64,000 nt of DNA from Marsupella aquatica (GCA_973895155.1 OZ316897.1:20587224-20651223); one strand, 5' to 3'. Shown: positions 1 through 64,000, counted from the stretch's first letter. Numbers and translations are program-made. Notes: generated from the letters alone by a model not told the origin.

Positions 1-3000
1 AAAACCTGAATGCAAGGTTGCTGACGACATTGAATGACCTCTCTGAATGCTGAAGAGTTGTGCCACCTTTCACTTACTATCCAAAGAATTCTAAAGTACA
101 GAAGTCACGAATATGGCATGATTTAAGATCCATGCTTTCTATTCTTTCTGATGTTCGTTCTGAGGAATGATAGCTACAATTGCTATTCCGACAGGGGAGC
201 TGCCCCAAATTGAAGTTCCATAAGTATGTTCTAAATGACATGATCACTTATTAGGTCAACAGTCCCGTCTTTGCTATCAACTAAACCATTTCATTATCAA
301 TGAACTAAAAAAACTCTTGATTCATTAAGATTCTTAGATATCCTGTGATCCATTCAGTTTCATTAAACAAGTCGTTGAGACTGATGACCACCATTGTTTA
401 ATGTTAAAGGTGCGTTGCATAGATATTCTATAACTTGACGAGACTCCCGACGTAACTCTTTCGAAGACACCGAGTGCAAAAGTGAGCCTCAACTGATGTG
501 TTGTGTATACTGAGTAAACTGGGTTCAAAATTTAAGAAGAGTGAAGTTGTGAGACTGAGACCTTTTGAGTCCCGTTACGAAGTGTAGAACAAGCCAACCT
601 GTTCTTTATTTTATGAATGAGAAGCTAACTTGCAGATATTGAGACGAAAGAACGAAACAAAAATTTTGGGTGTAGGATTGACGAATTACATCTAGGAGAT
701 TCAAAGTTTGGTTGCACTCATCATTGAGTTGAGTCGATTTCGTTTTCTAGCTCAATCCAAGTGCAATGTTGAATATACTCTTTCGTTTGCTCAGGCCTTG
801 GTATCACAACGTGAAACTTTGATAAGACTAAAAATTGAAATACCCCGTGAACTTCATCCCCTGGACATTCACTCGATCATCATAAGAAAGACAATTGTTT
901 ACCCAGAATTTTTGTTTGCTTAAGCTTTTCTTGGAGCTTCTGTGACTTACCGTAGTTGTTGCGTGTGGACAAGCTTCGGAATCGTCGTTTGAGGGACAAG
1001 AGGATCATATAGAGCTTCGACACCCATTGGAAAAATTGAACAATTACGCTTCCGCAGAGCTGCCACGAGGACTTGTGCTGTGCGAGTGAGGAAGCTACCG
1101 GCCGGTCGTCGGTGTCGCAGTTTGGGAACGCCAGCCAAGAAAATAAAGAAGCAAGAGGTGTAGAACATGAGGGCGAAACCATAACCCCAACCGGGGCTGA
1201 CATTGGTGAGGAGGTAAACTCCTAGGAATATAGCCACCAGATAGCTCGCGTGGATGAAGAAAAAGAACCAAGCAAAGAAATGAACGCTTTGTTTGTGCTC
1301 TGCAGGCTTCAATTCATCAAATTGATCAGCCCCAAGAGATAGTAAATTAGGAGCAACCAATCCCCAACCAAGGGCTGTCGCGTATAAGGCAATGTACACA
1401 GGGACCATGTATCGTGCACCCGCTGGTGAGCATGGTGTGTTCAGCGTGCATGGCCTCAGGTGCAAACCGGAGGTAGCCGCTATCAACGTCAAGAGGCCTA
1501 AACCCTGCCCACAATCAATAATCAAAATGGACTTCAGAAACCTCACCTCCCCCATTCCCTCTAGACTGTTTCCATGTGATTGTTATGATAGATTTGGCCA
1601 ATTTTATTTCCGTCCATCCTTGTACTGTGAGCCCATCATGATTAATTACAAGTCCTGGTTAAGACTACCTCCCTGCGGTCTGCGTCCAGCAAACAGGGCT
1701 CCAATTAACGACATTGCAGCACATTCCTTCGTGAGAATTGTCCACATGGAAGCCTGCAGCCTGCTCAACCTGGCTGCAGACTCTTAATTAGAGGATCAAC
1801 TTCTTCGATGTTGCCGAAATGTCACGGTGAAATGACATTGGATGCCATAATCTTGTTGCGTTGCATCGTGGTGTAGTGTATTGCTTCTCGGCCTCTTGGG
1901 GGATTTAAAGCTTCGTTCATATTTAAATGATTGTTGTATTAAGCATCGTTGGCAACAGTCCTAGGCATGCTGGAACTGATGTACGAACCGCAAATGGCGC
2001 CTAATTGAGTTGCTTTCTATCCTTGACATTGATCGTTTATGTTCACGACTGTGGAATCAAGTGTTTGTGAGTGATGCCAGAGAAATAACGAAAACAAAAA
2101 ATCTCGAAGAACAATGCAAGCAATCTCTATTGGTTGACGCATGCAAGAAGAGAATTTATGGGATACGAAGTTCGAAATTTACATGCTTGATCAGGATTTC
2201 TATTTTTCACAGATGACGCCCTAGTTTAGATACATGGAGGCCGTGCTAAGTCCTATCGGCACCCATAGCTGAATCTAAGAATGCGAGAGAACTGTTTGGC
2301 AAAGGGACACACGGAACATCAATGTAGAATACACGCACCGAAACCGAGGCGAGTGCACCTCCAACAATTGTCCAGAAAGACCCAAGGTAGCTATCCGCAA
2401 TGAAAGCTCCGAAAACTGAGAGGAGAAAGTTGGTGCCTGCAAAATTCGTGGTGATGGTTGCTGCTGTCGATATCGGCTGGTGAAAATATTTGACCAAGTA
2501 AGTCACCGATGTCAAAATCAATAACAAATAGATGGAGCTGCCAGAAGCAAAAGCTGCACATAATCCACAGAGGAGAATTATGTAATTATCTAGAGCCTCT
2601 TCCAGCATTTGACCATTGAGTGACTAATGCCCGAGCAATTAACTCAATTCAGTAATCTCCTGTACAGTCCAAGTCGACCATACCGGTAGTCTAAACGAAA
2701 ACACATAGCTTTGCTCTCAACTTTGCTTTCCCGGGCCATCCTTGACGACTGCCTGAAGCATATGGAAGGTATTGAAGGTTCCCATTTGAACATCAATGAA
2801 ATGCACTCCGGTAATCCGCATAATATGAAGGTCTCCATCATAAAAGCATTCTGTCCAGTGTACATAGTAGTTACCATATACAAATGGCGCGGCCTTCCAT
2901 GTTCCAGTCTTCGACGTGTTTACAGGATGACCTCTTAGGGTCACATATAAGAATTTTTCGCCCTCAGCAACTTGCTGATGATTTTGAAGCTCGACATGAT

Positions 3001-3402
3001 CTCTCTTCGACTCTGTATAACCACTAGCCTGCAAGCATACCCAGAGACTTAAATTCCCACAACCTGTTTGTTAACGAGGTCTTGCTGTCTTTCATCACTA
3101 AGGCTTGCATTGTTAAATAAATACAGAACCTGTCAATCAGGTATTCAGCCACATCGTCACAGTCCGAGTAAGTACTAGACAATGAAGCAGCCTAACCCGA
3201 CGAGTGTCTATATCACTATAAGGGTATTGTCCGAAGAAGTAACTATGTAGAGAGCATCCAGAGTAGTTATAAACTAATCATTCTTCATAATGCTTACAGG
3301 TTGTCCACGTCCCTTGCCTAAGAAGTGAAAGTTCGTGCAGCATTTCAATTTAACTCTACAAGGCAGGAACCTATCTGGATGAAGTACGAGGTTTAGTACC
3401 AT
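1..3402 (-). CDS. NRT1/PTR (NPF) family transporter, 3'-truncated by window edge; exons 3402-3400 (ATG, tentative), 3028-2875, 2553-2339, 1504-951, 5-<1
   Basis: Spliced translation contains typical NPF motifs: TGTWKAAPF, VTYL...GAFIADSYLG.FWTI, LGADQFDE, HFFAWFFF, WGYGF, RHRRPAGSFLTR.AQVLVAA. GT/AG junctions are phase-consistent, and the next exon begins RF at nt 5. Confidence 0.88.
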
Positions 3403-3586
3403 AGAATGCCAATCAGATGGGTGACAGCTACAGTTGTAGCTCGAGTGTTCGTTTCGAGCTCCGTCTTACAGTCCTGAATCCGATTGCAGATCTCAAATTC
3501 AGCACTCAGTTGAAGAAGCAATGTCTCCGGAATTTCGCAACCCAACGTGATTTGCCTTGACAGGCACTCCCGCACAGTGAGTTAGA

Positions 3587-4790
3587 CTAAATGACAAGTT
3601 TCCGGTTGAGGTCACATTCTCCAGGCAATCTTGCGCCCCTGCACATCAAAAAGCGAGTTACATTAAATGACAATTTTCCGATGAGGTTACATTCTTGAGT
3701 CAATCTTGCGTCCCTGCACACAAAAACATGTAGGCCTACGATGTCCAGTAACCACTGATATAACAGAACTGTCGAGTAATTGTACATCAACACTCAGTGG
3801 CCTCGTGATACCTGCGGACAATCCCATTTATGAGCCCCTGCAACCTGTGGGCACATGCAGCATGCCATAGTTCTCTCTGTGGTGCTGCTTTTTTATGTGA
3901 ATTTATCAAAAGGGCACTCACTGCTACAAGAGAACAATGAGGTTGCAGATCAGAAAGCAGTGGCCTATAATGTACTTGGAACAAACTCAGTCGTATATAA
4001 GAACAATGGGTTGCACATCAAAAGGCAGTGGCATACAATGTACTTGGAACAACACTCAATGTCATTGTGGTAACTTCTCATCAGAAAACAGCAGCCGGGG
4101 TATGTAAGTCGAACAACACTCAGACACTGATATAAAAGAACAATTTGATTTATTGTGATATGGAAAATCTGATCGACATGTGGGCACTTGCTACATGGTA
4201 CAATTTGATATTTTGTGATGTGGAAAATCTGTTCAAACTGTGGGCACTTGCTACATGGCACAGCTCACGTGATGTTGCTGCTTTTTTATGTGAATTTACC
4301 ACGAAAGTTCTTGGTGATAGAAGAACAATGGGGTTGCACATAAAAAAGCAGTGGCCTACAATGTACTTGGAACGACGCTCACTGAATGATGGGTCTGCTT
4401 TTGGCTTTCAAGGCCGAAAACAAAATGGTCCGTCCTCTGTTGGATGGGTCTCATTTCGGCTTTCAAGGCTAAAAAAAGCACTCTCCGATGTAAAAGAACA
4501 ATAGGGTTGCACATTAAAAAGCTGTGGCCTACGATGTCCTTGGAAGAACACTTTAGTGGCGTCATAATAAGTACACATCAAAAAGCAACAGCTGGATAGG
4601 TAGAAAGAACAACGCTCAGCGGCATTATGATAAGTGCACGTCAAAAAGCTGCAGCAGGATCGGTAGAATGAACAACAAATCAATGGTATGAACTAACAAT
4701 TGAATGTATCATGGAATGGAGAATTTATTTTAACCTGTGAGCATGTGGTGCCGCTTGGCACAATACACCGTATTCTGTTGCTTTTTAAAG
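3587..4790. repeat. Degenerate nested tandem repeat (~60-bp subunits within ~400-500-bp blocks)
   Basis: Recurrent motifs gggttgcacat(c/a)aaaaagc, gtggcctac(a/g)atgt(a/c)cttggaa, ctgtgggcac, gctgcttttttatgtgaattta. Confidence 0.7.
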
Positions 4791-6704
4791 GTGCCTTTTT
4801 TCACAAAGAAGATGAGTGATAGGCAAGAACAATCAGGTTATTAATAGTGATAGGGAAAACTCATCCAACGAGTGGGCACAGTATTCTACTCAGCTACTTT
4901 TTGTGCATTACAAGAATACAAAGTTAGTGTACTTAATTAGTTCAACTCTGGCAGCTTAAGAATCAAAATTTCCACGTTTGCATCAATGTCGCATTTACCC
5001 ATTTGAATCAACCCATAATTTTGAAGTTTTTGCCTAAAAGCTGGGCAGGCACCTCACTTCAAATAATTTAATTTTTTTACAGTACAGTACTGCAGAAGCT
5101 TCATTAAGTTGTGGGGCCATGTCCTGTGAATTGTTGGCAGACGGACCCGATCGACCACCATTGCAGAGCGAAAAGCTCAAACAAAGGCCGCCGACGAGGT
5201 CTGACCAGTAGAAATCCTGCGAAGAGCCTCACGAGTTGCTCGTGTCTGACAGCAGGACTGTAACGGGGACTGTAAAAACCAAAGGTACAGTAAAGCACAG
5301 CTATTTTCAAACTTTAGATACAACACAACTCATAGCCTGAGTCAAATTCTTAATGTTTTTTCTTTAGGTAGAATGTCGTTACAGACAGGATTTATAGTTT
5401 CTATCTGTCTCCGTCGCTTGGCCCTCATCTATCGTAGTCTCCATCGACCAAGAGACGGAAACAGATGAGTGGGCAACCAGGATTACCGATTCTATTGACA
5501 GCATGTTCGATTGAGTGCCTCGGAGACTTCCTGCGGTCCTCACGTCCTTCAAAATCAGATGAGGCCTACAAGGCAATATCAACATGACCATTGTTTTGCA
5601 GTACTACTACAGGACTGTAGTCAGACTCTTGTTCAAAAGTTCGAAATGAAGTCACGTGCAACCTAAGTATATGCCGCCACCGCAAAGTGGCATTGAATGC
5701 AGAAAGACCCCAGTAACAATAAGTATCCAATCAGCTAAAGGTGGTTGAGTGGTTTGGAAGCCAGATTCTAAGAAATACATTATTTACTGAGAGCTCTTTT
5801 GCATTCCATAAAGTTTCCGTCCGAAGATTAGAAAATGGACATTACATTGTTTACTGAGATGGACAGGTTACCAACCGAGCAGTGACCGCAGCCCTCCATG
5901 TTTTGACTGGGCTGCAGTCTGTACCAGATTATGCATCAAAGAAAAGTTCTATATTTTGGAACGTCTGTGGTTGGGGATATCAATGCTTGGCGGAAAAATA
6001 GCACTCGCTTCGATCTTGATAAATAGCTCCACATGTATATTGAACGGAAGGAAACCTCACGACTAGCCCAGCCACGCAATTCACCAAACAAATTGAATAG
6101 CGTCATTTATATTTCGTCCCCATAAATATGGTAACTGCTGATACATGAAAGATACAAAAATATCAAATCATGTTTGCAAGCACGTTGCGCAGGTTGCTCA
6201 AGAGTGGCATCTCCTCCTTCAAAATTATGGTACCCCACGGTATTGTTTGATGACAAGGTACAAATTTAAAAGAAATGTGATAACTGATTCCGGCAGAGAG
6301 GGAGTGACATATATTGGTTGATTACAATAACAAGGTTCTACAAATATGAAAACACTGCAGACACGAGTGCTGGGAGCATTAGACGTAATGACAACAACTA
6401 CGAACAATACACACGGAGTCCAATCCATTCAATATGTAATTAATGGCAAAAGTAATCGGCAATCCATTCCGTTGGATATGTAATGACAAAGATATTACTG
6501 ACACGAGGAATCTTACAATGCACAGTACCATCATTTTGGTATGAATAAAATCTCAGATTCCTTGAGCTTCTCATTTGCTTAAAATTTTCATTCGCGTCAT
6601 GGTTCTCTTTTGGTTTTCTTAGAGTCTTTTTTAAAAAACATTTTGACTAGGTTTGCAAGTGGGAACTTACTCTAAAGCTCGACATGTTCAAATGGCTCAT
6701 TCTT

Positions 6705-7470
6705 AGCACATGTCTACTGTTGGGTTGTTAACATTACAAGGTCCGCCACTTTCAGACCGGACAAAATTTTGGCTCATCCTTGTGGACATGTCTACTAGCT
6801 CGTCTGCTTCAATTCAAAGCGAACAATAGATATTACAAGGTACGACAGTTTTAGACAGCCTAAAAACGGCCCATCCTTGAGGAGTTGTCTATTGGGTTGT
6901 TTGCTTCGGGGTTGTTGGCTTCGCACAGAACAGTTGGCATTACAAGCTATCACACTATTAGACAAGACAAAAATGGCATATCCTTGTGCAGATGTCTACG
7001 AGGTTGTCAACTTCAAAGAGGACTGTTAACGTTAGAAGGTACCACAGTTTTAGACAGCATAAAAACGGCCCACCCTTGAGGACGTGTCTGTTGGGGTGTC
7101 TGGTTCCAAAAGAATAGTTGACATTACAAATTCCTACTGGTTTAGACAGCATTAAAATGGCCCATCCGGGAGGACATGTGTACTGGGTTGTAAGTTTAAA
7201 AAAGAAGAGCATGCTTCCAAAAGAATAGTTGACATTACAAATTCCTACTGGTTTAGACAGCATTCAAATGGCCCATCCGGGAGGACATGTGAACTGGGTT
7301 GTAAGTTTAAAAAAGAAGAGCACAAGTTACTTCAGTTTTAGACAGCATAAAGAATGCCCATCCGTGAGGACAAGGCTATTGGGTGTGCTGCAAAAAGAAC
7401 AGTTTTAGACAGCATATAAATGGCCCATCCGTGAGGACATGTCTATTGGGTTGTCTGCTTCAAAAGGAGC
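6705..7470. repeat. Tandem minisatellite, ~90-125-bp unit
   Basis: About 8 copies of ttttagacagcat..aaatggcccatcc.(t/g)gaggacatgt..a.tgggttgt; 7104-7210 is almost exactly repeated at 7215-7321. Confidence 0.8.
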
Positions 7471-8436
7471 AGTTGTAGATAGATATAGGAAGAACTCCAA
7501 GCGTATGTTCTCAATCTAAGGTCGTGTGAGAAATGAGCTGTGGGTGACCTGAACTTCTATCTCTGATTGCGTTGCCGCCTCAACTGTACACAGTAGCCAG
7601 CCGCCAGAACATATTTTCTAATAAATTCATCTCCGTGCTTCTATTATCTCCAAGATGTTCATGCACTATTTCCAGATACAATGGTTTGGAAAATATGGGT
7701 CCTCAATGAAACAGGCAAATACCTTAAAACCATCCTACACAACTTGAAAGTGCAACTAACAGTTCTAATCCCAGCTGCCCTCAAGACGATACTGTCTGAG
7801 TCTCTCATTGTGCAACAAGATTGTGACTCAATCTCGTTCGAATGAGGAAAATCTCGTCGGGCAATGGCGATTTCACGTAGAGCTCGCCTCCACTCACACA
7901 AAGGTTATCGATACATTTACAGGTTTACAGTAGAGTAGGCTGTAGGATTGCATGACACAAGACATCGTGAAGCAGCAATTATGAGAGCACCACCACCTCC
8001 TGTTTCTTTCGCTCTTAGGCGGACTATTTCACTCCTCGAAACCTAAAGTAATTCGACGACAGAAATGGAAGGAATGGTCCTTTGCGCTGTTCAAAAATAA
8101 CCAAAAAGGTAACCAACAACAATAATCAGATGATGGGCAGGTCACCAATCAGTCTACAAAACTTTGCAAACACACTTGTAGATTATCAACAGACAAACTT
8201 CTGTAGATTAACTCAGCTTCTCGTTCTTTCATCGATTAAAGAGATACACATTTCGTCATCTGCGTAACCTACAAAACTTCGCAGCTACCGAGTCCTGAAG
8301 ACTCCGCACCATGCCCCAATTCAATAAAATTACATCTACCAAACTCACCATCAACTCCCGAGGAGTTCTTGACGACGAGGAAGTTCGTCGATGAATTGCA
8401 CATTTCATAGATGGCAAACTAAAGTGAGAAGCCAGG

Positions 8437-11400
8437 TCAAGTCGGAACAAGACATCCAGTGAGACGGGGGTCAGATGGGAAGACCACCTTGGACAGGGCG
8501 AACGCAAACGGTATGGCAACAATGACGGCACACCATTGCCAACTGAAAAGTGCGAAGTTTAGCCGTTCTCTCCATCCCTTCCTGAGGAGTTTCCTCCGAG
8601 TGATCTCACCGAGCATCGTCGAGCCGTCCTTCAAAACAGGCACGACATCAACCGAAGCAGCTGTTGCCATCTCATTCCCTTCCTCACTACTCTCGGCGAT
8701 GATGTCAGAAGCAGTAGCTGCAGCATTCTCAGGCTCACTCCTGAGAGACTCATCATCACTGCAAGACCACTTGTCGACACAATTGCAAGTGATAGACCCA
8801 GCCTGCAAGTTAGTAGCAGCCTCTCCATCCAACGACACCCTCTTCATTTCCTCCTCGTCTGAGACCTCAGGTTTGAGCTCCACGGCCATTTCTCCTGACG
8901 CAATCCTGAAGTGATTTCCTCCGGTCTTCAGAGCAAGCTCTGGTCGAGAGGATTCATTTGCCTGCATGAGGGGAGCTGCATCTGAAGATGGGTGGTTTAG
9001 TCTAAGCCTGAACTCATCATTGACGTCTGGGTTGTCCGTCTCCTGCGCTGGGGGAGTTTGGGGAGCAGGGGCTGTGGGAGAGGTGGAAGGGTCTAGGACC
9101 ATATTCTTCCAGGCCGCTCGTCCCTCCTCGTGGTCCGAATCGTCACTCTCCGTCTTGAGAGACTCATCAGAGGCGATGGGATTGGTGCGCACGCTCCACC
9201 CAGTGCTGGTCGATGTCGGCGTTCCCAAGTCCATGTCGGTGCCCAGTTTGTCTCCTGACTCGTCCCCTTCCGTGAATCTGGCCAAGTCGTTGTCCGCATA
9301 TATGGCCGAAGAGGACACCGACTGGGGACTTGCAAAATTCTCTTGGAGAGAACGGACTAGTCGCCTCGGGGTCGAGAATGCCAAGAAATCCTCCGCTGCG
9401 AGCAATGGTTTCGTGCTCTGCACAATGACAGACTGACCACGTTAGAAACTTGCGCTATGAGGACAGATCGATCAGAGTTCCAAGAACACCAAGAACTACG
9501 GGTGAAACACGAAGAGATACTCGTGAAATCTCAGAAACTCTTGGGTGGAAAGCAAGAGGGACGTTACAAGACTATTCAGGACCAAGCCAGCGATTCATCT
9601 TCTAGAGAATGCGCGAGACAGATTCCATAAAACGGTAAATCTTGAGTATCAATTTGGATTGGACTGGAATAGATTGGGCTATGTCAGTGGTCGAGTAGAT
9701 AATATACAAAATACGTAGTATGAGACAAGCTAGGCAAGAAACCAGCGGGAAGGGAGTATATCCAACTCGAAACTAGTGCGATCACAAAATTGCCAAGAAA
9801 CTGCTATGAATGAGAAAGGCCCAGCGCAAAGAGGAACAAGATCTTCGTTGGGCTAGACCCGAAGATCGTTGGTTGCAAAGTCTGGAATGTACATGGTGCG
9901 TTCTTTGGCCTATAGGTTACTACTATAATAAGCCTGTGAGTGCATGGAAAGAGGAATAAACCCTTCATCGGCCAAAACCCAAAACTACACTTGTTGCAAA
10001 ATGCGGAATCTCTATCTGCGTGTCCCTTGGCCTACAGGTGGTAATTACAAACAGCTGAGCAGAAACTGACAAATCCATAGACAAGGCCACAGTAGCAACT
10101 AGAAAAAACGCCCAATCAATTGAAGACAGTCATGCAGAAGATGTGCTAAATACTGGAACCAGGAAGAAACACTACTCCACAAAACATCTAAGTGGTGACA
10201 AAACGCATAAGAGAGCTAATAGGACAATAGTTGCATCAGTTGGTTACAATTTTGTGTCACCGATGATATCCATACCTGGGGACTGAGAGGGACCTGGAAG
10301 GGGGTCAAATGCACTGGGGAGCCGACTCTCAGTGGGCTGCCGAGAAGGCTGCTCGTGGCCTCCATTCCGTCGCCATTCCTCTTGAGATTGAAGGGGCTTA
10401 CAGCAGAGGCGACACTTTCGTCGTCTTTTGTCCGGGGAGAAGACCTCAAGGACGGGCCTTTCAGCTCAAACACATGCTTCATAGTCGACCCGTTGAGCAC
10501 CCCATGGTTGCTACGAAAAGTAAACCCGTTCGTCGGTGAGGCTTTAATACCACTGTCTCTGCTGGTCTTCATCTGTAACAGCTCTAACTCCTGTCCAGGC
10601 CCAGAGCGTGGGGTATTACCATTTGGCGAGATAAACATATCCTCATCGTCTGCAAGAAAATTTTCTCCAAACTCGTCCCTGCTTCCAATAGCACTCAAAG
10701 GATCTGGTGAAACGGGAGAGCTGTCTTCGTGTTCCTCCGAACACACTTCCGAGCTCAATTCTGCCACATAACCATACACGAAACAAGCCATCGATGAGAT
10801 CCTCCACTTCCAAAAGTGAGTATGCACAGGTTCACATCCTGCACCAGTCAACTCACAGCTCACCAAGCAAATAGCTCTTTCCGTGACGAGCAAAATACGT
10901 CATTGTGCCTGTACATGACTCGGGACGTTCATATCTGCGAATAAGAAATCACGGCCCCAGTTGGGTCGAAGCTATAGAACCCCAGCGGCTAAGAATATCA
11001 CTTTCTTGAAATTTGTTGCCGAGCCATCATTATTAAACATGGTAGGCACAAAAATTCACACATCATCAAACTGTAATCTGAAGCGTGAGACCCTTCGAAT
11101 TACCAGGGTGGATAGTATCATAATCAACCACAGGCAGTCTAACAAACTAATCCACTCACAACAATGACGTAATACACTTCATATTGACAACCTCCGGAAC
11201 AAATCACTTCAAGAAGAGTTCTCTACATCACGAAATCTTAACCTTGAATGCACGCAGGCGATAGGTGGGGAGATGATCATCGACAAGCAGAAAACAGTCT
11301 GACAAGATCAATTCAACCGACTCACAAAGACAATCTCCAGACAAATCACTCCAAGAACTCACAGAACATGAGCAGTGTGGAAACAGGGTAGACAGCGCAA

Positions 11401-13825
11401 ACAGTTGCAAGCTAGGGGAATTTCTAACGAAGGCCAAGAGCTCACTACAAACGGAAGATTCCTCAAACCGGGAAAACAGCGCTGAGAAGACTTACGGAAT
11501 TTTCAAAAAGAGCCAACTCTGACCAATGAATGAATGAATTTTCAAGAAACATCAAGAAGGCAAAGAAGCTTCCCAAAAAATCAGGGGGAAAATAAGAAGC
11601 GCAAAAGCTGACAGCAGAAGGGTAAGAGTTAGTGCTCACCGCCACCGACTTCTGTGGACAACTGGTTCAGATAAACTGCCCCTTCATTAGCCGCTAGTTT
11701 GCTTGGAAAGAGATCAGAGTCGAACGTCAGACCACCAATCTTGGTATCGGAGTCATGTGACGGCAAATTCTCCTTCCTAGGGGACTCGGCATCGTGCAAG
11801 GAGGTGACAGAGTTGTCCAAAGTGCCCATCTGGGATTGAAGCCTTGTGGCTTGGAGAGGGGACCTGTGTGGCAATTGTTCCAAGGCTGGAGCCGTGGATG
11901 CAGGACCAACACGGGAGCGAGGAGACTCTGAGAATGCGGGAGAGCTCCGAATGTGGGCTTTGGGGCTCCTACTCGAGTTCCACCCGGGAGGAGACATCAT
12001 GTCATCCGACGAAACACCGCCTAAGCTACTTCTTCTAAGAGGAGAGGATGTGCTTGGCTCTGGGGTCGCAATCATCCACGAGAGCAGTTCATCTCCATCG
12101 CTGGAACGTCTGCAGTTCTCCTCGGAGATGATCTCTTTCGCGGTCTTCAACGCTTCTTTGACAGCCAACCTGACATTGGACATCCGGTCGTGCTTACAGT
12201 TATCCAGAGCCTGCACGGTACTGCTCAGCTCCTCTGCCAGTGTGGCTCTATCCACCGTGGGGAGAACAGCTGTTAAGAGACGAGCCGCACAGGCCCTCTG
12301 CTGCCAAGATGCGGAGACCCCAGAGGACTTCAAAATCTCGACTCCAGACCTGAGAAGAGTGACACCATAGCTGGCAAGGAATGCGGAATTGGAGGCGGCT
12401 AAGGAGCTAGCCAGATGCATGTGGGCGACGGTCCTCGTGCCTTTCTCTGTCAAGGCTACGGTGGTCTTCAGGCAGAGGTCTTCGACGACGGAAGAGGGAG
12501 CAAATTTCCATTTCTCGCTCTCGACCAATGTTTGGAGGCATAGTGCCGCACCAGCAGCAAGCGGCTCTAGCTTCCCGGTGAGAACCTCCAGCAAGGGATT
12601 GCACAAATCCCTCAAGATGTCGGCGGCTTGGGCAGGCGATCCCTCGTCGATCGCATGTTTCGCAACGGCAGAGATTACTTTAGCACAAGCCTGTTGAAGT
12701 TGTGGTGAGCTGCCACTAGAAGAGAGGGTTTTGGTGACGGTGGTCATCACCCGGGGGATGTGTGGGATCATGAGCTTCCCATGGACGCGGGCCACGTCCT
12801 CGTAGAGAGAGATGGCATGTCTTCTTGAGGACTCCTTGGCCTCCGAAACCTGAAACGAAGAATCACTCGTCATGGTCAGAAGAAATTCAATAATTGAACA
12901 ACATATGGCTCCACTAGAGCCTCCGATATGTCGAACGTTCCATCCGCAATCTTTGACAGACTAGACAACCGAATCCAAAGTTCCCCACGTTTCGCCATCT
13001 CCAAGCGATAAAAGTCCTGTCCCACACGCCGACATACACAGTTTCCTTTCAATGAACAGAGTCTACAGTCCCTTCCATGAACAGAGTCTCCATTCACGTA
13101 AACCCTCGTGAGTCTCCTTTCCAATTTCGTCGAAGATAATGGGCCATAACCCCCTCGTCAGCCTGTCACCAAGATTCCTTCATTTGAATTTCTATGCTAC
13201 TGCCACGGATCAAAGCCGCCATTCCTCCCAAGCATGGTTTTTCGAAAACTCACAAGGACGGTGTCCGCCCGGTGACCCATGGGCCGGAGGAAGTTATGGG
13301 GTGTAATCCCCGAAGGCGAACATCCACAGTTGTGTGGAAAAGAAAACCCCAAGAGTCGCTCCGAATCTCCCCAGTATTCGTGCAGAGGGAATCAAATTCA
13401 AGGATTCGACCTTTTTGGAAAAGTTCAGAGCTTCAGGGCTGTACTTTAAACAAAGAAACGTTGAGCTTTGAATCTGTTTCTCAGAGCTTTGAATCTGTTT
13501 CTCAGAGCGCTCTGAAGAACATGTGAACGTTGCAAAAATGATCATGGATTACAAATCTGACACTTATTTATTCACACCTCGCTAAAGTGGAGTAGAATAG
13601 AGCATCATTGATTGCTATTGGTGTAGGAAAAGGGTGTACCTGGCCGATGAATCGGGGAATGGAGGCGGAATCCATGCCTTCAACACACTGCTTCAGAGAG
13701 TTCAGCGCATTTCGTCGCGTCTCGCCATCCCCCAGCTTAATGAGCGTTTGCTTCACCTGAGCAGAGGTCATGCACCTTGCTGATGCAGTCGATGATGAAC
13801 TTTTCTCTCGTGCGTCCTCCCTCAT
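8437..13825 (-). CDS. SINE1/SINE2-like (TORTIFOLIA1-related ARM/HEAT repeat) outer nuclear envelope KASH protein, ~953 aa; exons 13825-13640, 12849-11640, 10760-10276, 9417-8437
   Basis: N-terminal ARM region (IPRFIGQVSE...ISLYEDVARVHG...IPRVM.T..KTLSSS.SSP.LQQAC.KV), a long Ser/Pro-rich disordered middle, and a C-terminal hydrophobic segment followed by the plant KASH tail ...CLVPT*. Exons sum to 2862 nt, in frame. Confidence 0.85.
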
Positions 13826-16800
13826 TTGGAAGGTGACACCGACTTTTTCTCAGCACCCCGGATGTTTTTCTCTTGACCTGCTTCACTGTTGACCGACGAT
13901 GTTGCTGGCATCCCACACACACTCCGAAAGGACACCACAACCTCTCTTTGCAAACGGTGAACAGGACCCTGTAACTGATTGGACTTTCGTATCCCGACTG
14001 CGGGAGAGAGTGAGAAAGACCGAGAGTTCTCCGACTTCCAAGGGATAGAGAATTCACGCTCCTCCTACTGAACGAAAGAGCAGTCGATGGTGATCAGAGA
14101 GAAGCTGCGTCTCACCAAGCAGCGTGAGCTTCAAGCTTGGGACAGAAAATGCGAAGTCCCCAAATTGATTCTCAGAAATATGAGGAATAATTGTCCGGAG
14201 AAGTCCTTCAATCAATCTTCCAATCGAGAAAATGAAGGATTGGTACTGACAGGAAAGGGTGGTACCACGAGCTGAAGAAACCTGACCAATTTAGTTGCCG
14301 TTCCCTAAAATCCTTCGAGAGGAGAAATTTGAGCGTTATGTTAAACCCCAAACCCACCTTTGTGGGGTTTGGGAATCTGTCTGACCCTGGCGGGGTTGGT
14401 TCTGGCTGCTGCCCTCGACGATCTATGGTCGAAGAACTGCAAAATGGAATAATCACAGCAACAGTGTCAACACCCACTCCTACTCGTCCGACGCAAGGTG
14501 TTCCCTAGGACTTCGAAATGGAAATTCTTCAATTTTGCCCTCACTTATTCATGACCCGTACGAATTGCATATGTCACACCTACTCAACAGCCTTCAAAAG
14601 CAAAAACCTACGCATTACTGCTAATTCACTGTAGCCCGTAGCAGTATGCACAGCACCAGTACTCCTTGAACCAGCCCTCTTAAACATCCTCTGTTATGGC
14701 AAAGCAAGCACGACAAGTGACGTTTGAGCATAGCAAGCACAGGCAAGTGACGTTTAAGAGTGCCTTGGCGAACATGCTCCTGAATCTTTATTTGATTGAC
14801 AACCAAGTAACAAATTGAACTGCACTCAAATGTCACCCACCTCTGTGTTAGACTAGAAACTCCAATTCAAATCTTCGAATTCGTAATCTTCGGAAAAAGT
14901 CTCCACTTCAGAAAGCTTATCAAATCTGCTCATCCACAGAAAAAGGTTTGGAATTCCGTCTTCAACCTGAAAAGTTTCAAAAAATGTCTCCGACCAGATG
15001 TGGTGCTAAGATTTTATTCCTATCAGAAACTCATCGAAATCAATCTCCAACCAGAGAGAGCAAACTTCTCTCCAATCAGGAAAACACTACCGTCTTCTGT
15101 TCTTGAACCTAGAGGATACAGACTGTATGTCCCCACTGCCACTTAAGAGAGATTCGCGCGTGGGAAGAAAAGGCTAGCTCCTTGGGAGCACTCTAATGCT
15201 AAGGAACAGAAATCAGACGAATCTCTTTCCAACATGAGAAACCCAGAAATGAATCCCTCGGCAATTGGAATCCAAACCTGGGCAAGTCTTCTCCTCAATT
15301 GTCTACAAATTTTTACAAACAGGAAAGAGGTGAACCTTCAGGAGAAAATCCCATGGACAGAAATCAACGCTGACATTGCGGCATGCAGGCGTGTCCGAGA
15401 GAGCAGCAAAGGCGCTGCGAAGCCCAAGGTCTAGGTTGGCGATGAGAGCGTAGCCTCTCCTAGACTAGACGAGACTATACTAGACTAGCACGTCGTCATC
15501 CCCTTCGTCATGGGATGAGGCCATGTTTCTCGGTCTCCCACGTTTCTCAATCCGCTCTCGATTGCTACAGTAAAACGCTACGCTACATTGCTGCGCAACA
15601 CGCGATTTGAGGGCAGGGAGTTGTCTTGCCCGTCCTCGTCCATACCGCATCACGATTTGCAGCTGCTGCTTCTGTCGATTGGTGGCGATAGTTTTGCGGC
15701 CTGAGTGGCCGCAATATCATCTACGCTACTACAGTCGTAGGGTGGGCTCATCAGTCTCGTCAGTCTCATGCCCACAAACTTTTTTGAAGGGAATGCTCGG
15801 GAAAAGAGAGACGATACCACTGAGCAAAGTCGTCCGTGAGGAACTTGTTGAGAGCTGTGTGGTACGAGAACCGTGTCCCATCGAGACAGGTCTGTCTTCG
15901 CTTCGACGTTCACAGCTCTTTCATTCCTTGGCGCAAAGATTGCGAGTCCGGCTCATTGGAAAGCTGATCCAATTCCGACTCGATCAAGCCGGTGCACGAG
16001 GGAAAATGAGCAAGAAATGAAAGAGAAATCGGGATCCAAAGAGGAGCTGTGAAAGAACACGGTCCAGAGGGCATGCGTTCGTTTCAACGTTCATAGCTCT
16101 TTCATCTCTTCCCGAGGGGGTGCGCGGTCGGGCTCATTGGAAAGCTCGTTCGATTGCGCATCTCAAGAGCCGGTGCACGAGGAAAGTGGTAGAGGAGTGA
16201 CAGAGAAATCGAAGCGAAAGAGTCGTTCCAGTCGTCGGCGCAACGCAAATAATCGTACTGAGTTTTTTGAACCTACACGAGATGCGAATCAGTGGGGCCC
16301 GCGACTTGACGGCGGGGCACCGACGGAAGACCCCGAACCAAATACCAGGGCAGAATGGATGAACGCCAGGCCTCCCGTATTCTGGGGTGGGGGTGCGGCT
16401 GGCACTGCCGCTTTCGCATGGAACCCGATAGATCCTGGTTGGGACTTTTCCTCCCTTTGGTGGACTGGCGAACCTCATTCCACTAGGGGCTGTGAAAGGC
16501 CATCCTCACAACAAGTATAGGATCGAGTGACTAGCTTATAGCCCTGGGTTTCTAGCCTTTAACCCGGGTAACTCTAACATGCACGCAAACATTAAAAATT
16601 TTCCTAGCATGAGCAAAAAACATTCCTGCCTGACCCCTATTTTTCTACATGCAATTGTCTGGCTATCAATACCTGGTTGGTAACATCCTTTTTGGGGACT
16701 CCCTTTTTGCTAGCGAGCTGGCTAGCCATGTGGAGTCTTTAAAAAAACACAAAAAAATGTAAAAGGCACCAAAAAACAACTGAAATTTGGAACCATTATT

Positions 16801-18156
16801 GTCTCGCTATCAAAATCTCCTCACTATCAAAATCTCCTGTTTGCTCTCAACATAGAATACCTAGCCTCCTCTAACCGTGAGACCAGAAGCGAAGAAAATC
16901 TGATGATGAGGAAGGTTCTCCTAGCTTTATTGGAGCAGGGTTCAGGTTAGAACCCCTGCCCAGACATGTATTCTAGCACTTAATTTCTGTTTGAAAATGG
17001 TTATTTCTTGGCAACAAATTATGGGAATAGCAAGGGCCAAAAAAATTCATATGCCAGTAACCTATCTTCCTAATAGAATTAATTTACGTTTGGCATTGTT
17101 GCCATCTCATAAATGGTGGGACACCGGTAGTCACTCCTTTAGCTGCCTGCCATGATTGCCTGAGTTTTAATTTCTCACTTTCCTTGTGGAGTAATAGGGC
17201 ATGTCAAAGCAAGACCAGAACTCAGTTATGTATGGTCAAGGGCATAAAGTATTTTTATGGCCCATGCTACAACCAACCTAAATACATGTCCCATGAGAAT
17301 GGACGTCCAAAAGCCACCGCCGGAAGACCTTGCTTGCAGCAATGCTCTAACACGCCCTAATGGTATTTCAATTGGTTGTGCCTCTCCCCATCCCTCCACC
17401 ATGAGCGTTGTCTATGAGGTCAAACACATGTGAACATTGTACCTAATTTAAAGATGTTTACTAAGAAGTATTTTATAATTATCCTATTATTAATCCTAAA
17501 TAAAGTATTTAGATTAAAAAAATGTATATAATATTAGATAGTCTTCTGTAAAAATGTATATATATTAGATACTATAGGGTTTGCATTACCTCATTCTAGT
17601 TCTTTAAGTGATGCTCCTATGAACCCAGCCCATGAACCAAGCAATCCCAATGGACACCTTTTGTACCTTCACTCATTGACACCCTTAACAGTAAGTATGT
17701 GACCTCCAATATGTCCCTCTCTGTCCAACTAGAATTGGCAGCTTGTAAGAAGGGCTTGAAAAGATCTTTCCAACAAGTGTAATAGCTACAGTTTTCATAA
17801 AACAAATGAGATAGTTATGAATTTATAAAGACCACTCAAGCACTCACTGTCCACACTTACATTTCCAATCTTATTGTCCTCTCTCCTTTTCCTAAATCTG
17901 TCTGTGTGAGCATAAATCTACTCTAGCCCATCTAGGGTTGCAAAACTATCAAGAGTCTTTTAGCAAACATGAAGGTCCATCTGGGCTTCACTTTCTGTTA
18001 GTACACAAAAGGTCAGTGGTGCTCAGGAAGACACTAGCCCAAGAGGCTTTTTTACTATTTTGAGGAATTTCCAGGAAAGACAGGTGTCCCAATTTAGTTG
18101 TGTGCAAGCTCCACATGAGCATGGATCAAATCAAATGAATTTAGAGGCTGACCAGC

Positions 18157-18161
<5 letters not shown>

Positions 18162-18200
<39 letters not shown>
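18162..18200. repeat. (GA)n microsatellite
   Basis: About 19-20 uninterrupted GA/AG units. Confidence 0.95.
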
Positions 18201-18203
<3 letters not shown>

Positions 18204-19296
18204 ACAGGTGGACCTGGTTGTTGGTGAGATTAATCGACTGTGCATTCTCCAGCCTGCCCAGGTTAACCGTCTAAACCATAAAGTTCCTTACAAAACAGAC
18301 ATGAATACCACAGAGCTCAAGCGATAGACTAACACATACCGGTGGTGAGAGATGATAAAGGAATGGACAGAGATGCATAGCTGAGAGCGTGCTGAGACCC
18401 CTAAGTATAAACCCAAAGACAAAGGAAGGGAATAAAAATATAACAAAGGCTTCCTCTTGGGTGATGATGGTATATATCATCCTTCTTTGCTAGAGTGATG
18501 CATCAATTAGCATACATCGGGCCAAAAGCACAAGGCCTGTCAGCCAAAGGGTCGGTGAGCAGAAGGCCTTCACTTCCTTGGCTGCTGCTGCATGTCATGC
18601 CCCACGGGTTTCAGATAGGGACGAATGGAGCTAATATGCACAATGAGAAAATAAGTTGAAAGTTGTTGACGCACAGAGGAAGTGGGCTTCAACGCATACT
18701 CAAAACAGAGGTATGTTGTTGGCACTACCCGTCATGTTGAGATGAGAGACCACTCTCTGCAGTCAATGAGTCTTATCTAGGCAACGAGTTGGTAGTCCGT
18801 GGTGCTAGGTTCCAACCTGTGCACATTCCAACTTTTACATGGTTCCACTGGCCCGTCCACTGGCCATGAAGAAGCCCAAAACTTTTGCAGTCTTCTAAGT
18901 ATTTGGAGTGGAGCTCCCATTCCTAATCTTCCGGTGTCCATACGTAGGCAACTTGACACGTACTCGCTTGCATTGTCTTTCAACAATTGCATAAAGTTGG
19001 CACGAGGTCCAATCCCCTCTTTCCAAAGAGAGAATAAAGCCCTATCAGGGCTAGTAAGTAGACCCCACAGAGTGTTTGAATTAAAATGTGCTCTACTGTG
19101 ACGCATGTTGAAGCTATGTAGTTGACTTACACTGTTGTTTAATTGAAACTAGGTTCATTGTAATCCTATGTATGAGAGTGGCTTAGAAAGGATTTGTTAT
19201 AGGTACCAGGTCCAGTGGTCAAACAACAAAACACACATAGGCCAGATCAGCCTATTCATTAAAAGTGTATTTTCTTTTGTTCACAAATCAGTCCTG

Positions 19297-19376
19297 AAAT
19301 GTACACTTTTATGTCCCCAAATGTACACTTTATGAAGCCCAAATGTACACTTTTGATACCTAAATGTACACTTTAT
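19297..19376 (+). repeat. Left subterminal repeat array (aaatgtacacttt x4, ~21-22-bp period)
   Basis: Four copies directly inside the left TIR. Confidence 0.9.
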
Positions 19377-19616
19377 AGGCCAAATCTTATTAGTATTATA
19401 TTAATTATAATAGTATTATATTACTTATTAGTTCACAAAGAACCATGGGATAGAGATCATACTTGTAAAAACATTTCCGCACAAAGAAGCCCAGGCAAGG
19501 ACCATTGATTGATAATGTGTGAAAATAATTATATACAATTGTGTCCAAACTTACAATGAATATCTAGGGCTGGCACCCATTTTTACTATCTAATGGGCTT
19601 AACATGAGTCAGATCT

Positions 19617-20750
19617 CTAAACAAAGTGTTCCTTACAATATTTATTTGAGCACGTGCCTTTGTCTCCTTTACTATCTACCCTAATGTCACGGTTGCAACT
19701 CCCTTTATCTTCAGGGAGATGAAATTTGGTGGTGTTGTTCCTAACTGCTATAATCTCCCGCAAAAAGTGTCTAGGATTTTCTCTATACAGACCTGAATAT
19801 TCCCGTCCTACAAATGATCTAGCAAGTGAGGTGACAAGTGCATCGTCAAGTTCCACCTCAGGACGTAAGCTACATATACGGTGCTTCACAGCCCAAGGAA
19901 TCTCATTGCTATTGAGGTCCAGCACACTATGCCTATACTATGAGTTCCAAATTTTTGCTGCACATCTCTTACTAAGTTGATCATAAGTAATCTCATTTTT
20001 TGCCTTGTCTCTCTTAATGTGCAATAGAGACCACTTTGGAGAGTTTAGGAGAAGATAACAACGAATGTCACTTGCATGTGACAGTTTCTCAAGACATGGC
20101 CAAAGAATTGTTAGAAGAAAATTGTCTCCACAATTGGCATGCATGTAGGGCACTGGAAATAGTCCGGTCATGTCTGGGTTGGCAAATGCCTTCAAGGGGG
20201 AGTCATCCACAAGGAGTGTGTTGGTTTCATCATATAGATTTCCAAATGCACTCCATACCACCCGAAAATCTTTCAATAGCACATTTGCCTTTCCATTTGT
20301 AATGTCACGCCTTTGAATGCCTGTGTCAAAGGTTTCCACCTATGTGAATACAAACTTCAGTTTCAACCGCTCCTCAATTGTGAACATCATGTTCAACATT
20401 TTCACTGTTCGCGGCATCCCAGCACATGTCCAAATTGCAACGTCAAATCGGTCAAAAACCAACTTTAGAAACTCATGGAGCCCTAGCCTCTCTATATACA
20501 TGCGACTAGTTCCATTTGATCTATCCCAATGCACTCCACTTGAGGTGACAATATTCCTGGATGTGCCCTTGCTTTGGAATTCAATAGAATCCCAAAGTAT
20601 GTTATTAAGGTCCAAAATCAGCAACTTCCGCTTAAGGGGACCAGGTCTCGATTCTGCAAGTGCACCAAACACCATTCTCAGAGAAAAGACCAAAAGTGAA
20701 CTTTGGATTAGGATTGTCTTAGTCCAAAAATACAAGACAATGGCTGACAA
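19617..20750 (-). pseudogene. FCP1/NIF-type HAD phosphatase domain (transposon cargo), interrupted by in-frame stops
   Basis: RKLLILDLNNILWD...RLGLHEFLKLVFDRFDVAIWT...LKFVFT*...LLKDFRVVW...YDETNTLLVDDSPLKAFANP. ORFs 20340-20750, 19938-20339 and 19617-19925 are all in one frame. Confidence 0.8.
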
Positions 20751-20976
20751 AAAAGAAAATTAACCTACATACCGTTTTTAGAAGCCTCACAATGTGTAGA
20801 CGGATATGGAGACTTTAATTGGTGAGCGCATTCTGTGAGACCGAGAAGTATTTTAGATTGATATGAATAAATACAAAGTCAAAGGCTGAATTTCATTCCG
20901 AAATAAGAGATCCGTATTCATCAATAATCATGTCAGCACCAAGCTCCTGTTGGATTTCAAAATTGACATTTGAAGT

Positions 20977-22988
20977 TGTAATGCTGTACATTAGTTAGAA
21001 ATGATGGAAATTTTATAAATTTTAAACTTTTTCTAACTCAAGGTACAATCTAGTTACCTTTTGTAGCAATTTAGATCAACCGAACACTTTACCTAATGTT
21101 ATGCTTCATCGGAGGCTATTGCCTATATTGGACAAGGATCGCCAATATAAATCCTTGCTCTTTACATGCTACCAAGAAAGAAGACTGGACATCATTGGAG
21201 AAGCAATGCAGACTAGAAGATTCAACAACCGGACTCCAAAACATTTTTTCAACAAGAATGAGCTCTGTATACAATTATCACAATCAGCCGATCTCTGCTA
21301 TTTTAGTTAAATAGCTATCATGGTCAGAAAAGTCTCATACTTTTTCAGGAGGTAGTAGTTGCGTAGTAGAATCATCCCTGCAAGTTTCATCTCAAACCGA
21401 CATGTGGTTTGAAAGTTAGAATTAATTTAGTTTTGCTGTTTTTCGCATAGCCGCGACTTCGCCGACGCTTTGTGAAGCGTCCCTTGTACTTTTGGACGCT
21501 TTGAAAAGCGTCCACCCAAGACCACGACACTTTTTGAAGCGTCCACCACCCAACCAGTTGTACTCCGACGCTTTGCAATCCACATGAGGAGCGACGCTCA
21601 CAGAAGCATCTGCTACCCCGAATGCGACATCGACACTGCGACGCCCACTGAAGCGTCGCACCCGAAGACCAGAAGACGGACGCTGTGACCAAAACCTCAA
21701 AATTCAGCCGACGCTTTCTGAAGCGTCCACAAAAGTCCTTTGTAGTTTTGGACGCTTTCTGAAGCGTCCACTATGTTCCCGATACTTAGAAAAATTTTCA
21801 GTTTTCGCACTTTTATAACACCGCGCCACTTTTACCGATTTATTTGAGACACTTAGAGATATCAGAAAAGTCTGAAACTTTGTCAGCATAGAGATTATAT
21901 GTAGTAGAGTACCCTAGAAAAGTTTCAATTCATTCCGACTTTTAGTTTAGAAGTTAAAATTAGATTAAAATCACTGTTTATTAGTTTTACCGCAAACACC
22001 GACGCTTTGCAAAGCATCCGCTCAAACCTCGACGCTTTGAGAAGCGTCCCCTGCATTTTTGACACTTTCAGCAGTGTCCATTCACTTTTCAAGGATGACC
22101 GTCATTAAGTTTATTCAAGACCCTTTAGATATGAAAGGGCATATCCTTTCAGTATCTCAGTCTCCTTGGGTTCCTGCTAGCCTATATGAAGTAGAATTTG
22201 TGTCATTTTCAAGTGTGAAGAAATAAAGTAGTGCCTGTGGCATGTGCTGCAGTACTGGAATCACCTTTGCTTGCAAATGCAAAAGGAATTCTTCTCCCTT
22301 CCTTGGTCTGAATGATTGAGAGTTTAGATCATTGAAGTAAAATTACTTGTATGAAGTTGAATCTCAGAAGTATGAGGGAATAGATTCCTTAAGTGGTGAC
22401 AACCCATCTTCTTGAGTTCTTGATGCATAGTTTTTGGCGTGACATTGCTTGTGCATGGGATGCAAAGATTGTTACTCACCAATTACCTGTGACTTCAATT
22501 TGATCATGATGATGTTTATTATTCGTGACTCAGAGTATCGACTGGATATCGAAGTGATTGATTACTAGTTTCTTCTGAGTACCTTTGGAAGGAAAAGTTG
22601 AGACGTGTTGACGGCATTTTAGTAATCATCCTAGTACAGTAAACCATTCCAGAAATGTTCTTACGGATATACCACCAAAATCACATCAAATGAAGTATTG
22701 ATGAGAAGTTACCTTGGTGTTTTCCAGACTCCCTCATCATACCTCAAGATTTCATTGTGTTTTGTTATTTATTTCCATTTTATTAATTGCATTTACAATG
22801 TTAAGCAAACATTCAAATCTATGCCTTGCTGAGCAACCATAGTAAAAGGCTCAAACCTGTGTTTTTGTTACCTTAGTCATTCATAAGTGTTAAACGATAG
22901 AAAATCATTCCTTTCTTGTTCTTCCATGGGATCGAATACCGAGTTTTGGATATTAAATGTTGATTTATGTCCTTAGTGCAATACTACA
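20977..22988 (+). mobile_element. Solo LTR (~2.0 kb, probably Gypsy-type) nested inside the DNA transposon
   Basis: TG...CA termini (tgtaatg...tactaca), 5-bp TSD GAAGT at 20972-20976 and 22989-22993, no coding capacity, homologous to 34563-36320 in inverted orientation. Confidence 0.82.
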
Positions 22989-25356
22989 GAAGTACTTTGT
23001 TCTACCCAATAAGGTGAAGTCCAAACAGGAGTTATCAACCCCAATTCTCCACTCTAATACTCCTCCTTATTGAGAATTGAAGGAGCAGCATCCAATGATA
23101 TTTCTTGGCCTCGATTTGGCCCACTTTTCCAGATGTAACATCGTGCGTTGCATTCCAATGACCTCCATCCAGTTGATCCAACTCTATTTCCTTTCTTTTT
23201 TGAGAGCAAAAGGACAATAGGACTCCTCGAGTGTGAACGAACGAACACCAATTTGTCATCAGAAGCTGAAAAGAGTGTGTCAGGACAAGTTGAAGCACCT
23301 GCCTGGTTGTCAGCAGCCGTTGATGCATTTCCTCCTAGATTGATTGGAATGTCAGGCAATCCGCCAGTCTCCCCCTCGGTCTCCCCCCAAGTCAATTCTT
23401 TAGTTTCAGCTTCATTTGAATCTCCAAGCCTCGTTGCGCCTTCATTGATCAGATTGGTTGAAGAAAGATGATCAAATGTATCAACCCTTGCTCCTTCCAG
23501 TTGCTCCATCTGTCCTCCCGACGTTGATGGATTGGGATCATCCTTGTCCAAGTTATCATCAACTTGAACTTCATTGGGCCCCGGAGGGATGTCATCTAAA
23601 CCAGATGAACGGTTTGGTGCAAGTCCAATATCATCATCTACATCGTAAGGCTCACCTTGACCAACATGATCATCCAAATTCTTGACATATGCCTCCTCTG
23701 ATGCCTCTACGCCTTCAGCCACTTTGTCAGCAACATCTTCAGACTCAGAACCATCGGATTCAACAGCGACAGCTACAGCCACAATAGTGGTAGCCCATTG
23801 TCGAGAATTTTCAGCAAGTGATTCACAATGAGCTTTAAGTGAGGGAACTCTCTCGCAAAGGTAGGAAGCAAAAGCTTCCACAAAATGCCTCTCGGAGTGA
23901 GAGTCACAATAAACAAAGCATTCCCTATCGCAAAAAAATGATGTCTTCATGGCTTGGCCACTGGAGAAAAAATCTAGAACCAAATCTCCCGGTTCTGACA
24001 AGGATTCAATAATCCTTCGGATCATCCGCGTGGGTTTGGCATGAGGATTAACCCACCCTTCGCGACTGCCAACTGTCTCAAATCGAGGGGCCATATTCAT
24101 AATCTTGACGGCCTCTTCCGGGTCCAAAACCACTTTTAGGTCATCGTTTTGTGTCCCCTCATCTGATTCCTTCGCCTTCCCCTTTCCCTTGTCGATCTTG
24201 CATACTTCGTAATCAACATCCTTTGCAGTATACATGAATTTTGGCTTTGGATAGTTGGGCTTGAAAACTTCATTCCAATTGATGTCTTCATCTCGAGAAA
24301 TCCCCGCAAAGATAACTTCTTCAATCCCCCCACCCCAACATGAGTCATGAGGGTGCGGTTGATCATCTCGAGAATAACTCCCATACTCAATGTGAATGGT
24401 CAAAGCTTTCTCTTGTCCCAGTTTACGAAGGGCACCATGGACATTCAATGCAAGTTGTCCAGGATGAACTGTTATCGTCACAACAATTGTGGGATTTTGT
24501 GGAAGCTCCACAATGTATTCAAAGAGAACAAGAATCTCTGCTTTAGTCCATTGTTTTTGCGGAAGCCGGCTAAAATCAACAATGGCAAGAGGGCAGGTCG
24601 GAGGAGCTTCTTGCAATGACTCTGGATCAATGGTCTTCATGAGATTGTCGCTAAAAAATGTAGCCCATGGTAGGGTCCGAGAACATGATCCTCCGCCAAA
24701 TTTCTGGCAGTATATATCATCTAGGCGGAATACCAATGCCGTCGGCAAGATTTCGCTCTCCCGCGTATGATTTGGTTTTAAAAGGTTAGAAAGATAGACC
24801 TCGCCAGTGGCTCTTCGACACCTGCTGAACTCTGAATCAATTGCTAGTGTAGGAAGAACCTCCACTACTTTCCCCCAATTAGTATTTGCCGGGAAATTCA
24901 CCGCATCCTTGGTGCAATAGTAGTCTTCAATAAGGGACTTCAGTTTCCACACGATCTTCACATCTTTGGCCAACTCCTCTATAGATGGCATGTCTGATTT
25001 ATTAGAGGCATCTTTCTTTAGCAATACCTTTCCTGACTTCACCCGCGTCAGTATTCTTGTGATGTCTCGTTGTGAGATCAACTCACCATCAAAACAATGA
25101 AACATGGCAACAGTAATTGCTTTTTCAGACTTCTCATTTCCTTCTACCCCAGCTCCATCGGGAAGTTTCCCATCCAACCACAACTGGCATACCAAACTCC
25201 ATAACTCAAAAAGAGCATCGTCCGCAAACAGTAACCAGTAAACATTTCGACAATCTTTCCTTCCCATGGTCATTCTTGCAAGAGCCAACCAATCCTACAA
25301 TTGAAAAGGAAAGTCTGTTAGTTCTCCATAACTCAATTGTTTGATAGCACTCAGGT

Positions 25357-25670
25357 GCGGACTGAGACCATCCCAGTCCAACACAGAACTAGACAGTATC
25401 AGTGGAAATAGTCTATTGAATGTGCATGATTTAGTTTGGACTGGGACCATCCCAGTCCAGAACAAAACTAGACAGTATCAGTGGAAAAATAATCTATTGA
25501 ATGTGTATGAATCCATTTGGACTAGGACCATCCCAGTCCAACACCAAACTAGACGATATCAGTGGACAAAGATTCTACTGAATGTGCATGAATCCATTTG
25601 GACTGGGACCATCCCAGTCCAACGCAAAACTAGGCAATATCAGTGGAAATATTCTACTGAATGTGCATGA
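25357..25670. repeat. ~81-bp tandem repeat x4, each containing the palindrome ggactggga-cca-tcccagtcc; intronic
   Basis: Palindrome copies start at ~25358, 25438, 25519 and 25600, inside the predicted intron 25710-25295. Confidence 0.9.
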
Positions 25671-27492
25671 ATCTACGGTATTGTACCCATCAAGCAGTAA
25701 CACTTCGTACCTGAAATTTTTGATTGTCTTGAGCATTTGTTTTGTTGTCCCCATGTTTTGGCCGGCTAGGTTTTCCACATTCCACAAATTGTGGCCTAGC
25801 ATGAACGATTGTATCTTTGAAGCATGACTGAAACACCATCGTGCTATTGATCACATTAGATCGCATTGAATGCTCAACTAATATTGACGATGGTGTTCGA
25901 TGAGATAATATTCTTGACTTTCAAAATTCTAGCTTTTTCGCCAATGCTGTCAGCTTGGCATCCTTGTTTGCCCATTCTCAAATCCATCTGGTTGCTCTAG
26001 CCGAATGTTGACCGCTAATGGCAAGGAATTGAACCTCGCCCTTTTTCACGGCTGCTACAAAGTCCCTCCTATCTGATTCTGTGTTGTCATACTGCATTAG
26101 GTTTCTATGTTTTGTAGTGTAAGGAATCAAGTCTGCTATGTGTGGTTCATGCCCCGGATTTCTTATCATGGAATTGGCCACCTCCTTTACATGTTCTGCA
26201 TTCAACATTCTGTAACAGAGTCTTGCCGACGCAGGGAAAATACTGTCTACAGGAATAGAAAATATCGAATTGATCCCAAACGTATAATATTGCTCCATTT
26301 GTTGCAATACCTCATTACCTTCTAAGACCTTCTTCTCCTTAGGAGCGTCCAATTGCTCGTCCACATCTTGTGAATGCACTGTCAGGTTTTCTGTAGTGTC
26401 ATCCATGATGGCACTGTCAATTTTCTGTTTCTTCTTCTGTCTTGGTCTCTTTTCACTTGCACTCGGCTTCTCAACTAGACGTTTCTTCTCAACTGGCTTC
26501 TCAACTCGGCTTCTCATACTCGGCTTCTCAACTGGCTTCTCAACTCGGCTTCTCAACCGGAGGTTTCCTTTGGCTTTGTTTTCGTTTTCCCATTGCTCTT
26601 TGAGAGGTTGCTGCTGTAGTTCCCGTGGTCTCTGTTGTAGGTTCTGGAGCTTTCTCTGGCGCTTTCTCAGGCACAGGGTTTGTATTCACCACTGGAAGCT
26701 TTCTCGTCTTGGAGAAAGATTCTATCCATTGCTTTGCTTTGACTAAATCAAACTTGGGAGCAAATGCAACATCCTTATCAATTAAAACACCAGGCTCCTC
26801 CGACTCCGACGATAATAATCCAGCTTTCTCAAGTAAATTGCTTAACGTCCAGGTCGTTGCAAAAGAAAAATTGCCTTGGTGCTTCATCATGTTGAGTTTC
26901 AAATATTGAAACCCATACATAATGTCGACTGGAAGCATACCAGTTACCCCGACGACCAACTTCTTTGTGTCATAGGTCTTTGGAAAAAATCCCATTGACA
27001 AAATGCTCAATTCCCCACTTGTGTGCCATTCGACATTGAATTAAGAGGAGTATGCCTTTGACAGAAGGTTAACTTTAACCCAACAGGACTTATCGTGCAT
27101 CTCGAGAATGACCGTATTCATCCCTCTCCCTCCAATGCCAACAGAGACCACAGGTCCGCAAACAAAAGTCAGGCTATCATTTCCTCTGCACTTTAAGGTC
27201 AAAACAGGTTCAATCGTGGTTGATGGCACTTCATTATTAAGCGGGGTTCTTGAGAACTCAAGCCCCCATCGAAAGCGTGGGGATCTCTCATCTAGTAAGA
27301 ATCCGTCCAGGTAGTGGGTCGGTGCAATCGCGGGTTTGAAAACAACAAGATCGCTCCCTGCATCATAAATGTCATCCATGTTAGACTTAAAACCTTTCAA
27401 ACATTCGCATAACTCTTGTTGGATTAGGATGGTCCTAGTCCAACTTGAGATGGTTTTAGACTTGCTCCTACAATCGGGATTCAATCTCCTAG

Positions 27493-27731
27493 ATGGATTT
27501 GGATCATCCGAGTCCAACTTTGGATTGGGATAGTCCGAGTCCAACTTTGGATTGGGATCATCCGAGTCCAACTTTGGATTTGGATGGTCCGAGTCCAAGT
27601 TTGGATTGGGATGGTCCGAGTCCAACTTTGGATTGGTATCATCCGAGTCCAACTTTGGATTTGGATGGTCCGAGTCCAAGTTTGGATTGGGATGGTCCGA
27701 GTCCAACTTTGGACTCGGATGGTCCCAGTCC
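27493..27731. repeat. 27-bp tandem palindromic repeat (ttggattggga-tgg-tccgagtccaa-ct) ~9 copies
   Basis: Direct inspection; lies just downstream of the gtaagt donor of exon 1 of the minus-strand cargo gene. Confidence 0.92.
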
Positions 27732-27999
27732 TCTAAGACTTAGGGAGGATAGGTGATGGATACTTACTAGGGATTCGTGATTGAAATTGTCTAGAGTCTT
27801 CGAGTGCCAGTTCCACACTGTCGCTCATAGAGGAGAGGTCAAACTCCTTCGTTTCTTCCACATAGGACATCACAAGGACGCGATTCGCTTCCATCTTTCT
27901 AACACGTGGCAGAAAGACACATGGCGTCTTAGCAAGCGTCCAATCTAGGGCAATAAAAAAGAATGGAGGTGGAAGGTGGAAGGCGAAGGCGGGGAGGCA

Positions 28000-28225
28000 G
28001 AAAGAGAGCGGAGAGAGAGCGGAGAGCGGAGAGAGAGCGGAGAGAGAGCGGAGAGCGGAGAGAGAGCGAAGAGCAGAGAGCAAGGAGAGCGGAGAGAGAG
28101 TGGAGAGCGGAGAGAGAGCAGAGAGCGGAGAGAGAGCGGAGAGCAGAGAGCAAGGAGAGCGAGAGGAGAGCGAGAGAGTGAGGAGGAGAGCGAGAGGAGA
28201 GCGAGAGAGCGAGGAGTGAGAGAAT
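28000..28225. repeat. Purine-rich compound microsatellite (gagagagcg)n
   Basis: Near-pure A/G tract with gcggagagaga units, located upstream of the minus-strand cargo gene. Confidence 0.9.
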
Positions 28226-29069
28226 GAGAATGAGGTCCTGGCTGGACCTCTCCATCCCTTTACCCCCTCCTGCCTCACCCCGGTCTGTGTACGGCCAGTT
28301 GCCTCCTTCTACTGCGTACGGCCTGCTCTGGCGTACGGCCTGCTCCTACATCCGGCCCGTTGCCCTGACCTTGCATACGGCCTCCTTCCTTGATGTCTTG
28401 CCTACCTAACAGCCTTCCATGGTAGTCCCCGCGCAATTAGGCTCGTGAAGATAAGGTGTGTCCGCAAGCTAAGGTGAACACGTACTCAACCCTTATCTTC
28501 ACGCGATTTCCGGTTGAGCCGACTCGAGCGAAGGGTATAATTTGGGAGACGCCCACTTTGGAGCTCATTCTTGTTCTAGTTTCCCAAATCTAAGCTCCAT
28601 GTAATCCGGAGTGGAGTTTCTCTTAAAGTGTTATGTATTGAGCCACTTACCTTCATTGGGTTAGCTTAGCCAGCTTCTTGACTTTTGGAGTCCTCTTAGT
28701 TTATCTTTTACAGACATGTGTGGTTTAGGGTTCAGTTTGTTTTTTACTCCCAAGATTTAGTGGCATATAGCTTGTATTTCAAGGTTCTGGGAAGTTTTTA
28801 CCACTATTCAAACAACAATGTATACCCCTTGGATGTGATATTCATCTTCTACCAGATCTTAATACTAAGGTGAGTATAAGGTTAATGCATTCAAATTTAA
28901 GGTTCCATTATTTCATGAAACTGTATGTAGACATTAGGGTTTGCCTTAAGACCACGCAAACTTTAGGCTGCACCATATCTAGGGAGATCCGTAAAATACG
29001 GGGTCTTCCTAAATTTGGATTTTTCTTAGCTTAAGATGTTTGAAGTTTATCTCCTATTACATCATGGGT

Positions 29070-29770
29070 TGGTCTAGGATGGTCCTAGTCCAACTTTGCA
29101 TTGGGATCATCTGAGTCCAACTTTGGATTGGGATCATACGAGTCCAAGTTTGAACTTGGATGGTCCAAGTCCTAGTTTGGATTGGGATGGTCTGAGTCCA
29201 ACTTTGGATTACGATGGTCCGAGTCCAACTTTGGATTGGGATCATCCGAGTCCAAGTTTGGATTGGGATGGTCCGAGTCCTAGTTTGGACTTGGATGGTC
29301 TAAGTCCTAGTTTGGATTGGGATGGTCCGAGTCCAATTTTGGATTGGGATGGTCCGAGTCCAAGTTTAGACTTGGACGGTCCAAGTCCAAGTTTGGATTG
29401 GGATGGTCCGAGTCCAGGTTTGGACTCGGATGGTCCAAGTCCTAGTTTGGATTGGGATGGTCCGAGTCCTAGTTTGGATTGGGATGGTTCTAGTCCAACC
29501 TTGGACTGGGATGGTCCCAGTCCAAATCCAGAATCGAAGGATCGTAGTCCAAATCCAGACTTGAAGGATTGCAGTCCAAATCCGGACTTGGATGGTCCCG
29601 GTCCAAATCCGGACTCAGATGGTCCCTGGCCAAATCCAAAATCAAAGGATCGTAGTCCAAATCTAGACTCGGAGGATTGCAGTCCTAATCCAAACTTGGA
29701 TGGTCCCTGTCCACATCCGGACTTGGATGGTCCTAGTCCAAATCCAAAATTGGAGGATAGTAGTCTGAAT
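29070..29770. repeat. 27-bp tandem palindromic repeat ~25 copies, increasingly degenerate rightwards
   Basis: Same unit as 27493-27731; ends shortly before a strong acceptor (tttttttcag, 29810). Confidence 0.92.
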
Positions 29771-29811
29771 CAAAATTTGCATGAGTTTGGTTTTAATCCA
29801 TTTTTTTCAGT

Positions 29812-32800
29812 GTGCAGGAAAATAGGAAAAGGATGCCTCAAAGGTTTTCTAGGGGCGATGATGTTACCTTGACAATCGATGGTTACGACGTTGGAAATGG
29901 GACAGTTCAAAAGACAGATCCGCGAGAGAGTGTTCAAAATATTGTGCTGGGAGAGAATCGAATTGGGGTTCTCATTGAGAAGGCCTTTGGTGAGACTAGG
30001 AAGCTCCCTTTTCCAATGCCTAGGGCAAAAAATCTTCATGATGCCATTGACTCATGTGTCATTTGGGATATGTCATGTGCATATCGATCTACGGATCATA
30101 AGATTACTCAAAAATGCATCAGTATTGGTAGTTGTTCGACTCGAAAAGATAACAACATCCATAATTTTGCAAATGTAGAGGAGGATGCTTCGACCACCCT
30201 AAGGCCAGGCGATGAGGTTGAAATGTTTATCTCTGGCCATTGTGTGGCCTTTGGAGTTGTTTTCAAGACCGATCCAATGGAGAGATGTCATAACATATTA
30301 CTCGGTGAGTCTCGGGTTAGTGTAAAAGTCATAGATGTGATTCATGGTAGTAAGACTTTACCTTACGCACATGGTGGAGCTGCAACAATTGAAGAGGCAA
30401 AGGGCTCCTGGGTTCTATGGGATGTGGTTGACGTCCACAATAAAGTATGGAATGTTGATATTGATGGGAGCAACAAATCTTCCTCTAAGAAGTAGAAGGA
30501 CAAGGTAAATTTTGTTTCACAGTCTTGTTCGGCAAACACCACGGACACTAAGTGTGACTATTTTCATCGGGCAAACTGGATGTCAGAGTTGGTTGAACTC
30601 TACACTGGTTTGGATCGAACCAAAATGGTTGCCACTGGAACAATCACTGTCCCTCAAGTGACAGCAGCAGTTGATGATGAAATTCTTGGTGATGACCATG
30701 TTGGGATTGCTGTGAAAGATGTTGTGGCAGCACAATACTTTCCCAACATCCACAAGGGAATAGTGAGTTTGATTCGATGGCGGATTGATTCAACAAAACT
30801 AGTTGCAAATGGAAAATTTTTGTCAGACATTTTGGTGGAAGGTTTTGAGAGGATGGACTCATGGATAGGGATGAACTCAATGCGGATGTAAGTGATAGAG
30901 GAGTATTGTGTTCAAGGCCGTACAATTTCAACAAGAGGAATCAAGTAGATCCGAATGAAAAGAAGAGGAGGTTGTTGGAAACCAAGGCAATTTCAAAAAC
31001 AACAGAGGCGTCAATTGATGACGTGAAAAGAGAAAATTGTTGCAAGCAAAAATGTTGTCTCATTATGCCAAGGGAAAACATCGAGATTAGGATGGAATTT
31101 CATGGGATGTCAAGCGAGTAAAAAACGTCACACATTTTCAACCTCTTTCACTATAGAGAGGATGATGTTCGTGATAAGGGACACCATGTTCTTAAGGGTA
31201 TGGTCGTATGCAGACATGCATTTGCAATTATCCACGGTTTTAGCCACACCAAATATTATGATTACAAAAGGAGATATGTGGAGGGTTGCAAAATTGGGTT
31301 CCATGGCAATACGGGCTTGATGAAAGCAAGGGCAAATACCTTGCATGCACGAGTTCTGTTGGAGGCTTTTTTGACTCGAAATGCAGAGCCCATGCCTCAT
31401 ATGCCTTATGGAGGGGCACATGGGACAGACTCTACTGAGTACCGTCTTCCGACATGTTACAAGAAGCTAGAGATTCTGGAAGATGTGAGAACAAAGATGA
31501 AGGAAGAAGGGCTTCCTCCTGTCACAGAGAATACTCTCTACAAGATCTGGAGCAACTCATTTGCAAACTTCAGTTTTCATAAAGATGGTGCATTTGCCAA
31601 GTGTACTCTTTGTTGTGAATACAAAGACAGTTTGATGCGAGAAAGAAGGAAAAAAGAACGTGTTGAAATTGAAGAAAATCGAGCGCAACATCTTCGTGAG
31701 CAAATGTCACGTAGATATGTTTACTACGCTCATCGAGTGATGGCCAAACAACACCCAGGAGAATATCTTTGCATTATTCACAACAAGATGGATCAAGCAA
31801 AGACATGGATTCCAAAAATGGTTAGTACTCCTAAATCTCTTTCGGGTCATGGAATGCCGCTACCTATTGCTCTCACAGGGATATTGACCCACGGGACGGA
31901 TCTAGGAGTTTATGCACACTTTAGTGTCACTGGCCTTTGGCTAGGAGATGCCGATTTCACGGTGACATCCTTGGCTAAGTGTCTTCGAGACCTTGAAGAG
32001 TACAATGGAGACAAGATAGGTGACATGTTGGATGGCCTTCATTGGGAACCTCACAGACCTTTCTTTCAAGCCCTACTTGACTTTGAAGCATTTTTGACGG
32101 GTTATTTGGAACCAAAGAATATACCGGTGAATAGGTATATTGGTTTTGAAGATGGAGCTGAGAGTCGGACTGAGACCGTCCCCACCAACAAGATGAGGAC
32201 AAAGGAGCAGACATGCAAGGAGAGCAAGGCAGTCCATCGTTCAAGCCCTTGCCAAGGCACCTAACATTGCAGATGGATAATTTAGCAAAGGACAACAAAA
32301 ACCAGACTGTCATGGCATTTTGTAGCGAGCTTGTGAGTAGAGGAGTATTTGAAACTGTTCAAATGTCTTTTCTAATGGTTGGTCATACGCACGAAGATGT
32401 TGATGCACTCTTTTTGAAGGTATCATATCAAGTTCAACACAAAGAAGTTGCAACCCTCCTTGCTCTTATGGCAGAGGTATGGGAATGCGAGAGCATTCAT
32501 CCAGTTCCCAGATTGATACAAGAAGTTGCATCTTACAAAGAATATCTTCAAACTTTCAAGGTGAAAGATATTCAAGGTCACTCAAAACCCGTATCATTTC
32601 TTTTCTCTATGAGAGATAATGTACCAATATTTCAGTATAAGTCCCATGTAAAGCAAACTTGGGCTCCAGTTGGTGAAAGGTGCATTTGGGCAACAGATCT
32701 GACAACAAATTCTCTTCTTTTACCTAGTGGAGAGCCCTTAGCTAAATCCATTGGAGAGATACACAAAAAATCTGAAGAGATTATCCCATTTCTTAACAAG

Positions 32801-33589
32801 TACCTTGATTTTTTGAGAAGGAGTTGCACTGATGAGACATCTATAGCATATAAGGAAAGATTTCCTCTTGTGAAATATTGGGAGAGAATTGTGGAGTTGT
32901 TGACAAATGGGCTCACACTAGAAGGGGAGGGAAGTACTCAATTTCCCTTGAAAAACAGATTTTGGCCTAAGACTAACCACGGCACTGGTTACAAGGTCAA
33001 CCAACCGGAACAAAATGGTCCTCCAAGTGAAGATGAGGAGAATGCAGAGATAACGGCTCTTCCAAATGAGGTCTTGGAAGAGATGGAAGATCAAGCAACA
33101 CCATTTATTAGATCTCAAGCTGAGAGAGAACAAGGACGATGGATTCCTTTACAGGATATTTGTGAAGGAAACTTTGTATTTCTTCGACCCGAGGATGATT
33201 GGGAGAATAAAAATGGTGGAGGTCATTTCTGGTTGGTGAGAGCTTTGGGTTTGGTGGACCCAAAGCATGAAGTCCCAACTACATCTTCAACAAACCCTTC
33301 TCTGCCTCGACAGAACGCTCCAATGTTCCCAGTTGAATGGTGGAGGCCTAAACACTCTAAACTTGATGTGACTGAGAGTGCACGGTATCTAAAGTGTTTC
33401 ATGTCCACTAAGACATGGGAACGAGATCCGGGGTTTGGTGAGAATACTCAACATTGGCAGTATGCAAATTCTGCAATGTATGGTTTTAAATCTAGAATGA
33501 AAGAAGAAAACATGACGGGCAGAGGTTTGAAGATCCCTCGAAATGTTCTACAAACTGTCCAAAATTATCTTCAAAGGATGGACAAGTAG
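29812..33589 (+). pseudogene. Transposase: three Tnp1/En-Spm-like (DUF8039-type) repeats + Cys-rich region + Sola/DUF7869-like DDD catalytic core + C-terminal Tudor/PWWP-like region
   Basis: Repeats VA.G.V....P....H...LG...V.V.V.......LP.......I..A....V.W (two clear copies, third weaker); CCKQKCC; VCRHAF..IHG; FAKCTLC; IIHNKMDQAKT; LQMDN.AKDNKN..VMAF...LV.RG.F..V...FLMVGHTHEDVD. ORFs are joined by in-frame stops (30493, 31119) and frameshifts (~30870, ~32220). Confidence 0.82.
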
Positions 33590-33849
33590 ACTTAGTTATT
33601 AGAAGCTATAATAATTAAATAGATAGTTACTAGTTTTTATGTAACTAAGATAGTCACTCATTCAAACATAGTAATTTATGTACTAGTTATTTACTATTCT
33701 AATAGTTTTAATTTGATACTATGTCCTCATTTTCTAAACTTTTGATCATTATGAATTATGAATATGAATGTTTGCTTTTTTCTACATAATTAAAAATATT
33801 TTTCTATTCATTCCTTTCTTTTAAATGATTATAAGAAGAGTTGGTAGGC

Positions 33850-34152
33850 AAATGTACACTTTTTAGGCCAAATGTACACTTTGTTGCACTAAAAATTACA
33901 CTTTCTAGACCAAATACACTTAAATGTACACTTTTTAAGCCAAATGTATGCATTTTTCACTCAAATGTACATTTTCTAGGCCAAATGTACTCAAATGTAC
34001 ACTTTTAAAGCCAAATGTACCTATTTTGATGTTCAAATTTACACTTTTCATTGCCCAAATGTACACTCTTTTGGCCAATTGTACACTTTTCTATCTTCAA
34101 ATGTACACTTTTCCAAGCCCAAAAGTACACTTTTCATTGCTCAAATGTACAT
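33850..34152 (+). repeat. Right subterminal repeat array (aaatgtacacttt, ~13 copies)
   Basis: Same motif as 19297-19376, directly inside the right TIR. Confidence 0.9.
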
Positions 34153-34562
34153 AAATCAAATAATAATACACTTTTAATGAATAGGCTGATCCAGACTAAG
34201 GCCTTTGGAGCCTGCTTGCCCCAACATTGTCAATGTGGTATATTAAAAGCATGGTGGAAGTGCCTAGTATTGCTTGGGCCATGCCCACATAATAGGGTGC
34301 TACATGGTCACTTTCAAAGCATATGTGCAAAAACATCATTGTGCAAATAAAAAAATAGCAATTATAGTTGTTCTTAATTTCCACTCAAATCCAGTATGGA
34401 TGATGAGACCCAACTTAAGATAGAATTTGAGCTTGAACTATGCTGACTTCCATATGAAGCATTTCTCAACTACCAGCACATTAAGTGCATCTTTGCCAAC
34501 AACTGTTTAGGTCATAGGATGTCAAGCTGATACTCCATTGAAGACTTGCAACATTTTCTTAT

Positions 34563-36320
34563 TGTCATAAGCCGTAAGAACACAAAAGTAACCAAATATC
34601 TTTATAAACTCGGAATTCGATCCCTTTAGGAACAGAATTGGAATAGATTGAATGATATAGTAATTTTGAGAGGTTTAGAGTCTCTTACTCTATATAACTC
34701 AAATTTTCCTTATAGGAGAATTAAATAAACTAACAAAACACAAGCAAGGAAAACCTCCTGAATTAAGAATAAAGGTAAGTTTCAATTGAGTGAGATAATT
34801 ATCAATTTGATATTGCCACTCCTTTAAAAAGGACTATGGTCTTATTGTATACAAATGAAATCTCTTTAAACTCATCTGAACTCTCATTAAATCCATAACA
34901 ATACTGATTGAAATATTTATGCTCACCAAACCCAGAGTAATTTTTTGATTACAGGTACTAAGATATCCACTATTATGCCGTCAACATGAATTGATTATTA
35001 GCGATGCGCAATTTCAATCAATCACTAGTGAATATACCAGAGTACATGAATGGTATTAGCTAGTATAAAAATGGAATTTTTGCTTATCTCAATCCAACAT
35101 TGATTCTCAAATTGGCTAGCAAATCTCATCTGAGCAAGTCTAGCAGTGAATTCGACATGAATCTCAAAAGACTATGATTGTAATTCAGGCACAGAGGACA
35201 TCTTCTAAATTCACTCACACAACACATAACATATATTTTACTTCCATACAAGACTCTCTTATTACAATGGAAGGAGGGAACCTATCCAGAATTCTGATAT
35301 CTGAATAAAATTGTGCCCCCCTAAAATGAGTAAATCGTGAGGTTTTATAGGTAAAGGTTCTAGCTGAAAATGCATGACCTTTCAAACCTCAAATATCTAA
35401 AAGATAATCCTAGAAAAGATGGAAAAAGTATTTGAAAACGTAGTGGACGCTTCAGAAAGCGTCGATGTTTCTAGTAAAACTAATAAATAGTGATCTTAAT
35501 CTAATTTTAACTTCTAAACTAAAAGTTGGAATAAGTTGAAACTTTTCTAGGGTACTCTACTACATATAATCTCTATGCTGGCAAAGTTTTAGACTTTTCT
35601 GAGATCTCTAAGTGCCTCAAATAAATCGGTAAAAGTGGCGTGTTATAAAAGTGCGAAAACTGAAAATATTTCTAAGTGTCGGGAACATAGTGGACGCTTC
35701 AAAAAGCGTCCAAAACTACAAAGGACTTTTGTGGACGCTTTAGAGAGCGTCGGCTGGATTTTGAGGTTTCAGTCGTAGCGTCCGGCTTCTGGTCTTCGGG
35801 CGGGACGCTTCCGTGGGCGTCGTAGTGTCGATATCGCCTTTGGGGTAGCGGACGCCTCAGAAAGCGTCCTCACTTAGCGGCTGTATTTCAAAGCGTCGCT
35901 ACCTTCACTCTTCCGGGTCCGTATAGTTACTTCTTCACCAACGGACGCTTCAGAAAGCGTCGTGGATTCCGTGGTATCGGTGACGGACGCTTCAAAATTT
36001 GGTGTCGCATCTGGCTGGCTGGCGTCACATATGGACACCTCAGCTGTGTTGGGCTTTCTTTCTCTTTGGACTGGGGACGCTTCAGAAATTGTCCGTGCAT
36101 GGAATATGGACACCTGAATTAAGCGTCCTATTGGAGTGGACGTTTCAGAAAGCGTCGTCTTTTGCCCAAAAAGGTTTGAAAAATTATGAATTTGCCCTTA
36201 TTGACATATTTCAACAAAAGTCCCCTTTCTACACTTACTTAGTATTCCAAAAGAAACCCACCATGGGCAGGCAAGACAAGCATGGATAGAGATGATGATT
36301 TGCAACCTCGAGGGCTAGCA
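34563..36320 (-). mobile_element. Solo LTR (~1.76 kb), related to 20977-22988
   Basis: tgtcataag...gctagca termini, TSD CTTAT at 34558-34562 and 36321-36325. 35474-35870 is a close reverse complement of ~21590-21990, and the terminal ggatcgaat.ccgagttt...aca motif is shared. Confidence 0.78.
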
Positions 36321-37178
36321 CTTATGGTAGATTCAAAGCAACTTACATTTGGCATGAGGACATGCTCATGGGTTAGAACTTCATTAGTTCATTTCATTAT
36401 TGCTTGATTCAGTCTCACAAAATAAGGCAGGCTGCTTCAGGCATTCTATTGCACTACCATGATACTCCTAGTTCCTTTCCTCCTCTTTCGCATATTGATT
36501 TTTGCAACAAATTAACAATTTTATTTTTTTACAAATTAACATTTTTTGCACCCTCCATTTAACTTATGCCCCAGAGTCATGGTCTAGAGTGAAAACAGAC
36601 CAAGGGAGTAGCTTTCAATTGCGATTATCCATCGGGGCTTAATATCCCAATTTAATACATTGTTCACTTAATTCACAACAAATCCTTTGGTTGAGCAATT
36701 GAGTATTTTTAGTTGTTTTTCACTTTCCAGTCTTGCTAATGGATCATTACATCTTGCAGTTAAGTGGTTTCACTCTCATTTTTGTTTGGAAGGTTTAGTT
36801 CTCAAGTACATCTTTTGATTTGGCTAACATCTAGCCCTCTCAGATAGCCTGATTTGTGATGTCTTCCATTTGGCGCCCTCAACCACCACTACACCTACAA
36901 AGAGCTACAGGTTATCCATACCTCTCATTATAAAGTGCACAGGTTCAAGAATGGAATGGGCTTGAGCTCCACAAAAGTTGGTGAGTGCTTCACCTTTTAT
37001 TGGCAAGTGCTCCACCTTTTATGGTGAGACATTGTTCACCACATACAAGAATGAGGACTAGTGAGGGAGGAGATGGGGCTTTCATATGAGCAGGTGTGGT
37101 TGGCAATGCTGACCAATTGTGCCATGGAGCATTGAATATAGCAGCACCATTTTGCAGAATAGCATGACTGAACAGGCC

Positions 37179-37690
37179 GAAAATAGATGAGGTTAATCAG
37201 TGTTTTATAGAGATAGGAATGCAATAATGAGTGTTTGGCTCAATGTTGCCACTTACAAGTGAAGGACTTTAACCACACCCTTATCATGACATATACACTG
37301 TATGACATCACTCCATATCATGATAAATCTTGTTAATATTTTCTTTAAATCAATGAGTGCACACCGTAAAGTACCACATTTTGATGTGCGATTACCGGCA
37401 GGGCTTGTCTTCGATCAAGCCAACTTGAAGAAGCAAAGATAGTGGGATCTCGTGTAGTAAGGTTGTATGTGCTGCGATGGGGAATGTAGTGTTGGTGCCC
37501 AAACCATGATAAATCTTGTTATTTTCTTTAAATCAATGAATGCACGCCGTATATTACCACATTTGAGGTGCGATTACCGACAGGGCTTTTTCTGAGCCGA
37601 GAAGCAAAGACAGTGAGATCGCGTAGGTACGGATGTATATGCTGCGATGGGGAATGGAGCGTTGGTGCTCAAATCAGAGATGTTTGACTC
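37179..37690 (+). pseudogene. Degenerate relic of the TPR-CHAT gene N-terminal region, partly tandem-duplicated
   Basis: aaatagatgaggttaat...acttacaagtgaaggacttt (37179-37270) matches 45608-45690. gct.cgatggg.aatgtagtgttggtgccc (37470-37500) and ...aatcagaga.gttt (37670-37684) match 45750-45797. ~37319-37503 is duplicated at 37506-37672. Confidence 0.75.
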
Positions 37691-37800
37691 AGAGACACTT
37701 TAGGAACGCCTTACAGCCATTTCATAATGCGCTTGCAAGCTTCATGCATGTTTGCAGTCCATTTGGATCCCCAAACTGCCTAGACTAGTGCTTTTGAGAC

Positions 37801-38009
37801 ATTTGCTTGATCAGACCTCAAAATGAAAAGTGTTACTTGATGAAATCCTGAGTGATCCAGACCGTTGATTGACCTTGAGTCAAATGAAACGTGTTACTTG
37901 ATAGGACCCCTAAGTGATCCAGACCGTTGATTGACCTTGAATCAATGTACCCAAAACTCTAGGGTCCTATCAAGTAGGCCAAATTCATTTTGGGGTCTGA
38001 TAAGCAAAT
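37801..38009. mobile_element. Small foldback/MITE-like element with internal tandem duplication
   Basis: atttgcttgatcagacctcaaaatgaa versus ttcattttggggtctgataagcaaat (inverted), inner acttgataggaccc/gggtcctatcaagt, and agtgatccagaccgttgattgaccttga x2. Confidence 0.5.
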
Positions 38010-38749
38010 CCATGAGCACTGTGGTCACACCTGGCTTTGTGTCCAAGTTTGATGATGTTTAACTTGACTACTTTCCAAGAACCAGTCCCACTAATGGGCC
38101 TCAACCTTCTCGAATTAATGTGAGTATGCTGGCATGGTTTTTAGTGACCACCAATTTGTCAATAGTCACTGGAAGGTCCCATTCTGTTTGAAGCAATCTG
38201 GGACTTGTGTCTTTGTCAGGAAAGCACTGGCTTGCCATAATGGTTATATGCCTAGCGGGAACCTGCTGGAAGAGCTGGTTAAACCACTAAATATAGTTTT
38301 GTGAAATTTACAAGTGACGGTACCGTAAAGAATGTGTGCCTTTTTCTTAAAAAAATGTCTCTAGGTTGCGCTCTGCATTCTGTACCTGCACATTGTGTGA
38401 TTGTGTTTGATCGAAACAATACGGGAAACATTATGAAGGTGCTGTGCTTGGGCCAATTCTTAATTTAAGTTTAGAATGTGGATGAATGCGGTATTCCTGT
38501 GCTCCCACTCCATTTCTGACTTGTGAAATCAAATTAAGAACTTGTGCAGTGTTTTACGGTGGACTTCTATCTATCCATTGGGCTGTACTATCTGTCCCAT
38601 GACATTCACAGGACCCATAGGACGTTCCCCTCAATCAGTGCACTGAAGAGTTAAAATACCAAGCCAGAGAGGTGGACATTGAATTGGATTGGATTGGAAA
38701 TCTCAAACAATTTGAATCAATTCTCGATCATCACCTTCCACGTCCATGT

Positions 38750-39663
38750 TTCCTGACTCCATCACAAGTGTATCTATCTGCCTCGTGTAGTCTTCGACAG
38801 AAGATCCTCCTGACATTTGAATCTCAAGACTTTCGGTCTTAAGATCGAATTTTCTTGGAGAGCTGCCGATTCATACTTCTTCAAGGAAGCCACAACGCAG
38901 CGGAATCATCCCTGTGTTTTGTTCACAATAGGAATACCTGAATTGCTGACTGTAGCGGTAAATATGATTGCTCGCTCTTTCTCTTTACGCACATCAGTGG
39001 TCGATCACTGCAGCGGAAGAAGCTGCTGTGCAACAGGCTGCAGTGCCATGGTCTCTTCAAAAGCAGGTTCCTGTACAGCCGCCTACTGATGCTCAGTGTG
39101 GTCTTGAACATCATCTTGCTCTTGCTCTTGCTCTTGATCTCCTGCTTGTCAACTTCATCGTCTCCGTTAGATGAGCTAGGACTGAGATCAGTAGGTGGCG
39201 CAATACGAGTCAAGCCCTTAGGAGAGCTAACGACGTCCCACAGGTCGTTCTCTCGAAGGATCTGTTCTATCTGAACGCGGTAGTATTGAGCTCCAACTTA
39301 TTTATCACCTCTAAGACGATCACCTTGGTCATATCAAGAGAATTAGGCCTCTCTGCGTGTTGTGCTGAGCAACTACAGTGCTTAATTTTGATAAATTCAG
39401 AGCCTGGGCTCTGATACCATGTGGATGAATAGGATTCCAAGCCCCTCAAAGAGAGGGCCAACGATGAACACAGGCCCCACAACTACCGAGAGACAAATCT
39501 CTTTCTCAGTCTCTCTCTCTCCATCTGTAGGATCATGCTACCACTCCCTGATTTCAGGAAAGTAGACTAAATTTGAGCAAACCAGGTGAATCAGGTTTGA
39601 CCAGCGACAGTAGTGGTTTAATCTAGTGGGGCACAAACTAATCTAATGGTACGTAAGTCAACA
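38750..39663 (-). mobile_element. Truncated Copia-type LTR retrotransposon: 5' LTR (~39663-39420), tRNA-iMet PBS (39419-39408), decayed gag
   Basis: Minus strand reads ...atccaca-TGGTATCAGAGC. Gag-like fragments follow: YRVQIEQILRENDLWDVV and RAIIFTATVSNS...RKFDLKT...MSGGSSVEDYTRQIDTLV. The outer LTR boundary is uncertain. Confidence 0.75.
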
Positions 39664-40502
39664 AGTGGACCTAACGTAAAAGCTTGCAACGTGTGAGGCA
39701 TGTAGGGTGCCCTTACATCAAGCTAATGAAGCAAATGACTCTATTCAGAAGCGGATACTAGGTAAGGTTGTCTTGAGTGGAAATGACAAACAGAAACTGT
39801 CTTTAGTGTCTAATCATTTGTGCCCAGGAACGAGGTCGATACCCCAACAAAACTTCAGTCCTTTTGAAATATGTCGACCAGAAAATGCTTCACAACAATC
39901 CCATCATAGCCCACAACTTTCATCGCCGAATTTCATTTCCAGATGCTTTTCCAGCTCCTCTGCAACATCTGCAATTTCCAAATTCTTCTTCCTGGACTGA
40001 GGATCGGCTGCATAGCACACTTGAATTGTCAAAATAGAGCCAGAGACTCGCCGAATATTGTTCTCAAGAGTCAATATGAGTGACTTATTACTCATCTAGA
40101 ATGTGTCATGTATGTGAATGTACACAGTGTCCAAACAATTGATCGTCTTTCTGCGCATAAGTCAGATAATATCCGAAGCACCACCTCGATCTCCCTAACT
40201 CCGATCACTTACCTCTCACCAGCGTTTTCCTGCTGAAAACAAGGAAAATGGATTCAGTTGACTTGCTGAAACACCCCTCCTTTTTCAATTCAAAGCGACA
40301 TGGTCCTCGTTTGAAAACATTGCGGTCCGGAAAGAGCACCTTCGAATCGCTGTTGCACATGAGAAACACCTTCAGTAAGTTAAGCTGCATGCATGGCGCT
40401 TTGAAGATAACATCCAGGAAATGAATCGCAGCCACTCTCTGCGACCACCGTCTTCAAGAGTCGGTTCAAAACAATGAACACTGCAATGATTCTGGTAGAA
40501 GC

Positions 40503-41663
40503 TTACTTTTGTTCAATGTCGTGTTTCATACCGCTTTTTGTGGGGTAATACAACTTGAACTCAGCCTTCGGTAGATGAGCATAAGTCAGGACAGAAAAGA
40601 AGCGATACTCGTTAACAGACATTGTGAAACGCAGGGAGCCATTGTCCGGAACGACATAACCAGCAGCTTCAGAGGCTCGACGTCCATTACCTTCGTCTGA
40701 CTCGCCTTCCAACATTAGCCATGCTTCTTCATAGCCTTTTTGGGATTCAACCGTTACAAGACAGGAATCATTGTCACTGTCAAGATCGGCCGCGTCTATG
40801 AGTTTGCGGACCATGCCATTTTCTATTTCTGCCGGGGCGGGGGTGGCCGGATTGACATATTCCTGATCTCTGACCACTTTTTCACCAACCGACCTCACCT
40901 CCAGTTTAATCTGCTCCATCATCAGTGTACTCCTTCTGTTGTACTCAGATTGATCCTGAGACAGCTGCTGTTGCTGAACGACAACCATGCTTACATTCGA
41001 ATTGACCGACTCCATAGCTCTAGGGATTTCAGCGACTTGATTATGTATTTCAGCGACACGATCATGTGTTTCAACGCTGATTTTATAGGTTCTTACACCA
41101 AGAGCTTTCATCAAGTCGCCCAAGCTCTTTTCAAGCTCAGCGCGCAACTGCTCCACCTTCTTTTTCTGCTTGGTTGCGGATCCCTGTTGGTGCAATACGT
41201 TCTTGACGACTTCCCGAGCCCTATAACTCCCCTCTCTTTGCTTGTCGTCCAGTTGATACTTTTTCACTTTTGAATCCACCTCAATCAGCGTCGACTGTAA
41301 TTCTTTTAGGACAGATTCCAAGAAAGGTCGGTCAATCTGGTTTAGGGAAATCCTCCCCTCTAAACCGTTCACAAATTCAGTTCTGACAACCTCTATCGCA
41401 GAACTTGTGTCCACCTGCATCGGGGAAGCTGTGTCAATCTCGATCGGGGAAGCTGCGCCAACCTCCCTGGAATACGTTGGGTCAACTTCCTTCAGTAAAG
41501 TCTCCACAAATTCAACTTGTGTGATGAGGTCTTTAGTCTTCTGTGGTGCATTTTTCAGGTCGTCCTTAGCTCGCAGAATCGCCCTGACTGTTAAAAAAAT
41601 ACACTTGCCCAATTGCTCAAGTAATTGAGCTCCTGCCGCCGCCTCGCCTAGTCCCGTCGCCAT
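40503..41663 (-). CDS. Protein with N-terminal helical-bundle domain (HeLo-like/SesA/MLKL-4HB-like) + coiled coil + uncharacterised C-terminal domain; further 3' exons likely (to ~39900)
   Basis: Long uninterrupted ORF; amphipathic N-terminus MATGLGEAAAGAQLLEQLGKCIFLTVRAILRAKDDLKNAPQKTKDLITQVEFVETLLKEV; ORF ends at a gtaagc donor (40506). Downstream exon structure is unresolved. Confidence 0.6.
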   Translation of the reverse strand: MATGLGEAAAGAQLLEQLGKCIFLTVRAILRAKDDLKNAPQKTKDLITQVEFVETLLKEVDPTYSREVGAASPIEIDTASPMQVDTSSAIEVVRTEFVNGLEGRISLNQIDRPFLESVLKELQSTLIEVDSKVKKYQLDDKQREGSYRAREVVKNVLHQQGSATKQKKKVEQLRAELEKSLGDLMKALGVRTYKISVETHDRVAEIHNQVAEIPRAMESVNSNVSMVVVQQQQLSQDQSEYNRRSTLMMEQIKLEVRSVGEKVVRDQEYVNPATPAPAEIENGMVRKLIDAADLDSDNDSCLVTVESQKGYEEAWLMLEGESDEGNGRRASEAAGYVVPDNGSLRFTMSVNEYRFFSVLTYAHLPKAEFKLYYPTKSGMKHDIEQK

Positions 41664-43411
41664 GTTGCAAGTCCCTGTAACGAATCTGCAGATAGATGTG
41701 AAACCCAGAAAAGTTGGTTTTGATTGATGCAACAACTATTTCTACGAATGTCCTGTGTGGTGGTGGATATCGTTCTCTGAGCATATCTCACACGAAGTTC
41801 CTGAAATCCACTTTGAAATTCTTGCGTTCAATACTACATCCTAAGTCTCCAAGGTTCCAAAGCTTCTGTGATTCTTTTGCAGACACTGCCTGAATGAAGA
41901 CTATTTGCCCCCAGGGTACGTTACCCTTGTAGCACATATGACACCTTATTACAAAGGAAATCACATTTCTGCTGATAAAGACATCTTAGTTCCGCAGAAA
42001 AGAGTATGTGCTGACGGGCATTGGAGATTCTAAGAACATTGGAGGGGCTCGTTCACAAGCTTCAACTAGTACTTGAATAACCCATGCTATCTGCACTCTT
42101 TGGGTGACCAGTCAAGGGGCTCCTATCAAGAAACTTTCGCAAGCAGAGAGAGAGAGAGAATTACAGTAGGTACACACGTCTGTACTGCAGCAGGCCACCG
42201 GTTCCTCAATCCACCAACTTCGTGCGGAAGTCTTCGAGCGCACAGCAAGAATGGCCCTCAGTCGACCAGGATGGCGTCATAAACACGTTATGCTGGGCTA
42301 ACAAGAACACAAAACTCACAGCGATCGAAATCTCAGAGGAACACGAAAAGAATGGACTCCCGCACCCGCCCATGCGAGCAGAGACAGAGGAAGAATAGAA
42401 CTTTATGATGGGAAGAAGGCAATGGGGACCGAGAAGAACTCCAGCGTGTTATGGAGGCCAACCAGGATATATGCAGAATCCGCTCCTCCCGAACCTACAG
42501 TAGAATGTGCCCTTAGTGCGCAAGTGCCCTTAGTGCGCTTTCAATGGGACCCCTCGTGCCCATGACGAAAGCTATGTGGTCACAAAAAGCTGAACAAAAA
42601 GGTATGTGACAATAAAATATTGACAATACTGTGGACAATAGGGTTTGGGCCATTTCGGGCCCACATTACAAGTCCCCCCCCCCCAACGAGCTGTTTCCTT
42701 GTGCTTTCAGCTTCTCTATTCCATTTCCCGGTCAACGCACTTTATATGCACCATCATTATCTGCAACGAGTACCATACTCGTAGTTGTTTCGTTTCCATA
42801 TGCATGATGATTCAAATGATTCGTCACTGAGTGTGACACTCAGGCGGAGAGCTCAAATGAGAGCTCAAGTGACGACGATGAGAGCATGAGAACTTGGGTG
42901 AGACAGAGCTCGGATGAGGGCTTGAATTTGACAATTTACAAAGATTTTGAGACTGCAATGATGGGCAAGTGAGCTTGGCCTGGCTTGACTGCAATTGAGG
43001 CGATTGTAGAGCTTTCATCTTTTGAACTGTGGCTGATAAACCTGCTTGACCGTCGGTACGGGACTCACGAATGAGACTTTTGTCGCACGTTTGAGTTTGG
43101 AGTTTGAAGGTTGTCATAATGATTACCGTGAAGGTTCTGAAGCTCATGTTACCAGCGTAGTCATCACCCAATCAATAGGAACATTGTACTGAGGAGTTAC
43201 GTATCTATAATTTGGGGTGTTTATGTCAGTCCTGGGTTTCGGCCTGTATAGTTGGTATCCAGGTTACTGGACTCCTGAATATGATTTCGATCTCAATCTT
43301 ATGCAAAGTCAGTTCGTTAGAATCTTATGCAAAAATCCTATGCAAAATGCTAGCTTGAGATGGCGTGCAACAGGCTGAGCTGAGAAAAGTGTCAAGATTC
43401 CTGTGAAATCG

Positions 43412-46400
43412 ATGGACGAGAATCTCAGAAGCGGTTTGGGGGTTAAGGAATTTGCATCCCACAGCCATGAGGAGGTTGTCCATTCTGTTGATGGTGAGAA
43501 TGTCGACGACCCCATCAGAAAGGTGAAGGAGGATGAGAGCAACGCAGTGGAAGAGACAATTGATGTGCAGCAGCCCTGTGGAGAGGACGTGGACCTGGAT
43601 GTAGTACTGGCACTAGGTACAGAGTGCCTTGATGGCACAGTTGAAGGCAGCTTGGAGGAGCTTCAAGAGGCCAAAATGTTACTTGTTAACTGCATGAGCC
43701 TGATCTGTGAGCACAGGAACCAATTGGAATCCAGATCTGATCTTCGAACAAAGATTGTCGACTTTGCTTCAAGGTTTATGTATGTCCTCTTCCGCCTCGG
43801 AGATTACGAGGAATGCATTCGTTGGTTCTACATGGGGATAGGTACAAAGGATGGGTTGGAAGGAGCTCTTGAAAGCTCCGGTAGCGTGCACTACAACGTT
43901 GCCATATCCTTCCTGAAGACAGCTGACGTCAGACCTGATCGACAGAGGCTACAGGATTTGATCTGCAGAGCAATCCACCACTTGAACAGGACTTGCGTTA
44001 TCCAAGTGGAGGACTTTCATAGCCTGCTCAAGCTGCAAAATAAAGTTACGCTCGAAGCGACCGGGATCATAGCCGTCACACTGGGGCGTTTATTGTTGGT
44101 GCCCGGAGAGATGTTTGAGAAGCTGCTTGGAACGCCTTACAGCCATTTCACAAAGCAGCAAGTTGTACATTTGCTGGACGAAGTTCTTGTGTCAGCGGTA
44201 GTCATGAAAGTGAAGGGTTGGCTTGCCGAAGCAGAAGTCGTCCTGAGAATGGGATTGACATTTGTGTCAAATATTGAAGATCAGGAAATGAGGGATCGGT
44301 TTTTTGAATCTATTCAGACAGCGTTCCGCAATTCCTACGAATCTACATACCAGAATCCCAAGATCCATGAGGTATGAACATTTTCTAAGACGCAATATTC
44401 ATATTTTGTGGAGTTCACAAAAGGAACGAGAACCGATTCCTTTTCGCTCCCACTTGTTTGTAATTTGAAATTGAAGCCCAGAAGGACTTCCATGTTCGAC
44501 AAACGCTCGAATCGATTTCGCAACCGGAATCGACCTCAACAAAACCCCTTTTCTACTGGGATCGTACACTTTAAACTCGCGATACAAGTATCACAAAACA
44601 ACAAGATAGTTTCTGAAGCATTCTCAACTCTCGAGGACTGTTAGAGATATTAATTCATTGGAATGATTTTTCGAGAAGATACAAACGAAACCACAAGCAA
44701 TAATTTTGGTTTTACATCAAGGGAGATATCGAAGATCAAGGCATGCTACTTAAAATGCAAGTTAATTTGCTGAATGAGTATCTTCAAATTGATGTTGTCA
44801 ATGTAAGTAATATACGTGTAAGAAAAGCTTGATTGCATTTGAGTTGGTACAATGTGTGCGGAACAGTTGATGTGCTGCAAACTTTGAAGCTCTCAGTAGT
44901 ATACTCTTCGGTTTATGTTTTACATTTCAGTCCCGCTAACAAACGGTTCTTTTTATTCCAAGAATTCCTCAAAAGGAAAAGCAGATGGGTTGCTGATAGC
45001 GGCGAGCATCGTAATTAGACAGAATACATATTTGATGCAACACTTCTCAACATCGAAGCGTCCTAGATATCCAGTGTCTTATCCAATGCAATGGGCTGTC
45101 TTCAATGTGCAGATTGAGCTGAGAAAAGCATTGCAATCGAACTTTGTGGAATCGACGAACAAGAATTTCAAAAGTGCTGGGGCTGGGACAGAAATTGCAT
45201 CCACCAGTAGCAGTGCTGAGATGCAGCAGCCCTGCGGAGACGAGATGAAGCTGGAGGTAGTTCTAAGGCTAGGTCAAGAGTGCCTTAATCTCACAGGTGA
45301 AGGCAGCTCGGAGGAGCTTCAGGTGGACAAAATGTTACTCATTCACTACATGAGCCTGATCGTTGAGCACAGGAACCAATTGGATTCCAGGTGTGATCTT
45401 CAGACCAAGATTGGCGACTTTGCTTCAAGGTTTTTGTATCTCCTCTTCCGTCTTGAAGATTACGAGGAATGCATTCGTTGGTACGACATGGGGATAGGTA
45501 CAAAGGATGCGTTAAAAGCAGCTCTAGAAGCCTCTAGTAGCGTGCAGTACAACGTTGCCATCTCTTTCCTCAAGAGATCTGTTGGCAGTGATGATCTACA
45601 GAGGGTGAAAATAGATGAGGTTAATAAATGTTATATGGAGAGAGGAATGCACTGTTTGGTTCTATGTTGCAACTTACAAGTGAAGGACTTTGACACCCTT
45701 GTCTTCGAGCCAAGAAGCGAAGTGGGCGTTTGTGTAGGTACAGGAGTGTATGCTACGATGGGAAATGTAGTGTTGGTGCCCGAATCAGAGTTGTTTCAGA
45801 AGCTGCTTGGGAAGCCTTGCAATGATTTCACGGACCAGCAATTGGAACAATTACTGAACGAAGTCATGGTGTCAACGACAGAAATGCAGGACAAGGGTTG
45901 GCTTGTAGAAGCAGAAGCCGTACTGAAAATGGGGTTGACGTTTGCGTCAAAAATCGAACGTCAGGAAATGAGTCATTGGTTTCTTGATTGTGTTCTGCAA
46001 CAGCTTCGCAGACTTTACCGATTTAGAGGCGAGTATCAGATGGCTGCTGAGACATTTCAGCTGTCGAATTACTCTCAGAAAGGTTCTAAATTTAAGGAAA
46101 GACAACTGAGGGAGTCCGAGAGAGCAGAGGAATGGTCAATTGCAGGTGATCACAATCAAGCCATAAATATAATAACCGCAGCATGTTCTTCCGTCGATGC
46201 CGGTGATGCTCGGGACGTTTCCCTTCCAAATGAAGACTGGAAGCTTGAAGCTCATCTGAAATTCACATATGGTAGAATCCTTGAAAGGGCAGGGCGCACA
46301 GATGAGGCTATCAAGCAGATGGAAGAAGCTGAAGCTCTTTTTTTTACTTTCGACTACAACGGTGACAGTGATGAGCTCAATAATGATTTATTGCGCTTAC

Positions 46401-48912
46401 TGGATTTTTATGGACATGTTAACATTGAATCTGCACTATCTCTCATCAACCTCATTGACCCTGTCATGTCAAGGCCTGAATGCAAAGTTCACTTTAAAGA
46501 GTTCTGGAGGAAAGAAAAAGGCATATTTAAGTATCGAATCTATGATCGAGATGATGCTGCCAAGTGCTGGATAGATGCGGAGTCGGTTCAACCGGATCCT
46601 TCGTCTGATGATTCAGGGAGTGATGACGACATAGAGAATGAAGATAATTCATCTGAGAAGCTATATAAAAAGTATGAATACAAGTTTTGCGGCAAATGCA
46701 AAGGAAAACATGTCTTGGACCCTACGTCTCATTTGGCGACGTTGTGCTCCTTAGCTAGGTGTAGATGGAAAAATATTAAGGAAGCCCTTGAGGCTCTTGA
46801 TGCTGCACTAAAAGTAGTGTATCGCCGAAAGAAAGGAAGCCCTAGTCACTTGGTAGAAGTTTGCATGCTTCAAGGAGCCTTGTTCTTTGAGCATAGGCAA
46901 GCAGAGGCAGTGGAGGCGTATGAGAGGGCCGTGGAGATTTTGCGGGAAATGAATCAAAACTCCGATAAGATACGAAGTCGCTTGTCAATTTGCTATGGGA
47001 TGCAAGCGCGGGTGAAGTTGGCAGAAGGAAGCCTTGATGATGGTCTTGATTTAATTCAGAAGGCTGCACCAGTAATGGAGAAGGAGAATCCTGGAGAAAA
47101 CTATTATCTTCAAGCGATGGCACTCCGATTGCAAGATCAAGTTGCGGAGGCTGCAGCTTTGGGGCAAATGGCTTTTAAGGAGTTGATGAAAACGGAGCAA
47201 TTAAAACCGTTCCAAACTCATATGGCTGAGAGTGCTTGGATCAGGACTTTTGAGAACAGTACTCTTCTAGAGGTACTCCAGTTCAATGAGAGGACCTCGT
47301 ATTTTGGTATGAGGAATACCAGAGATGCCTTGATCTGGGCTGAAAGAAGCCGGACGCGGCTGTATATGCGCCATACCGAGGATCAGCCTTCCGTTGTCTC
47401 CTCGACATGTGAGCTATTTGATTTCCAATATGAGCATGCTGAGGAGTTACTAGGGGATGCCGTACTGATGTGTGGACGAGAAACAAAAATCATCTCCTAC
47501 TCTTACTGTAAAATAACCAAGTTTCTATTCTGCTACCTAGTGTTTGAAGGAGACGATCGGAACATCAGGGTACATTGTGAACCAGTGCCTGTCCCTTTGG
47601 TCCTTAATCAGCTGTGGGCCAAAAGGGGAACGTCGAATGAACCAGAGCCGACATTAGAGCAGCTTGTTGATAAAGCTGTGACTGCGATCAAAGCCACGGA
47701 CCCGCGCAAGCTGAGGCCAAAGAAGGATTCTATCGAGGATAATAGGAAATGTGGCACAGAGAAACATGCCAAAAACCTGTTGAGCATCCTTCATTCCATT
47801 TTACTCAAACCTATTCTAACAAATCATAAATATCACGATTTTGTTGCGAAGCAGTTGCGCGATCATTGTAAACATCTGGTGATCTCCCCACAAGGATTTT
47901 TATCCAAGGTTCCGTTTGGCGCCCTTTTCGATGAAGCTCAAGGAGAATTTCTAATTCAGCAGATAACAGTCTGTGTAATTCCTTCTATTCGCACTCTGCA
48001 TCGCTGCTTTCAGAACCACGCTGGTTTTGAAAAGGGATGGAAGGATTTGGAGCATCCGTTTGTTGCAGGTAATCCAACGCCAATGGGAGCAGGACTTAAA
48101 GCTCTTCCTTTTGCAGCCGTAGAAGCTGAAAAGGTTGCGAAGATCCTTGATGGCGCTCAACTATTTTCAGGCGAAAAGATGACAAAATCTGCTGCTGTCA
48201 AAGGTTTGAGTCGTAGCCAAGTGGTTTTATTGTCGTCCCACGGAATCGTAAACTCCTCTTACCCTCAAGGTGCTCTGGTGCTCAAGAAATCGGACACTTG
48301 TCCATCCAGCAAATTTGAGGAGACCCTCAGTCCAGCTGATATTCTTGCGATGCCAGGAAACATCCTTGCAGGGCTCGTAGTTTTGAGTGCTTGCGAGTCA
48401 GGACTAGGTACAGTCACACAAGCTGAAGGTGTGCTTGGACTCGGTCGTGCTATTCTGCAAAAAGGCGCTGTTACCACAGTTCTCACCCTCTGGAAGGTCG
48501 ACGACTCAGCGACCACGGATCTTATCACTGGTAAGTGCACTTTTCAGCACCCAAAGTGTCATTGAAATTGCTCTGCTTAAACATCCTATATGGTCATTAC
48601 AACCGTGAAAGGTCAAGTCTCAGCCTCTAGTTATGTACATGTATGTTTTACTCATACACATAATCAACTGAGTCGAATTTGCCTGAAATGGTAGGAATGT
48701 TCGAGAACTTGCGCCTAGGGTGGACAGTGCCACAATCATTACAAGCAAGCATGGTGAAGATGATCGACGACAAAAGAACATTGTATGAGTGGGCGCCCTT
48801 GATTACGATGGGTTCCCCGAAATTGCGGTTACCAAGGTATTCTTCCACGTCGTTTGAATTCGTTTCTACAATAACAGCAGAGATTCAATCGACACCCCCA
48901 GTGCATCCTTAA
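43412..48912 (+). CDS. TPR-like/CHAT (caspase-hemoglobinase fold) protease, ~1531 aa; exons 43412-44371, 45113-48530, 48695-48912
   Basis: CHAT motifs LVISPQGFLSKVPFGALFD, VAGNP, LPFAAVEA..VA, LSSHG (catalytic His), LVVLSACESGLG (catalytic Cys), EGVLGL.RA.L..GA...V.TLWKVDD.AT, WAPLITMG; AL.WAERSR precedes the CHAT domain; TPR-like helices upstream. Splices are phase-consistent and total 4596 nt. Confidence 0.9.
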
Positions 48913-51900
48913 TGTTGGTACCCAGTACCTTCAAAATATGTGTGTTTTCTTTTGAGGTTCCTTGTTATTCTCATACATTACTCTTCTTATACATTACTCG
49001 TAGGTTCTGATCGAAAAGCGAATCTATGAGGTTTGCATAGACCTCCATTAATTTCAATGTCAAACAGGATCGTTCATATATGAAACTAGGGACAGGTGTG
49101 TCTGTGTGTGCGCGTGCGCATTCCAAGTATGTACATAATTTAAATATATATACGTTAAATTTCTGCCTGTGAAACGGCACAGAACCGACCTCCTGAGATC
49201 ACCTGTTCTTGGTCCACGATAATCTGTAATAAACATGAATACATGATCAGCGACTCAAAGAGCAATGCTTTCCAGCCAGCTATTGTTATGAATTTTCAGT
49301 GGACTTCATCAGTGTAGTAAATTCCGGGAGTTAGTAATTCTCATCCTCCATGCGTTGGATCAACAGATAGAGATTAAAAAATGGTTCTAAATCGGATAAT
49401 GGAGGCGAGACAAGATAAATGGTTGAATCGTGATCGAGCAATCAACGAAACATAGGCACGATTTGCAGATGGCTCTCGTCACTAAGGTAGTTTCGCAATA
49501 TTGAATGAACACATCAAAACGATCTCAAACTCGGCCATTAAACCAGGGAATTGCGTGACAGCACAACTTGATTTTGCATACTTTGCTAACTCCTCGCTCA
49601 ACCTCCAATCTAGTTTAGGCAACAATCAATCAAAGACCGCTGTTGCTTTCCGAGTACTGCTAAAAGCCAACCTTGGGATCGTCCTTCAAAATCATACACT
49701 TTTTCCCACAAACCACGACATCTACACTCCGCCAGCGCAGACAGAAGGTCGACTTATTCACAATATACATGATGGCCAAAAGACGCACACAAACGCTGAA
49801 TGACGATGACTCCGCTGACTGCAGATGCAGAAGCGCAGCATCAAGAACGCGCCAAGTACAACCTTCCGGCCCTCCTATCACACACTCGCCAGGACGCATC
49901 ACAAGAACCCTTCGCCAAATCGAATTCATTTCTCTCTCGTCATTCCCAATCGTCCTTACAACACTACCAAATAATCCTTCAAGAGAGACAAAAACACGAG
50001 CAGAACTCTACCTCCACTCTCCTGCACACTACACTCGATTAATTCTTAACGAAAACAAGAACTAATGAATCCAGGATAAACCCCGTGCTGTACACAACAC
50101 GGAGGAAATCGCCCTGATTGTTCTTCTGACGGTGGTTTCCGTAAATTTCGCTGACGTTGCTCTCTCCCACGGATCGAGCTAGCTTTCGATCTAGAACCGG
50201 CGGAGCGCGCGCCATCCAAGCAGTTGACATATATAATGTCGTCGTTGGTAAATTTGAGCACAGTCCAACGACTTAATTGCTCGTCCCCCGATTGGAGATG
50301 TTGTGTCCAGTTCGCGGCAGCTATAGACGTTGGCCTATCTATCGATGATAAGTTTTTGAACCATCGGTATTCAACCCTCAACGTTATCGAATCCTCTATC
50401 ACAGTCCGTTGAACATGAATTTCCGTGCGTCAGTTCGTTGGCCAGAATTCAATCGAGTTGGTGTACTGTTGCATTTCGTTTCGCAGTTGATCATTGTGTG
50501 ATGCAGAAGATTCGGTTCCGCCGAGGGAGTGTGCAAATTCTCTAGAAGCAGTGGGGTCCATTTTTAACGATTCGTTTGTGGTCCCGTTTATAAGGGATCC
50601 AGTTGTTAAGAGTCGGTGCTGGCATGGTTTGAAAATCTTACTGGCAGGATGTAGAGCGAATGCTGAACCCGTTGGGCACAATTTCAAATCGGACCCTTGA
50701 GAACGCGCGTCGTTGGATCGTGTGCGAATGTGCAGAATGATGACAACATCAGCTGCAACGCCAGAATTATGCGCTCCTCCAGCCTTGCAGATTTTGTAGA
50801 TCGATCACTGGATCACTGCGAGAGACTACTATTTTCCATACTACAGTAGTTACTTAGTCTTTCTGCTCGGTACTGTTAGCCTTCCGAAATTCATCAGACC
50901 CTGAATTGATCCTTTGGCACTTTGGTCTTCTTTCGATGCATTTCACAGCTGGTTGCGTACTTATATTGGGTTTGCGAAACCACCTCCTCCACGGCGTCTT
51001 CACTGCAACGCGTGTGGTCACCTGCGCGTCAATGGAAGAGAACAAAGGTCGCAGTAATTTGGCGACTGAGGCTCCGTCTCGCACTGATTCGGTTCCCGAG
51101 AAGTGAAAGCACTGGTATGGACTCCCGAGAAGTGAAAAGCTTCTCATGAATGAAGCACGCATGAGACCAATTCTCGGACATCGAATCTGGGACAACCCAA
51201 CGGCGAGATCGACACTGTACGAGCGAGGTTCTTGACTGCGTCTTGGCTTCACCTTCGTAATCGCACGTACTGGAATGTTGAATTCGTAGGAAGCGAGTGT
51301 GCACGGTGTACAATTCAAACACGGCGTGAAAAACTCGTGCTCCTTCACAACTTTCGCTTGAGGCCCAGGAGACAGACGTTATGATGGGGTTCTCGTTGGG
51401 GTTCTCGTTAACATACCAGTGGTTGTTGATCGTGCTGTTGATGGACCTCTCCTCTTTATTGATCCTGTTAGTTCTATTCAACAAGTTTCTCTCAGCGTAC
51501 AATGTGATGAGAAGAAACGCTGTCTCGTGCCGAGGCGATGTCCGGTCCAGACCAAACTTTTGTTGAACTGTATTGCACCGTTGCGAGAATACTGTCCATG
51601 CTACACTGTCGGCTCCAGTTTGACGCAGCAGAGACAGGTCTCGAGATCATGGTTATCCCGACTGGTGGACATGGCTACTGTAGCTTTGCCAGTGGCACCA
51701 TTCTCCAGGAGGATGCGAGCTTTGCGCTTGTGGCACTCTTTTGGAAGTGCGATGCTGTGCATTCAGCAGTGGCCACTAAGCATTGGGCTGGTGGGAATGC
51801 GCTCTGACTAGACATTCGTATATAGCCAAGGAGTTGTATGGAGCTTGGCAATTCAGCAGTGAGGTGGTGGGAATGCCCTCTAGACATTCGTGTACAGCAA

Positions 51901-52152
51901 TGGAGTTGTATGGAACCCTTAGTATAGTCAATTATACTCAACTCTGCAATTTTCTTACAGTAGGTGACCTCCACATCGCCATTTTTGTGAACCTCTTACT
52001 ACAGCATTCCATCCGGTTTGTAGTGTGAGTTGGAACCCAAATTAGATACCACGTAGTTTCGTAGTGGCCCAAAATTCGCTGTGTGGAAGTCAACATAAAA
52101 CCGTTCTCAGCTAGCAGTGTTTTGTGGTACCCGGACTCAACCCTGGTTTGAA

Positions 52153-52282
52153 AATGGGTGGACAGTCGATATTGGGTTACAATTTCGTGTATAGAGTATC
52201 TGTAGGTGACCTTAGATTGGTTCCAATGGGTTACAATTTCACGTATAGAGTATCTGTAGGTGACCTTAGATTGGTTCCAATG
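52153..52282. repeat. 54-bp tandem duplication
   Basis: tgggttacaatttc..gtatagagtatctgtaggtgaccttagattggttccaa x2. Confidence 0.9.
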
Positions 52283-53330
52283 AGAATGCTCCTGGACAAA
52301 ATGTATGGTAGGCTGTAAGTTTTTTATACTACACGTGTATTTGCGTCCATTCTTTCAGACTGCTCCTTCCAATCCTTTGTTGGTTGCATGGCTTCAAGAT
52401 ATCCAGGTGAATACCGTTAAGAGTTCTCCATCTTAAAGCACGGATGCAATAAGTAAAGAGTCTGTTGGCACAATTGGCACCGTCGCAATAAGTAAAGAGT
52501 CTTTTGGCACACTTCGGCACCGTCTTCAGTAACACTTGGTGAAGGCTTTCGCTTTCACCTATGAACAGCATGTCAGTTGCTCTTGGTTTTGTGACCTGAC
52601 TCCCTAGGTCCAATGTTTGACCCAGGTACCCTGGGTCAGGCGTATAAGATTCCTTGTTTGGGACGTTCTAGCTACCTCGGCATTTGGGCAGCCTCTTGTC
52701 AACTCCTGATCCACAAACAAAAGAAAAGTTTTACTCTCATCAGCAAGGTAATATTTCCTTCAAGAATTTTAAGTTGAGGTAACAGAATCCCATGAAGGGC
52801 AAGGGACCGGAAGGTCAGGGGCCTGCCACCGCAGAGACAAACGCTTAGAGAGAAGATTCGTAGGTTATTGGCCTAGATATGGTTCCGAAGAGTGATCCCT
52901 TTCGGGACGTGTGGGCAAATTGACATACCATTCTGCATTATCAGCACATGAAACAAGTCCTTACTTTTCTAAGCTGATTTTATTCCTTTATACCGAACAG
53001 AACGTCCAGCTTGTAAATTAAAGCGTAAAGTTCGTGGTCGGCATTTGCTTCTAGAACCTAGCCAACCCTATAATCGTCCCTTCTCAGCGTGGAAAGCTCG
53101 AAAATCAATTCTGCTAAGGTCCTACATAACCCTTCTACCAGTCTCCCCCACTGCTCTCCTGTCTTGCCACCTACATGCCAAATGGTATCTTGTCATACAG
53201 ATCATAGGGGGCAGAGGTACAATCTGCAATGCCCATCACCTCCACGTCTACTCACGTCCACTCTGCCATCATCCGCTTTGGAGGATTCCGCAGGGCTTAT
53301 GCTCTAGATTCTCCAACGACACTGAACCCT

Positions 53331-55631
53331 CTACTCAGTGGCTACTTCGCCATCTTCATCAGCTTTGGAAAGCTCAGCAGCAGATTCTATGGCAAATGCC
53401 TTCAGTGACTCCAGGTCACGAGGACCTAGTCAACAGCAAGAAGCAAGCTTTAGCATCTTCGTACAAAATCTTCCTAAGAAATAGAAGAACTACTACTGCA
53501 AAATTCCTTTCTGTGCCACTGCTACTCGGCTTCTCATGATTTATGTTCTGTAAATTGACTCAAATTCTCCTAGAGAGTCGCGACAAAATTCACAACTCTC
53601 TTACGTCAAAGAAGTAGATCTACCAAGAGAACTGTAATGGCACTTCCGCAGCAATACACTTGAGAGGACAACAACATGTCTTTAAGCTACTTATCGAAGG
53701 ACTGGGACATACCTGAGTATTTCTTGATATCCTCGCCATTGTAGAAAATCTTCAATGTTGGATAGGAGCGAATGTCAACACTACTACAGGTCTTCTTCTG
53801 TAGAGTGCAATCCACAAGCCCAACCTCTACGCCGTCTTCACCCTCCAGAGATTTTCCGAGCTCTTCCCATGTAGGAGCCAATTTCTTGCTGCAAAACATT
53901 ACCACGTGAGAGGTTCTCTGAGGACTGCAAACGAGCCTGCGGCTTGTTTCGTCTTAGCCAAACGCCAACTTATCAACAATTCCAAACTACTGTGTTTGTG
54001 TATAACAGCGTTCACTGACACCCTTTACACCTCGCGACGCCATATCCTGAACAGATAGGACTTTAAAGAAAGAAACATAATGCCTACTCCAGGACTGTTG
54101 TTACAAAGGAGCAGAAGCAGGCACAGGACCTCTAAATTGGATTGATCTCAAATCCCTCGTATGTCACTGATTTTCCTACCTATTCTAGATTTGCAGAAAA
54201 AAGGAACTATGCCGTCTCAGAAAGGACCTGAAAGAAGGGACATACCAATGACCGCACCAAGGTGCAAAGAACTTGATAAACCACACTGTGTCTTGCTCCT
54301 TCACCTGCATGGAACCTTCAAGTAATCAAATACAATACATTGAACAATCACCGCATCTGCTACTAAACACTTATAGCTTCCTTGTCGAGAAAATCACGAG
54401 CCCGCTTCCACAATCCACAGAAGTGCACGTCTGTCCAAGTCATACTCGGTACCCACATCCCAAATTCTTGAGATTGTTACAAAATCGGCCAATTGTATCA
54501 TTCCCAGAACTGTTTAAGGTTCCATGAACGCTTCACCAATTACTGCAGGTCGTGCACGAGTGAATGCACTCGTTCAGTCTTCATTCCTATCGGCGACATA
54601 ATCAACATATTTCTGTCTTATTACACGTATTAGTGACTCTAAATCTACTCATCTGTACAGATTTGCCATTTTCCTTCCTTGTTACACTTCTTGCGGAATA
54701 TGACACCTCTTGCCCTTCTACGGGAATCCGGTCTTCCCCAAAAGATAAGCGGTCTAGTAACAGAAATTTGATGTACGAAAATTTTCTAGTTCCATGTTAA
54801 CTCTCTACACACCAGAACTACCAAAATCTGGAGGATGGTTTGTGAGACAAGTGAAAACGAGTGTCTTTGGCATCAACTAGGTTTGAGTCGGATGGTGAAT
54901 AAGGACGAAACAGCGTTGCTGTCCTACGAGCCCCAAGGGATCCCCACTCGAGAGGCTCATAAAACTATATGATTTCACTATTCTCTCTCGGAAACACAAC
55001 CGATCACATCGGTGAAATCGCCATCACGATGTCCTTTCAACAGGCAAACATGCTTACATCAGGTCCCCCAACCGAAACGGAAGCCCCCTAGACTCATTTT
55101 TTTGGTCTTTCGTGACCACTAATCACTGCACCACTGGATTCCCCGGATCTTCTCTGCACCGCCCGCTCGAGTCCCACCACTTACCGGTGGACCTAGACAG
55201 AATTCTCCCTACCCCTTTCGGAAAGACCGTCCTGCTGACAACAAAACTTGAAGAGTAGGAAACGAAACAAGGTACTGGGAGGGTCAAATCCTCCAAGTCT
55301 GCCACCCTAAAGGACCCTCAACTTTAAAAAGTAGTCATGCATCCTAAATTCATGCCTCAATCCAAAATTTTCCTTCGCTCTGAGCAGGAGGAGAAGGTGA
55401 GAGCTCAGCCAAACCCCTCTCGGCCTACAGGACGTTGCACTGACCTCCTCCAGCAACAAGTCCTCCTGCAGCGAGTGAGGCAGTAGAGAGAAGATGGAGA
55501 AGATGGAGAAGATGTGAACCAACCTTATCAGTGAAAGTCGTATCGGTGAGAGAGACGACATCCGCACTCACGGTGGCCGCAAGCAGTGTCACCAGGAAGA
55601 GCGGCACCAAACGGGTAGCCATGGAAGTCAT
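53331..55631 (-). CDS. Single-thioredoxin-domain protein disulfide isomerase-like protein (PDIL5-1-like); exons 55631-55524, 54304-54246, 53888-53713, 53425-53331
   Basis: Signal peptide (LVPLFLVTLLAATVSA-DVVSLTD), WFIKFFAPWCGHC across a splice junction, then KKLAPTWEELG...VDCT...IRSYPTLK...YSGPRDLESLK. Confidence 0.9.
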
Positions 55632-56049
55632 TCCTTCCTAGTCCGCCTCCTCTCCCAATTCGGCACGAAGCTGAGAGAGAGATCTCTACTACTGTACCAC
55701 AGTATGCTCGACGATCTTAATCACAGTCTCCGCTCTTCACGAGAAACTGAGAAAGCCTGAAGTCTCGTTTCTTCGGACGGCTTTAGAACTCTTCACAGAC
55801 TACTGTAGTGAGAATCGCTTCCTCAGCTCCCTCACACCGAATTCAGATTCCACCATCGCCCAATGCTCTCGAAAGGTACAGTAGTAGTGCTGTGAGCAAA
55901 CGCGTGGCGAAAAGGTTTTGCCCCAAAACGCTTTTTTCCTTGCCCAACTTCCCAAGTTACATTATGCAAAGATTAAAAAAAAAAAAAGAGTATAGATTCG
56001 ATTAATTTTTTTCAATTCTATTTAAGTTCAAGGAACCGGTAGTCAGGTT

Positions 56050-56840
56050 AGTTCTTTTTTTATAAATGGGGGAATTTCTCTAAGCCCCTGCAAGTAACAT
56101 TTTAGTAATATTGTCTGTTTTTTCCTAGCCCAAGTTACAAGTCACTTTTTTAATAGAAGGGGGAATATATAGCTCTAAGCCCTGCAAGTAACATTTTAGG
56201 AATATTGTCTGTATTTTCCTAGCCCAAGTTACAAGTCACATTTTTTTTAATAGAGGGGGAATTGCTCTAAGCCTTCCCAAGTAGCAATTTATAAATATTG
56301 TCTGTTTTCTCCTTGCCCAAGTTCCAAGTCACATTTTTCTTCATGAATGGGGGAATTGCTCTCTAAGCCCCACATTTAACATTTCAGGAAATTTTTTCCT
56401 TGCCCAAGTTCCAAGTGTTAGGAATTAGAGTTTTCGGCTTCTAGTTAGTTTGACCTTACTAGGGTTAGAGTACCCTGGATTACATTAATATAATATCTGC
56501 TTAGTTTAGGCTCACACATCTCGGCCCTCTTGGGAGGTATGGTTGGAGGGAGAGCATTTGTTCCCTCATTCTTCCCATGTATTTTCTCATTAACTATGGA
56601 TACTTCAGGAGTTTCTCCATAGTGATATTTTGTTGGTGTAGTATGAGATTGAGTACTCTCATGTTCCACATTGTTGTCTAGTTTGGATCATGACATTACA
56701 CCAAGTCACATTTTTTTTAATAAATGGGGGAATTTAAACCCCCCAATTAACATTTTGGAAACATTGTTTTCTTGTTTCCTTGCCCAGGTTAAGTTTTTTG
56801 TAATATAGGGGGAAGTTGCTCCTAGCACCCCAAGTATTAT
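56050..56840. repeat. ~95-105-bp degenerate tandem repeat (4 copies, then 1-2 more after an insertion)
   Basis: gggggaatt..tctaagccc...caagtaacatttt...aatattgtctg...tcct.gcccaagtt.caagtcaca repeated. Confidence 0.8.
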
Positions 56841-57955
56841 TTTAGGAATATCATGCCAGGGCAAAGCTTGCTCTCAAGGCCCAGTGAAATTTGAAAGGTG
56901 GGATGGATTGTGACACACAACATCAACAAAATTCTCCTATAGCACTCTTTAGAGTTTTGATTGAAATATGGTCTATAAATGGGCTCCTGACCCTTGCAAC
57001 CGGTTTCAATTAGTTTATGCCATCGTGAGTGAGTCATTGCTCCTGCACAAAATACTCAGGGTATCCTTCACAAATGTAATTATGTAATTAAGCCCAGATG
57101 CATTTTGTATCAAAAGCTTTTTTTAATACTTCAGGAAAGGTCAAAATCTATCTACGTAATTAAGATCAGAAGCTATGGTCAGGCTACTGTCAAGAGTAAA
57201 GTCTCCAGACCCTGACTTTGGGGCTGTAAGTGAGCTTGGGGGTGCAAGTGGAAGATGAGGATTTCAAGGCAAGGTGAGTCTTTGTAAATGTCCCAACAAG
57301 CTTGAATATTTTTGCCTCTATTTACATTCAAAAGAAATCCAAAGAAAACAGTGTTGTGAGGACACACTAACCAAAATCTTGCCCCAAAAACTTTTTCCCT
57401 GCCCAAGTTCCATTTTCCTTCCTTCAAGTAAAGGGGAAAAATTGGTGTGGTAGAATTTTAGACAATAAAAATTATGGTCTCTAATATTGTATTTTTTGTA
57501 TCAAAATCTTTTTCTGAATACGCACAACGGGCCAAAATCTGTTCAATAAACTAAGCAAGCTCAAATTAAAACTAGGGTTAGGGTTTGCGGTCTAGAGTGA
57601 AGCCTCTACACCCTGACTGTTGGGCACAACTACAATTGGGAAAGGAAGTGGAAATAGGCATCATTTGTATGTGAACAAAGTTCAAGCATTTAGACTAGTC
57701 AATTAAACCTCCACTGTCCCCTGGCCAAGCATTATCTGGTGGATCCAGGTTACCATAATGAATCAAAAAATGGTTTCAACAAAGTTCTACCAGCAGACTA
57801 TTTTGTCCTTTCACAGCTTGGAAGATAGTCACAGTACAAAGCCTTGGGCTTTGTCCAAAATTGTAACAATGTTGATTCATGCGCATAGAAAAACACTACA
57901 AGGTTTTAATAATAAATCCATTTTCCACACAAGCACTCCAAGTTTTTAGAAATGG

Positions 57956-58299
57956 TGTTGAGAATAGACGACATTCGCAACGACAAGCCCATGAACCATC
58001 CAACGCAGAATAGTCGACACAGAGAGATACGTGGTTCACCTCCACATGAGGCTACGTCCACGGGAACACACAAGAGCTTTACTGCACTCTAGGCCGACCG
58101 GCCATACCAAGCATCCACAGCACAAGCTCTTCCTATCTCTCAACTAGCTCCGTAACAATGAGCCTATGTTCCACCAGGGTCTGGCATCAGCCCTGGCTAT
58201 ATGCACAATAGCACTACCGCTAACCTTAGCTAGGTCCTAACCCGAGTTAGCCTAACTGTGGTTAGCACAAGAGTTACAAGACTAGAGCAATATCTAACA
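57956..58299. mobile_element. Solo LTR (344 bp, Copia-like)
   Basis: tgttgag...ctaaca termini with TSD AATGG at 57951-57955 and 58300-58304; internal tacgtggttcac...ctacgtccacggg. Confidence 0.82.
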
Positions 58300-59855
58300 A
58301 ATGGTCCAAACTTTTAGTTTATATCTAATATACTTTAATAATCTTGTTCAAACTTTGAATAACTACTTATTTTTGTGCACAAACACTCCAAACTTTTGAT
58401 ATCTATTGTACTAGTCCAATGCTTGTGCCTTACATAGAAGATGTCAAGGTGAAAAAAAGATGTTGAAGAGAGAAAAAGTTGTTGAGGTGAGAAAACTATG
58501 TTGAGGAGAGGAAGATATGTCATATGTTGAGTTAAAAAATGCATGTTATCAACCAGATTGTTGTTAGCGACGCAATTGGATAGAAAAAAATTAGGGGTCA
58601 TGTAAGGAAAAGTTTTGCTTGTGCAAGTAATTTTTTTACTGTTTACTCGCACGCTACAATGACCTCTCCTCTATCATGGGCCAGCACAGAGGGCAAGTCA
58701 AGGAGTACGTACCAGGTCTGGGCGAGGAGGAGTACCCTGGTGTAGGCAAGGAGCAAGTACACGTACTCGCCTTGATGAGTGAGTACAGTCTGTCATGGCA
58801 TAATGACAGGAAAAGGGGGCTACTACAATCCTCCATGGTGAGGTGGCAAGGGCCTGGCTAGTACTGTCCTCCATGAGCTGTGGCAGGAGGAGGTGTACTC
58901 TGGCTAGTATAGTCCTCTATGACCAGTGGCCGGAGAAGAGGACTTGTCATCCTAATGGGCCATTGCATGAGGACAGTACTTTCCTTGGCATGAGGAATCT
59001 AATGGCAAGCCTGCCTTCTTGTCATTTCGTAAGCAGACTAATCTTACAAAAGAGAAGGATCCCATATGATAGGAGGTTGATTAATTTCTTGCCCACAGGC
59101 ACTCCAAACATTTAAATAATTTGTCCAAAATTCTAATAAGAACTCCAAACATGTTACAATTTTGTCCGAATAGTAGTAAGCACTCTTGAGTGGATAGAAT
59201 GGGCCATGTAGGTCAAACTTTGGTGATCAGAAGTTTTTGAAAAGGATGTCCACAAGTGAAGGTGTAACAGGTGTCACGGTCCATGAGAGGATACATGATA
59301 GTGTGCTTGGTCCATGGGAGCATCATTTCCCACTCAAAACACTATAATTTTGCCCCAATATGTAACAAAAAAACTCCAAAACTCTCACAACGTTTGTCCA
59401 ACACTTTTATTATATAGTTATTTTTTGGGCCAACTTGATGGCACTAAGGTAGTACAGTCTACTGTGCATAAGTGCACCATGTATAAGTGCATTATGTGGG
59501 TAACTGTGGCTGAATGTGTAGTCCCTTAATATTACAGTGCTTCCCTTTGTAAATGCACCAAAAATGGCACCATCTGTAAGTGCAGGTACGCGTCACCAAA
59601 CAATAAATACATAAGTGCATTCCGTATATAAGAGACAGTTTACATGCATTTATCAATTACTGCAACATACATGCTAGAAGAGTTTATTGATAAGTGCAAT
59701 GGATAGTTATTTACAACAGTTTCATGCAGTTTTCTGGTTGAATTGTGCAATATAAGGGTTCAGGGTTATGAGGAGTCCCACATATCTGACCCAACAACTC
59801 CTGTAAGGATTTGCATTAGCAATCTTAAATGCCCTCATTGGATAGTGCAGCAGGC

Positions 59856-60440
59856 ACATATGGAGAAATGCATTAATGATATTCCATGCACTTATGACAT
59901 AGTGCATAACATGGATAACTGCACGCTTGGAGGTTGTCTCAAGAGCATACACTTAAACTACATATGGAGAAGTGCATTAATGATATTCCATGCACTTATG
60001 ACATAGTGCATAACATGGATAACTGCATGCTTGGAGGTCGTCTCAAGAGCATACACTTAAATGACATATGGAGAAGTGCATTAATGATATTCCATGCACT
60101 TATAATATAGTGCATAACATGGATAATTGCACGCTTGTAGTGTCTCCAAGAGTATACACTCAGACACAGAGCATACACTACGCCCAGGACTGTTGTGGTT
60201 CTGGACACAATCATGACTGGTCGGGCACCAATTGTGAGACCCAACCAGTCACACCCTGACTCTGAGGCCCTATGTCTTCCCAAGAGCAACAAGGTGAACT
60301 TTTACTAGGGCGTCTCAAATGCATCCATTTTTCTGCTTTGACTGCACCCAGGACCGTTATGGTTCAGGACAACAATCATGACTGGTCGGGCACCAATTGT
60401 AAGACCCAACCAGTCACACCCTAACTCTGAGGCCCTATCT
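59856..60440. repeat. Tandem ~104-bp repeat x3 (59856-60160) and ~90-bp direct duplication (60183-60272 / 60347-60438)
   Basis: catatggagaa.tgcattaatgatattccatgcacttat.a.atagtgcataacatggataa x3; caatcatgactggtcgggcaccaattgt.agacccaaccagtcacaccct x2. Confidence 0.85.
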
Positions 60441-60632
60441 AGTATATAAGAACCACAATAAGATTGCAACCCCACTCATTCTTCAGCACCCTAAAAAATG
60501 TATGGTGACCCCACTCATTTTCAGTACCGGAACAAATAATAATTGCCCACTTGTACCTTGTTGAGGTACTCCGGAGTGCTACCCGGGCCGCGTCAATTGT
60601 TTTTATACATATATGAGACGCACCACTCTAAA

Positions 60633-60718
60633 TGGGGACACGGTAGATTGCACTGTAAATGCGGGGCACGGCAGAATGCACTGTAAATGCGGGGCACGGC
60701 AGAATGCACTGTAAATGT
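60633..60718. repeat. 28-bp tandem repeat x3 upstream of the desaturase
   Basis: gggg.cacgg.aga.tgcactgtaaatg x3. Confidence 0.85.
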
Positions 60719-61550
60719 GGCTCGCTCTGTCGAGTCGCGTACTGAGCAGTGAGCAGTGAGGCGTGAGCAGTCGTCCAGCAATCCCGCAGAGTAATTTCAG
60801 CCGCCCCTTTCAAGATTCAGTACGTCGCCCAATGCCCACGACGAATTCCTCACACGCCTCTCAGCGATCGGTCGCAGCTGCAGCAGCTCCATCTCCATGC
60901 GAGAAGAAATTGCGCTTTTTCGAGCTCCCGTTGCCGTCCAAGCTCTTGGAGGTGAGCGAGCTTGCACAGTGTATAGTTATGATGCTGTTGCTCTCCTCAC
61001 TCCCTCACAAGACTGAAAGCCTCGACCGGGCCCTCACGCTTCGCTTCCATTGTGTTCCCGCTTGATTAGATTGTGTGGCTTGGTGGTCCCGATCTCTCTT
61101 ATTAAGCTAGCTGAAGGAAGCTGACTGAGCCTTTTCCTTCATGACTCAGCAGCAGAGCAACGGAGAAGGCACCGACAGCTGACTTCATTCTGCATTTTGA
61201 AGGTTTCTTTCACTCGAGTGGCAGCAGTAGCTCAGCACCGACTAGCGACTTGGAGTCACTTGTTTTAGTAGATCCCATTGCTACACGTCGGGCCAGTTAC
61301 AAGAGCGCCATTGAGCTTGAGAGAAGAGTTGGATTTGTGTTCTTCGTTCGGTCTCATCACTCGCCTCCCGAGGGGCTGCCGTAGAGCTGCGAGTGAGGAA
61401 CAGGAAGAGGAAGAACTTGGTGATGCGCATTGTGTCGGAAGTGTGCCGGATTGGAATCTTGGGAAGGCCCTTAATGATATAACGCATTGAGCGCCGCTCC
61501 TTGTTCCTCTCGGGAACGACATTGATCGGTCGATCATCGATCTGGCAAGA

Positions 61551-63026
61551 ATGGCACCAGCTACTACGACGACGACGACAACGATGTCGCAGGGCGTGTG
61601 GTCGAAATGGAGCTACAAGGCGACGAATGTGGGTCGGACGATGAGCCGGGAAAAGCAGCGAAACTCGACTGATAAGCAGCAGGCGGAGGCGGGGGTGTTA
61701 TCGAACAATACAGCAGAAAGCCAGCTGAGATCAAGAGCGGGAAATGATCTCAATGACCGCTCTTCCAGTGGATGCCGTCTCTGGACTGCGCAAGAGGTTG
61801 CGCAGCACAAAACGGCCGACGACTGCTGGATTATAATCAATGACAAGGTTTACGATGTGACGGAGTTTGCAAAGACTCATCCAGGTGGGCCTGTGATTTT
61901 CACCCAAGGGGGACGTGATGGGACGGACTACTTCCGTAACTTCCATTCGGCCAAGGCTTGGACATATCTGCCGGAATGTCACATCGGCGATCTGAAAGTT
62001 GCGGAGCCGGTGACAGAGGTTGTGAGCGAGTACAGAGAAATGAGGAGAGGGCTCGTGAAAGCCCAGCAATTCAAATGTAGCACAATTTATTATACGTACA
62101 AGAGCTTGGGGAATTTCGCGATTCTGGCGGCCAGTTTGGGGATCATTAGTATGTCACATAGGTTTCCTGCGGTTCTTTGCTCTGCCTTCTTGCTGGGGCT
62201 GTTCTGGCAGCAATGTGGGTGGCTGGGGCATGATATCCTCCACAATCAGGTGTCAGAGAACCGTTTGCTGAACACCGTAATGGGTGGGCTTTTCTGGGGA
62301 AATCTTATGCAGGGATACAGCGTGGGATGGTGGAAAACCAAACACAACGTGCATCACGCGGCTACGAATGAATGTGATGAGAAGTTTAACCCCATTGATC
62401 CAGACATTGATACAGTGCCTCTTCTTGCCTGGAGCAAAGACATTCTTGCCACGGTGGATAACGAATTTTTCAGGTCTATCATCAAAGTGCAGCACATCTT
62501 GTTCTTCCCTCTCCTCTTCTTTGCCAGATTCAGCTGGCTCCATTCGAGCTGGGAGCATGCCACGCATTTTGATATGTCCAAGGGTATGAGATTCCTGGAA
62601 AGGAGTTCTCTGGTGGCTCATTATGTAGCCTTCTTTAGCGCTGCGTTCTGGTTCCTGCCAACAGGTATGGCGCTCAGCTGGCTGTTTCTATCCCAATTGT
62701 TTTGTGGGGGCCTTCTCAGCATTGTGTTTGTTCTCAGCCACAACGGAATGGATGTGTACAACGACCCCAGAGATTTCGTCACGGCTCAAGTGACCTCCAC
62801 TCGAAACATTGAGGGTAACTTCTTCAATGACTGGTTCACTGGCGGCCTTAACAGGCAGATCGAGCATCATCTCTTTCCTAGTCTTCCGAGGCATAATCTG
62901 AAGAAGGTTGCGCCCCACGTGAAAGAATTATGCCAGAAGCATGGAATACATTACGAGGAGCTCAGTTTATGGAGAGGAATTTGCTGTGTCTACGAACGGC
63001 TGGTAGAGGTAGCGCATGCCGTCTGA
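61551..63026 (+). CDS. Front-end (delta-6-type) fatty acid desaturase with N-terminal cytochrome b5, intronless, 491 aa
   Basis: b5 motif DCWIII.DKVYDV..F...HPGG and His boxes HDILH, HNVHH, QIEHHLFP. The N-terminus (TTT...GVWSKW) resembles my recollection of the Marchantia delta-6 desaturase. Confidence 0.93.
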   Translation: MAPATTTTTTTMSQGVWSKWSYKATNVGRTMSREKQRNSTDKQQAEAGVLSNNTAESQLRSRAGNDLNDRSSSGCRLWTAQEVAQHKTADDCWIIINDKVYDVTEFAKTHPGGPVIFTQGGRDGTDYFRNFHSAKAWTYLPECHIGDLKVAEPVTEVVSEYREMRRGLVKAQQFKCSTIYYTYKSLGNFAILAASLGIISMSHRFPAVLCSAFLLGLFWQQCGWLGHDILHNQVSENRLLNTVMGGLFWGNLMQGYSVGWWKTKHNVHHAATNECDEKFNPIDPDIDTVPLLAWSKDILATVDNEFFRSIIKVQHILFFPLLFFARFSWLHSSWEHATHFDMSKGMRFLERSSLVAHYVAFFSAAFWFLPTGMALSWLFLSQLFCGGLLSIVFVLSHNGMDVYNDPRDFVTAQVTSTRNIEGNFFNDWFTGGLNRQIEHHLFPSLPRHNLKKVAPHVKELCQKHGIHYEELSLWRGICCVYERLVEVAHAV

Positions 63027-63496
63027 GAGAAATTCGGCAAATCAACAGATGATATCGTGACTCTTTTATCGTGCAATATGCGAGCTCCTCGTTTACTGTC
63101 TTTGAAGTGCAGAGACACACATGGAGGGTTTTTCCCATCACGTTTTCCTTTGTATCACTAGTCCACATTTCTCCTCTCATTAAATAGATCACAAGTCCAG
63201 GACATTGATTTTTTCTTCTGAGCTGATTCGTCGGAAGCAAAGGTTTAGCTTTGACACTCGGGGATCCCTCATTTCGGCGGATATTGTTAGATTTGGTGGA
63301 TTGGAAGATCCATCGTAATTCAAGTGGAATGTTATTATGGAGGCACCCATCAGATTCGTCACTGGATTGACACGGCTGCTCGACCCATCCATTGTCTCTC
63401 TTCTTGAAATTATATCTAGAGTCAATTCTTGGCGGCTTTTGTCAACTATTTCCGCCCTCCTGTATTTCGAGCAGATATTGTCGAACTGTGTGCCCA

Positions 63497-63565
63497 CTCA
63501 CGTCGTGGTCATAAATTCCACTCTCGTCGTGGTCATAAATTCCACTCTCGTCGTGGTCATAAATT
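63497..63565. repeat. 24-bp tandem repeat x3
   Basis: c.cgtcgtggtcataaattccact x3. Confidence 0.9.
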
Positions 63566-64000
63566 AGACGTCGACACTTTTTTTTCCTGCAACACCATGT
63601 CTCTCTGTTCTCCTTGCAATTTTGTTGCAGACCCTTCTTAACCGGCGTTTAAAATCCTTCCTGGTTGCAGTCTTACGGTACATGTCTGACTTCTGGGCAA
63701 TCCCAATCCAGAACCGACTGCGGTAATCAATGTGCTAGAAAACTGTGAGGGGCCGGGTCTGATTAATGAGCTTGGTGTTCTCCGCTATGTTCCTCGTTCT
63801 TAAGGTATGCCGAATCCAACCTGTTCATTGAATTATTCACAGCCCGTCTCGACGTCTCTGCAACTAACTCTTCAGTCTTCTCATCGGTGAGCTGTTGGTT
63901 TTGGAGTAGTCCATCAATTTTGTAGTTCAGCTGCAGTTCACCTTTTCTAGCTGCGTGGTATATCTCCCTTTTCTATATTTGGGAGCGATCTTATGGGTAG

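Follow-up and report, generated by a model that had tools for sequence, protein, structure and literature searches.

What is the DNA between two perfect inverted repeats in a 64,000-nucleotide stretch of Marsupella aquatica (hereafter the window, at its full length): a transposon with genes of its own, or host sequence, and what would ParB-, methyltransferase- and phosphatase-like genes do there? The original prediction, made from the sequence alone, was a giant Sola-like DNA transposon carrying all three as cargo. The features of the locus are listed in Table 1.

Table 1. Features of the element, with positions counted from the first letter of the window.
Feature	Position	Strand	Remarks
Left target-site duplication CCAG (alternative: CA + first base of 27-bp TIR)	19242..19245	+	
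Left TIR, 26 bp, perfect	19246..19271	+	Depth step in bin starting 19236, 4/4 runs
Left subterminal array, 4 copies of AAATGTACACTTT-like motif, ~22-bp spacing	19297..19374	.	Putative transposase-binding sites
FCP1/NIF-like HAD phosphatase gene	19617..20675	-	Stops at 20342, 19940; start codon inferred
Accessory ORF, 3' tail severed by solo LTR	20893..20976	-	Ends ...DEYGSLISE-stop, resembling P0001 C-terminus
Nested solo LTR, 2,012 bp	20977..22988	.	TG...CA ends, GAAGT duplication; other copies without LTR
Accessory gene, exon 2	22989..25294	-	Helical region, beta-class amino-methyltransferase fold (predicted), acidic linker, small C-terminal domain
Accessory gene, GT-AG intron, phase 0	25295..25710	-	Four ~81-bp repeats, each with palindromic motif
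Accessory gene, exon 1	25711..27379	-	N-terminal domain, low-complexity linker, ParB/Srx-like domain; start codon inferred
Array A, 10 units of 27-bp palindrome TTGGAYTNGGA-N3-TCCNAGTCCAA	27419..27733	.	Directly upstream of ParB-methylase start
GA-rich short tandem repeat	27976..28230	.	In divergent intergenic region
Array B, 27-bp palindrome as in array A, 20 units within mismatch limit	29069..29741	.	Directly upstream of transposase start
Transposase	29833..33589	+	DUF8039-like repeats 29845-30843, CxxC/H region, DDD-type core, C-terminal domain
Right subterminal array, at least 10 copies of AAATGTACACTTT-like motif	33850..34155	.	
Right TIR, 26 bp	34165..34190	-	Depth drops at 34191, 4/4 runs
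Right target-site duplication CCAG	34191..34194	+	

Boundaries of the element

Perfect 26-bp terminal inverted repeats (TIRs) had been predicted, and the two repeats were identical at 26/26 bp, while the longest perfect inverted repeat after block-shuffling of the window was 14–17 bp (20 of 20 shuffles). The predicted CCAG duplication was present on both sides, but its length is ambiguous, since the TIR match ran one base further out and a 27-bp TIR (GATC...GATC) with a 2-bp CA duplication fitted the window copy equally. Duplications at two other loci, TATA (L033) and AAAA (L055), were each compatible with 4 bp or 2 bp. In one contig of run X6 the match ended at 34190, with three letters beyond it unaligned, favouring the 26-bp end.

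Subterminal arrays were found as predicted: allowing two mismatches, the AAATGTACACTTT-like motif, with its palindromic TGTACA core, occurred in 4 copies at 19297–19362 and 10 copies at 33850–34121, in identical orientation at both ends, with one further plus-strand match in mid-element and one outside the element. The nested solo LTR (ends TGTA...TACA) was confirmed by contigs lacking exactly this segment in three of four runs, joined 20971>22989 with five letters shared.

A repeat family and a dead copy

As shown by public sequencing runs, contig depth stepped ~70- to 50,000-fold at both TIRs. On entering the left TIR it rose from 178 to 120,102 (X2), 0.35 to 17,752 (X1), 1.3 to 1,397 (X5) and 0 to 380 (X7), and on leaving the right TIR it fell from 105,574 to 308 (X2), 2,267 to 33 (X3), 175 to 3.7 (X5) and 417 to 4.1 (X6). 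High depth continued across the compared parts of the transposase and cargo genes, in a comparison confined to the sequence on either side of 25301–31070 (ParB exon, arrays and DUF8039 part). These results indicated that the entire unit is a repeat family bounded by its TIRs, to which the ParB/methyltransferase-fold gene and the FCP1-like gene belong as element genes rather than host genes. No second complete copy turned up among the contigs, which are short, and that other copies link the three genes is deduced from the common boundaries. Summed contig depth is not copy number, but interior depths of 488–3,659 against 21 for a single-copy contig in X3 suggest tens of copies or more. The element junctions were recovered with no differences in X2 and X3, which may be source material and are thus not independent. 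In X2, a contig of depth 55.5 with 19 differences matched the right flank from exactly 34191, had 186 further letters ahead of the match and would fit an empty paralogous site.

Every ORF of the window copy was broken, a point absent from the first reading, and this copy is dead. The two stops that were checked (19940 and 31119) were private to it, with sense codons in other copies; at 19940 a sense codon was found in nearly all the remaining contig depth in four of four runs. The two divergently transcribed units predicted originally hold as to opposite orientations, judged by ORF orientation only, but the genes number three.

The transposase

The transposase matched DUF7869 (Pfam, E 1e-36). 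Its core contained HNKMDQ (31779), LQMDNxxKDNKN (32267) and GHTHEDVD (32381), the first with Asn in place of the conserved first Asp, and the ORF was damaged by two stops (30493 and 31119) and two frameshifts. All 10 aligned homologues kept HDKMD, [ML]DNSxKDNKN and GHTHED[VI]D (the first as HDAMD in one); from the pattern of such motifs, we take these acidic residues to be the catalytic triad. Sixteen long homologues were collected, from sources including Riccia sorocarpa and Physcomitrium, and eight of them had both DUF8039 and DUF7869. No relatives were found in viral contigs, and the transposase profile had no match among PDB sequences. By its domain and motifs the enzyme is classed as a Sola-type DDD transposase, in agreement with the original prediction.

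The element is likely to belong to Sola1. The Physcomitrium homologues, together with the listing of Physcomitrella as having Sola1 (PMC9033089), point to this group but are suggestive only. The 26-bp TIR lies within the range given for Sola, 11–1124 bp (PMC10741241). Sola2 was set aside after comparison by eye with two dictyostelid proteins, whose core motifs are given as DFKEN, DxAxHFKS and YHGKSxxD (PMC3627910): the motif order is alike (CxxC/H and three acidic motifs), but the motif sequences differ.

The ParB-methylase-like accessory gene

Exon 1 encoded an N-terminal domain (26708–27343) and a ParB/Srx-like domain (25711–26406) with the motif AISGQHS; it carried a stop at 27041–27043, a frameshift in the linker and stops at 25980 and 25923. 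Exon 2 had AIVDFSR at the motif IV position, VLDFFSSG as motif I and an in-frame stop at 23054–23056. The intron fell at the same position as in the Calypogeia homologue P0001, between KFQ and DW here and between RFQ and DW there.

No ParB domain was detected in the window ORFs by Pfam or NCBIfam, and the N6_N4_Mtase match (Pfam, E 7.6e-6) was slightly short of the curated cut-off; the folds were assigned from predicted structures of homologues. The model of P0116, to which the window exon was 53% identical across the ParB region, matched ParB 7bnr in Foldseek (E 8.4e-4), PadC with Z 8.1 (rmsd 3.3, 97 aligned; middling on the tool's scale) and KorB with Z 7.8, and its top 8 of 48,161 chains were all of ParB/Srx type, judged from chain names. 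The model of P0144 matched CcrM (Z 17.8, rmsd 3.6, 224 aligned), and M.RsrI was matched in fold comparison (E 3e-6) and by profile (E 5.7e-9); identity to known beta-class methyltransferases was 8–15% in structural alignments. Motif IV preceded motif I, the permutation of the beta class. The models thus show a protein predicted to consist of a ParB fold, a helical region following it and a beta-class methyltransferase fold. The fold also led us to set aside the "chlorophyte Dam + ParB-HTH" family (group 2, PMC4738411), the fold here being beta class.

The N-terminal domain was modelled at low pLDDT, and its fold search gave nothing assignable (best Z 4.7). When the accessory-protein alignment was searched against a word index, its own first sequence was the sole match. 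Neighbours in the ESM Atlas, taken as leads only, were fungal DUF3723 for the ParB part (0.95) and streptophyte clusters for the methylase part (0.88).

ParB/Srx proteins are marked by a GxxR-type motif that binds nucleotide and by an HTH that binds parS. Here the ParB motif read SG[QA]HS in 8 of 9 rows, with Arg after the His in none of the 9. The methyltransferase motif [DNS]PP[YFW] was absent from 118/118 accessory-protein relatives; at its position, most of the 30 rows aligned have D(F/L)x(R/H) instead. With the catalytic motif missing family-wide, the methylase-like protein is probably a DNA-binding pseudo-enzyme, and the methyltransferase enzyme of the original prediction is not upheld.

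Alternatively, the protein might be an active amino-methyltransferase whose remodelled D-x-x-R site marks the element's palindromes with 4mC, 6mA or some other modification, in the way put forward for Sola1-1_Ec32. This reading is doubtful but has points in its favour. The complete beta-class fold was predicted at high confidence; the motif IV Asp was retained in 29 of 30 rows, and the majority of 29 rows had a motif I resembling DFFSGG, among sequences only 20–50% identical, which argues for some chemistry retained; and 4mC is known in a liverwort through Marchantia DN4MT1. That enzyme, however, has a canonical TSPPY, whereas the Pro-Pro-aromatic part was missing from every relative here and only 11 of 26 rows had an acidic residue past the next strand. 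Inactive methylase domains in transposons are also on record, e.g. in DIRS1 (PMC4738411).

The FCP1/NIF-like gene

FCP1/SCP (NIF) phosphatases of the HAD class have the catalytic motif DxDx(T/V). The NIF domain was matched as two separate halves, with E values of 7e-6 and 9e-7, both past the Pfam cut-off; motif I in the window copy was DLNNIL, lacking the second Asp.

Palindrome arrays

Of the 27-bp palindrome half-sites in the window, 52 lay within the element and one outside. Single palindromes also occurred in coding and intergenic parts (20703 and 23527). A reading of the arrays as 9-residue protein repeats was ruled out because the homologues begin downstream of them.

Relatives in other genomes

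Relatives were found in Riccia and Calypogeia. The accessory protein had 116 relatives; the 21 checked included nine from R. sorocarpa, two from Calypogeia fissa and none from Physcomitrium. Between liverwort lineages it kept 37% identity across 746 aa. One Riccia gene model (R1sor_016354) joined a methylase-like and a NIF part, and the methylase-like R1sor_002462 lay five locus tags from the transposase R1sor_002457, their contigs being equal in length (chance ~0.02 for 6 x 9 tags), the latter the only one of six Riccia transposase tags with a known methylase-like neighbour. At locus L006, a 30-bp inverted repeat enclosed a plus-strand transposase, minus-strand copies of a NIF-like gene and arrays of the palindrome. 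Across 80 transposase loci (66 distinct) no ParB/methylase remnants were detected, and NIF was found at one of the 66 only.

These counts bear on a second alternative, in which the extra genes are Pack-MULE-like passengers with no role, the palindromes serving to bind transposase or being a selfish minisatellite. Most of the distant transposase loci indeed showed no such cargo, palindromes also stand singly outside the arrays, and the arrays were spread by tandem amplification. We nevertheless consider this improbable: the accessory protein is conserved across its length between liverworts with a common intron position, is multi-copy in Riccia and nearer to phage than to plant proteins, its order relative to NIF is kept, and the layout of Sola with ParB-methylase is also described in a brown alga (PMC12477816).

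Proposed mechanism

We estimate at about 60% the probability that the window holds a dead member of a multi-copy family of ~12.9-kb cut-and-paste transposons with three genes, likely of Sola1, whose accessory protein likely binds the element's palindrome arrays and likely regulates or shields both promoters without methylating DNA. The TIRs delimit a repeat family that takes in the transposase, the methylase-like gene and the NIF gene as far as these were compared. The transposase, as its DUF7869 DDD core suggests, would bind the TIRs and TGTACA arrays, excise the element and make a 4-bp duplication. The accessory protein, with a predicted ParB-helical-beta-class fold akin to phage ParB-methylase fusions, has D-(F/L)-x-(R/H) where a DPPY-type motif is expected and SGQHS as its ParB motif, and may act as a DNA-binding pseudo-enzyme. 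With parS and VANDAL/VANC as models, the protein would dimerise on the 27-bp palindromes that precede the two divergent genes and recur in the intron of its own gene, keeping these genes open or tuning them. At the weakest step, the FCP1-like protein might act on phosphorylation of the RNA polymerase II CTD, or as a CTD-binding decoy, aiding transcription of the element. The self-regulating or anti-silencing role suggested originally is a hypothesis; such roles have also been proposed in print for algal elements (PMC12477816; bioRxiv 2025.02.11.637652).

Placement outside Sola is least probable of all. The element would then have 27-bp TIRs, a 2-bp duplication and a DDE transposase that is EnSpm/CMC-like or of no named class. 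The 27-bp TIR with CA and the TATA of L033 would fit this, the subterminal arrays and DUF8039 are reminiscent of CACTA elements, and giant Plavaka (EnSpm) elements with similar accessory genes (bioRxiv 10.1101/2025.02.11.637652) also speak for it, but the termini are ATCAG/GATCA rather than CAC, Pfam scans matched DUF7869 only and no CACTA transposase family (CAC termini and such domains define CACTA/EnSpm), the X6 contig favours the 26-bp end, and all paired ends (window, L033, L055) fit 4 bp.

Comparison with known elements

Sola elements of >15 kb with a DDD transposase and 4-bp duplication are noted in a review of plant transposons (PMC10741241). The gene set, originally thought undescribed, is in part known: Sola1-1_Ec32 of Ectocarpus (PMC12477816) is likewise a giant Sola (21.5 kb) with nested insertions and a ParB-like plus N4/N6 methyltransferase gene opposite the transposase strand, a likeness by description rather than by sequence. 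Its duplication is of 4 bp, a length that CCAG also fits, and the accessory protein has been suggested to bind the element that encodes it and to modify it. It differs in its host, a brown alga, in its 282-bp imperfect TIR and AACCG termini, and in a methylase predicted to be productive, where the liverwort lineage lacks the catalytic motif; phosphatase and palindrome arrays, both present here, go unmentioned in the passages compared. The loss of the motif suggests that a "self-methylation" reading may not apply in the liverwort lineage.

Giant Plavaka (EnSpm) elements of Bostrychia with PAG1-3 (bioRxiv 10.1101/2025.02.11.637652) are also DNA transposons of 17–19 kb with a PF01555 methylase gene, a ParB gene whose best match is 7BNR, the top Foldseek match here too, and tandem inverted-repeat arrays adjoining the ParB gene; unlike the liverwort element they belong to another transposase superfamily, occur in red algae and have ParB-2OG oxygenase and methylase-SET fusions as separate genes. 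CcrM, M.RsrI, bdelloid N4CMT and Marchantia DN4MT1 share the methylase fold but are active, with DPPY/SPPY motifs (PMC4738411 among sources).

Phage ParB + N6_N4 methylase fusions have the same domain order and fold, and they too are active, with DPPY/SPPY motifs. Sola1 of Physcomitrium patens is likewise a bryophyte Sola, with homologous transposases (P0013 and P0022) of the same domain order. Moss Sola1 elements reportedly described by Bao et al. in 2009 are said to have extra genes including a NIF-like phosphatase; if so, phosphatase cargo is not new either. VANDAL elements with VANC are anti-silencing Mutator elements of eudicots. As proposed here, their own protein binds short repeated noncoding motifs, but transposase and protein are unrelated and the function of VANC is demonstrated, while here it is only predicted.

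No land-plant element of this design was found in the literature searched, nor was a description of a land-plant lineage, remodelled active site and phosphatase cargo. The design is known from algae, and the liverwort element is a variant with a changed active site and a phosphatase.

Significance

According to the Bostrychia preprint (bioRxiv 10.1101/2025.02.11.637652), recognition and protection of their own element by transposon proteins is proven in one plant family only, and for the ParB-methylase genes of algal giant transposons self-protection has been proposed but is still hypothetical. The present family extends the ParB-methylase design to liverworts, kin of the model Marchantia, and gene models of Riccia and Calypogeia labelled DNA methylase or FCP1 are probably transposon genes. 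With a candidate binding site (the element-confined 27-bp palindrome) and apparently open ORFs in relatives, the hypothesis is directly testable. Tentatively, liverwort Sola elements may use a phage-derived, parS/ParB-like self-recognition, in which ParB loads on the arrays, a DNA mark is read, blocked or written through the remodelled methyltransferase fold with its D-x-x-R site, and RNA polymerase II is tuned with the help of the FCP1-like protein. If true, land plants would have, besides VANDAL/VANC, another sequence-specific anti-silencing system of independent origin, the second of its kind, and liverwort Sola and algal giant transposons would have a self-recognition design in common.

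Ends and gene organization of the element

The putative Sola-like transposon ended where originally predicted, with a perfect 26-bp inverted repeat running inward from 19246 and 34190 and CCAG on each side; the longest inverted repeat in shuffled windows (20 trials) was at most 17 bp. The match ran one base further outward, and a 27-bp terminal inverted repeat (TIR) with a 2-bp CA duplication fitted the window copy equally well, both readings predicting the same empty site. The subterminal arrays of a TGTACA-cored motif were also confirmed (four copies on the left, at least 10 on the right).

Features of the element and its neighborhood (window coordinates)
Feature	Position	Strand	Remarks
POT/PTR2 transporter	950–1582	-	host gene left of element
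TORTIFOLIA1-like	8440–12960	-	host gene left of element
FCP1/NIF-like gene	20675 to ~19617	-	directly downstream of accessory gene
Accessory gene (ParB-like, methylase-like)	27379 to 20893	-	two exons; homologues align along gene
Nested solo LTR	20977–22988		2,012 bp; GAAGT duplication
Transposase	29833–33589	+	homologues 845–1,334 aa
Divergent ORF beside TPR-CHAT gene	40506–41735	-	410 aa; no Pfam match
TPR-CHAT (caspase-like protease) gene and partly duplicated upstream copy	43379–44374 and 44900–48562	+	
Cytochrome-b5-fused front-end fatty-acid desaturase	61491–63023	-	

The solo LTR interrupted the 3′ end of an ORF, both halves of which matched the unbroken C-terminus of a Calypogeia homologue, and contigs lacking it were present in three of four runs. 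It held an internal ~190-bp duplication and palindromic motif arrays of its own. An inverted copy of its middle (35442–35898, 88% identical), ~1.2 kb right of the element, is probably another member of the same family; related GACGCTT...AGCGTC motifs extended from there to ~36160. The TPR-CHAT upstream copy (73% over ~770 bp) lay in what looks like an immunity-type locus, and the desaturase may resemble a liverwort delta-6 desaturase.

A 27-bp palindrome (half-site TTGGAYTNGGA) was arrayed just upstream of both divergent start codons, in 10 and 20 units, with four further units in the accessory-gene intron. Half-sites numbered 52 within the element versus one in the remaining 49 kb of the window. 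The arrays are non-coding, because homologous proteins start downstream of them.

A repeat family and a decayed copy

Contigs from six public runs (of eight listed) were aligned to 18300–25300 and 31071–34970; runs X2 and X3 may be the same source material as the window. Summed contig depth, which does not equal copy number, was close to single-copy to the left of the element and 380–120,000 in the left TIR bin (four of four runs). It dropped exactly at 34191, by a factor of 47 in one run and of 69 to 340 in the other three. All interior bins over the NIF and methylase-like genes were high in the two deeply covered runs, and transposase bins were likewise high across the right-hand stretch (31071–34970). 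No single element-spanning contig was found among those aligned to the two stretches. The steps at both TIRs and the high interior depth bore out a multi-copy family, indicating that the TIRs are its true limits and that it takes in the cargo genes. Stops at 19940 and 31119 were sense codons in essentially all remaining contig depth, indicating that the window copy had decayed by itself; its transposase carried Asn in place of the first catalytic-motif Asp.

Relatives and predicted folds

Transposase homologues (identity up to 52%; DUF8039 and DUF7869 in 8 of 16) came from species including Riccia sorocarpa and Physcomitrium, and the three acidic motifs were kept throughout 10 aligned sequences. 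For the accessory protein, a word-index search returned a single relative (Calypogeia fissa P0001, 37% identity over the whole exon) and an exhaustive search 116; among 21 looked up, nine were from R. sorocarpa and two from C. fissa. Going by the nearest named relatives, the host is probably a liverwort or a close ally of one. ParB-like and methylase-like parts were joined in one chain in several of them. The predicted model of homologue P0144 (mean pLDDT 76) matched beta-class amino-methyltransferases, including CcrM (Z 17.8, rmsd 3.6 over 224 residues), M.RsrI, M.PvuII and bdelloid N4CMT. Residues ~313–464 of the P0116 model matched ParB, Noc, KorB, PadC and sulfiredoxin, the ParB-type matches being modest yet consistent (E 8e-4, Z 8.1). 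The ParB-like part (P0116 residues 325–505, window 25711–26406) also resembled fungal DUF3723 proteins (ESM Atlas, 0.95). DUF3723 is named in many Starship papers, hinting that it is likewise ParB-like mobile-element cargo.

In R. sorocarpa, R1sor_016354 fused methylase-like and NIF domains in one gene model, and methylase-like R1sor_002462 lay five tags from transposase R1sor_002457 (p about 0.02); the other five transposase tags had no neighbor among the nine known methylase-like tags. Metagenomes yielded 80 loci with related transposases (66 distinct), mostly short, distant or decayed, across which no ParB or methylase remnants were detected. One locus (L006/7/8; L006:1205–12485) carried tandem NIF-like remnants on the strand opposite the transposase, 30-bp terminal repeats and an arrayed palindrome, TTGGTGGCCACCAA, unlike the motif of the element. 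This family, from an AT-rich host and with TAACACATATTTAATT termini, had the same design with another motif; its ends recurred in L017, L020, L023, L033, L043, L049, L060 and others, L006 and L033 appearing to be the same insertion (87% identity). At L003:50–2977, arrays of yet another palindrome, CCACGGGTGAACACCCGTGG, lay to either side of a distant transposase, which suggests that palindrome arrays are a general feature of this clade of transposases.

Proposed mechanism

By analogy with ParB on parS, the accessory protein would act as a dimer recognizing the element's own palindromes, at the promoters of both divergent genes and in its own intron. Once bound, it would regulate or shield both genes, the methylase fold serving as a DNA- or base-binding module and not as a writer; we give this reading a probability of about 0.6. 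A self-recognition or anti-silencing function is doubtful.

The original prediction of a ParB/methyltransferase-like gene stood as to the predicted folds. The catalytic motif of beta-class methyltransferases, (D/N/S)PP(Y/F/W), was absent from all 118 accessory relatives. D(F/L)x(R/H) occupied the motif position with Asp retained in 29 of 30 rows, and motif I was still DFFSGG-like among aligned relatives. Judged by their motifs, including SGQHS in the ParB-like part and DLNNIL in the NIF domain of the window copy, the accessory and NIF domains look like remodelled or pseudo-enzymes, and the role of the phosphatase is the least constrained. The main rival, an active, remodelled methylase, is unlikely. 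Less likely than that is that the extra genes are passive cargo, and placement outside Sola is more improbable still. The element is probably a Sola1 member: a DDD-type transposase, which from family knowledge would mobilize the element by cut-and-paste, and TIRs were present, and CCAG (4 bp) and CA (2 bp) duplications fitted equally well.

Comparison with known elements

No land-plant description of such an element was found in the literature searched, most subscription papers and Repbase lying outside it. For Sola1 of moss, Bao et al. in 2009 reportedly described additional genes, one of them for a NIF-like phosphatase. The gene set, predicted to be undescribed, proved to have a precedent for its transposase and ParB-methylase pair: Ectocarpus Sola1-1_Ec32 (21.5 kb, 4-bp duplication) carries, opposite its transposase, a gene for a 1,104-aa ParB and N4/N6 methyltransferase protein, which has been suggested to bind the element that encodes it and to modify it (PMC12477816). 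Bostrychia Plavaka elements are described with methylase and ParB accessory genes and adjoining inverted-repeat arrays (bioRxiv 10.1101/2025.02.11.637652). A review mentions Sola elements exceeding 15 kb and records the superfamily from moss (PMC10741241). The element is real, well delimited and unusual, not a new superfamily, and would work like the algal giants Sola1-1_Ec32 and Bostrychia Plavaka.
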